Of a stretch of DNA of 64,000 nucleotides, positions 1 to 64,000 are shown piece after piece; positions within the stretch are counted from its first letter, which is position 1, and each line of letters begins with the position of its first letter. The notes beneath the pieces are model-generated. The model did not search any database. It was not told where the DNA came from and was given only the letters and a program-made list of their open reading frames with translations. This DNA comes from Mobula hypostoma (lineage: Eukaryota). The stretch is taken from contig NC_086097.1 in the NCBI RefSeq assembly GCF_963921235.1, positions 93,002,001-93,066,000 on the forward strand. The letters are read 5' to 3'. Both the position numbers and the translations under genes were made by a program.

Positions 1-620
1 GTCAAGTAGGGTGCCGTGCACAATCCTGATTTGATGGAGACAGACGTGAGAGCACAGAGTTACATCTGGTGAAACTTCTGAAATGCCTTCTTCGCTGCCA
101 CTGCTACTGTGTGATCCATAATCTCTGGAGGAGAAGGCCCCGAGTCCTCGGCTTTGCTTGCTGCTCAGCGGCCGGGGCGGGGTCGAAGCGCTCGGCAGAG
201 GATGGTGCTCAGGAGGCTGTATCAGAGGGGCTGGTCGGAGGCTCGAAGTTTTTGGACGGACTCAGAGTCTTCTGTGGTCGAGTGCTTCCAATGCATCGGC
301 AGTTGTCGGCGCCTGGAGGTTTATGGCAGGGAGAGTTTCTCCCTTTTGCCGCCTGCTATCGGGACTATCGGGAGTCGATCGGAACGTTGAGACATTTGTT
401 TTTACTGTGCCCATGGTCTGCTCTTTATCAAATTATGGTATTGCTTTGCACTACTGTAACTATATTTTATAATTATGTGGTCTTGTCAGTGTTAGTCTTT
501 GGTTTATCCTGTTTTTTTTGTCATATCACTCTGGAGGAACATTGTATCATTTCTTAATGCATGCATTTCTAAATGACAATAAATGAGGACTGAATGTCCT
601 CATAATTGAATCTAATCTAT
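1..620 (+). mobile_element. 3' portion of a young CpG-rich non-LTR retroelement (LINE 3'UTR or SINE-like)
   Basis: CpG-rich body, then an AT-rich tail, AATAAA at 578-583, an 8-bp stem-loop (ATGAGGAC 583-590 / GTCCTCAT 596-603) and an AATCT-type short-repeat end. Family not identified. Confidence 0.55.
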
Positions 621-1744
621 CTGCTATATAATGCATTGGGTTAAGTGAAAAGGGATTGAGTTCCCCATTCAGTGAAGAAGAGCAGGATTGCATAGCAAGG
701 GTAAGCAGGATTCTGTGCTTCAGTGACTGTATCACTAGGTGTGTATGAACACGGCTGCGTTCCTCACTGAATGGTCAGCAGGACTATTGTCTTCAGTCAA
801 AAGAAGATTTTGTCTTGCTTGACCAAAGTGAGTTCTTTTCTGACTGATAGTGAGCATGAGTGAGTTCCTTGCCGCATAGGGGTGAGTTTCTCACTGAAGA
901 GTTTTGTTCTTCATTGAATGATGATGAGGATATCAGTCCATAATCAGTAGAAATATTCCCTGCTTCTGTGTGATATGATGACAGGATACCTTAGAGTTTT
1001 ACAGAGTTACATGTATTCTTCCTCCCACTGCAGTGCCACCATGTCTGCACCCTGTGGGAGAACAAGCATGTGAATGAAAAAGTCGTAAAGGCTGCAATTA
1101 TAATGAAACTTGAAGTAGCAAACACTGGAAAAACAGTACTCAGTCGTCAGGCAGCATCTGCAGAAAAGGAAATAGTTAATGTTCCTCGATTCTTCATTAT
1201 AACTGGGAAAGGAAGAAAACAATTTGTTTTCAGTAAGGGGAAACATAGTGGGGGAATGGATAACATTAAAGTTTAGTTAGAGACTGTTAAGTATTTCTTT
1301 TGGTCAGCCCACTCATCCTCAGTCTATTTTTTTTTTATTTTCCTTTCCCAGTCTGACAAAGGGTTCAGAACAAATTTGTGATGGAGGAGTTTGACATGTT
1401 GGGTGAAACTACGACTATGTCGAGCTGATTGCTTGACTAAATGGCAGGGCAGCTCTCTAATTTAGAGACCTGTACCTGATGTTCATCAATATGCAACATC
1501 AAGTGGGGTGGGAGTGACTTCACTGTGTATGAAATTGGTGCTAAGATCAATGATGAATGGTTCATCTAGGTTTACTCTTTCTCGGGTTTAATGTAGCATT
1601 TGACATCCAACTGAATGATCTATTCAAGAGAAGTAGTAAAGCATCAACCATGATGACTGGTATAGAGTTGCATATAGACCACAGTCACTCAGGATTTCCT
1701 ACCCTGGAGGTGAACCAAATGGGAGTTAAATTAGCTGGGTAGTG

Positions 1745-2115
1745 CAAAAAATAGAACTAAAAAAAACAGTGAGGTAGTATTTATGGGTTCAATGCCCATT
1801 CAGAAATTGGATGGCAGATGGGAAGAAGCTGTTTCTGAATCATTGACTGTGTGCCTTCAGGCTTCTGTGCCATCTTCCTGATGGCAACAATGAGAAGAGG
1901 GCATGACCTGCGTGATGGGGGTCCTCAATGGTGAAAGCCACCTTTTTGAGGTATCATTCATTGATACTATGGAGGCTAGTGCCTATGATGGAGCTGACTA
2001 GGTTTACAACTCTCTGCAGCTTATTTCGATCTTGTTCAATAGCAAACCGCACCCCCCCCATACCAGCTAACAATGTAGCCAGTTAGAATGCTCTCCATAG
2101 TACTTCTGTAGAAAT
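1745..2115 (-). mobile_element. Rex1/Babar-like LINE 3' fragment
   Basis: Contains GGGAAGAAGCTGTTTCTGAATC...CTTCAGGCTTCTGT, the antisense of the 'LPSGRR..SL..HT.RF.NSFFP' C-terminal region. The same sequence recurs at ~23820, ~34590 and ~50820. Confidence 0.75.
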
Positions 2116-2159
2116 TTCCTCTTTGACTGATATGATAAAGTTATGACATATTGTGACCA

Positions 2160-2845
2160 TTGTTGGGCCGCTTATTTAAGTAAGGACCCTTGGAGGGTCA
2201 AACACCCTGAGCCAATAGGCTGGTCCTGGACTTACTTCCTGGCATAATTTACATATTACTATTTAATTATTTATGGTTTATTACTATTTAATTATTTATG
2301 GTGCAACTGTAATGAAAACCAATTTCCCTCGGGATCAATAAAGTATGACTATGACTATGTGTTGGCATTAGAGAGTTCAGAGGAGGTTCACAAGAATTAT
2401 TCCAGGAATGAAAGGTTTATCATAGGAGGAGCAATTAATGGCTCATGGCTTTTACTCGCTGGAATTTAGAAGAATGGGGGGAGATCTCATTGAATTCTAT
2501 CAAATATTGAAAGGCCAACATAGAGTGGACATGCGCACGATGTTTTCTATGATGGGGGATTCTAGGACCAGAGGGCACAGCCTCAGAAAGGAGGGACGTC
2601 CATTTATTGCAGAGGTATTTCTTTTGCCAGAGTTGTGAATCTGTGGAATTCATTGCCACAGACTGCTGTGGAAGCCAAGTCTCTGAGTGTATTTAAGGCA
2701 GAGGTTGACAAGTTCTTGATTAGTCAGGGCATGAAAGGTTATGCGGTGATGGCAGGAGAATGGGTTTGAGAGGGAAATGGATCATGCCATGATGAAATGG
2801 TGGAGCAGAATGGCCTAATTCTACTCATATCTTTTATGATCTTAA
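2160..2845 (+). mobile_element. CR1 LINE 3' fragment interrupted by a 171-bp LINE tail (2187-2357)
   Basis: ORF 2438-2638 (YSLEFRRMGGDLIE..SRTRGHSL) matches the CR1 RT C-terminus at 59245-60369. The insert ends in AATAAA plus (TATGAC)n, and the host CR1 reads through as ...TAAGGA|TGTGTTGGC. Confidence 0.8.
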
Positions 2846-3269
2846 GGGTCCAGTTGTTTGCACCTTCTTTTATGAGTCATATAAAGAACTGGCAACAACT
2901 TACAGATAGCAATCTAACAAGAAGCCTCAACTTCTAGTTAGTGAGAGATCATAACCACTGTCAACTTTGTGAAGTTGTAATGAGAACACAGATAAAAGCA
3001 AGCCATTCTGTACATCATGCCAATTGTTGAGTTTTGAAATGGACCAATAAATAAAGCTTCATCTTGCTTTCGGTCACAATCAATGGAACCTGGCACACTG
3101 GGGTCAGTAGAAAATATTGTAGGACATAACTGCATCCAGACATGAGAAAAATACTGATGACCTGCCCAAAGCTCCCAATGATGACTGGTACTTCAACCAG
3201 TAAAAGAAATTAAAGATTTTGCTTTCTGCCAATGTGGTCTAGGCAAATAAGAGTTCACATTGTAACAGC

Positions 3270-3545
3270 CATCAACCATCAGGCTCTTGAACAAAAGGGG
3301 ATTTGTTCTATTCTATTTTTGGTGTCTCCCACAACTGATGGTCTCACTTTAAAGACTTTATCTTGTTATTTTATACTCTTTATTTATTGCTATTTATTTA
3401 TATTTGCATTTGCGCAGTTTGTTGTTCATTGATCCTGTTTACAGTTACTGTTCTATAGATTTGCTAAATATGTCTGGAGGAAAAGGAATTTCAGGGTTGT
3501 ATGTGGTGATGTGTATGTACTCTAATAATTAATTTTACTTTGAAC
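3270..3545 (+). mobile_element. LINE 3'UTR fragment (Rex1-like tail)
   Basis: Starts AACCATCAGGCTCTTGAA and ends with an AATTTCAGGGTTGTATGTGGTGA...TTTACTTTGAAC tail, similar to other Rex-type ends in the window. Confidence 0.5.
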
Positions 3546-4654
3546 ATCCTCACAGCAAGACCTCGCATATCGGAGCTCAGCAAAAGCTTGTGATGAAGCT
3601 CAGGGTATTCCTTGACCTGGTCTACTGCCACACTGCCTTTGTTCTTTAAAGGACGAAGAAATAAACCTCAAGTCCATGGATCATACAGCCAATCCAGCCA
3701 GAATGTTGAAGACATACCACCATTTTGCACTTAGCAAGCTTGCACCATGTGACTAAAAACGAAATAGTGATGCTTGGTGAGGATTAAATATTCCACAGCA
3801 CAACAAGAAAAATGTTCTCACTCTTCTTTGATATACAGTGTGGGATATTTTATCTACCTGAGAGGCAGATTCTTAGATTAAAATCTGATCCAAAAGATGG
3901 TGCTTTCTACATTGCAATGTCTGCTCAGTTTAGATTTGGAATTTTCTAAGTGGTTACATTGGAAATCTATTTTAACAAGTCACATATAACTAGGGGCATC
4001 AATAGGAAAACCATCAAACCAAGCTGTGTTTTAGCCTAAAGTCAATTTTTTTTAAATTAATAATTTTTTTAAAAGTTTATTACATCTGTTAACAGAGAAG
4101 TCAATATGTGTTGCTGCCTTCCACTCTAAGTGACTAATACATTCAGTAGATAGAAATTGCACAGGTTCTAGTCACACACAAAACTCAGTAATCTTGACTC
4201 CTAATGTTGTCCTAAATGGTCTTTAGCATATTACAGAAATTTTGTAACGACAGTATAAGTTGTGCAATAGATCGCAAAGCAATAATTTAAATCAGAGAAA
4301 ATTACATACTAGTGCGGTGGCATTACATTAAGTATCTCCTGGACAGTTATTACTTGGCAAATATATGTGATTGTGTCAACATTTATTCTCACTTGCCCAG
4401 CTACATGTTAGATTTTCTTTCAGAGTATCCCTCTTTAAGAAATTCTCTCTTCTTAGCTTTTACTGCAACTTCCTACTTCAACTTTAATACCCATTCCCTC
4501 TACATCTTCATTCTGTCTATCTCATTCTTTCCTTCTTTGTCTCCCCTCCCAGTTTGGTCTTGCCTCTGTTATTACATCTCTTTCTCCTTGTGCCCATTTT
4601 TATTTTCATTCTAATCTTTTAAAATTTCTCCCTCTTGCCCACAAATAGTCCCAG

Positions 4655-4965
4655 ACTCTTTCCCAGGATAGCGAAACCCAAAACTAGAGGGCATAGGTTT
4701 AAAGTGACAGAAGAAAGATTTAAAGGGGACATGAGGGCATTTCCACCCCCCCACACACACAAAGGGAGGTGGGCATATTGAACACTGCCAGAGATAGTGG
4801 TAGAGGTGGGTACATTTGTGACACTTAGAAAGCACTTAACAGGTTCATAGGTAGGAAGGCTTTACAATGTTGTGGGCCAATCACAGGTAAATTGGAGTAG
4901 CTCAGTAAGGCAACTTGGCTGGCATAAATGAGTTGGGCCGAAGGGGCTGCTTGTCATGCTCTATG
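4655..4965 (+). mobile_element. Decayed CR1 3' fragment
   Basis: AAAACTAGAGGGCATAGGTTTAAAGTGA corresponds to the CR1 'TRGHRFKV' motif. Typical TGGGCCGAAGGG 3' end. Confidence 0.7.
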
Positions 4966-5490
4966 AGGGAACTAAAAAGTGACAGAGGAAGGAGCAATGG
5001 GGAATGGGACATGTAATGATGACCTAGAGGGCTATTTGGTGCTCAGGGAACCTGGGAGATCAAGTGCTTATTAGCCTTTGCCAAATTTAATGGCAGGATG
5101 CATGCAATAAATTTAGATTTTCTTTCCCATTTGCAGTCTTTCTGATTGGAAGATCTGCCTGAGATTGGTAAAGGTGAAGACTCCGGAAAAGTGTAAGGAA
5201 CATCTGGACAAACATCTGAACAGCCAAGGCACTGTAGGCTGTGGATCAAGTGCTGGTAAATGGAACTAGTATAGATTGGGACTTGATGGGCGTAATAGAT
5301 TGAGAAGCTAGCTGGAGAAGGTGTAAAGAAGAGAGGGAAACCTAGAGTCTGGGAGACATGATTTGGGGAAAAAGAGAAAAGAGACTGGAACGAAAGATAT
5401 CATTATGGGGAAGGACATGGATCCAGGGAGAGCATGAGATTACTCTGGGAAGTTGACTTTTTAGGCACAAATGAAACCATTGAGGTGTGT

Positions 5491-5830
5491 ATCTCAAGCA
5501 GCAGTAAATCAAGGCAACTGGACTTGCTGTGTTGTCTAGAAGACATTTCGCCACTCATCTGAGAGGCTTCCTCAGTTCTAATCCATGGTGAGTAGTTTTC
5601 TGGTTTATAAACTTCTCATTACCTCTATGACTCTTAACAACCCTCATGTGATTGCTACACCTTTAAACAACTCACAGAGTTTATAAGCTGGAAAACTACC
5701 CACCATGGATCAGAACTGAAGAAACCTCTTGTGTGAATGGCAAAATGTCTTCTAGACAACACAGCACAGCCTTGATTTACTACTGCTTGATATGCAATGA
5801 CCTGGATGAATGGGAACCTTCATAGACATA
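5491..5830. mobile_element. Penelope-like element terminal fragment arranged as a long inverted repeat
   Basis: Arms 5491-5613 and 5678-5793 are reverse complements around a ~64-bp spacer. They are followed by ATGACCTGGATGAATGGGAACCTTCATAGAC, which resembles fish Penelope/Poseidon ends. Each arm has a CTGAnGA...[G/A]AAA motif. Confidence 0.7.
5537..5580 (-). ncRNA. Minimal type I hammerhead ribozyme motif (Penelope-associated)
   Basis: The minus strand reads TAGAA-CTGAGGA-A-GCCTCTC-AGAT-GAGTGGC-GAAA-TG-TC-TTCTA. This gives stem I TAGAA/TTCTA, a CUGAnGA core, stem II, GAAA and a GUC site. Confidence 0.65.
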
Positions 5831-5974
5831 TTGAGGAGGGGTGTGGGTGCAATTAGGTTGATCACAGGTGGGGTTAATAAGTACCGTACCTTGATGGATT
5901 GCCTCTGCCTTTTCTTCTTGTGGCACAGTCACTGGAAAAAATGAACCCCTTCCATGGATCAGCCCACTTTCCAT

Positions 5975-6380
5975 TTTTGTGTTAAACTTAGAGGTTAAAC
6001 ATCTTGGCAGATAGATTAAAATGGGATTCATCTAGAATTGGATAGGGTATAAAAAAGTGATGGCGGCAGAACTGGAGGGATGAGATGCTGGATAGGTTGG
6101 GCGTTTTCCTCCCACTGCAGCTCAGGAGTGACTCTATGTGGTTTATAGAATCATGTGGAGTACAGACAAGTTGAATAACCAGAGTGTTTTCCCTAGGGTC
6201 ATCCAAAACTAGAAGGCAGAGGATTAAAGTAAGAGAGGAAAGGTGTAAAAGGGATCTGAGGGGCAACTTTTTCTGTGCAGAAGATGGTGCTGATATAGAA
6301 TGAGCTGCCAGAGGTGGTGATCAAAAGACATTTGGACCTAGTGGGCCAAAGGACCACTTTATGTGCGGTATGATTCTCAG
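5975..6380 (+). mobile_element. Decayed CR1 3' fragment
   Basis: GCTGGATAGGTTGGG...TCCAAAACTAGAAGGCAGAGGATTAAAGTAAGAG...GTGGGCCAAAGG follows the CR1 RT C-terminus and 3'UTR pattern. Confidence 0.65.
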
Positions 6381-7059
6381 CATCCTCACCAAAACTGTTT
6401 CTGGAGGGAGTTTAAAATTACTCCAGATACACTTCATAATTTCACTAAAGCTCAAGTGGTGTCTGTACAGTTATGTCCCCCACAGAATTATTTCTGGGAG
6501 CTAGGTACCTGAGGTGGGTGTGCATATTAGATGAGTTACAAGGCATGGCCATCACAATGAGTCATACACACAGAGAAGGCGGCAGCTGCATCCATACATC
6601 CCCGGGGAAACCCAGTACATTGCTACCCATGGACCTTGGCGCCCAAGGCTGAATTGCACATTCAGGAGAAGCAGTCTTTCATTTACAGTGGAAGAATGTG
6701 ATGCCTCTTTTTCAAAAAGAAAAGCTAAACTGTATTACATGCTAAAATAATTCCATCAGAAAGACAGGGAAATGTGGAAAATATTTAGCAGGTGAGGAAG
6801 ATCTGAAGGGAGAGAAATGCTGGAGATAGACTCCTGAATTTACTAAAAGCACAAAGATGGTGTAGCAAAACATGACAACATAAAAATCTGGTCAGGGTAT
6901 TATCAAGGAAACAAAGGTAATTTACTATTACAGACTGCTTTGCCCCTCAGCTATTGAATAACTTATTCACGATCTGCACATCATTCTACCTTCAAAAAAG
7001 ATTGATTTAGTAGAGGTGGCTCAACGATGACAGCAAGGATGATTCTAGAATTTAGTTAC

Positions 7060-7312
7060 TTACTTAGAGATACAGAATGGAACAAGGCCCTCCCAGCCGA
7101 GTCACCCAACAACCCACTGATTTAATCCTATTCAGATTGTTGGACAATTTACAACCACCAATTAACCTACTAACCGGTACATCTTTGGACTGTGGGAGGA
7201 AACCCACATGCACATGGGAAGAAACGTAGAAATTTGTTCACAGAGGACGCTGGAATTGAACTCCGATGCCCCCAGCTGTAATAGCTTTGTGCAAACCGCT
7301 ACACTACCGTGG
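7060..7312 (-). mobile_element. tRNA-derived SINE (HE1/V-SINE-like)
   Basis: Shared core GGACAATTTACAA..ACCAATTAACCTAC..TCTTTGGACTGTGGGAGGAAACCCAC, with antisense A/B-box-like head at ~7250-7310. Several copies occur in the window. Confidence 0.75.
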
Positions 7313-7980
7313 CTCTGAAATTCACTGAACAGAACACCTGATTAAAACGGGGAGAAGTGTAAATGATACGTATTTAATTTAAACTGAATGCTCAGCACAT
7401 AAGGAACAAACACAACTTAAATATAAGTAATACAGATAGTGAAAGTAGTAAGAGTTTTTTTCCAGTTTGTGCAATCAATATCCCAATGTATAATCCACTT
7501 AAAATAGCCTCAGGAATTCTTGGTTAAGAATGGCATAAAAGGTTAATAGAACAAATCTTAGTAGCATTTGTTCTTTGGAATATGATGATCTATGCACTGC
7601 TGGACATGTTAAGGATACAGGTAAGTGGTACCATTTGTAGAAAAACAAACTATAACTCCTGTATATTATTCTTTCATAACCTGAAAATATCTAAGTGGTC
7701 AACCAACACATTTATTTTAAAATGTACTCCATTTGTAGTTCTTCACAAAGCACATTAACTAATTTGCTCACACACAGTCTTATGACAAGATAATCTCTGT
7801 ATAATTGGTTGTTGGATAAATATTGGATAAAATAATGGGGAGAACTCCGCTGTCTTCCAGCTCGGATTGTTCCTGTCCAGCTGAGACAGCCTTCACTTCA
7901 GTGCTTATTGCTCTCCTACCTGTAAGCAGCAGCCAGCCACTTGCACTGCACGGTTGTTTCTTCAACTTCCAGTACAAAAA

Positions 7981-8109
7981 TTATCACTGAACCAATTAAC
8001 CAACCAGTACCTAATCACAATTATCAGTGAACCAATTAACCAACCAGTACCTAATCACAGTTATCACTGAACCAATTAACCAACCAGTGCCTAATCACAA
8101 TTATCACTG
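7981..8109. repeat. 40-bp minisatellite, ~3.2 copies
   Basis: Unit TTATCACTGAACCAATTAACCAACCAGTACCTAATCACAA starts at 7981, 8021, 8061 and (partial) 8101. Confidence 0.95.
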
Positions 8110-8529
8110 GTCTAATTATTGCTTAGTTGTTGCTATAAACTCATTGTGGGGTTGATATTTTGTATTTTATTCATTACAGATAGAGTAAGGCCATGTCTTT
8201 GCCAATTCAACTCATTAATTACCTCCTGCCTGAAGTAGGACCTGGACCCGGACCCGGACCCACTACAATTTACCTCAATGTGCCTGAGGTAGGACTTGGA
8301 CCCAATACAAGAACATCCCTTAAGAACAGAGATGAGGAGGAATTTCTTTAACCAGAGGGTGGTGAATCAGTGAAGTTTATTGCCACAGATGGCTGTGGAG
8401 ACTAAGTTGATAGGTCCTTGATTAGGAAGGGCGGCAGAGTTTAAGGGGAGAAGGCAGGAGAACAGATTGAGAAGGATAATAAACCTCCCATGATGGAACA
8501 GCGGATTGGCCTGACACTATTGCAATGGC

Positions 8530-9600
8530 TTCTGTTCTAGTTTGCCTACTGCAGCAACAGGTCTGTGTCAGACACAACCTCACTGACTCTCCTCTCTGAT
8601 GTGGAGCGCCTAGTAAACAACAATCCCATCATGCCCTCACGAGCCATCGCTAAGCTTCTAAACCTGGGTGTCTATATCTCCCCCTGCAATGGCTTTCTCA
8701 TTGGGAAACTACAGCTGGTGTGGATCAGTGATAACATCTCCTCCTCACTGACAATCAACACAGGCGTACCTCAGAGATGAATGCTTAGCCCACTGCCCTA
8801 CTCTCTCTACACTCATGACTGTTTAGTTAAGCACAGCTCAAACACCATCAATACATTTGCAGATGATAACTGGTAAAATCTCAGATGACAATGAGGAGAC
8901 ATACAGCGGCGAGACAGATTAGTTAGTCGAGTGGTGTCGCACTGAGGCCAAGGTTTTGACTGTGGACTTCAGGATGGGAAAGTTGGGAGAACACATACAG
9001 TTCTCTTTGAAGGTTTAGTGGTGGAAAGGATGATCAGCTTTAAGTTCCTGGGTGATAACATCCCAGAGGATCTAATATGGGTCCAACACATTGATGCAAT
9101 CACAAGGAAGGCACACCACCAGTTCTACTTCATTAGGAGTTTGAGGAGATTTGGTAAGTCACCAAAGACTCCTGCAAATTTCTTCAGACATATGTGGGAG
9201 AGCATTCAGCTTGCATCACTGCCTGGCATGGAGGTTCCCATGCACAGGATTGCAAGTGGTTGCAGAGGTTTCATAGGCTCAGCCAGCTCCACGACGGTCA
9301 CAACCCTCCCCATCACTGAGGACATCTTCAAGAAGCTGGCATCCATCACCAGGGACCCTCACCATTTGTGACATGACATCTTCCTATTACCACCACTGGG
9401 GAGGAGCCACACTCAAAGATTCAGAAACAGCTTTTTCCCTTCTGCCTCTAGATTTCTGAATGGTCCATGAACATTAACTAATTATTCCTTTTATTGGCAC
9501 TGTTTATTTTTAATTTGTAGTAAATTTCTGTGTACTGTACTGTTGTTACAAAACAACAAATTTCACCTTATATGAGACAGTAATAATAAACTTGGTATTC
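8530..9600 (+). mobile_element. Rex1/Babar-like LINE RT and 3' end, degenerate
   Basis: Translations ISSSLTINTGVPQ and SFKFLG..I.EDL.W.QHIDAITRKA..FYFIRSLRRFG. Frameshifted, with an AATAAA tail at ~9585. Confidence 0.85.
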
Positions 9601-10359
9601 TCTCAAAATGTGTCAATACCACTCATTCTTCCAACTTAAACAATGTATCCATGAAGTGTTTGAGAGGCTGTTATGGAGAATCCAGCCCACCAGTGACGGC
9701 TGGACGCTAGACTGTGGTAGTTAGCAGTCTTCGCACATAAAAGCATCTGTTGATGTCTGTCCCATGCGTCAATGCACTTCCCCCTGGAAATGCACGCCTT
9801 GTCCCTGAAATGCATTGTAAAATGGCGAAGCCCCCTGCAACCCCATCCCCAATGCAATCCTACCACAACCACACACAAGCGGACCAGCTGTCAAAACTCT
9901 TCAACAGTTTGGAATGTCTGAGAATCTCTCTGACGTGCACGTATACTGAAAATTATTCGTACCACTAAGTAATAAATGTTTCGAAAGGATTGTGTTTTTA
10001 AAAAGTTAAAAATGTCTTAGGTCAATTTCCTACAGAAGTTATGTTAAAACAAACAATAATTTTAAGTTAACTCAGCATTAAAAGTATATGAAAACTTTAA
10101 ATAGTCGCTCAGTCCATGCTGTGTAAAATGGGACAGCTCAGAAGGCAGATTTTCCCGCCAGCACCGCTGTGAAATTTGCCGGAAATTGACACTCCCTCGC
10201 TTCACTCCACCATCCATTCCCAGTCAGAGTGACCTCACGGAGGACCTCTCAGAAACGGACAGATTTCCTTGAGTCGCTCACGGAGTTGATTTGGTTTGTT
10301 AAATTGACCTTCCTTGCAAAAGATGTGTTGTCACTGGTTTGACATTGTGCCGGAAAGAT

Positions 10360-10415
10360 TGTACTGCCGACAGTGCGGTGCTCGCTCAGTCCTGCATGAG
10401 ACTGTCAGCCTAGGA
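10360..10415 (+). mobile_element. Ancient DeuSINE/AmnSINE-like fragment
   Basis: GACAGTGCGGTGCTCGCTCAGTCCTGCATGAGACTGTCAGCCTAG resembles the segment gacagtgcagcactccctcagtactgcactggagtgtcagcctag (recalled from memory). Confidence 0.5.
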
Positions 10416-10899
10416 GATGTGCTGAGGTAGACAGGGCATGGTCAAAGATATAGTTTTCAAGGAAAAACCACCACTTGGTCAGTATTGCAAAACTGGGTTG
10501 TCTCTGGCTACACGAATACTGAGGCGGGTCAGAGAAATTCATGGAGAGATTGGGGTAGATGCAGTTAGGATCATCGTGGCTGCTTCTGGAATGAGGAACC
10601 AGGTTACTATCCAGAGGCTAAAAAGGGAATACGGTTTTGAAGCGTTGTAGAGGGGAGAGAGATCAGGTCACTGAAGTGATTAAAGAGTGAAGTCGGCGAG
10701 ATGGAAGTAGATGCTATGGAGGAACGGCAAGGCGCTCAATTCAGGGTCAACTGGAAGGGGCTGGTGGCAAAGTGGGTTTAGCCCCTGTGACGGGAGTGTG
10801 TTCATGGGATACCGGGGTATACCCATTCACTCCAGAGGTTCGGAATATCAAACCAGTTCAGCTTGCATTACCGGACCACGCTCCAGGCGAACATTTTTT

Positions 10900-12960
10900 G
10901 TTTTTTTTGGGGGGGGGGAACTAAGGGCCAAAACGTCACGTGACACTTTTATCGTGGTGATGTCACGTACAAGTGACCTGATTATGCGAGGTGCGTTTCA
11001 AAATGCCAAAACACGCGAAAGCCCCGCCGTGGCTTTTGTTACGTTTCTGCCCACTCTTCTGCTTACGTTTGCAGACGTTAACGTGAACAAATGTTTGCCC
11101 CGCGCAGCGAACAATGCACACTGGATAAAACAGGTGGAGACTGGTTCGCGCATTGACTGCATGTTCGGGTGGAAAGAGGGACAATCCGCTTTTTGGCCGT
11201 CTCCGGCAGTGGCGCAGTACAGCAAACAAACAGGCAAGGGGGTTAGGGATGACTCGTCTAGCAGCTGAATGAAAGTGATGCTCTGTAAACAATCGCAAAG
11301 ACTCTTCTAGGTAGAAGACTCTCAATTTTTATTGTGAAGTAACGCTGTGCGTTTCCGGAGCCTTTCTATTGCTAACATCACTTTGATTTTACTTTTGTTT
11401 TCATTTTATTTTTAATCTCTAGGTCCTTGGCCGATCCGATAAGGGACGTGTGGACGTGTGCGTGATTTGCAGAATGTTGCATTCCAGTTCGCGGCGGAGT
11501 CACGTTCCCGGAAGCGGAGCATGACATGTTTTTTTTGTCGATTGCCATTAAACTCCTCCAGCATCTGGAGTTAACGTCGTTGAAGGGGCGGGAGAGAAAG
11601 AATGCTCTCAAAATTGAACTGCGTAGTACGCCGCGTCTCAGTTGTTTGTAAACTTCGATTCAAGGTATAGTTTCCAATCAAAGTGATCTATTTTCAGCTG
11701 ATATCGTCCATCCTCTTTCTGGAAGGGCAAAATGCGAAAGAAGTTAAAAGTCTAATCGGCCTGTCTTATTTCGATTGCTGTACTCTCTTAAGTAGGAAGC
11801 TAATATTTATAAATGTTATCCGTGAACGATCGTTCAAATATTCCTCCCTAACTAAACAGAGAGGAAAAACCTGCCGATTTCAATTCCTTTGGAAACAGAT
11901 TGAGTATGTTGAAATCCGATTCTTTAATATGATCGATCATTGCAATTGGGAAGCGATCCGACCGATATAGTGCATGCTGTTTTGAGTTTACATTCATTAC
12001 AGGAAGAATGCTAAGCTTTTAACAGGGGGCGGGGGTGGTACGAAGGTTAGCTGTCTTTGCAGACCTTGGCCGAATCCCCCACGCATTCATCGTGGGGTGC
12101 ACTTTCTGCGCACACCCTGTCCTCTCCCGAGTGTCTCCGCCTCCTTCATTATTTATCCATTACCGCGGACCATATGGCAACCGTTACTTTTACTTTTGTT
12201 ATGCAAATTTAATTTTTCTTTTGCACACGTAATATTACCCACCAAAAAAAAACAACATGGCGTAGGGGAAGCCGGAGCTGGGCTGAAAAGTTGCTGCCTG
12301 TATTTTTTTTTGGGGGGGTGGCGAAGAAATAAAATTAACATATAGACATAATAGAGCGCTGCTTCGTGCTCTCGGTGGACGTGTCGGCCAGCAGCGCGAG
12401 AACCCCAAGTAAGTGTCAGGCTGTCAGTCAAACGACTTGGGGGCTGGTGGATGTCCGGGGATCTGGGCTCGGCGCGCGGTGCGCGGCGCGGACTGGACCT
12501 GCGAGGCTCTGCGCTTCTACCATTACATGCACTGGCCTTAAAAAAAACACTTTTAAGTAGGTACCATATCCGCCACTTAACGCGGATGCAATGCAAGGAG
12601 GGGAGTTAACCTCACCTACAAAGTTTCCGGTTATTTTAAAGGCGACAGGGGCAATTTTAAGAGGAAAAAAACGGGTGATGGAGAGAGAGAGAGAGAGTGA
12701 TTGACGGGCCGCGGCGCGCGCCGCGGCAGTTGGCTCCGGGCTCAGGCCGGCTGGGTATCCCGGGAGCCCCCGTGTTTACCTCAAGAGCGGCGGCCGCCAC
12801 CGCCGTTCCTTTTCGCAGGCCGGCAGGCGGACGCCTGGGGCTGGAGGCCGGCCCGCCGTCCGCTGTGGGAGTCCCAGCCCGGCACCGGAGGCCAGGGCTG
12901 CCGAAGGGCAGCGAAACCGTTCCCTTTCATCCGCGGCGGCCGTGACCCCCGCCATCTTCT
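10900..12960 (+). promoter_or_regulatory. BAHD1: CpG island / BAHD1 promoter region
   Basis: CpG density rises sharply relative to the flanks. Motifs: GTCACGTGAC E-box (10935-10944), ETS CCGGAAG (11508-11514), GC boxes (11585-11592, 12025-12035), octamer ATGCAAAT (12201-12208), YY1 motifs (AACATGGCG 12254-12262; CCGCCATCTT 12949-12958). It lies upstream of the BAHD1 coding exons. Confidence 0.8.
12245..12408 (+). other. BAHD1: Probable non-coding first exon of BAHD1 (5' boundary uncertain)
   Basis: Consensus donor CAA|GTAAGT at 12409-12414 inside the CpG island, downstream of a YY1 motif. No ATG in the exon-2 frame after the in-frame TGA at 12284-12286. Confidence 0.55.
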
Positions 12961-12964
12961 GAAA

Positions 12965-13830
12965 CCTGGGGTAGAAGGAAGTGATAGGCTGAGGAGGGAA
13001 GGGAGATGAGGTAAAATAGTGGGGAGAAAACTCGGTGGAATGGAGATGAGACAATGAGTGATAGTTGGGACTGGGAGGCAGGAAGGGGGATATTGAAAAA
13101 GCCAGAGAGAAATTAGGGAAGTGGCGCTCAGAAGGCAGGGAGGAGACGATGTGAATTGGGAAGGAGTTATAGAAAGAATTAAGACAATAATGGAGGAGAA
13201 GGTAGTGTGCAAAAGGTTGCATTGACTTTAAAGAAGCAGAAGAGGGATGAATTGTGAGCTGGAATTGCAGGTTACGAAAAAGAAATAGACGGGTAGCATA
13301 GTGAAGAAGAGAACAAGAAATTCATGAGCAACTTGAGGGAATTTCTGGAGAAAAGAGGGTGTGAGTGCATGAGAGAATGAGGGAAAGAAGTCATCCAGTA
13401 TAATGGAAATTGTACTCAATGCATTATACAGCAGAGAAAACCAAAGTGTTGTAAAGGGATTGAAAAGGAAGAAGGGAATATGAGTAAAAAGGTGAGGGTG
13501 AATTGAGGGGAGAATATGTTGAATATGACATAGAAGAGGGGATGGAATACTATCAGAGAAAGGGGGAAGTGAATGAAGCTGAAAAGGAAAAGTGGAATTT
13601 GAAAAGTAATCAAGAGATGATGGGAGGATGGAGTAAAGGAAAGGGTTAAGAGAAGAAAATGAGTGATTCGGGAGTTGGAGGAAGAAAGTTGAAACCATTG
13701 AGAAGGGCAAGAGATTAATTGCTTGAGTTAGTAAATATAGGAGAGCTACAGTCGGGAAGATGGAATGAGAAGTGGAGTAGAGCAAGCTGGGAGAGATGAT
13801 ACAAAGTGTAAAGGGATTAGGGAATTAAAA
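12965..13830 (+). repeat. Purine-rich (G/A) low-complexity tract
   Basis: About 850 bp strongly depleted of C on the + strand. It produces spurious F/S/L/P-rich minus-strand ORFs. Confidence 0.8.
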
Positions 13831-14277
13831 AATAGCAATAGGCTCAGAATAATTTTAAAATATCTGGAATATGAAAGGTGCCAATTGGGGGGGGAAAAAA
13901 GTCCAATCTAGCCTAATTCTATCTTGAAGCATTGCCCAATCTGTCACAACTCCTCATTGCACATCCAAGTACTTTTTAAATAAATGTAAAGAGGTCTCTG
14001 CCATCTCCTCTGTATGCAGTAAGTCCCAGACTCTTACTGCTCTCTCGGTAGAGATTTACAAAAATCCTCTATTTAAGCCACTTATAACTTTATATTCCTT
14101 ATTGAAGTGTTCACTAAATTGCCACTTTTCTAAAGAGAACAATTATGGTTTATCCAGTCTATCCTCGTAGCTACAATTGTCCAGTCCTAGCAATCTCTTT
14201 GAACATTCTCCAGCACAATTACATCTTCCTAATAATGAGATGAATTCTTTGCAGTGCTTGCTGTAACCTAATAATTC

Positions 14278-14832
14278 TAGAAACATAGAAACCCCACAGC
14301 ACAATACAGGCCCTTCAGCCCAGAATGCTGTGCTGAACATGTACTTACTTTAGAAATTACCTTGGGTTACCCATAGCCCTCTATTTTTCTAAGCTCCTTG
14401 TGCCTGTCCAAGAGTCTCTTAAAAGACCCTATTGTATCCGTCTCCAACCACCGTGGCCGGTAGCCCATTCAACATACCACTCTCTGTGGGGGGGGGGGGG
14501 AAAACAACTTACCCCTGACATCTCTTCTGTACCTTAAAACTCCGTCCTCTCGTGTTAGTCATTTCAGCCCTGGCAAAAAGCCTCTGACTATCCACACGAT
14601 CACTGCCTCTCATCATCTTATACACCTCTATCAGGTCACCTCTCATCCTGTGTCGCTCCAAGGAAAAAAGGCTGAGTTCACTGAACCTATTCTCATAAGG
14701 CATGCTCGCCAATCCAGGCAACATCCTTGTAAATCTCCTCTGCACCCTTTCTGTGGTTTCCACATCCTTCCTGTAGTGAGGCGATCAGATCTGAGCGCAG
14801 TTCTCCAAGTGGGGTCTGACCAGGGTCCTATA
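14278..14832 (-). mobile_element. CR1 LINE 3' fragment
   Basis: ORF 14509-14763 ERVQRRFTRMLPGL..FSLER.RMRGDLIEVYKMMRG, with a TAGAAACATAGAAA tail at 14278. Confidence 0.9.
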
Positions 14833-17024
14833 TGATTTTAGTCTTCTTCTGGTCAGCTAATGTAGCATTTCTGTAACCACCTTCTTGACTTGTGTAACTT
14901 TTTTTAATATGCCATACACTCAACCTGGTATCCAACCATTTATTGTTGAATGCCTTGCCTTCCTTCTGTGGATTAAATTCTATTTTCCGTCTTTCTGCCA
15001 ACTGACCAAATCATCTATATCTTTCATATTCACGGTCAAACACACAGCTAATTGTTAATCGTTTTCTGGTATGTGGGCTTTACTGGCAGAGAGCAGTTTT
15101 GCCTGCTTGCTTCCAAACAGGTTTGCTGGACCATTTCTATGGGTCCGGAGTGACACAGAAGCAATGTAAAGATGGCTGACTGATTTCAGTTTATTAACCA
15201 AATCCACAGCTTCTGGGATGTGATTTGAGCTCTGGTCTGTGGATCGATAGACCACCCTCCCCCCTGCCCCGGTAACTTAATCACTGCCGCCCCCATACTT
15301 GTTCAAATCATCTGCAAGCTCCTTCCTCAAAAGAACTGGTACAAAGAAAACAGAAAATTATAATAGAGTGGAATAGAAAGGGGAAAGGGAAATATAAGAT
15401 CTAGTGAGATGGAAGGTAGAGGAAGAAATGGAGTGGGCAGAAATAAACCAATTTGGGACAAGGGTTGCAGAAAAGGGTAAATGAGAGGAGCTAAGATGTG
15501 CGTGGGCCATTGATGGGAAGATGATCATATGATTGTTTATTTGGTCAAAGACTTAAGTTGGGAAGTTCCTTTTTTAATCCTCTAATTCTAAAGTTGCTTC
15601 AACGTGGATTAAATGGAGCAGTACAGTAAATTGAGGGAGGAGTATTTAGTTCTAGGAAAAGATATTACAGTGGTAAAGAAGGTGGTTCCATGAAGACAGG
15701 AATATAAGGAACAAAAATAATGTTGGAAGGACCTGAAGTATACAATTATTTACCTGACATTTGATGAAACTGCAAGATTGTTGGGTGGAAATCAGAAGGG
15801 GATTGGAGAAAAGCATTTTTCTTTCTCCATGTTTCTTGTAATTGAAAGCTAAGAGAGTTAATACTATTTGAGGTGCTGAAACCAGGTCTAGCAGTGGCAA
15901 ATCAAAGTGATAGCCTGATACATATATTTATTGTTGCGATTATTGGCTTTGAGAAGATATAGGTTTGTAATGTACAGGCAGGAATGTTGATTAATAAACT
16001 CTCACTTAATGTGGGTGGGAACATTAAAAAAGTAAGTTGGGGTTGTTAGAGCCATGCTATAACCAAAGGATTTAAATGAGGAGCATGTTTATGCAAATAA
16101 ATTTTTTTTCCATGTTTTGAGTGATTTTAAATTTAAAACAGTGCAGAAGATGAATTTTAAATACATTTGGAGAGGGAACAAATTCTTCAGAGTTTAAAAA
16201 AAATCAGTTGTGTGTAGAAGAGTGACTATCTACTAAACAGAATTTGAATGGAATTTGTGGATGTTTAACAATCTGGCAAAGTTGTAAATTTTGGAGGGAC
16301 AGATATTTTTGAAGTCCAGAATATTAAAGGTAATGTTATGGAAGACTAGCAGCCGGGGTATTCAGCAGAACAATATAGGAAGCCTGTGGATAGCAGAGAA
16401 ATTAAAATTGTGATGGAGAGGCACAAAAGTGAAAAGTGTACCATTTTGTTCTCTGGGCCTATTTTGCCATTCATTTGTGCATTGAATCTTCCTTCTATTT
16501 ATTTGTTTTGGTGTTGCAAACCTTACTACACATACTTAGGAAAAGAAAAGTCTACAATTTCAATTTTGAAAATTCCATTTAATGTGAATTAGTGGAGTGC
16601 AAGGTGAAAGGCATCTTCTGGAATTGAGGGGAAAATATGAGTGAAGGAATGGTGTTCACTGCAAATTGTGAAGGCTTTTTAAAAAGTGAGCATATTTCTT
16701 GCATTATAGAACAGGTATAGACGAGTAACAGGGAGGACTTCAGTAAAAATGATAAAGGAAGCAGGTGAATAGCTGAGAATGTTTTAAGCAGGAGGAATAA
16801 TGACTACATGTGATAGTTTAAAAGGCATTCAAGGTGCCCAAGAGGTTGAAAGGAGAAACATATTTAATGGAGTTCCATATGGAACTTCAATTTAAAATTA
16901 TTTTGGAAAGAAATGCAACTAAAATTTATTTGTAATTTATCAAAAAGTTTGGGGTGGGGAAGAAGGAAGATGTGCCTTTCTGCAAAGGGGTGGCAGAATC
17001 TAATTTGTAGCTTTCTAGTGTTGG

Positions 17025-17228
17025 TAGTGTTGCAGTTAGAGCATCACATTACAGTGCCAGTGACCTGGATTCGATTTGCATACGTTATCTGTAAGGAGTT
17101 TGTATGTTCTTCCCGTGACCATGTGAGTTTCCCAAGACATACGGGTCAGTAGATTAATTGGTCACACAGGTGTAATGGAGTGGCATTGGTTTGATGAACC
17201 AGAAGGGCCTGTTACTGTGCTGTATCTT
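17025..17228 (+). mobile_element. tRNA-derived SINE
   Basis: A-box-like GTAGTGTTGCAGTTAG, B-box-like GGATTCGATT, core CTGTAAGGAGTTTGTATGTTCTTCCCGTGACC, and a CR1-like tail GAAGGGCCTGTTACTGTGCTGTA. Confidence 0.75.
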
Positions 17229-20200
17229 CTAAGTAATATCATGTAAACTGTCCACTGCTTTTTAATCATTTGCTCAGCTGGACATTGTGTGAATACAGCT
17301 CCAGTTTGAGCTGAAATTGTATAATGAACAAGTCAGTTTTAACATAACAGGAAGTTGAGAATTTGTTTTTTCTAGAAGTGGTGTTAACCTGTTCTCTACT
17401 TCCATACTTGCTGCTAGAAATCGTGAGGTTAAACCACTTTGTGTGTATTTGGTGGCCTGGAACTGGCTTCTCAAATCTCAGGTAATTAACATGGATGGAA
17501 TCATGAATAAGGGCAGTGATTTAACCAGCATCTTTTAGAAAAGTGTGGGATCTGTAGCCTGAATCAGAAGAGAGCTGCTGCAGGATGTTTGATTTGCTTG
17601 AAGTGGTTTCTTATTCGGTACCAATGAGAGGATGACATTTTAAAGTAGAAGTAGTCTGGTGTACCATGTGTTGAGGGAGATTGTGTGAATCTGGGTTGGT
17701 TTTAGTGAGTTCCTGATGTTAAAATGCTTTCCTAAAAAAGTGGGGTAAGCACGTTAATGCTCAGTGATGTGCAGCTCATCTAATATTTTAACTCTCCCAT
17801 GATCAAAGAAGTAAGGTTCATAGTTCACAAGATTTTAGGGTCGGTATGTATTGTGTAATCACTTGTGAATTACACTTTATGAATTGTGTAAGATCATCCT
17901 TTTAATGTTTTTTCTTGCCTTAGATGCATGACCCATCACTTTAAGTGTTGATTCATCTTTGGGGGTTTTTACTAGTTTAATTTCATGTTGTCATCCTAGT
18001 GATAAAGAATGTTAGTTTGATTTGATCTTTCCTTGGAAGGGTGGGCCCAGAGTTGTGATTAATGACAAAAAATATATATACTGTAGTAAACCTTCAAAGG
18101 ATCTGAAGTGTTGACTGTTTTTCTTCCCTCAGATGCAGCCTGTCACGCTACAAATTTCCAGCATTTTCTGTCTAGTTTCGATTTACCGCACCTGCAATTT
18201 TTATTTACACTTTTAATTCACATTTAGGTGATCAGGATTTCCAAATAACTAGCAGGTTATCGGAGGTTTATTATAAGTGACCTTGTTCCTAAGCCAGTAG
18301 CATATCAGGCCAATTGTGAGGCTTCACATATTTCTGCTTCCTCTTAACACATGCTGGATGAGAAGGAAAAGTAAAAGAAGATTGTAGACCATCTATAAAC
18401 GTTCCACTGCCCTTGTGTAATCTGTGACAATTTGTAAAATTTATTGATCGGGACAAGACAATAATTGTAAGTGTTAAAGGTCAGTAATCAAGTTATCAGT
18501 TGAAATTTTGGAAGTTGATAAGGCAGAATAAATTTGAAATGGACTGCTGCCACTTAGCATTGTGTGAGGTTAGAATTAGGCACTGACTTCAGTTTAACTT
18601 GAATATTTGGCAGTAGATATTTTTACTGTGCACCTGAGATAAACTGTACTGTGAGGATTGTAGTGAATGTCTTGTTGCTATTTGCTCCAAGTTTGCTGGA
18701 TTTCCATAACCATTGTCAGGCACTGTATTTGTTTGCATTATACCCTTCTGTAGAATCTGCAGGATGTTTGTAGAATAGACAAAATGAATAATTTTCCCCA
18801 AGTGTAAAACATATCCTGAAGCCTATATAATCAGTTATAATCAATTAAAATCATTTGCAAAAGATACTGAAATCAGAATGTTCCTACAACAACTTCAACA
18901 TGATTGCCTAGGGGCAAATGCTTAATGTTGTCTATCAGTCTGTTCTGTAATACTTGGTGCTATTTTACAATGAATAAATGTTTTTACATGCTACTGGTAC
19001 AGAACAAAATAGAGATGATTAAAAGGAGACATCAGTTTTGAAGATGTCATCCACATGCTGATGATGTGACCAACATAATCATGGAATTCATTTAGAAATG
19101 ATGATGTGCTTGTTGAAAAATCAGTGGAAGGTACAACAAATAACAATCTGTTCCGTTAGTGTGTGGAAGTTACAACCTAGAATCAGTCTGGTTTTGTTGT
19201 CATCCTCTAGGACAATGTTTGTAATTGCAGATCCCCTTTCTTCTTTTGTTTAATTACCTCCATTTCTGTTGGTCACATATAAATTATAAATACCAGTTTC
19301 ATTTCAACTTTGATCACTAATTCTGGTTGTGTGAAGCCACAAAATTTCACGGTTAAACAAATGTGTTTCTCTTGTGATTAAACAAGAGAAAATTTTAAAA
19401 GAACTGTTTGTTTTTGTAGTGGGAAATTGAGGAGACGACAAAGGTATCTGAAAATAACATGCATGTGGGGAAAAAGTAATGAAGGATTATGCTCAATAAA
19501 CATACAAAAGGTCTTCTGTTACTCCACTGTTTTTTGTTTGCAAATTGTGATATCCAGATAAGCAACTAAACTACTGTAGTTCGGGTGTCCATAAGAATGA
19601 GACTTGCTGTAGTGAGTAATAGGTCCCGATAAAACATTTCTCCTTCAGCAAGATCACCAAAAGTAGACTAATGACTCTTTCACTTGTTTTGTGCTGTGCT
19701 GTCTTGCCCACATAATAATGGATGTTCTTGGAACATAATCAATGGGATACTTAGTGCTTTTGGAATATCCTGAGGATGTGATTAGGAGCTTGCAAATGTA
19801 AGTTTAATTTTATGGCCTAACATTGTTCTTTGCACCTTTTCTGATACAAAGTAAGATGAGGCAGGTTCCAAGTTTTGTCCCTCAGCCAATTTCTGCCACC
19901 CTGATGCTAAAATTTATTTTGTCCCATCATCATAGAGATGACAGAAGAACAAAATCAGTTGGTTGAATCCAGTGACACCTTTTTGGATGAAGTTATTGAA
20001 GTTTTGTCAAAGACTTCTGTCCAACTTACTTTCACTCAACTGTCTCTCAGTCTTTTGCTTCAGCTGTGAGCTGAATTGGCTTTCGTGAACACAAGGTGAT
20101 GCTGCATGTAAATCAGTTGAATAATCTGTTGGTGGCAGTTGTTTTTGTCTAAAAACATTGAATTGAATAATAACACTGCAAGGTGTTTTTTCTTGGCTGA

Positions 20201-22046
20201 ATTCAAATTAAAGGTTTGTAAATTGAGAGGGGTATATTATATTACTGAGTTTCAGGACAAAAACCATTTAAATAAGATAGAGAGTTGTTGGCATCAGTGG
20301 TGTGTACACTAGAATGGTTCACACCTTCAAGACAGGAGAGAGTAACCTGTTGAGCTGAGTTCAGAGATTTAAGTATATTCTCAGATTCCAGCTGATTAAT
20401 TATTTATACCTTATAAAGATATGTACTGTAGTGGTGTGTTGCTATGCATGGCATTATCTCTGCTAACTTAATTAATACAGCATTATCCCATTTCACTTAT
20501 CTTAGCTGACCGCTTATTTTTGTACTGAGAATTTATTGTGCTTTTACTTTGATTAAAGTTTGAGCATGTTTTTAAGGATGATTTGCAGCCTGATTCATAT
20601 TGTGTGGATTTGATGTCAGGTGAAATAGAGATTTACAAAGTTAATATGATGAATTATTCTTGAAGTGGTTGTCTATCTGGAGTTTCACTGTTATGCAGCA
20701 CCATGCTATTGAGTGCATAGGTGCTGGGTGATGCATTACAGATTATGTTCTAAAGTACAAATGTGTATGAGAGAGATGCTGAAAGTTTGATTTTTTTTTA
20801 AAAAAAAAGGTCTTCACACGTTCTGTTTTTAGTTATTGTTGTAACTTTCTGGTGACCTTTATGATAATTGTTAGCTGTGAGTTTTGCAATTCATGTCATC
20901 TGGAGTTTATTTAGAGGCTGCTCATGGTGCTGAAATAATACATTCCAGTTTATGTTATGGTTTGTGTTCAGTAAACACTTGATAGGTGTGTTGATTGCCA
21001 TCCAAAGTTGACCTTTTTTCCCCTGACTAACTTTCTCCTGGCTAAGACAGAAAATATGTCAGATTCTGTTGCATCTATCTCAACCTTAAAACCGTTTACA
21101 ATCAATGAAGTATTTCAAAGTGTATCCACTGTTTGGGATAATGGTATTCTACTTCACTGCCAATCTTCTGTATGAGGCAAGAGTGCTACCTTTTGGGGTT
21201 TTCGAATGGCCAGACTGAGACGAGGCTGAAGTAAGTGATGTAAATTGCCTAGTAAGCAATTCTTACAGAATTTGCCCTGTTCTTTGAGACGTTCATAAAT
21301 TATAGTCATTTTCTTTAAAACAATCTTTGTTTCCTTAAAAGAAACATGTAGGTATATATGTGGAGCCATAGTTTAAAAACTACGTTGTATTAGGATAACT
21401 AGAATTCCTGTGCAACCAATATTTGACGGATGAGCTCTGAGGTTGGTCTGTGTAAAACTCTCTGTAGACTTGTAGCCAGTTAGTTTCTTTCTTAGTTTGA
21501 GTAATGATCAAATTGGCATGATTGATGTAATGTTGCTTTGGTGTGGACTGAGAGTTTAAATCACGGGGTTTAAATTTTTCTTTTATTTTAGATACTGACC
21601 TTGCAGGTGAGTGCATAAAGGAGAAAGTTGCAGTTTTCTGGTACAAAGCTGATTTTTTTCCTTAGCTGAGTACATGTTTGCTTTCCCTTCAATGCTATGG
21701 CCATCCCCAGCTGGCAAGGACAGAAGAGAAACCCATTCCTCAGGGTTTCATCCGTCAGTACTGAATTGTAATTGATTTCTAGGCATTATCTTAGCTGTGA
21801 TGGGAGTGAGGGAGGATCTGGCAGAACATGAAATCACCTCCAGTAGCATCATTATGATCAAGAACTTGACTGAGGTACCATAATTATATACCTGATGCTT
21901 GGTTTTCAGGCATACATGTGGGTTTGCTACTTTATTTCCATTTTTGATTGCCATTTCACAGAGCAACTTACTGTGACATTTCAGATCGTAGCTAAGAGAT
22001 GTTGTCCTCAAGTTGTATATGTGCCATACTGGATGAAAGTGATATA

Positions 22047-22506
22047 CAGAACTGTGCAAAAATCTTAAGAGAGTGTGTGTGTGTGTATGCAGAGAGCAAG
22101 CTTGTAAATCTGGCGGGAGCTAAGCATGTTGGGAATGGTGAAGGTGAAGAACCAGGGGAGGGGTGGGACAGGTGGCAGAGAAGGAGTGCCAGGGCAAGGG
22201 GTGGTGTGGGTGCAGACATACCCAGTTCTGAGACGCCAGGCAAGGGCATTTGATTCCAAACAATTGGTTTGGAATTACAGAATGTCTCTCTGGTCCTTCT
22301 CACTCCCTTCCCTCCCCTCTCCCCCTTTTCCCAGCTATGATTCCCCTCTCCCTGCCCCCTTCCCACTGTTAGTCCACAACAGAGACCCATATCAGAATCA
22401 GGTTTATCGTCACTCACATGCCATGAATTTTGTTTTACAGCAGTAGTACAGTGCAATACATAAAATATATTTGTGTGTATATGCATAAGACTTTTGCACA
22501 GTCTTG
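22047..22506. mobile_element. Non-autonomous Tc1/mariner-type MITE (family copy 1)
   Basis: TA-flanked (22045-46, 22507-08). TIRs CAGAACTGTGCAAAAATCTTA / TAAGACTTTTGCACAGTCTTG. The internal sequence is shared with 45201-45695 and 50037-50609. Confidence 0.8.
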
Positions 22507-23614
22507 TAGTTACTTCTTTAAGGAAAGACATCAGTGGATCAAATGGGATTTTTTGACAGTCCAATAATTTTATTGTCACTATTGCCACAACAGATTTCAA
22601 AAAGTACCAGGATTTGTTGTCGAGGAGCCTCGACATACAGTTCTGTGAATATGGTTTAGAAAGTGGGATTAGACTGGATGGCATTTCACAAATCTGTGTC
22701 GTCAACTTCCTCTGATTCTCTTGCTAATACTGAGTACTAGATTCAGTAGAGGCTGTGGGACCAGCAGCATCTCAACTGCTGTCTGAAGATCTGTGCCCTA
22801 CAACTTAACTGTTCGGACATACTTAAACACTGACACCAACCTGTCCACAAAGGATGCACAAATCCAATCCATCTTATTACTACTTACTTGATTTACTCTC
22901 ATTTGTCAGCAAACTGGTAGCACTGTCAATGATGCTCTCTTCATTTGGGCACGTCTCCCCATTAAGTGGCTCAGTTGGGTTTTACCAGAAATACTCAGTT
23001 CCAGATCCCATCAAACCCTTGGTCCAAAGGAGATTTCCTGAAGGTAGGTGACTGTGCCTACTCTGAACATCAAGGCAGCATTTGTCAGAGTAGCATTAAT
23101 GTGCCCTGGTCAAACTGAAATCATTGGGCATCAAAAAAAAATATGCTCCCTCTTACAGAAGGTGGTTAGAGTTGGAGGTCACTTAATCCACTTTCAAGAC
23201 ATGATTGTAGGGCTGCTCAGGACAGTGTTCTAAATCCATATAAATCTAGAGCTACTTCATCAGTAACTTTTCTTCCATCACTGAATCTAAAGTAAGGATA
23301 TTCAGTGATTTGCACAATGATCAAGTTGTTAACCCATACTGCAATGTTTTAACATTCCAGTAGGGTTGATAAATGTCAGTAAGCATTTCTGTTATATGAT
23401 CATCCCTACATAGGAGAGTTTAACCTCTATCCTTGATGTTGAACAGCATTAATATCCTGGGGTGGTTGCCATGATCTCGAAGCCCAATGGGACCAATGGC
23501 AAATTCAGTGACCATAAGGACAAGTCAGAGACTGTGTATCATGACTGAGTGACTTAACTCCTGACATCCTATGAGCATCCCACAATTTACAAGACACGTC
23601 AGGGTATAAATAGA

Positions 23615-24670
23615 AGCAGAATCAGATTTAATATTGCTTGCATATGTCATGAAATTTGTTAACTTTCTAGCAGCAGTACAATGAAATAATGATAAATATA
23701 GAGAAAAATATTGTTACATTAAAAAAAAGTCTATTAAATAGTTAAAATGAGTCATGCAAAAGAAAAACCCAGAAATAAATGATGGGTCCAATGCCATTTA
23801 AAAATCAGATGATAGAGGGGAAGAAGCTGTTCCTAAATCAGTGAGTTTGTGCCTTCAGGTTTCTGTACCTCCTTTCCAATGGTACCAGTGTGAAGAGGGC
23901 ATGTCCTGGGTGGTGGAGATTCTTAATGATGGACACCACCTTCCTAAGTCACTGCTCCTTGGAAATGTCTTGGATACTGCGAGGCTAGTACGCATGACGG
24001 ATCTGACTAATTTTACAAGTTTTTGCAACTTATTTTGATCTTGTGCATCAGCCCTCCCTACATCAAACAGTGAGGCAGCCAGTTGGAATACTCTCCATGG
24101 TACATTTGTAGAGGTTTTTGAGTGTTTTAATTGACAAACCAAATCTCAAACTCCTAATGAAATATAGCCGCTGTCTTGCCTTTATAGCTGCATCAATATG
24201 TTCCGTCCAGATTAAGTCCTCAGAGATACTGATACCCAGGAACTTGAAATTGCTCACTCTCTCCACTTCTGATCCCTCTATGAGGATTAGTTTGTGCTCC
24301 CTCATCATACCCTTCCTGAATTCCACAATCAGTTCTTTGGTTTTGAGTGCAATGTTGTTGCTGTGACACCACTCAACTAATTGGTGTATCTTGCTCCTGT
24401 GCACCCTTCCGTTACCATCTGAGTTTCTGCCAACAGTAGTTGTATCATCAGCAAATTTATAGATCTCATTTGAGCTATGCCTAGCCACACAGTCATGGGT
24501 GTAGAGAGAGTGGAGCAGTGAGCTAAGAACAAAACCCTGTGATGCACTGCTGTTGATTGTCAGCAAGGTGAAGATGTTATTTCTGATCCGCACAGATTAT
24601 GGTCTTCCGGTTATGAAGTCGAGGATCCAGTTGCAGAAGCAGGTACAGAGGCCTAGGTTCTGTGGCTTTT
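23615..24670 (-). mobile_element. Rex1/Babar-like LINE RT fragment
   Basis: ORF 24063-24593: QGFVLSSLLHSLYTHDC..YKFADDTT..KTKELIVEFRK..FKFLG. CAGAATCAGATTTAAT tail. Confidence 0.9.
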
Positions 24671-25394
24671 CGATCAGGAATACTCTGCATATGCTTTGAT
24701 GTGTATCACTCCGTCAGTTCTAAAGAAGTTCATTGCCAACCAGGACAAAGCCTGCTTGATATCCTAAACAGTCATTCCATCCTCCAGTTGTGCACAGTGG
24801 CTGCTGTATTTGCCATTTTAGTTGCTTGCTCAGGATATTCCAACAACCTGCAACCTCTACTTTCAAGATTGACAAGCACAGTGGGTGTATGGGAACACTA
24901 CCTCCTGCAGGTTTCCATCCAAGTCGCACATCAAACTGACTTGGAACTACGTTGCTGGCGCTTCAGTATGGACTCCAAATCCTTAAACTCCCTCTGCAAT
25001 GGTACTGTAGGAGCATATTGACAAAAAGAACTGCGGATGCTCAAGGTGACAGCTCACTGCCATCTTCTCAATGGCACTTAAAGACAGTAGTTAAATGTTA
25101 ATCTTGCCAGTGGTATGTTGAACTCAGGAAAAATAAATGGATTAAAAGAACTTGCTTTCTGTTAACCGATGTAAAATTCCCCAGATGCTTTAAGTGGGGT
25201 AAATGTATGTCTCTGCATCATAAATGCAACAGCAATATATGAGAGGTGTGAAAAATCAAAATAAAATGGAAAGTACTGAAAATATTCAGCAGGTTACTCA
25301 GTATCTGTGGAGAAAGAAAGGAGTTTTGCATCTATTATCTTAATAGCCTACAGACAACATTAAAATTATCTGAATGTTATTGCAGTTTGAAAGA

Positions 25395-25607
25395 GACACA
25401 AGAGGTTGCAGATGCTTGAATCTGGAGCAACAAACAAGTTACTGGAGGAGCTCAGTGGGTTCAACAACATCTGTGGGAGAAAAGGAATTGTTAAAAGTTT
25501 TAGGTCAAAACTCTGCATAGTTTATCCGAAGCGTTGATAATTCTTTTCCACCCACAGTTACTATTCAACCTGCTGAGTTCCTCCAGCAGTTTATTTGTTG
25601 CTGCAGT
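25395..25607. mobile_element. Palindromic Penelope-derived terminal element
   Basis: GCAACAAAC..CTGGAGGAGCTCAG..TGTGGG pairs with CCCACAG..CTGAGTTCCTCCAG..TTTGTTGC. The arms match the Penelope termini at ~40605 and ~60735. Confidence 0.7.
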
Positions 25608-27842
25608 TTGTGGGAGCTTGCTTTCGGAAAGTTTTTGTTTCAAAACCACAATTTGATATTAAGCACTTTGGCTAACTTGAGGTCAGGAATCCCTGAACAA
25701 GTTTATCTTGTGTTTACTCTCACACAGGCACTGTCTCTTAGCTATTCTCCTTTTATTGCTCTTCATTCCTTCTATATTGGTAACTTTCATTCATTCTTGT
25801 TCTTTCTCATTATTTTCATGATTTGAGTATGAGTTTTGAGATTTTCTTTCTCATCAGTTTCCATATAGTCAGTAAAAGAGAGATGACAAGAGATTGTATG
25901 GAGGGCTAGTCATCACCATCCAAGTTCTATACCAGGTGTGAGTTAATTTGAGTATACTGAAATACTTGGATAGTGCATGAAAATGTTAGTTCTTAGATAG
26001 GTAATGAGAAGGTATTTGGGAGCACAGATTCCAAGTGTTGTTGATTTATCATCGAGACATTAATATCAGCTACAAAGTTAACAAACTGTACCGAATCTCA
26101 CTTTCTAAACATGTCTGCTTTATAAGTTGTGTGACTTGCCTGAATCCTTACTGGTTGGGTATTTCCTAGTTTCTGTGTGGTCCACATGACCTGATGTAAG
26201 GTGGTCTGTTCCTAGAGGATGTGGGCTAGGTAAGTTAAAGCCACATTAGATGGGAGACTCCCTGGAGATGAGGTCATGTGATGTGGGGTGAGCTCATGCA
26301 AATACAGGCCAACTCTGAATGGGGAGTTTGTGTGAGATCCAGCCTTTTTTCACGACCTTTCTCGCGTCTGTTCAGAGAGACCACTCTTTCTAAGTGGACC
26401 ATGACGTGCATATCCCTGCTTGTGAGACTTCCTGGGTTTTGTATAGTGCGACAAAGATGATCTGAATATTGAAGTAAACTTTTTTGGTGCATCCGTTTTA
26501 TTTAATTCTTGAGTCTTCTTGACCTGATCTTAAAGTGTGGTTATACAGATTGTCAATTTGAAGTGACACTGGAGACCATAATAATCCTTGGCTGGAATAA
26601 TGCTACTAGCTATTTAAAGTGAATTATTTTACAAAGGTAATTAATACACATTTTCCAAAGCATTTCTGTGTCACTGTATTAAATGATGAGGTCAAGAAGA
26701 TGAGGGAGCATAGAGGAAGAGAGAAATGGCCTGGTTTCTATGTGATTTGGCTTCAGTGCAGTTTCATCGTCATCTGTCACATAATTACTCAAACTGTGCT
26801 CATTTTCTACTCAGCATTCCTGAAATGGACTTTAATTAAAGCATAATAATTATGAACCAAACATTTATTCTGTTTGTCAAGCTGACTGGCTAACAAGTTC
26901 ACTAATGGTGAATGGCAATTTATTGTCATCACATTGCTACTCAGTTTATCATTATCGGGGAATGCTTTTTGTTAGTCGAATAAATAGGAATCTGAATGGA
27001 ATGTAGTTGAAGCTGTAAGTCTGTTTGTTGACGTATTATAGAATGCTTCTCTAGCATGTGAGATAGTTCCATAGAAAATTATACTTTTTCCCAGGGAGGG
27101 AATTATTTAGTGCCTTTCACAAACTCAGGACATTCCAACCCACTGCAAGTGGGTCAGTTCTTTTCATAGTGTAGAAAATTACAATAAGTTTGCACACAGC
27201 AGTGGTATGTTGGTTGAGGAATAAATATTGGCCAATGTACAGGAGGGTATCTTTTTTTCCAGCTCAGAATAGAATGTAGACCATTTGGCCTCTTGTGATA
27301 GGGAAAAAGAGACCCAAGACTTTGTTGCTTGAATTATTCTATATCAAATTTTATAAAATTGTTGCTATAAAATACTTGCTGAGTGTTGTGCTGAAGGGTA
27401 AGCTTGAATGATCTATTCAAATCTTAGGCCCCTAGGGCCAGGCATACAATTAAGGGGAATGTTACCTGAGGCAAAACAGAACCCCTAATGAGTAGATTCT
27501 CAGTTTCCTTGAATATACATCATAGTCAGTTAATACATTAGCAAAAACATAATTTCTTCTTGAACCACAGTCCAGAGGACCTGTGTTGTTGTATTCTGGC
27601 TTCATTCGCAGTTTTGCCTTAGGAGCAAAGCAAAGTGAGGGGAATTAATTACTTTGGGTTTTGACCTTGAGGCTAATTCGTTCAACTTGCATGAAATTGC
27701 TGTTGGAACTTCACAAGAAGTGCTTGAGAAATGAAATGAAAGGGGTGGACCAAGTTAGGAGTTAAATGTCTCAATGGCACTCAATTTTGTGAGAAATATC
27801 TAAGGGAGGGGGGAATTCCCTTGTTAGTTAAAAGGAACTATA

Positions 27843-29439
27843 CAGTGGCATGCAAAAGTTTGGGCACCCCTGGTCAAAATTTGTTACTTTGAATAGCTAA
27901 GCGAGTAAAAGATGACCTGATTTCCAAAAGGCATAAAGTTAAAGATGACACATTTCTTCAATATTTTAAGCAAGATTACTTTATTATTTCCATCTTTCAC
28001 AGTTTCAAAATAACAAAAAAGGAAAAGGGCCTGAAGCAAAAGTTTGGGCAACCTGCATGGTCAGTACTTAGTAACACCCCCTTTGGCAAGTATCATAGCT
28101 TGTAAATGCTTTCTGTAGCCAGCTAAGAGTCTTTCAATTCTTGTTTGGGGGATTTTTGCCCATTCTTCCTTGCAAAAGTCTTCTAGTTCTGTGAGATTTT
28201 TGGGCCATCTTGCATGCACTGCTCTTTTGAGGTCTATCCACAGATTTTCAATGATGTTTAGGTCGGGGGATTGTGAGGGCTATGGCAAAACCTTCAGCTT
28301 GTGCCTCTTGAGGTAGTCCATTGTGGATTTTGAGGGGTGTTTAGGATCATTATCCTGTTGTAGAAGCCACCCTCTTTTCATCTTCAGCTTTTTTACAGAC
28401 GGTGTGATGTTTGCTTCCAGAATTTGCTGGTATTTAATTGAATTCATTCTTCCCTCTACCAGTGAAATGTTCCCCGTGCCACTGGCTGCAACACAAGCCC
28501 AAAGCATGATTGATCCACCCCCATACTTAACAGTTGGAGAGGTGTTCTTTTCATGAAATTCTGCACCCTTTTTTCTCCAAACATACCTTTGCTCATTGTG
28601 GCCAAAAAGTTCTATTTTAACTTCATCAGTCCACAGGACTTGTCTCCAAAATGCATCAGGCTTGTTTAGATGTTCCTTTGCAAGCTTCTGATGCTGAATT
28701 TTGTGGTGAGGACACAGGAAAGGTTTTCTTCTGATGACTCTTCCACGAAGGTCATATTTGTGCAGGTGTCGCTGCACAGTAGAACAGTGCACCACCACTC
28801 CAGAGTCTGCTAATCTTCCTGAAGGTCTTTTGCAGTCAAACAGGGGTCTTGATTTGCCTTTCTAGCAATCATGCGAGCAGTTCTCTCGGAAAGGAGTTTT
28901 CTTGGTCTTCCAGACCTTAACTTGACCTCCACCATTTCTGTTAACTGCCATTTCTTAATTACATTACGAACTAAGGAAACAGCTACCTGAAAACGCTTTG
29001 CTATCTTCTCATAGCCTTCTGCTTTGTGGGCATCATTTATTTTAATTTTCAGAGTGCTAGGCAGCTGCTGATGGTTGGGACAAGGTTTGAGGAGTCAGGG
29101 TATTTATAAAGCTTTGAAATTTGCATCACCTGGCCTCTCCTAACGATGACTGTGAGCAAGTCATAGCCCTAACAAGCTAATTAAGGTCTGAAACCTTGGT
29201 AAAAGTTATCTGAGAGCTCAAATCTCTTGGGGTGCCCAAACTTTTGCATAGTGCTCCTTTTTTTTTCCACTCTAAAATTGTACAAAATGAACATAATACA
29301 CTAATCTTGCTTAAAATTTTGAAAATAATGTTTAATCTTTAACTTTATGACTCCTGGAGATCAGTTCATCTTCTACTCACTTAACTATTCACAGTAACAG
29401 AAATTTTGACCGCGGTGCCCAAACATTTGCATGCCACTG
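27843..29439 (-). mobile_element. Full-length Tc1 (DD34E, IR/DR type) transposon, inactivated
   Basis: TA TSD and ~200-bp TIRs beginning CAGTGGCATGCAAA, with inner direct repeats (GCAAAAGTTTGGGCA at ~28036 and its complement at ~29233). Carries a transposase remnant. Confidence 0.95.
28061..29070 (-). pseudogene. Tc1 transposase pseudogene
   Basis: TDEVKIELFG, then QQDNDPKH...KVLP*PSQSPDLNIIE (34 residues between D and E), ending GGVTKY* at 28061. Defects: a W-to-stop at 28280, frameshifts in the N-terminal HTH region and no visible start codon. Confidence 0.9.
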
Positions 29440-30959
29440 TAGTTGAAAGTACAGCAGAAACTAGATTTAAGTAGCGGGACAGATTAATGACTAAACATGT
29501 TTTAGTAATGAGATGTATACATAACTGATGGTTCGTGAGTAACTCTCTATGTTTTGCATTTGGATCACAGTGTGAGGATCCAAAATAGACAAAATGCACA
29601 AGTATATGAAAAATTATATAGCTGTGTTGTAGGATGCCATGGACCTTAGATTTTCAAAATAATGTTTCCTGGCAATCAATGTGTTTTCTGCAGTCTGGTG
29701 AAAAAGAGACAAAATGGGCAGGTTAAATGAATAATACTCAGTACCAGAAAGTGATTGGACTTTTTGAGGATTCAGGAAGGTTTTATCTGACAGCAAAGCT
29801 GATGTTACAGTTCTGTAATTTAAAATAAAATATTGATAAGGCATTTGTTGATCAATTAATTTAGTAATGCTAGTGGTTCCCTGGAATTGGGGCTGGAAGC
29901 ACTAATACAGAAGTGTTTAAAAACTGCTTAGGAATAATCAGTGCAGTGCAAGGTTAATTTTTATAAAAGGTTTTTATGGTGACCTGCTTAGTGTGGCTTT
30001 GACCATTGTTAGTCATGTCATTAACATCCTGACAGCTTTTGAAATTAGGATTAAATTTTCTGGATTACTCAATTTTAATCAGGTGTGTCATGGGTTGTGG
30101 GTGGAGAGATGTGGAAAAAATTGCCTTGTTCGTCCTCGTACCCAAATGTTTAATATCCCACGAAGTATTTTTGAAATGTAGTCACTATAGTATTAAATGA
30201 AATGCTCATCATCCTTTAATGCCTCCTTGAGGGGGCAGAGGGGCCAATCATCTTGACAGAAAGTGCAGTAGTGTAACTTGCTGCATCTATCTAAATGACA
30301 TGTTAGATTACGCTAAACCTTTTGTAGAGCACTGTAGCACAGATGCAGGCTCTTAGGCAGATCTAATCCACACCAAAATAATATTCTATCTACCCTGCAC
30401 CCGGACCATAGCCTTCCATACCCCTCCTATCATGTACCTATCCACATTTCTCTTAAATGTAATCGAACCTGCGTTCACCACCACTGGTAGCTCATTCCAC
30501 ACACTGACTGAAGAAGTTCCTCCTCATGTTCAGCTTAAACATTTCACCTTTCACCCTTAGCTCATGACCTCTAGTTCTAGTCTCATCCAGCCTCAAAGGG
30601 AAAAAGCCTGCTTATACTTACCTGATCTAAACCCCATATGATTCTTGTCTGCCACTATCAAATCTCCCCTCATTCTTCTGTGCTTCAGGAAAAAAAAAGT
30701 CCTAACCTATTAAGCCTTTCCCTGTGACTCAGTGCCTTAAGTCCCAGCAACATCCTTGAAAATTTTCTCTGTACTCTTTCAGTCTTACTGACATTCTTCC
30801 TGTAGATTGATGACCAGAACTGGACATAATAGTCCAAATTAAGCCTCACTAATGTCTTAAAACTTCAATATTTCAACTCCTGTACTCAGTACTTTGATTT
30901 GTTAATGCCAGTGTGTGAAAGCTCTCTTTACCGCCCTATCTACCTGTGACACCACTTTC

Positions 30960-31830
30960 TTTTTTTTTAATTTTATTTTTATTTGGATAAGGAGTTCACA
31001 ATTATGTACTTTTTTCACACATATAACCTTTTCCATTTTTTATATGTATAAAACTACAATTATTTATACATTTTTAAGTACACATTGAGATGATATAAAA
31101 GCAAAATAAACATTTAAATAGATAATTATGTACTGTGGTAAATCTAACCTATTAGGCTAAGTAATGAAATTAGTTGTTAAGAAAAATGGTAATAATAGTT
31201 TCCATACAACCCTTCTGGACCATTTCCACTGGTCCAAAATGTTGCATACAAGCCTATATACCAACCATTGTAGGTGTTTATATCCCAATTTGTTCGTGCT
31301 TGTTCCTGCCCGCAGACATAATTATCCAATCCCTATGTACTTATTTACTTAATTTTTTTCTTTTTTTTTATCCCTTTCCCAAATCTTTCCCTTTACTTGT
31401 GTTAATTCTCTATTTTCCAAAAAAAAACAACAAACATTTAGACTAGGGGTGCTTACGTTAGCAATATTACTGTGTTGATGAGAAGAGCAATATAAATCAT
31501 TAGGAGAGTCATCTAAAGTCTGCTCGCATTGGGGTTATATATTCAATCCATTTATTCCAGATTTGATAAAATGTTTCTTTTTGAGTTCTCAGGGACTAGG
31601 TCAACTTTTCCATTTTAAATATTTCCAAGATAATTTCGTACCAATCTTCTAATGTAGGTGGTATTGGATTTAGCCATTTTCTAGTGATTGATTTCTTACT
31701 TGCCGCTAAGAGGGCCTGCAGCAACTTTATATCTTCCTTCTGTTCAAGGAACAATACATGCCCCAAATAGAGCGTCTCAAAGTTCAGAGGTATCTGGGAC
31801 CTAAGTACCTTAACTAATGTTCTATGAATA
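30960..31830 (-). mobile_element. 5'-truncated L1-clade LINE with 14-bp TSD
   Basis: GTGACACCACTTTC is duplicated at 30946-30959 and 31831-31844, with a poly-T at 30960. The minus strand encodes ..KKSITRKWLNPIPPTLEDW..MEKLT*SLR..IWNKWIEYITPMRADFR*, like fish L1 ORF2 C-termini. Confidence 0.9.
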
Positions 31831-31910
31831 GTGACACCACTTTCAAGGAACTATCGATTTGTATTCCCAGATCCCTCTGTTCTACCGCACTCCGCGGTGC
31901 CCTACCATTA

Positions 31911-33516
31911 CAGGTTTCCCCCGCCATCCGAAGGTAGAGCGTTCCTATGAAACGGTTCGTAAGCCGGAATGTCATAAAGTGAAGAAGCAATTACCATTTA
32001 TTTATATGGGAAAAATTTGTGAGTGTTCGCAGACGCAAAAATAACCTACCAAATCATGCCAAATAACACACAAAACCTAAAATAACAGTAACATATCGTA
32101 AAAGCAGGAATATGATAAATACACAGCCTATATAAAGTAGAAATATTTCCGTACAATCATTGCCGCACTGTTCTCCGTAGCGAAAATCTCATACAAGCGC
32201 TCTTGGCAGAAACACTCTCTCCAGTAACCTTTAAGCTATGAAGCTGCCAAATCATACCAAATAATGCATAAAAATACACAGCCTATATAAAGTAGAAATA
32301 ATGTATGTACAGTGTAGTATCACTTACCGGAATTAGGAAGACAGCACCAAGCACACTGATGGTGTGTTAGGCTGAGTCGTCAGAGGTTGGGGTGGTGCAG
32401 TGGTCCCCAGCCTCTGGGCAGCGAACTGATACCTATCCACGAAGCATGCAGGGGTACAGTGGTAGCCGGGACGCACCCAGCACATCTTTAAGAAAAAAGC
32501 TGAAATAAACAAGCTAATTGATTGGGTGCTGCCGGGCACATAAATGTTGACCCAGATCAGAGGCGATGCAATTGGCAATCGCCCCTGATCTGGGCTAACA
32601 TTTACGTGCCGGGTGGCACCTAATTAATTAGCTTGTTTATTTCGGCTTTTTTCTTAGAAATGTGTTGGGTGCGTCCGGGCTACCACTGCATTCTCCGTGG
32701 CAATGTATCAGTCCGCGGCCCGGGGTTGGGGTGGTGGGACACTAGGGTGTCATCTCATCGTGGATCATGTGAGGCAGGTCGTCATCTGTGTCTGCCTGCC
32801 TCGATGTTGAAGGTCGAGGTTCGTCGTCTGCTGTGGCTGATTGGAAGGCTTGCTTGACTGCTTAGCCTCGCGCATTTTTCTATCATACAGTTCTTTGTAA
32901 GCACTCAAACCATCCTGCAAATATGCCCTAAACCGATGTACCCTTTCAAAATTAAAGTCGTACTTTATCATTGCAGCGAAAATCTCTCGCAGTTGCTTCA
33001 CGTTCAGTTCCTGGATGACTTCACTTTTGGTCCGTTCGCTACTGCATTCGGTTTCAATTGTTATCCTTTTCTCTTCCAATTGCATCAGCTCTTCATCTAT
33101 CAGTTCTTGGTCATGGGATGCCAAAACCTCTTCAACATCATCTTCGTCAGCTTTCACAAGCGAAACTCACTTTGTCCTTACTTTGTTCACCACGATCGAA
33201 AATCTTAATTATGTCTAGTTTTACGCTAAGTGTAACACCTTTACGAGCTCTTTTAGGCTTTTCCGACACCTTAGAACTCATCTTGCTAACGGCTGCTCAA
33301 AATAAATCGACATAAAGCACAGATGCTCACAGGCATGTGTTTAAGCAATGCCGGCTAGAATGCAGTTCCGGGGGAGGAGTGGCTGTCTTTTTCCGCACGC
33401 TGCCTTTTTTTGTAACAGGGAAAACACCTTCTATTAGCGAAAACAGGTATCTAATGTAGGTCTTTCGTAACAGTGAGGTTTCGTAAAGTGAACGTTCGAA
33501 AAGTGGGGGACACCTG
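31911..33516 (-). mobile_element. Tigger/pogo-like non-autonomous deletion derivative
   Basis: TA on both sides and imperfect TIRs CAGGT(T/G)TCCCCC(G/A)C. The N-terminus MSSKVSEKPKRARKGVTLSVKLDIIKIFDRGE (ATG at 33281) abuts the acidic C-terminus DEDDVEEVLASHDQEL..YKELYDRK. The DDE core is missing. Confidence 0.85.
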
Positions 33517-34339
33517 TAACTGTGTAAGTACTACCCTGGTTTGTCCTCCAAAGTGAAACACTTCACACTTGTCTGCATTAAGTTCCTTCAGCTATTTTTC
33601 AACCCATTTTCTCAGCTGGTCCAGAGCCCAGTTCAAACTTTGACAGCCGCCTTTGCTGTCCACTACATCATTCCTTCATCATGGTGTCATCTACAAATTT
33701 GCTGATGCAACTTACCACAGTACATCCAGATCGTTCCATTCAGAGAGGCTTCTACCACTCTCTGGCTTCTCCCACAAAGGCAATGTCTAATCCAATTTAC
33801 TACCTCTTGCTGAATGCCAAGCTTCTAAACCTTTTTGACTAATCTCCCATGTGGGACCTTGGCAAAGGCCTTGTTAAAGTTCCATTGCCTTTCCTTCATC
33901 AACTTTCCTGATAACTTCCTCAAGAGCTGTAAGATTAGTTAGACATAAATACTCAACTTGATGTTTGACTGGGAATGATATTTATGAATCTTAGTAAGAC
34001 AAGGAAAGATATTAGTGCTGCTCAGATTGTGGTGTTTTAAGACAAGAAAATATGTAGAATATTATAAGACAGAAACATGCCACTGATAATCAAGTTCATA
34101 TCCCAAAACTCCAGGTTTTCCCCCAATAGTCTTTTATACTTGAAGTTGTTTAATTTTTTTTTAGTACACTTTGATTCAACAAATTTTCAGTACCATACTG
34201 CATTAAAGTTATTCTTATTGATGTGAACTATATTGCAGGGAGTGACCATTCCAGAATTATTTCACCAGCTGTAAGATATTTGGGGGCATCCTGAAGTTTT
34301 AAAAGGCTTCTCAATGCTTTAGTGTCTAGAATTTTTTGT

Positions 34340-34772
34340 CAGAATCAGAATCAATCAGATTTATTATCACCAGCATGTGATGTGAAATTTGTTAACTTAG
34401 CAGCAACAGTTCAATGCAATACATAATCCTAGCAGAGAAAATAAATAATAAATAAGTAAATCAATTATGCATATTGAATAGATTTTTTTTTAAATGTGCA
34501 AAAGCAGAAATGCTGTATATTTTTGTAAAAAAAAAGTGAGGTTGTGTCCAATGATTCAATGTCCATTTAGGAATCAGATGGCAGAGGGGAAGAAGCTGTT
34601 CCTGAATCGCTGAGTGTGTACCTTCAGGCTTCTGAACCTCCTACCTGATGGTAACAGTGAGAAATGGGCATGCCCTGGGTGCTGGAGGTCCTTAATGGAT
34701 GCTGCCTTTCTGAGGCACCGCTCCCTACAGATGTCCTGGGTACTTTGTTGGCTAGTACCTAAGATGGAGCTG
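34340..34772 (-). mobile_element. Rex1/Babar-like LINE 3' fragment
   Basis: (CAGAAT)n tail, TTTATT, and GGGAAGAAGCTGTTCCTGAATCGC. Same family as 23615-24670. Confidence 0.85.
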
Positions 34773-35079
34773 TTTGCTATGAACGCCCTTTAGTCACTTG
34801 CACAGCAATTCCTGAAGTTAAGTGCGTAGGACAGAGTTAAAGGTGCCTTGAAGTAGGGATGAACAGTGTGTCAAGTTGAAACCTTTATTGGTTACATCCT
34901 AAAATAGTTTATTAAACCGGAATACCAGGGTGCAAATGAATCCATTTCATGGTTCCTGTAACTTGAAATCTTTTGAAATTTCTCCATTTCTTGCATGTTT
35001 TTCGTCACTTCATTATCAGCAGGCCTCTGGCTGCATAGGCATTGAATTCTGAATTATCTTAAACCTCTGTGTGTATCTG

Positions 35080-35729
35080 TCTCTCTCTCCCCCCCCTCTC
35101 TCCCCTCTCTCTCCCCCCTCTCTCTCCCCCCCTCTCTCTCCCCCCTCTCTCTCCCCCCCTCTCCCCCCTCCTCCCCCCCCCCTCCTCTCCCCCCTCTCTC
35201 TCCCCCCTCTCTCTCCCCCTCTCCTCTCCCCCCTCTCTCCCCCTCTCTCTCCCCCCTCTCCCCCCCCCCTCTCCCCCTCTCTCCTCCCCCTCCCTCTCCT
35301 CCTCCCTCCCTCCCTCCCTCTCCCCCCCTCCCCTCCCCCTCCCTCCTCTCCTCTCCCCCCTCCCTCTCTCCCCCTCCCTCCCTCCCCCCCCCCCCCTCTC
35401 CCCCCTCCCCTCTCCTCCTCCCCCCCTCCCCCCCTCTCTCTCCCCCCTCCCCTCCTCCCTCCCTCCCCCTCTCTCCCCTCCCTCTCTCCCCCCTCTCTCC
35501 CCCCCTCCCTCTCTCTCCCCCCTCTCTCCCTCCCCCCTCCCTCCCTCCCTCCCCCCCCCCCTCTCCCTCCCCCCTCTCTCCCCCCTCCCTCCCTCCCCCC
35601 CTCTCTCCCCCCCTCCCCCTCTCCCCCCCCCTCCTCCCCCTCCCTCTCCTCTCTCCCCCCCCCCTCTCTCTCTCCCTCTCTCTCCCCCCCCCCCCCCCCC
35701 CCCCTCTCTCTCCCCCCCTCTCCCCCCCC
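35080..35729. repeat. ~650-bp pure C/T polypyrimidine tract
   Basis: Only C and T on the + strand, as irregular C-runs separated by single T. Confidence 0.95.
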
Positions 35730-37204
35730 ATTTCTCTCCATAAAACTTGCCAAAACCTGACCAAAGTTTACATTGCTAACCAAATCTTCCTTTAGCTTGG
35801 TGTCTTATTTTAGTTGCTAAATCCATTGACAAACTCTTTTACAAATTTAAAAGACTTGTAATATGGTTCCAGTATCTAAATAAAAGGTTAATTTTCTTCT
35901 GTGAGAAAAGAAACAGTTGAAGATGCTTCATTGGAATTGAAAAGTAGACTAGACCTTGTAAAGCAGCAGGGAGGGGAAGGAGGTCTCTGAGAGGGTGAAA
36001 CCTAGTTAGTGAGTGAGCAGGTAGTGACAGCATAGACCAAAGAACATAGAATGTGGAAGTTGCAAAATGCAGAGTAGGAGGGTATGCCTGGCAGGTCAGG
36101 CTAGGACTGTCGGGTGCACCCAGAAAGAGAGAAAGTTGGGGGGAGGGGGGGAGAGACACCTGTGTTAGTATATAACTAATGCAGAAAAACCAAGTTATCT
36201 AAAGTTGTAGAATTCCACTGTTGAGCCAGATGATTATAATGTGCCTAGACTGAAGATTCCTTCATTTTCAAGTAAGCTTGACCAGAATGACATCTTCACA
36301 ACGTGCAGTGTGCTCCAGAAAACTAATGAAATACAAATATTTATACTAGAAGTATTGACACTTGTCTAATTTTTTTTTAAATTTGTTTGGCAGAGAGCTT
36401 TTTATTTTAATCATTGTTGTAGTCTGCTTGGCAGCACTTGCTGCAGGCATTTCAATCAGTAAAGAACATGTAAAAATGGGCTGCTCTGATGAATTTTGAA
36501 AAGTGAGTAGCACTCTTGTCTCTGTTGAAAGTTTATGGGTGTTCATTGCACTTGAGCTGGAGTTAAAGTGTACATTCAGAGCAGATTAAAGCTGTGCTGT
36601 TCGAGAAGCCATGTTTCTGAGGAGATGTCAAACTAAACATTTCATCATCTTTCCACACTCTCAAAAGATTTCACAGCACAATTCAAAGGGACCAGGACAA
36701 ATACTCAGTGTCCTATTTAATATTTCTCACAGCACAATATATGCAATTGCTTGTGTGCAAATAAGCACATTCTTTTCATTTAAACAATTTCTTCATTGAC
36801 TGTAATTTATATAGGGATATGAGGCAACTGCTGAGATTTGTGTTGGATCCACCAGCTCTACCTCAAAACGTAGAGGATATGCTTCATGTGCAGTCAGACG
36901 GGTATTTTATAGGATGGTGATTCCTTCCACTGTTTACAGTGGTGTTCCATGTGCTTCCAATTCCCAGGAGTCAGTACAGCGTTGTACTTTCAAGGACATT
37001 TTGAAAACATTCTTGAATCTTTTTCTGTGTTCATTGAGTAATCTTTCCATGACACATTTGAATAGAATAGAATAGACTAGACTGCTTCAGGAGTGTGGTG
37101 TTCACTGTCCACCTGAATGACATAGCCTACTCAACAGACTGGGGGAAGACAATGATGTTGATCACCTCTGCCTCAGATGGTTTGTTTAAGTTTGTAGAGG
37201 CAGG

Positions 37205-37410
37205 TTTTATTTATTGAGATACAGCATGGAATAGGCCCTTCCGGCCCTTGGTGCTGCACCACTCAGCAACCCCCAATTTAACCCTAACCTAATCGAGGAA
37301 CAATTTATAACAACCATTTAACCTATCAACTGGTACATCTTTGGATGCTGGGAGGAAACCCACGCATGACAGGGAAAATGTACAAACTCCTTACAGACAG
37401 CAGTGGGGTT
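37205..37410 (-). mobile_element. tRNA-derived SINE
   Basis: Same core as 7060-7312 (AATAGGCCCTTCCGGCCC..CAATTTA..GGGAGGAAACCCACGC..TACAAACTCCTTACAG). Confidence 0.8.
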
Positions 37411-40400
37411 GGTGGAATTCTTCCAGCACTTTGGGATCCCTTCTGTGGTTAGTCCAACATCTGGATGTATTGAGAGCAAGGTCATTGCTGCCTGATAGAG
37501 AAGTTTAATATGAGGTTTGAGTCCTATATCTTGGAATATGCTTGATCAGCCAAAGACTATATTGACATACAGAAAGGTGACAGTGGGTTTCATCCACGGA
37601 TGTCTTACCTGAAAAATGATGGATATGGGAAGTGCACCATGGTTTTTCAGGGTCTCACCGTGAACTTGAAGGTGGCATTGTACATTGGTAGTGGTGTAGA
37701 TTGGTTGTGGATCTTTGATTTTTGAGTGTAACGGCTGTTTTCCTTTTTATGTTCAATGAATGAGTCAAAGATAACTTGGAGCACCCAAATGTGGGCATCA
37801 TTTGCTGCTGTTGCTACCTAGTGTGGGGTAACTATGGTTCTAGAATGGAGACAACATGGGTTCAACATCTTATTTGTTTTGCTCTATTGGAAATCTTGTT
37901 GAGGTGTAACATTGCAGAAAGAAAGATTGAATAAGGCTGTAGGTTTGCATGTCTGCACCAAGATGATCTCTGTGGATCCGATTGGTTATGTTCATGGATT
38001 CAATGTTGTCATTAAGTAAATGAATGAATTTCTGCAAGCAGCAGAACTTGAGGGTACTCTGCAGTCCTTCTGGGTTGACAAAGTTAAAGATTTGGTTAAT
38101 GTCAAAATAGGCATGTTACATCTCCTGGAGTTGTTGAGAGGTGAAAATCCTGTCTACTGTGTGTCTATAGGATAAAATCCACACTGTAATTCCAGTAGTT
38201 GTGCTCTGGCCACTGGGCAGAGCTTTAACATCTTTGCTGGTAAAGAATACACTTATAACTGGAGTGTCAGCTTCACAAGGTCAACTCTCTGGAGCCAATT
38301 CTAAATAAAAGTATGAAAGTTACAGAGAAATATTATTCACTCTTGAATGAATGGTTGTATGTTCCATATTTTCCCCAATAAATGCATGTAAAAAGACTCA
38401 GTATTACTTAGGCAGATATTGAATCCTGAACCAATATTGTTTTTCAAAAGAAACTACTCCAGGGACTATTTTACTAACCTTGTTGTTGCAGTTGGAGAGT
38501 ACCAATGTTTCTTGGAGTCACTTTCATGCTCCAAAGTACCCTCAGAAAATTTTTCATTATGTACAACTATGCACTAATCAAAACAAGATCTGTTGTCTTG
38601 CTGTGGTTTGAATGTGTCCCTACATAATTTGTTCTAAACTACCTCCAATTTCAAATGAAGCTTAGAGACATGCGAGACTGCTGATGCTGGAATCCGAAGC
38701 ATTAAAAAGAGGGTCAGGCAGCGCTGTGTGTTTCTCTACACATGCTGGTTAGATCTCAGCTGAAGCATTCTGTCTAATTTTGGGTACCTTACTGCTGGAA
38801 GAATGTCAATACCTTTGAAAAGATGCGGGGGAAACGTAACTGATTAATAAGTGAGTTGTTATCTGGCAAAACTTTTTTAAAAATAAAAAGAAGCAATGAT
38901 TGTTCTCTCAAGTTTAACTGCTTGATGTTGAAGAATGAGGGATTTTAAGATGGCTCATGGAAAATAAATGTTTATTCTGGCTTAAAATGCGAGTAAGTAT
39001 AGAGTAATGATCATTGGCAAAACAAATTGTGGGTGGTTAAAAGGTGTAGTTTCATAAAGCAAGCTGTTGTGATCTGGGAAACACTGCCTGAAAAAATGTG
39101 ATGGAAATGGGTTAAATAGCAATTTTCAAAAGGATTTGCATTTGATTCTAAAATAACTGGGAGTCAAGGCCAGGAATTGGATAGCAAAGAGGAGTGAATG
39201 GTCTTCTAAACTGCTCAGTTTTATAATTCAGGAGTGCAGTGTTTGGTAGAAAATCAGTGCTAACATAAGTTGTGTAAGGTAGCTCAGAAATAAATCACAG
39301 GCATGTGGTTTTGGAAGCTTTTTTTTTGAAGCGTTGACCATATGGTTGTCATCATTGTTAATTCTCTGTCTTGTTACAAACTCATGGAGAGCATTTAAAG
39401 TGTTATCTATGTATAAACGTACAGGCACTTGCACTCATGCACATACACAGACGTGCATAAGACATGTAATATGCAGTTTCTGGATAGTATTTATAGTTAC
39501 CTATCCCTTTTGGATGAGATGGGGAATGGGGACAGGCTAGGAGGAGAGACCACTGTTCAGTGATAGCAGCTCACTGTGGCCGTACTTTGTGGGATCAGTA
39601 GTGTAGTGGTTAGGTTTCTGAATCAGTGATTTGGGGGAATAGATTAATAATAAAGAAAATTCAAGGCACATAATGAAAGGTATTGGATTACTGTGCCCTA
39701 GAGTCTGTTACCTGCCTGCTTGCCTAGGTTCTAATAAATAACTGTTTTGATCAATTTTGAATACTTTTCTGTAAAATAACCCCCCCCCCACCAACACCCT
39801 TCTGCGTGCAAAGTGTGTCTGAATATCCACGGAGAAACATTGCTCTGACTTGTGTTATTTGTCTTGTTTCTGGGCTCTCCCCACCCCCTCCCCCATGAGG
39901 GAATTGCAGTTTCTCTCCATCCATTTTACTAAATCCCTTAATCATATAAAAACACTAAATTAGGTCACGCCTAACAAGTTTCATGTTGTTTTTCATGTTG
40001 TTTGGGAAGCAGTTACGTAAACTGCTCAACTAAAGAATATGCCATAAATTAGATGTGTTCCCTAGTTATTCTCACCATCAGTTAAGGGGATTTGCTGCTA
40101 GTTTACAGTATTGATACAGCTTACTTCCTCTTTGTAAGGAATATTTAAAACTTTGCACTTTATAAAAACGGTCCATTTATTTTTTTTCCCTCTTAATGGT
40201 TTCAGTGAGTTGGTGATCTGTAATGATGTCTACCCAGCATCCATTTGAAGCCCCAGCCCCAGGCAAACACCTATTACATCAGATATCACCAATTCTGTGG
40301 GGACTGTTAGCAATCAGTTCAGCTCATGATTTGAAGTAAATTCTGTGTGTCTGCTGCTTGCCTTCACTCTGATTGTTGTTCAGAGGTGTGTGGTCTGTTT

Positions 40401-40599
40401 TCAATGAGTAAGTCTGCTTTACGAAACCTTCTCAGTTATTAATCTGTTGGATTGTATTTTTCTTTCTCCTTTATCTTCTCTTTCTACCTCCTTGATTGCT
40501 CCTTGTCTGTGCCCCACTATTATATCCCTCTCAAAGTGCTTAAGGTGGCTTATTTGAAGTTATTGCCAATATTGAGTGAGACATGAAATCTCTTGTGCA

Positions 40600-41450
40600 A
40601 TACACAAAAAGCTGGAGGAACTCAGCAAGTCAGGCAGCATCTGTGGTGGGGAGTAAGCAGTAAGCATTTTGGGCTGAGACTTCCATCAGGACTGAAAAGG
40701 AATAAGGCAGAAGCCAGAATAAGGATGTAGGAGGAATGAAAGAAGTACAAGCTAGCAGGTGATAGGTGAGAAAAAGTGGGTGTGTTGGGAGGGAGAATGA
40801 AGTAAGAAGCTGGGAGGGGATAGGCAGAAGAAGTAAAGGACTGAAGAAGAAGGAATCTGATAGGAAAAGAGAGCAGACCATGGAAGGAGGAGAAGGAGGA
40901 GGGAAACCTGAGGGAAGTAATGGGCAAGTGAGCAGAAGAGAAGGGGTGAAGAGGGTAACCAGAATGGGGAATGGTAAAAGAGAGAAGGAAGGACAGAATA
41001 GAAATTACCAGAAGCTGGAGAAATTAATGTTTATGCCATCAGGTTGGAAGATGAAATATAAGGTGTTGTTCCTCAAATCTGAGTTTGGCCTTAGTCTGGC
41101 AGTAAAGGAGACTGACAACTGTATCAAAATGGAATGTGAAGTCAATTTGAAATGGGAATCCTCCAGGAGATCCCATTTTTGCAGTTGAATGAGTGAAACT
41201 GTGTGATGAAGTCATCCCCCTATCTGCCTCGGGTCTTAATCAATGTTGAGGAGGCTGTTCTGGGAGCACCGGATACAGTAGGTGACCCTGACAGCCTCGC
41301 AGGTGAAATGTCACCGCACTTGGAAGGACTGTTTGGGACCCTGAATGGTGGTGAGGGAGGTTGTATAGGGCAGGTATAGCATTTGTCACAATTGTAGGGA
41401 TCGGTGGAGGGAGATCAGTGGACAAAGGAGTCACATAAAGAGCAATCACT
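40600..41450 (-). mobile_element. Penelope-like element 3' remnant (GIY-YIG region)
   Basis: Parallels 60725-61480: antisense QPDGINI.FS.F C-terminus, a GVTYCI.C remnant, and the terminal GCTGGAGGAACTCAGCA. Confidence 0.8.
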
Positions 41451-42647
41451 ATGGGATCTGAGATGTCTTGTGTCTGTTTTTAAGCTTCATTTTTCAGTTT
41501 GTACAACAATATTAATTAAGTTGGTTATCAATAAGTTTGGTACTGTAGTTCCAGAGATGGTGCGTTGTATTCCTACCATGGCTTCAGTTCTTTAAGGAAG
41601 TTCAAAGGGCTGCCATTAGTAAATGTGTACATATCTTAGAATTTTTTGTAAAATCCTGTCTGCACAAAAGAAGCATTCTGATGTGGCCTCACAAGGATCG
41701 TGGCTTTGCTGACTCTTAACTGTCAGTAAGTGGCCAAGGAAACCATTCAGTCATATGAAGCTGTCAAGATATGTAAACTGGGATGGGCGATAAATAACAG
41801 GCAATCTCAATAATGCTCATGCGACAGGATTGAATTATAACACTGGTGAAAGTAATTAACTTTGAAGTTAGAGATCTGGGAGGAACATAGAAATATTTCA
41901 ATTAAGTACCAATTTGTTACTGTTCTACACTCCCAGTTTCGAGTGGCATATGTTCCTGAAATCAGGTGAGAGCTTATTTTATAGTGACCTACTCCAAACA
42001 GCTTTGTGAAGCTTTGGCTTAAAGATCCATGGCCCTCTCTAACCCTCTGAGCCTCTGAGCCTTGCACATTTTGACAACCAAGGGTGAACATAGTTCTTCA
42101 GGCAAGTCTGCAAAGCACATGTGACTTGTCTCATCTTCTCAATTCAAGCCAAAATCACTTTGCAGGAAATCCAGATAATTTTGGAGCCGAGCTTCACTTC
42201 AGCACAGATTCATATATGCCATTTGCTGCTGTTTTAGGAAGAATAGTGAGTGTGATGTGAAGTAGTTGTCCTGAATTGCTGGTTTATGGGAGTAACTTGC
42301 ACTCTTGTAATTTTTAATGTACCCTATTTTTATATTGCACATTCCCCCAGCCTAAAGTAATGTCTCTGGGCACCTTTTAAACAGAGGTTCCAGTAGTCCA
42401 TTGCCTTTCAGCAGCCCCTCAACCAAGTCAAGGCACTTTCCACTTAGCAGAAGCGGAGTTTATTTATTTAAGTAGACTAGAGCACTGTGCAGCCTTGATG
42501 AGGGGTGCGAATTGCTGTCTGGTAGGATTGACTTAAAACTGTTAAGATTCTTTCTGGTGCTGATACAGGAGTGTGGTGTCTCAGTGTGTTGGTTTGTTTT
42601 TGACATACTGAAATCTCTGTTCTGCATTTCACAGGTCTAATTATGAA

Positions 42648-44199
42648 ATGTCCTGCCTCTTGATGTCGTATGACATGAACTGCACTGATTGTAACGTGAG
42701 CAGCTTAAGCAGCACAGCCATGGGAAAGATGATGCTGGGGCACAATGGAGTCCGAAGCAGCAGAGAGTATAAAGATAGGGCTGCTGATGGTGAGAGCAAA
42801 CAGGAGTACCTTCCTAAGTACCGCAAAACGTATCCGCTCCGGAAACGTATTCATTGTCAGTCAGGCGATATCTCTTCCCTGGAAATTGCCAAGGATCTGG
42901 AAGGGATGTCGGTTGACGGAGCGAGTCCTACGCAGGCCATCACAGAGCACTGGGATTACCAAGGCAGCCGGGACAGACTACGAGCAGAAGGGCCTAAGGA
43001 AGAGAGAACTGAGGACACTGGAAAGGAGAATGACAGGACAGCAGCTGTGGTGCCACGTGCTGCTGAACCACGCCCTCGAAGGCTGGCCAGCCTGAATGCA
43101 GAGGCGGTCAACAACTTGTTGCTGGAACGCGAGGACTTCCCATCATCCAGCCGTCGATGCCGGAGGAGCACCAGCTGTAGCACGGAGTATATAGAGGGCA
43201 AGGCTGGGCATCCAGCCAAACGGCGGATGGGAAGCCTGGGCAGCTCGTCAGATGGCGAGGTCTTCGCCAAGGCGGAGAACGGCACTGCTCTGCCCAGTGG
43301 CAGCTGCCCAAATGTATCAGCTGAATCGCCAGCCAAAAAGCGCATGGCCAGCCTCAATGCTGCTGCATTTCTCAAGTTGAGCAATGCCAAGGACAACTCT
43401 GCCACCCGCCGCAGCCGGGCTGATGGGGAGGGCAAGCCCGGAAGGAGGGTGCCCTGCTCACATGCACTGGCTGGGCAGCAGTGCACGCAAGCCAAGAGGA
43501 AGGACCCACGGGGCAGCGTCGCTGCTGGACCATCACCAGTTGCCAGCGCTGGGGACTGCGAAGGGCCGCCAGGGACGGAATCTGCCTTCTCGGGCAGGTT
43601 GTCCAGTACTGCAGACCTTCCCTGCCAATATGCAGACAAGGCCAAGCAATATTTACGTCGATTCTCAATGTTCATGGGAGATCAAGCCATGGTTCAGCCT
43701 AAGTGTCAGGCTATGGAGGGGAGCATGCCTTCAAGTGCTGACTTTACACAGCCGTTCCAGTCGCACTCAAAATTGACTCTGCTGGATAATTTTGTGTCTG
43801 CTTCAGACCACTATGACCTGCTGCCTCCTGATGTCTGTCTTGCTTCCTCCGTGGATGAGCTCTACTTACAGTATGATAGAAATGACCTGTTGCCCATTGG
43901 ATGCAACTCTCCACGCAGCTGCTCCATGTGTTCAGCCAGTTTCTCCTGTTGTACCTTACCTGATGATGAAGGGACCCTACTCGTGTCACAGAGCACTGTA
44001 CCCTCAGGTATCCCTTTCTCATGTGCTCCATGCAGGGACTCCCTTTGCTTTGTGGGAGATACGGCCTCTGTACAGTGCGTGGGTGTCACTGGCTACGATC
44101 TTTGCCGAGTGCTTCATCCATCACTGAGTACGGACATAGTCGGGAGGACTTTAAACTCAAGCCAAACAAACTCTCTCCACAAACTGGGACAGAAAACAG
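42648..44199 (+). CDS. BAHD1: BAHD1 (bromo adjacent homology domain-containing protein 1), first large coding exon (exon starts 42635)
   Basis: RKTYPLRKR, RRLASLNAEAVNNLLLERED, KRMASLNAAAFLKLS, EGTLLVSQSTVPSGIPF and GVTGYDLCRVL match human BAHD1 as I recall it. Acceptor TTTCACAG| at 42634 and donor CAG|GTAAGA at 44200 (phase 1). The start codon choice is uncertain. Confidence 0.93.
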
Positions 44200-45007
44200 G
44201 TAAGAAATCACCATTAGTAGAGCTTGTAAGATATCATCATGGACTGAGATGGTAGGTTTCCATTGGATGAATCTGAAATCGTTGAAAGGAAGTTTCAATT
44301 TTTCTCTGAATTTTGCTGTCTTGGTGCAGTAACTTTGAGGTATAAATGTTAAAGTTAGTCAGTTAACGAATCCAGGAATATTTGCATTTCTCGGAGAGCG
44401 ATTTGATTGTGGTACATAAAGGAGTTGAGACGTTATGTAGGTGGCTTGAAGGACTTGTGTAGTAATCATGTTAAGGAGAGAAATAATATTCGCTATAAGG
44501 TAACAAGCTGGGAGGAAGCTTTTGTGGAGCAGGAGTGCTAGCGTTGATTTTGGTGTGAATGGCCAGTCCCTTTGAGTTTTGACTTAACCTCTCACATGTG
44601 ACCCATTTCTCTGATGCAGTTTGGTCTTGCATCCAGCCAAGATGAAGACTGACTTCTCTACACCATCTTTGGCCACAGCCTCTCACTATATGCAATTTAA
44701 CAATGTTGAACTGGATTTTATTCACTCATTGGAACTACACTTGGTTACCATTTCAATGATGGCTGAACTTGCAATTCTAGCCCTTATGTTCAAGACTTTC
44801 ATGACATTCCCCTTTACTGCCTTCTTAATCCTTGAAATAATTCTGCTTCCTAGACTCGTAACTTTGGATTTCTCTCTTTTAAAAAAAAAACTCTGTTCTT
44901 TTTATGTCCTCCCATAAAACTGACAAACTTCTTTTGACCTCTGTTGCTGTTGTACGGGTTAGCCTGACCATAACAGCTGTAAAATGTCATGATTTTTTCT
45001 TATAATA

Positions 45008-45206
45008 AGGGTGGTACGGTAGTGTGGTTAACACAATGCTTTATGGTACCAGTGACCCCAGTTCATTTTCCACTGCTGTCCATGAGGAATTTGTATATTC
45101 TCCCAGTGACCGTGTGGATTTCCTCCGGGTGCTCCAGTTTCCTACTAAAGATGTACCGATTGGTAGGTTATTTGGTCATTGTAAATTGTCTTGTGATTTG
45201 GCTAGG
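45008..45206 (+). mobile_element. tRNA-derived SINE, 3'-truncated at a MITE junction
   Basis: GGTACGGTAGTGTGGTTAACAC head, then the core TTTCCTCCGGGTGCTCCAGTTTCCT..TTGGTCATTGTAAATTGTC. Confidence 0.8.
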
Positions 45207-45695
45207 GTGTCTAAAGCTTTTGCACAGTACTATATTTTCAACGTGGAGTGGACAGCAAATTTGTAAATCTGGTGGGAGCAAAGGATATTGGGAATGGCGA
45301 GTCTGTGGGAAGGGTGTGGGAAGGGTATGGGGAGTGGCAGCGAAGGTTTGTCAGGGACGGGGGTGAGTCTGGCGTGGGTGCAGATACACCCAGCCCTCAG
45401 ACGCAAAATCATTTGATTCCAAACAATTGGTTTATAGATCATTACTGAATGTCTTTCTGGTGCTTCCCGCTCCTTCTCCTCTCCATTTTCCTTTTTCCAA
45501 CCATGATTCTTTTCGCCCTGCCTCCCTTCTGCTCTCAGTCCACAGTAGAGACATGTATCAGAATCGGGTTTATCATCACTCACATTTGTGTTTGGGGCAA
45601 CAGTTCAGTGCAATACATAAAATTACTCTAGTACTGTGCAAAAGTCTTGGGCACATATTTATAGCTAGGGTGCCTAAGACTTTTACACAGTACTG
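45201..45695. mobile_element. Tc1/mariner-type MITE (family copy 2) with terminal mini-hairpin
   Basis: Left half-unit GCTAGGGTGTCTAAAGCTTTTGCACAGTAC and a complete right hairpin 45629-45695 (AGTACTGTGCAAAAGTCTT...AAGACTTTTACACAGTACTG). Internal sequence as in copies 1 and 3. Confidence 0.8.
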
Positions 45696-47527
45696 TATAT
45701 GATGCTTTTGCATTATTGCGTCACATAACATTTAGACCACCTCTGGTATAACAGGTATGGCCTTGAGACCATGAGGAGAAACCAGTGCAGGAGATTCTCT
45801 GGCTCTGACTGGATAGTTGCAATGGAGTCAGGCAGGTGTAGTTTTTCCAGTGTGGATGTTGCTGGGGATGCATAGTTGTTCATGTCATTGAAAAGAAAAA
45901 GGTAGCGTTATATGTCATATGTACATCAAAACAGTGAAATGCATCATTTGCATCATATCAAATCAGTGAGGATTGTGCTGGGGGATGTCTGCGAGTGTTG
46001 CCATGTTTCCAACCCTAGCCTGAACTTTGGAAACTGAAACACCTGGAAGAAACCCACATGGTCATGGGAAAAACATACAAACTCCTTACAGTCACAGGAG
46101 CCAAACCCCAACTGGTGATCACTGGTGCTGCAAAGGGTTTCCACTATCCACTATGCTATTGTGAAGCCCCATTCAATCCTACAAGCACATCTATATCATC
46201 CAACTGTACTGTTAATTACCTACATTGGTTTCATTGCTTTCACCTTCTCAGACACCAGATCCAATCCTATAATCTGTGTCTCTCCAGTCTCTGCAACCCT
46301 CTGTTTTTGCCAAGAAACATCCACGTGGTTTATAGTTGATCATGTCACAGGTTTTCTTGAAATCTATACTTTACCAAGCATTTAATGATAACACAAGAGA
46401 TTGCAGATGCTGTAAATCTAGAGCACCTTGGCCAAGGGCCTGAAGAACGGCGAGAAGGAAACATTTAGTTGCCAGGGTATCACTGTGGTCTGCTTTGATA
46501 TTGATCTGAGGCAGGTGCCTAACTGAACAGATTCATCTAAGGAGTTTTAGGAAAGATAAATTTGGGAATTTTTGTTGAAGAGGAAAGAGATGTTGGGGAT
46601 AGATTGGTTGAATGTCAAGACAGGTGTAAAGCATTCTTCTTTGGAAATAGTGGTGATAACAGATGATTTTAAGAAAGAGGCATTGTACTTGGGAAGCTAG
46701 TGTGGGTGGTGCGTTTGGGGGAACAGAACAGAAAATTAGGTGACCAGCATTTCATTGGGAATAGAGATGTATGCAGTTGGTATAGTAGATGAGCCCAGCT
46801 TGACAAGAAAGAGCAGAGACAGGATACAGTTAGACAAAGATGCAATGTTTCACCTACCCAGGGCAAAGACTTTGAAATTTGTCTCATTAATTTTGAGGAA
46901 GGGCTGGAAGTCTAAGATGCAGATAGTCACATTGTACCAATGTCTACATGCTCCCTGATCTTACGAAGGAAAGAAGAAAAAGTTTTAAGCTGATGGTTTG
47001 CTGTTGGAGGGGGAAGGGTGGGGAGTCAGGGCATATCTTGGCAAACCAAGAGGATTTTGGTACTGTACTGCAAGGAGATGTGATGAAGTATATATAGTCT
47101 ACCATTTCTGTTCAGTTCTGCATTATTTAGTCTGAAGCGAGTAGAGGTGAGAAAGATGTTGGAGATGGGCCAAAAAATGAGAGAGTAATGAGCATCAAAA
47201 ATGGTAGTGATGTAGTTGAGAGTTCTCTAATTGCAAATGGGGAGCCAAAGGCTGAATCTTGCTGCACAAACTAAAGTAATTTGGCCTGTGATGGTTCTTT
47301 TGAAAGAGCTGTCCACTATTCTCAACTGTTTTTCTTCATGGTTTTTAAGTTTTGCAGATTTTGATTCAAATTTTTAAATTTATTCAGATAATTTAATTGC
47401 TGAATACTGAACTAGTCCTTGTAAAAAAAAAGGTAGGTTAATGTCAATCACAATCTATCAGTAGGGTGGCGATTACTCACCAACTGTTCAAGTGCATTAA
47501 TATACTATCTGTAGCAGTTCTGGCCTG

Positions 47528-47656
47528 ATTTATTTAGAGATACAATGTGAAATAGGCCTTCCCGGCCCATGAAGCTGTACTGCCCAGCAACCCACCAATT
47601 TAACCTTAATCTTATCATAGGACAATTTACAATGACCAATCAGATCCCACCAATTA
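47528..47656 (-). mobile_element. SINE 3' fragment
   Basis: AATAGGCCTTCCCGGCCC..GGACAATTTACAATGACCAAT core. Confidence 0.75.
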
Positions 47657-48749
47657 GTGAATGTGTTACTATTATCTATTTGGGAATACCTTTTGGCTAT
47701 GGTAATATTGTTAATTTGCTGGGAGAGAACTCTTGACTCTTTCATGGGATTGGGAATGGGTGATGTGAAACTTCTTAGAATGGCACTGGTTTATGGCAGG
47801 AACTGGAAGACATTCCTTATCCATTGGCCAATTGCAAATTTAATGCTTGGAGAAGTAATGATCTGAACCAATCTGTTTATGTGCCATTTACTGGATTGTC
47901 TACCAAACTTCCAAAATCTGATTTGAACAAATTTTGGAGGATCTGCCTTGGGTGTAGCAGCTATAGCACACTGTCAGTAGCACTGTTGTATCTGAGCCCA
48001 AATGCAAAGGATCCAAGTTCTGCTTCAGGTATTTCAGGATGTTTTAAGTATGCTGGCACTCCTATTGTTGCCTATGGATTCATTGCTGTCTGGGAAATAG
48101 CAGCTGGAAGGCTGAGGCATTAAATCAAAGCATTGGTACCAAAAGAGCAAATTCAATTAAATGGCACTATTTCAAAGAAGAGTGAGGAACTCAGATCCTG
48201 ACCCATATTTTATCTTTGAAGTTAGATACCTATAACATAAACTGATTAGTTTTCAGTGGAGACAGTGTATTTTTAGAGCAGTCACCTCATGATGCTCTCT
48301 GGGACATCCTGAGGCAGTGGAAGGGAATGTACAGACTGTCTTCCCAAATCTTTGGTGGTGTCTCAGGGATCCTAGGAGCCAAGCAGACGACTATTGTCCA
48401 CATTGTTGATTCCTTTGTACTAGGACAAGCTCAACTGTTCAGTGAGTTTGCTTCTGGGCTCAGATGATAGTTCGGGGGGAGAAAAAAGTTCATTCCAGTT
48501 TCTTCAATATTCTTGTGATGCATGGCACTAAATACATCATTAAATTCCTTCTATGTATTTCAACCTTGGAAACAGTGTCAGAGGCGACTTGCTGCTGCTG
48601 TGCGCTCTGTTTGAAACAAAAGAAAGAAGGTGCTGTAGGTTTTATGTCGCACTAGATCAGGTTTTATCGCACGAGATTGGATATTTTGTGACAGTAAGTG
48701 GAACAACTGGAGCTCGTATTGGAACCAGTGATACAAGCAGAGAGGAAAC

Positions 48750-48985
48750 ATAGTTAGCACAATGCTTTATAGTACAGGTGACCCGAATTCAATTCCTGCT
48801 GCTGCCTGTAAGAAGTTTTTACATTCTACCCCGTGATCGTGTGTGTTTCCTCCCACAGTCCAAAGACAGACTGGTTGGTAAGTGTAAATCGTCCCATGAT
48901 AAGTCCAGGGTTAAATCGAAGGATTGCTGGGCAGTGTGGTTTGAAGGGCTGGAAGGGCCTTTTCCATGCTGTATCTCAATAAATC
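48750..48985 (+). mobile_element. tRNA-derived SINE
   Basis: GTTAGCACAATGCTTTA..GACCCGAATTCAATTCC..CTCCCACAGTCCAAAGAC..GAAGGGCCT..CTCAATAAAT. Confidence 0.8.
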
Positions 48986-50036
48986 AAAAACATTGAACAC
49001 CCCACACCACACAGTCTGGCCTCTAAGATTATTCCCTGTATCATTGCTAGTGAAGCTGGATAGATGACCAGAGAGGTGGTACAGGAGGGAGGTGATCAGA
49101 TTCCTGGCCATTAGGGCTCGTGCTGTGGCAGGACAAATAGTAACAGAATAAGAAGTTCCTGTGTCGAAAGAGGAAGTATTAAGTTTATTTTAAAAGCTGC
49201 AAGCCCTTCACAAGAGCCACGGATTTAGAGAAGGAAATCCAGAACTTGGAGCTGAAGGTACAAACTAACTGTGAAAGAAATGAGGGCAGAAGCAGAGATT
49301 CTGATTTGCAGTGTTTAATGTCACTGCCAAAGAAGAAATTGATAGCAAGCTAGGGAAGCCCTGTCACATACACACCAAAAATCCAGTGCTTTGAATCTGG
49401 ATATTCAAACTTATTAAACATGGTTTAATAATAGAAAATTATCATTCCACTTGTCCTTTTTTGAAATGTTTTGCCATATGTCACTGTTCTGCACCAGTTT
49501 TAATCACCATAGGTTCTGCATGTATCAGTCATTTTGTTGTCTGCACCTAACTACTGTTATGAACTTCTGAAGTCTGGTTGGTCCTGAAAGTAATGTTAAA
49601 CTGCAAGTTTGGAAGAAGTTAGCTTATTAGGATTTGTAATAATCCTCTGGTCTTTTGGCCTGCATGGAACTGAATCTCTCACCTACGGCTTGGCGCATAA
49701 ATGGATTTTAATTGCATCATCACTGCATGACCATATTGAATGACCTGAGAGCTGCCCACTGCTGTGAGAGGGCACTAATTTGGAAAGTGCTCTCATAGCT
49801 ACTCCTTAATTTTATTCCACTGTCTAGCCTTGTGGAAGGAAAAAAAACAATGAGAAGTCGCAAAAGTCCCCTTTTAACTTAATGATGTGGATAGAGTTGA
49901 CATATAACAATGTCATGGTAATTCAAAGGGCATTTCACAGCATTACAACAGGCTTTAAAATTACTAATTACATCAGTTGTCTTCTCTGTAAATGATAAGT
50001 TTAATGTATTTTGGAAAGACATCTGACACATATATA

Positions 50037-50609
50037 CATGCTGTGCAAAAGTCTTGGGGGCATATATAATCTAGGGTGCATAAGACTTCAGCACAGTACT
50101 GTATTTGTCCATGTGGAGCTGAGAGTCAGTTTGTGAATGTAGTGGGATCAGAGGATGTTGGAAATGGTGAGGGTGGAACGCCCTGGGATGTGTGTGGGAC
50201 AGGTGGCAGAGAAAGAGTGCCAGGTGTGGGGATTGGCACAGGTGCAGACACACCCAACCCTGAGACATCCGGCAAGGTCATTTGATTCCAAACAATTGAT
50301 TTATTGATCATTACAGAATGTACCTCTGGTGCTTCCCAGTCGCTCCTCTCTGCCTTCCTCTTTTCCCAACCATGATTCCCCTCTCCCTGTTCCTCTGCCC
50401 CCCCCACCCTCCCACCACCACTCTGTCAGCAGTAGAGAGCTATATCAGAATCAGGTTTATCATCACTCACACAGGTCATGAAATTTACTTTATTTTTGCG
50501 GTAGCAGTACAGTTCAATACATAAAATTACAGTACTGTATAAAGTCCTGGGTACCCTAGCTATATAAGTTTAGCTATACCCTAGCTATATAGACTTTTAC
50601 GCAGTACTA
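50037..50609. mobile_element. Tc1/mariner-type MITE (family copy 3) bounded by two mini-hairpins
   Basis: Hairpin units at 50037-50101 and 50530-50609, each TIR-spacer-TIR and flanked by TA. Shared internal sequence. Confidence 0.8.
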
Positions 50610-50614
50610 TATAC

Positions 50615-50945
50615 AAGTTCAAAGTAAATTTATTATCAAAGTATGTAGATTAACAAACACCACTGTGTGGAAGAAGGCAAACTGCAAATGAAAGATACCG
50701 AGAACGTGAATCGTAGAAAGAATCCTTGAAAGTGAATCTGTAGATTGTGGAATCAGCTCAGAATAGTGGTGAATAAAGTTACCCACACTAGCTCAGGGGC
50801 CTGATGGTTGTAGGGTAATAACTGTTCCTGAACCTGGTGGTATGGGGCATAAGGCTTCTGTACCTCCTGCTCGATGGTCGTACAGAGAAGAGGGCGTGGC
50901 CTAGATGCTGGGGGTCTTTGATGGATCTTGCTTTATTGTGAGGTG
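50615..50945 (-). mobile_element. Rex1/Babar-like LINE 3' fragment
   Basis: ORF 50788-50982 IKDPQHLGHALFS..SRRYRSLMPHTTRFRNSYYP. Confidence 0.85.
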
Positions 50946-51275
50946 CCTCATGAGGTTCAAATGCAGCTTCGTAATTGAGCAAAAATAGAGCTGCTAGACA
51001 AACTCAGCAGATCAGGCGGCACTTTTAAAGGGAAATAGACATTGGCTGTCCAGTAGCTTGTTTACTCCACATTTCAACAATCTTCTTTGTCGCCAGTCTT
51101 TCTACCTTATCTGTGCCACTCAATTATATAGTATTATAATGGGTGTGGGTATACCACATCTTCAGCTGGAAGTCTTTTAACAGAATAAGAATTCATCACC
51201 ATCAGTTTACTGTCATTTATTTTTATGTTGAAATGTATCTGTTAGTGTTTAATCCTTTTCTCTTTTGCTTTATAG

Positions 51276-51667
51276 ACAAGTATAAGTCCTTGGAGCCACA
51301 CTGTGTAACCACCCCAGTCACAGGTCATCCGGTGTCACCAGCAAATCCTCTCTCAGGCTGCCCTGTGCCTACAGCTCCTTCTGCTGCTGAGCCTGTCCCC
51401 CAAATCCAGCGCCCTGGTTTGGACACACCAGCAACCACTAGGCCCCACACCTTATCTATGCTGAAGCTGACCCGAGAGTGTCCACAGAGTTCCAAACCTT
51501 CCAACAGCTCCAAGCCCAGCCTCCGTAATGCAGTTTATCAGCCTGCCCAGCAGAATAAAGCTGGCACAGGCCATACAGAGAGTAGGCAGCAGAGAATCAG
51601 CAGGAGACGAGCCACGAATGGCTGGCTGCCTGTAGGGGAGCCCTACGAGAAACCAGTTTATGTCGTG
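51276..51667 (+). CDS. BAHD1: BAHD1 next coding exon, ending just before the BAH domain
   Basis: GHPVSPANPLSGCPVP..AAEPVPQIQ, RECPQSSKP and RRRATNGWLPVGEPYEKPVYVV match BAHD1. Acceptor TTTATAG| gives G|AC = Asp, in phase with the upstream exon. Donor GTG|GTGAGT at 51668 (phase 0). Confidence 0.93.
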
Positions 51668-53099
51668 GTGAGTAGATTTTGAAGATGCTATTCTTAAAGA
51701 TGAGATAATTTGCTCTTTGTGAAGCCAAAACAACGGAGGCTACAAGTTAACTGCAGCTCTTTAATATAACATTTAGTAGTGTGTAGAAGAGAGGACATGT
51801 TCATTTTTTTCCCTCAACAACAGCATCTCATTAATTGTAAAGTGTGTTTAAAGAGCGGGAAGCAAATGTTGATGGGGGAGGAGTGGTGAGAACTGCAGAC
51901 ACTTTGTACAGAGAAGACTTCCATGCAGAGAAGGCTTCCGTATGTGTTATTCTTTTCGTCATCATTTGTTGTCTAAGGGATTAGTACAGATCAGAGAAAT
52001 GAGAAGAGTTATCTTGTTCTTTTAAATCCTTCTTGATGCTGAAGAGCAGTCCAAGGAAGAACTGGATTGTTGGAGGTGCCATCTTCCAGCTGAGATGTTA
52101 AGTTGAGGTTCCTTTCTGGGCATTGTTGGAAAAGAGGTTCTCTTCATCACTAATTACCCCAACCAGGATCACAGGCAGTTGCATCATTCACTGGTGATGT
52201 GTGAGAGGGAGCTTTTTCATACAAAAGGAGTGGAAAGTATGGATTATTCTTCGAGAAGATTGAGGCTGGGGGCTAATTGAACACTTGAAACAGAGACTGA
52301 AAGTTTCTTTTAAGGGTTGTGGAGCTAAAGGCAGTAATTATAGCTAAGCCATATATTAACTATGTTTTAATTAAACCTCAGAGTTGGTTTGAAGGACTAA
52401 GTGGCTTCTTCCTATTTCTTTGTTGTTAAAATGTGATTTGGCTGCAGCATCAGCCAGTGTAGAGCTTGTGGGAAATTGTCCGTCCTTTGCCCAGCAGGGT
52501 GTCAGTAAGTACAGGCATAAGTTACGAAGTTTGACTGTACCTTCTGTAAGCAGAAGAGTTCTGTCTAGCACTAATTCTCTGTAGCTAACCAAACTGCACC
52601 AAACGTGAAGCTTTCTACTCATTCTGCTGGTTTGTCATCCTATTGTTGTGCAGGTCAACCACGTGAAAGGGGGAGCATTGCCACAGAATGTTAACACTGA
52701 TAAATTAAAAGCAGATCCAAACACTGAGTGGGTTTGCAATCTCATCTATATTAAATACTTTTCATCCAAACTGAATGACACCATACATATTTCAACACTA
52801 AATGGTTCAGATTAATCTGCAGTTATGGTCTGGTACTGTGATTATGCATTCTTTATGATATCGTGGGACACTTGTTCAGATACTCCAAAGGGGTCATCCT
52901 TCAGTTTTGTATTTTAAGAGAAAAGAGGCCCAATAACTCCTCAGCTTTAATATCAATATTGCAACTTGGTTTTGTCTCCCCAATTTGTATTTGTATATAA
53001 TATGTTAGGTAGCAGACATCTGTACTGATATTTACATTGAATGTCTTTTCCAAAATACACAGTTGATCGTGCCTTTAAATTGTAGAATAAGTACCTTTT

Positions 53100-54660
53100 T
53101 AGTTTCAAAAATGACTTTATTTATAATATATGCAAGGAAAGAAAGTGCAAAAAATGTCATTCTTGGTCATTGCATTCAGCAGTAAATGTTTAAAAAAACA
53201 AATACGAACTAACACCATTGATACATTGCTCTAGGCAATATTCCTTTCATTGTCAGAGGAGCTTCTCCCACTTGACTCAACCTCTCCAGGTGTTGTAGCA
53301 GAAGGATCCTAGACTGTGGTCCTTCCCCACACAGCCTTAGCATGGGTTGCACTCAGCTTCAGTGTACCCTTCAGTAAGTACTCCTGCAGTCTGGACTGTG
53401 CCCGTCTTCAGCACTTCCTCACCTCTTGCATAGCTGGAAGACCAACAGATTTTGAGCAGATCAAAGTGTGTCTTTCATCCAGTCATTGACTTTCCAGCAG
53501 CAATTAATGTCTGTCTCATTGTGTGAATTCTAGGAACAGCTCGTAGTTCAGAATCCTCTTTACGCTGCTGCTGGAGAGGAACCAAAACACAGAACCTTGC
53601 ATTCTTGTCCACACAGTCTTTGCAAATATGCAATCTGCAAAAAAGGTGTGTGACTACCTTTTCCCCACCGCAACCATCTTGAGGGCAGTATACATTGGGA
53701 GTGATAGGTCATCTGTACAGAAAGCCTCTGACTAGTAGGGCCTTTCTCACTGCCAGCCAAACAAGATCTTGGTGTTTGTTGGTCAGGTCTGACAATGGAG
53801 AATTTTATCAGATGGTTAGGACCACTTGCACAGAGAACAAACATCAAATTCATTGTGTCCCTGTCCTGCAGTGTCTGTAGTACATTCTGCACTGACCACT
53901 ACCTTTAATGTCCACTTACTTTCAGTCCACACACCACCTGTTACAGGCACACACAAATGTGATCATCAGGATGACGGCAGCATTGGGTACATTTTTGCCC
54001 CCATTTTCTGGGGACTTGTGCATTGTGACCCAATAGTTCCGCTCTACCATGAACCCCAAGATAAACTGGAAGACGTCCTGGGTGATTACCAAGACAGGAT
54101 CAAACGGGCCATGCCTGTGTGAAGCATAGCATGCATGTGAAGATATCACACCTGATAACCAAGTTTTTCCAAGTTACTGACAGAGAGCACAGTTTCCACA
54201 ATCACAATTTTTTTACCTTCCTAATCCTAGTCTGGCCAGTTATTGTTGCATGTCTCAGACCCTTTAGAATAGACTCTCCAGTGCTTTCAGAGGGTCAGGC
54301 CTGACAGTGATTGGGCAAGTCAGCTGCTGAAGAGCATGGTCTTTCTCTTCCTATGGTTGATACCGGCCACCCCCAATCCCAACTAGAGTTGGTTGCAAAT
54401 ACTAATCACTCTGCAAACTGATGGTGGATTCAACAGAAGTTGGTGCTATCATCCACGTACAGGGAGGTTATGACTTGTGTGCCTCTGCTACCAAGCAATT
54501 TTACCCCTTGTGTATTCTTGTCCTTCCTGATGGATTCAGCAAGCAGCACACAAGTGAGGTGGAAGAGTGGACAACCCTGCCTGACTCCAGACTTGATGGG
54601 GAGAGCTGTCAATGTTCTACTCATTGATTTGGACTTCACAGTAGATATCTTTGCAGAATA
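53100..54660 (-). mobile_element. Highly decayed Tx1/L1-clade LINE
   Basis: ORF 54430-54639 SGVRQGCPL..IRKD..GVKL..SLYVDD (RT). The antisense of ~53310-53403 reads AQSRLQEYLLKGTLKLSATHAKAVWGRTTV*. Confidence 0.7.
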
Positions 54661-56720
54661 GATGTATTTTCTTAGATTTGGGGCCCAAAACTGCTCTCAG
54701 TACCCCGAATGCAGTCTAACCAATGCCTTATAAAGTCTCAAAATTACATCCTTGCTTTTATATTCTAGTCCTCTTGAAATGAATGCTAACTTTGCATTTG
54801 CCTTCCTTATGACCAACTCAACCTCTGAGTTGTGCTGTAGGGAATCCTTGACTTACACTCTCAAATCCCTTTGTATGTCCACTTTCTGAATTTGCTCCCC
54901 ATTTAGAAGGCAGTCTTCGCCTTTATTCCTTCTATCAAAGTGTTTGATCATAAGCTTCTACACACTATATTCCATCTGCCGTGTCATTGCACATTTTCAG
55001 TAGACTTGTCAGGCAAGATTTCCTTTAAAGAAAACCATGCTGACTTCTGCCTATTTTATCATGTGCCTCCAAGTACCCTGAAATCTCTATAACATCTTGC
55101 CAAACATTGAAGTCAGGCTAATTGGCCTATAATTTCATGCCTTTTGCTTCCCTCCCATAAACGTTTGCAGTTTTCTAGTCTTCAGGAACCATTCCAGAAT
55201 CTAATGATTCTTGAAAGATCATTACTAATGCCTCAACAATCTCTCCAGCTACTTCTTCTTGAACCCTGAGGTGTAGTCTATCTGGTCCAGATGACTTATC
55301 TACCTTCAGACCTTTCAGCTTCCCAAGCACCTTCTCCTTAGTAATAACAACTACACTCACTTCTGTCCCCGACACTCTCGAATTTCTCTCATACTGTTGT
55401 TTTCCACAGTGGAAATTATTTATTCAGTTTGTCCCCATTACTATCTCTCATTGTAATTTTCCAGCAGTCCAATATCCACTCTCGCCTCTCTTTTACTCTT
55501 CCTATATCTGGGGGTGGGGGCGGAATTTTGGTATCCTCTTTATATTACCTTCATAACTCTTCTTTTCACTCCTTTGGCTTTTTTAGTTCATTCTGTTGCT
55601 TTTCAAAAGCTTCCTAATTCTCTAACTTTCCAATATTTTATACCATATTATATGCCCTCTTTTGCTTTTATACTGTCTTTGACTTCCCTTGTCACCCATG
55701 GTTGCCTCATCCTTCCTTTTAAGATGCTTCTTTGGGATGAACTGATCTTGCATCTTCTGAATTAATCCCAGAAATGCCAGCCATTGCTGCTCTACCATTA
55801 TCCTTGCAAGTGTTCTCTTCCAATCAACTTTGGCCAGTTCTTCTCTCATGCCTCTGTAATTCCCTCTACCCCACTGCTATACGAATGCATCTGAGTTTAG
55901 CTTCTCTCTTTCAAATATTAATTCTGTCATATATGATTACTGCCTCCTAAGGGTTCCTTTACCTTAAGCTCTCTAATCAAATATCGTTCATAATGCAGCA
56001 TCCACTCCAGAAATACCTTTTCACGAATGGAGCCAACCACAAGTTGCTCTAAAAGGCTAACTTGGAAGCATTCTACAAATCCCTCCTGGAATCTAGCGCC
56101 AACCTGATTTTCCCAATCTACCTACATATTGAAATCCCTCATGAGTATGCCCTATTTACATGCCTTTTTTCTTATCTCCCATTGTAATTTGTACCCCACA
56201 TCCTGTCTACTATTCAGAAGTCTGTAATAACTCCCATCAGTGTAATTTTACCCTTGCAGTTTCTTAACTCTATTCGCAAGGATTTTGTCTTCTGATCCTA
56301 TGTCACTTTCTAAGGATTTGATTTCATTTTATTTAACCAACAGAGCTAACCCCTTCCCCCTCTACCCAACTGCCTGTCCTTTCAATACAATTGTATCCTT
56401 GGATGTTAGGCTCCCAGCTATGATCCACTTTCAGCCACAATTCAGTGACGCCCACAGCATCGTATCTGCCAATTTCTAACTGCGCTACAAGATTGTCTGC
56501 CTTACTTCACAGACTGTGTGCTTTCAAATATAACACCTTCAAACCTGTATTCACCACCTTTCTTTTCAATTTTGCCTCCATGTTACCCGAAATTAAATAA
56601 TTAATAAATTTCTTAATTCCCCATTTTATTCTTTAATCTGAAGACTTCATTGGCCTCTGCTGCACTCTCCTTCCCTTTTTAATTTATCCATGATTCTTCC
56701 AAGCTGTTGAACTCAGCCTC
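54661..56720 (-). mobile_element. Decayed CR1 LINE (endonuclease to RT region)
   Basis: VLGKLKGLKVDKSSGPDRLH.RV.EEVA.EIVEAL.MIFQESLDSGMVPED and MREELAKVDWKRTL. Confidence 0.85.
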
Positions 56721-57339
56721 TATCATTTAATTTAAAGCCCATAGCTGTTGAATGCCTTTCATTATCCCCTCGGCATTGAAATTGATGGTGTGGTTGAACA
56801 GATGTGAGGTCATTCAGAACTACTACTTTTTGCATAATTCTACCTCAGGTGATTAGGATTGCTAACCTGTCTCTTTTCATGGAAGTTGTGCACCACTGAT
56901 TTACAGGATAAGAATATTGCCCCTCTTTACCCTCGCTTGAACATAGTGGTAAAGTGTGGCGGCCTTCTGGTAAAGGTGCTGTTATTCAGGATGCTTCATG
57001 ATTTAAACCCAGCATCAGTGAAATAATGTGCTATGTTTCTAAGCCAGTATTGTTCAACTTTCCGTTTGGATCATAGAGGTGCTGCACTTGGCCTCGTCTG
57101 GTAGAGGTCACAGTTTTAGGATATGTTTTGAGATTTTTCAATTGAAAGCCAAAGGCAAATTTGTGACCAATTTGACTGCATGGAAATAAAAATATGTACC
57201 GTTTGATGAATGGATGCAAGAACTTGCAGTTGATTGTTGTGTTTGGCAATCTCTTCAGAGTGTAGCTGTCAGTTTCTCAAACTGTTCATCACAAAAAAGC
57301 TGTCAGAGGCTCTGTACTTTTGTTAAGTGAATAAGCACA

Positions 57340-58060
57340 GAAATCGGATGGAATATAATTAGAAAAATGTGAGGTCATGCACTTTCTTTGTTTTATTTCT
57401 ACCCAAAGTATTTTTTTTTAATTGCTTGAGATTGAAGGGTTTTCATGTTCCAAGGGACCTGTTTATTCTAGTATACAAGTCGTTGAAAGCTGAGATGGAG
57501 AGTCAGTAAGCATTTAAGAGGCAAATGGGCTTTTATTGCAAGACAATTTGAGTACTGAGTACCTTGCTGTTATACAGGGTTCCGGTAAGATGACTTCTGA
57601 AATATTGCATATAGGCCTGTAATAGACAAAGTGCAGCATTGTTAGTTTGATTCCTGAAATGGCAGCTTTGTCAGACTGGGGTCATATTGCTTCGAATTTA
57701 GCAGAATGAGAGATGATCTCATTGAAATAAGGGAAATGATTAGAGGTCTGATAGGGTAAATCCATAGTTGATGTTTGTCCTGACTAGAATATCTAGAAAC
57801 AAGTGTCAAGATCTCAGCATAAGCGGTTTGCCATTCAAGACAAATGAAAAGGAATTTCTCCACCGAAAAGATGGAGAATATTGAGAATTTTCTATCTATG
57901 CAGGCCGTGGAGGTCCTTCAAGTTGGAGGCCAATGGATTGTTGGACATTGAGGGAATCAATAGAAATGAGGCTTATGCAGGAAGGTGATAGAAGATTAAA
58001 TGCATGATTTTACTGAACAGTAATATAGGCATTATGGGTCAAATAGTTGCTGCCATTGCT
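57340..58060 (+). mobile_element. Decayed CR1 3' fragment
   Basis: AAATGTGAGGTCATGCACTTT (KCEVMHF) and GAATTTAGCAGAATGAGAGATGATCTCATTGAAA. Confidence 0.7.
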
Positions 58061-58191
58061 AATGCTCGAGTTGTAGAAATTGCACGAGTTGTAGATATTT
58101 GTATGTCCCACATAGTGCCACTGTCTGGTTTAGCTTTCTCCAGTGGCCTTTTGACACTTAGTCAATAAACGCATGTATTTGTTGGCTTGTA

Positions 58192-60680
58192 CAGTGCCCT
58201 GAAAAAATATTTGGCTCCCAACTTTTTGTTCACATAGATGAATATTACAACCAGGGATCTTGATCAATTTCACAGAGACTTTTTATTTGTGAATGGCATG
58301 CTCTCTCTTTCTCAGGGGAGCCCAAAAATTGTAAAGCATGAAAAACTAAAAATTCAGAAACTATAATGTTAACAGTTTAGAAGTATTCATCTCTCTTTTC
58401 CCAGTACTTAGTTGAACCACCTCTTGCAGCTATTATGGCCAGTAGTCTTTTTGGATGAGTCTCCTGAGTCTCCAATTGTTTTGCACAGCATGATGGAGCA
58501 AGATTTGCCAATTCCTCCTGACAAAATTGATCAAGCTGTGCAATCCAGGATCTCTCGACACTTAGCAGCATTCATCTTCCCACCAACCTGACCGGTCCCT
58601 GCTGCTGAAAAGCAATCCTATAGTGTGATGCTGCCTCCACCATACTTTACTGTAGGGATGGTGTCACCTGGCCGATGAGCAGTATTAGATTTACATTACA
58701 CATATTGCTTAGTGTTGAGGCCAAAGAGTTCCACTTTAGTCTCATCCAACCACAAGACCTCCTTCAATATCTTTACAGTATCTTCTAAGTGAAGCTTTTT
58801 GAATTCTTTAAGGGTGAAGATATGCGTCTTTTTTTGAGCAGTACGAATGCTATATATCTAATACTGTGCATCAGCCAGGTGACACCATCCCTACTGTAAA
58901 GTATGGTGGAGGTAGCATCGTGCTGTGGGGATGTTTTTCAGCAGCAGGGACCGGAATTCTGGTCAGGTTTGATGAGAAGATGAATGCCACTGAATTGCAG
59001 AGAGATCCCGGATTAAAAACCTGCTAGTCTCTACCAGAAACCTTAAACTAGGGAGGAAGTTTGTGTTTTCAGCAGGACAACGGCCCAAAGCACAGTACTA
59101 GAGTAATCATGGAGTGGCTTCAAATGAGGAAAATTGATATCCTGGAATAGAAACATAGAAACATAGAAAATAGGTGCAGGAGTAGGCCATTCGGCCCTTC
59201 GAGCCTGCACCGCCATTTATTATGATCGTGGCTGATCATCCAACTCAGAACCCAGCCTTCCCTCCATACCCCCTGATCCCTGTAGCCACAAGGGCCATAT
59301 CTAACTTCCTTTTAAACATAGCTAATGAACTGGCCTCAACAGTTTGCTGTGGCAGAGAATTCCACAGATTCACCACTCTCTGTGTGAAGAAGTTTTTCCT
59401 AATCTCGGTCCTAAAATGCTTCCCCTCTATCCTCAAACTGTGACCCCTCGTTCTGGACCTCCCCAACATCGGGAACAATCTTCCCGCATCTAGCCTGTCC
59501 AATCCCTTTAGGATCTTATACGTTTCAATCAGATCCCCCCTCAATCTTCTAAATTCCAACGAGTACAAGCCCAGTTCATCCAGTCTTTCTTCATATGAAA
59601 GACCTGCCATCCCAGGAATCAATCTGGTGAACCTTCTTTGTACTCCCTCTATGGCAAAGATGTCTTTCCTCAGATTAGGGGACCAAAACTGCACACAATA
59701 CTCCAGGTGTGGTCTCACCAAGGCCTTGTACAACTGCAGTAGTACCTCCCTGCTCCTGTACTCGAATCCTCTTGCTATAAATGCCAGCATACCGTTCGCC
59801 TTTTTCACCGCCTGCTGTACCTGCATGCCCACTTTCAATGACTGGTGTAAAATGACACCCAGGTCTCGTTGCACCTCCCCTTTTCCTAATCGGCCACCAT
59901 TCAGATAATCTGTTTTCCTATTTTTGCCACCAAAGTGGATAACTTCACATTTATCCACATTAAATTGCATCTGCCGTGAGTTTGCCCACTCACCCAACCT
60001 ATCCAAGTCACCCTGCATCCTCTTAGCATCCTCCTCACTGCTAACACTGCCACCCAGCTTCGTGTCATCCGCAAACTTGGAGATGCTGCATTTAATTCCC
60101 TCATCCAAGTCATTAATATATATTGTAAACAACTGGGGTCCCAGCACTGAGCCTTGCGGTACCCCACTAGTTACCGCCTGCCATTCTGAAAAGGTCCCGT
60201 TTATTCCCACTCTTTGCTTCCTGTCTGCTAACCAATTCTCCACCCACACCAATACCTTACCCCCAATACCGTGTGCTTTAAGTTTGCACACTAATCTCCT
60301 GTGTGGGACCTTGTCAAAAGCCTTTTGAAAATCCAAATATACCACATCCACTGGTTCTCCCCTATCCACTCTACTAGTTACATCCTCAAAAAATTCTATG
60401 TCTTAATCAGAGTCCTGAACTTAACCTGATTTGAACAGTGCAGGTAAGATCTCAAGATTGATGCTTGCTGCTGCTCCCCGACTAACCTGGCGGAGCTTGA
60501 GCAATCTTGTAAGGAGGAATGGGCAAATCTTGCTCCATCACATTATGCAAAGCTAATTGAGACTTATCCAAAAAGACGACTGGCTGCAATAGCTGTAAGG
60601 GGTGGTTCAACTAAGTACCGAGCAAAGGGGAGTGAATACTTATGAAATATTGACACTTCAATTTTTGAATTATTTTTGAA
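58192..60680. mobile_element. Foldback Tc1 derivative: two transposase 3' halves head-to-head, right arm interrupted by CR1
   Basis: Starts TA|CAGTGCCC. The minus arm encodes [21 protein letters not shown] and ..FCQEELANL..GGSTKY. The plus arm (58845-59147, 60400-60680) encodes [39 protein letters not shown]. Confidence 0.8.
59148..60400 (-). mobile_element. Young 5'-truncated CR1 LINE with uninterrupted RT C-terminal ORF
   Basis: Stop-free 374-aa ORF 59245-60369 (YLDFQKAFDKVPH, GVPQGSVLGP, KFADDTKL, RPHLEYCVQFW) and a (CATAGAAA)n 3' tail. Confidence 0.95.
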
Positions 60681-60724
60681 TGATTAGTCTAACAATAAAA
60701 CAAATGGATCAGGTAAAAGTCAGG

Positions 60725-61480
60725 CAACACACACAAAATGCTGGAGGAACTCAGCAGGCCAGACAGCATCAATGGATAAGTTTAGACAGTCAATGTTTTG
60801 GGCTGAGATTCTTCACCAGGACTGTTTTTTTAAAAGTAATAAATAAATATGAGAAGTTAGAGCAAGAAGGTGAGAGGGAGGGGAGAATGAAGTATGAGGT
60901 GATGTGTGAAACTGGGAGGGGGGGTGAAGTAAAGAGCTGGGAAGCTGATAAGTGAAAGAGATAAAGGGCTAGAGAAGGGGGGATATGATAGGAGAAGGTA
61001 GAAGACCATGAAAGAAACAAAGGGGGGAAGGAGCACCAGAGGGAGGTGATGGGCAGGTAAGAAGATAAGTGAGAGAGGGAAATGGGAATAGGGGAAGCAA
61101 TTACCGGAAGTTCGAGAAATTGATGTTCATGCCGTCAGGTTGGAGGCTACCCAGGCGGAATACAATGCCTGAGTGTGGCCTCGTCCTGCTAGTAAAGGAT
61201 GCTACAGACTGGCATATGGAAATGGGAAGTCGAACTAAAGAGAATGGCCATTGGTAGATTCCACTTTTTCTGCAGATGGAGCATAGGTGCTTGGCAAAGC
61301 GGTCTCCCAATCTACATCATGCCTTAGTGATATACAGGAGGCCAAACCAGGAGCACTGGGTACAGTAGATGACCCCAACAGACTCACAGGTGAAGTTTTG
61401 TCTCACCTGGAAGGACTGTTTTGGGGTGCTGAATAGTAGTGAGGGACTATATGTAGGGGCAGCTGTTGGACTTGTTCTGC
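60725..61480 (-). mobile_element. Penelope-like element 3' remnant (GIY-YIG endonuclease)
   Basis: The antisense reads FTCESVGVIYCTQCSWFGLLYI..LGDRFAKHL..VFRLGSLQPDGMNINFSNFR*. A degenerate hammerhead lies at 60787-60824, and a further fragment at 61760-61858. Confidence 0.85.
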
Positions 61481-61874
61481 TTAACAAGCTAATTAAAAGC
61501 TAAGCAGTCATGGCATGCTCCGTTGTGAATGTCATTGATCAGTTCAATAATGGAATAATGCGCCACCTCTCTGCCCATCTTTAACACTGAAGCCAGCATG
61601 AACACAAAAAGGCAACTGAAATATGAGCAAACATCTTTAGTCAGATCCATCCTGACCACTTCCTGTGGTCAGCATCGGATTCACACTTTGTAATCAAGGA
61701 ACAATTTTGTGCACTAGATACTATGATGCTAATGGGACTCTTACAACCTCCCTGTTGAAGTAAGAGAGAGAAATGGGAATGGTGAAAGGGGTGGGGGGCA
61801 ATTACCGGAGGTTGGAGAAACTGATGTTCATGCCATCAGGTTGGAGGCTACCCAGAGGGATGACTTGTGTTCCG

Positions 61875-62157
61875 GTGCATGGAATAGGCCCTTTTGGACC
61901 TTCAAGCCATGCTGCCCGGGAACCCCCAACAATGCTGATTTAGCCCTAATGAAATCGCAGGACAATTTACAATGACCAATTAACCTAGCTAGTATGCCTT
62001 TTGGATTGTGGGAGGAAACTGCAGCACCCAGGGAAAATCAACGCATTCCACATGGAGAATATACAGAGATTCTTACAGAAGATGCTGAGATTGAACTCTG
62101 AACTGTGACACCCTGAGCTGTACTGCATCATGCTAGCTGCTACACTACCATAGCGCC
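61875..62157 (-). mobile_element. tRNA-derived SINE
   Basis: GGAATAGGCCC..GGACAATTTACAATGACCAATTAACC..TGTGGGAGGAAACTGCAGCACCC..CTACACTACCATAGCGCC. Confidence 0.8.
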
Positions 62158-63554
62158 TTGTGGAATATACCTAATATCAATCAAAACAGTAGAAGGTGCC
62201 ACCGACAGTTCCCACCTCACTGATACACAGTTGTGAATTCCTCTTGACTCTTATTCCAGGCGTCATCTTATCCTTGAACTAAACATGGAGAAAGGAAATG
62301 AATTCCAGGCGCTAGATGCCTTCTTTGTGAAGGCAGCATTTAACTGACTGTACATAAGGGAGTTCTAATAAAATTGAAATGGGGTTAGAAGAGGGAATAG
62401 CTTTCACTAGTTTGAATCCTGCTTTTCACCAAGGAGAGTGGTTGAAAGTTGTGAAAGAAATGTTGTGAACAATCTTTTAAGGGGGTCACCAAGGCCAGCT
62501 ACTTGTTCTCACATTTTCCCACCTCCCCCAGATATTGATAATATTCAGGCAAATGCTGACAAGTGTTGGTTCCTGCCTGAATTTGTTTTTATTGATGCAA
62601 CAAGTGTCTAACTGTTTCTTTAGCCATTCAGTAGCATTTCCAAATTAGCCTAAAGTAATTATTGTAGGGTTTTCCTTTAATTTAAAAGGAATTAGACAAG
62701 CTACACACAGCAGGTCAAAGGCTGGTTGTTCTGCAACTCCTGTCCCACCTCATGACTTTTCAACTTATTCCACCACTTACAGTAATCAGGGATGCATGGA
62801 TAAGCACAGCTCCACCTATACAAAAACTACATAGAATCCAGGACAAAGCAACTACTTTTGTAGGCATTCCATGCATCCCACCACCTCCTCTGCAATGTAC
62901 CTTTTTTAAGGTGCTCTCAAGCCATTTAAAATTTCATTTTGATGGCTGTTGTCAGTGATCACCTGGATGGGCAAAGGTAGGAGTGTCATCGGAGCCTGCA
63001 AGTGTCCTTCCATGTCACAACATCCTGACTTGGAAATATTTTGCTTCATTATCACTGTGTCAAAATTCTGAAGCTTGGTCTCAGTTCTTTCAGAGTTGCA
63101 GTGGTTCAAGGTGAAAGTTCACCACCATCTTACAACTGCCCTTGAGATAGCTGATACTTACTTGCTTTAAATTAGAAGAGATTGTCTGTAATGCCCATAT
63201 CTCTTAATAAAACCAAAAAATAAATAATAAACTGAATTCATTCTCAAATTACCATGATTATATTTCATTTGGTGTTCTTTTGTTGAAAGACAGTTGCCCT
63301 AGTGATACACTTGGGAAATAGTACGCTATCAAAATTATTGTCTTTAAAATACGTTAAATTGCTCTGGCAGAAGCACAAGCCCTCCCATGCTATTCCTTTA
63401 TTTTTCAAGGGAAAAATGTTGAAAGTAGTGTGGAAATGTTAGTTGAGGTGATGTTGTATTTATGTCCTCCTCAGTGCCCCTTTAACATTGTACAGTGTCC
63501 TTCCAATGGAGCAGTTTTTAAAAAAAAAAAGAGCACATGACTGAAGCCGGTTTG

Positions 63555-63925
63555 TTGACAGGGCTCATTCATTATGCACCAAGTCTTCTGTTGTGGGCAA
63601 TCATGGTCTTACCATGATTGTTCTTGACAGATTTTTCTTGCAGAAGTGGTTTGCTATTACCTTCTGGGCTGTGTCCTTACAAGACTGGTGAGCCCAGCCA
63701 TTATCAATACTCTTCAGAGATTGTCTGCCTGGTGTCAGTGGTTGCAGAACTTCTGATATTCACCAGCTGCTCGTACAACCATCCACCACCTGCTCTCATG
63801 GCTTCACGTGACCCTGCTCAGTAAATAGGTGCTACACCTTGCCCAAAGATGACCTGCAGGCTAGCGGAGAGCAGGAGTGCCCCACACCTCCCTTGGTAGA
63901 GGTGTATCTCCCACTCCGCCACCCA
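63555..63925 (-). mobile_element. RTE-related SINE-like element
   Basis: CAGAAGTGGTTTGCTATTACCTTC resembles the RTE/Sauria-SINE-type motif (gaaggcaatggcaaaccac). The family assignment is from memory. Confidence 0.45.
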
Positions 63926-64000
63926 AGTTAACAGAGCAGAAGTGAAAAAGGATGAAGTAAGACTGGCAGCAAACATAAAAGGGAATCCAGAAACATTCTG

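Follow-up and report, generated by a model that had tools for sequence, protein, structure and literature searches.

Minimal hammerhead ribozymes occur in the ends of Penelope-like elements (PLEs), including the fish elements Xena and Poseidon, as reported by Cervera and De la Pena (2014; PMC4209133). In the sections of that paper drawn on here, minimal hammerheads show no cleavage as monomers and low cleavage as dimers. Dual motifs on opposite strands, ~100-700 bp apart, are described there for S. mansoni, and the legend of Fig. S4A places a second, opposite-strand motif at the 5' end of a truncated PLE. Inverted, 5'-truncated copies and a one-sided tail of 30-40 bp, which encodes the start of the open reading frame (ORF), are documented in parts of Craig et al. 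(2021; PMC8557442) and Arkhipova et al. (2013; PMC3846280), together with duplications of 8-10 bp, and self-priming is proposed as the cause. The inverted ends of PLEs are counted as unexplained in the section of Craig et al. cited here.

According to the portion of Frangieh et al. (2024; PMC11167929) used here, the anole Poseidon PAc cleaves and extends both strands with a preference for ATT. Two internal start sites of the reverse transcriptase (RT) bound its tail, a dimer is predicted, and the hammerhead is protein-dependent and dispensable for insertion in vitro. The three supplementary files of that paper gave no match for tail or motif terms. Tandem retrozymes derived from the terminal repeats of PLEs (pLTRs), present in one cartilaginous fish, are described in part of a recent preprint (Li et al. 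2026; bioRxiv 10.64898/2026.07.22.740005). In the open literature, no paper was found on the family considered below, nor one joining Penelope and hammerhead in this lineage.

The present locus lies in a 64-kb stretch of DNA, here called the window, whose repeats suggest a cartilaginous fish. It is very probably one old insertion of an EN-bearing PLE of the Penelope/Poseidon type, reduced to its terminal repeat by the steps discussed below and now an inert fossil. The whole unit occupies 5486-5829 (left start 5486-5488) and consists of an inverted, tail-less PLE end joined head to head to a longer, tailed end. Its left part (5486-5613, minus strand) is an inverted, 5'-truncated, tail-less copy of the pLTR, recognised from the alignment of the arms, the match to the pLTR of a relative and the termini of reads. 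It is followed by an unpaired loop of 64 nt (5614-5677, plus strand), which read depth and loose ends identify as the upstream portion of the right-hand pLTR copy, and by the right arm (5678-5796, plus strand), a direct pLTR copy. This arm is 7 nt shorter than the left one, owing to a 7-nt deletion near 5766-5768 that is visible in the alignment and at which family reads insert letters (5766/5768). The unit closes with a PLE tail of 33 nt (5797-5829, plus strand), corresponding to the first 11 codons of the ORF (MTWMNGNLHRH), as indicated by tblastn, ORF starts and read depth. The longest direct repeat at the unit ends is a 7-bp target-site duplication, ATTGAGG, with its left copy at 5479-5485 and its right copy at 5830-5836 (plus strand). 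It was spotted post hoc, at unit ends set independently by read depth and loose ends. According to 5000 random trials per setting, its chance probability is 0.0008 when the box is tight (4x3) and 0.015 for the wide box that was actually searched.

The inverted arms of ~120 bp noted in the preliminary description are real: 5488-5613 and 5678-5796 are identical in 103 of 119 aligned columns, and a repeat search returned them as the arm pairs 5525-5613/5678-5766 (85%) and 5488-5515/5769-5796 (89%). Fourteen of the mismatches are transitions and two are transversions, five changes being of the CpG type; the window as a whole is CpG-poor (observed/expected 0.28). The fold of 5480-5800 reaches -163.4 kcal/mol (z = -19.4), a stability attained by 0/100 shuffles, and microhomology at the palindrome junction amounts to at most ~2 nt, too little to be informative. 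The extent first given for the unit, 5491..5793, did not hold, since the family signal reaches 5828-5832, 36 nt beyond that end, and thereby takes in the 33-nt tail; a 7-bp repeat flanks the enlarged unit, and the loop belongs to the family.

The family was surveyed in read contigs from four runs, aligned to window positions 5150-6140 at 80% likeness. Three are DNA runs (organisms A, C and E) and one, X22, is presumed to be RNA; runs X10-X12 and X14-X20 (small shares) and organism B were left out. The family is very abundant in the host and in two relatives, the three DNA runs yielding 2352, 2167 and 2827 records. Summed depth, which is not a copy number, is 1,300-47,000 over 5490-5829 versus 6-15 in the unique flanks. 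It is also high over the loop, which is family sequence and not captured host DNA. The presumed RNA run gave 128 family records with no cover on the unique flanks and does not inform on expression either way.

At the right end, reads depart at 5828-5832 into unrelated flanks (agreement 0.37-0.42). The left end behaves in two ways: 72-89 contigs per DNA run depart at 5494 into unrelated flanks, and 30 and 48 contigs (runs X1 and X13) run on before 5488 in a common sequence, namely 5797-5829 in reverse complement. Family reads thus either end at 5488-5494 or proceed into tail sequence, which implies that the family has two termini, one tail apart. The copy studied here has a tail on its right side only.

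The connection to PLE proteins was established through relatives. The tail pattern retrieved 22 fish-like metagenome loci, among which three pairs seem to be duplicate entries of one locus each. One of these loci, L022, carries a 677-aa ORF with an RVT_1 match (E 4e-11), the motif DKG and a C-terminal VVY..YIG; Pfam made no GIY-YIG call on this ORF, and the GIY-YIG assignment follows that last motif. The stop of the ORF is directly followed by a hammerhead, a linker and the tail. The left arm is identical to the 3' pLTR of L022 in 71 of 94 columns (score 90 versus a shuffle maximum of 32), and the right copy matches the same pLTR with a score of 80 versus a shuffle maximum of 36. In a second locus, L008, the tail opens an ORF that is 68% identical to the L022 ORF over 152 aa. 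With the L008 ORF as query, 51 proteins were found, DKG being present in 51/51, and five of them (P0003-P0007, from Xenopus, catfish, Tetraodon and two more) start with MTWM[T/N/I]ENLH. The tail in the window is the best tblastn match of the L008 ORF there (9/12 identical, E 0.18), and this 12-residue match is all that tblastn gave for a PLE ORF in the window. No cartilaginous fish is named among the 51 proteins, and the link to the ORF runs via fish and frog relatives.

The Penelope origin suggested earlier is accordingly supported, as pLTR and tail match the RT/GIY-YIG ORFs of these relatives. An ORF-linked repeat, an optional 30-40 bp tail at one end, and an inverted 5'-truncated copy with a duplication are all found here, as in EN+ PLEs (Penelope/Poseidon). 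The zinc-finger-like linker between RT and EN that marks Neptune and Nematis in the part of PMC8557442 cited was not seen by inspection of the ORF of one relative (L022). Two patterns run against viral contigs gave 0 matches. For host exons nearby, Pfam likewise gave 0 matches; this search covered 113 of the 127 ORFs that reach 45 aa in window positions 1-13000.

The palindrome was most likely built per insertion, because other members of the family run past its junction or have other junctions. The preliminary description had raised a non-autonomous family. A fixed palindromic family of this kind, MITE-like or retrozyme-like and moving with two opposed hammerheads, would suit the high abundance and the lack of an ORF at the locus, and non-autonomous PLE derivatives are known from the sections cited of bioRxiv 10.64898/2026.07.22.740005 and PMC8557442. 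It is nevertheless very improbable. Upstream of 5614, 62, 44, 86 and 9 contigs continue in one common, non-palindromic sequence (agreement 0.74-0.81), and among the 32 of 7796 records listed, none spans 5613/5614 with 31 letters to either side. A same-strand skip from 5532 to 5769 was found in one contig each in X9 and X13, the 12 of 31 between-letter rows listed have differing join points, mostly at single-copy depth, and other junctions occur, among the rows listed, in one or two contigs each. A one-sided tail is moreover unlike terminal inverted repeats, and retrozymes are head-to-tail tandems, whereas no tandem unit is present here. A small subfamily with this exact junction may still exist, the joints and records listed being part of the total. 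Of the 14 opposite-strand joints listed (among 15 of 153 joints listed), 13 were dismissed as reference artefacts, since they sum to 11263-11289, the palindrome's own axis.

Inverted arms beside a tail were found in 4/22 of the metagenome loci, with spans of 91, 99, 144 and 181 nt and one tail each; three of the four have close-fitting duplications of 15, 8 and 9 bp, the fourth being doubtful, and the other 18/22 loci have no inverted arm. L017 1665-1842, L002 1202-1324 and L010 153-283 are fish-like, nearly loop-less palindromes with one tail and duplications of 8-15 bp; the sub-threshold scores of L017 against many miRNA models reflect nothing but its hairpin.

The left arm holds a minimal type I hammerhead motif with an intact core (5537-5580, minus strand). 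Read from 5580 to 5537, it comprises stem I (5 bp), CUGAGGA, an extra A, a stem II of 3+3 bp with one U-U mismatch, GAAA, UGUC and stem I'. A pattern search found it to be the sole perfect-core hammerhead in the window; under an order-1 Markov null the mean is 0.03, with at least one motif in 3/100 simulations. The corresponding plus-strand motif (5711-5754) is a relic with a degenerate stem II. Here, GAAA has become AAAA at 5742, with loss of G12, and a change of G10.1 to A at 5724 destroys the first base pair of stem II, which is a conserved one. The role of G12 in hammerhead catalysis is well established. The minus copy therefore has the core CUGAnGA...GAAA...UH, both stems and the additional nucleotide that precedes stem II, whereas the plus copy lacks this core. 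This agrees with the layout given in the preliminary description for the minus-strand motif, including a properly placed predicted cut at 5542/5541, with its assignment to the minimal type I class, and with its reading of the plus copy, to which the G10.1 change is added. The statement that there are two ribozymes fails, as the plus copy is without G12.

In the intact motif, the stem III palindrome ACGU has become AUGU. At 15.2-16.2 this sequence pairs via U-G wobbles only, and the intermolecular stem III is calculated at +1.2 kcal/mol, versus -3.1 kcal/mol for ACGU. The change was attributed earlier to CpG decay, and the family bears this out: ACGU is intact in L022, L014 and L008, and in family reads GAAA is retained and the letters after it are CATC or TGTC, both of which are CpG decay products of CGTC and thus imply an ancestral ACGU. 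Of the findings named beforehand as refuting the preliminary reading, neither a family that has lost GAAA nor a lack of any tie to Penelope ORFs is observed.

Searched at E up to 5, Rfam found no hammerhead family in the window (four weak, unrelated matches). It also reported no hammerhead in four metagenome loci, though L022 and L014 carry intact motifs, and its blank on the window is therefore uninformative. For the same reason, the Rfam result lends little to the view that the locus is a DNA-transposon MITE, or a chance palindrome with a coincidental hammerhead-like string. Such an origin could also appeal to the inverted arms, the short duplication and other DNA-transposon palindromes in the window, yet it is barely conceivable beside the homology to an ORF-linked pLTR and a tail on one side only.

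Cleavage of the minus-strand motif is predicted to be unlikely, because its stem III is weakened, it has no same-sense partner and the competing hairpin is more stable by 58 kcal/mol. In the modelled minus-strand transcript, forcing the ribozyme stems yields -128.5 versus -186.3 kcal/mol, and the probability of stem I is below 1e-36; for the motif alone with 20-nt flanks, the antisense arm being removed, it is ~0.02. The antisense arm is, in addition, transcribed before the ribozyme arm. The competition between ribozyme folding and hairpin that was envisaged earlier would therefore be one-sided. Nor can the opposite-strand copy act as a dimer partner, and the window contains no same-sense partner hammerhead for the minus-strand motif.

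The relatives bear on the age of the insertion. In organism C, contigs cover the unique left flank and extend 56 letters into the arm, with 23 differences in 394, and in organism E they extend 33 letters into it, with 29 differences in 371; the insertion is therefore older than the split of these organisms. Divergence between the arms is 13% (16/119 columns), or 9% without CpG-type changes, versus 6-8% between orthologous flanks, which would fit neutral drift over a slightly longer time. The locus might instead have been exapted as a regulatory RNA, a ribozyme/antisense switch or a small-RNA hairpin under selection. It has been kept in three organisms whose flanks are up to ~8% apart, its minus-strand core is perfect and its hairpin is very stable. 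Such a role is very unlikely indeed, since the arms have diverged about as expected under neutrality, mostly by transitions and with a 7-nt deletion, and neither the weakened stem III nor stem I, poorly formed even without the antisense arm, favours a working ribozyme. In the parts of the literature cited above, published minimal motifs are also inactive as monomers, and the anole motif requires its protein.

The anatomy is consistent with the following course of events. The GIY-YIG endonuclease would have made a staggered cut, giving rise to the 7-bp duplication. Reverse transcription would have begun internally on the RNA, at the tail, and stopped after 216 nt (from 5829 to 5614). The same event would also have added an inverted copy whose end is the tail-less terminus; the new cDNA may have folded back and primed itself, or priming may have occurred on the other nicked strand. 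Because the final ~120 nt of the repeat include the hammerhead, any long enough stump made in this way would contain two opposed motifs as a by-product. Both arms would later have drifted neutrally, with CpG decay, and the locus is now most likely an inert fossil without self-cleavage.

Of the two sources proposed for the inverted copy, fold-back self-priming is the published proposal, and the two-primer reading extrapolates from the part of PMC11167929 cited here. It is tentatively conceivable that a PLE protein acting as a dimer nicks each strand, with a 7-nt offset, and primes at both nicks. With similar reserve, two truncated cDNAs may be supposed to be joined afterwards, one of them begun at the internal start site with the tail and the other at the one without it. 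Such a route would account for the tail on one side only, for junctions that vary and for the duplication, with no need of fold-back. If it is correct, the very abundant copies in this lineage would allow the origin of PLE inversions to be tested on genome sequences by themselves.

The template may also have differed. For a palindrome built per insertion, the RNA copied could have come from a short pLTR derivative that is non-autonomous and was moved in trans. No ORF of the host itself was found, the loose ends before 5614 are short (medians 16-54 nt) with the body of the family unseen, and pLTR sequences suffice in trans in rotifers, as stated in the section of PMC3846280 cited. Such a donor is nonetheless the less likely one: a 5'-truncated autonomous RNA yields an identical stump, most PLE copies are truncated according to the parts cited of PMC4209133 and PMC8557442, and in L022 the pLTR unit stands directly after the ORF stop. 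It is compatible with the insertion of an EN-bearing PLE preferred here and alters the donor alone.

The surroundings of the unit are rich in other repeats, including LINE and Tc1 remnants. Just to its left, 5184-5319 is a further repeat fragment with a summed depth of up to 1,900 and loose ends at 5289, and a 40-nt tandem repeat occupies 7981-8118. A decayed palindrome at 25270-25609 (71% between arms), with short matches at 46391-46425 and 60729-60758, may resemble a second, shark-type Penelope family. Decayed hammerhead-like strings with a different type of stem II start on the minus strand at 60819 and 40689, with at most 3 mismatches to a relaxed pattern, and are possibly relics of a second PLE family. 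The palindrome at 32457-32688 has 111-nt arms, 87% complementary, and a 10-nt loop; it is single-copy in the window and adjoins a transposase-like fragment (32765-33166), which may resemble pogo/Tigger. DNA-transposon-like units with long terminal inverted repeats lie at 27882-29399, with a Tc1/Tc3 transposase fragment (HTH_Tnp_Tc3_2, E 7.7e-10), and at 47537-48977, the latter with several relatives in the window. By inspection, an inverted duplication at 58592-58954 (118-nt arms) resembles the Tc1 transposase region 28280-28861. A young LINE fragment at 59245-60402 (minus strand) has an open RT frame of 385 aa (RVT_1, E 2.6e-22). Finally, 42612-44255 (plus strand) is a GC-rich open frame of 547 aa for which Pfam gave nothing and all Atlas leads were under 0.9. 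It is probably a large host exon, and its LASLNAEA motif is reminiscent of BAHD1.

In the sources cited, the pLTR hammerheads of fish Xena and Poseidon are like the minus-strand motif in their GAA/UUC stem I, CUGAnGA with an extra A, GAAA-N-N-UC, and a stem II of 7 bp with a 4-nt loop, and PMC4209133 shows motifs of the same layout for Takifugu, Tetraodon and cichlids (Fig. S3). The present locus differs in a U at 15.2, which would form a U-G wobble in a dimer, in the U-U mismatch of stem II and in a second copy without G12. The sections of that paper drawn on here list no cartilaginous fish. With the insertions treated in the cited parts of PMC3846280 and PMC8557442, the locus shares a shorter, inverted pLTR joined head to head, a tail at one end that encodes the first residues of the ORF, and a duplication. 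It differs from them in having no ORF between the repeats, a 64-nt loop in place of a tight palindrome, and a duplication of 7 bp. The anole PAc, as far as the cited part of its description goes, likewise has two termini one tail apart, matching its two internal RT start sites, and prefers ATT for cleavage, the letters with which the duplication here begins; its ORF starts within the hammerhead, whereas here the ORF starts ~45 nt downstream of it. Non-LTR retrozymes, in the portion of the preprint cited, are likewise non-coding, PLE-derived and equipped with type I hammerheads, but they form head-to-tail tandems in which two or more motifs have the same sense, whereas the present unit is head-to-head with one motif per strand. 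A single decayed copy matters little, and its value is that of a data point in a very large family, of a kind that could settle how PLEs form inverted ends. Minimal PLE hammerheads, opposite-strand pairs, inverted ends and one-sided tails are already published, and the arrangement is ordinary for PLEs.
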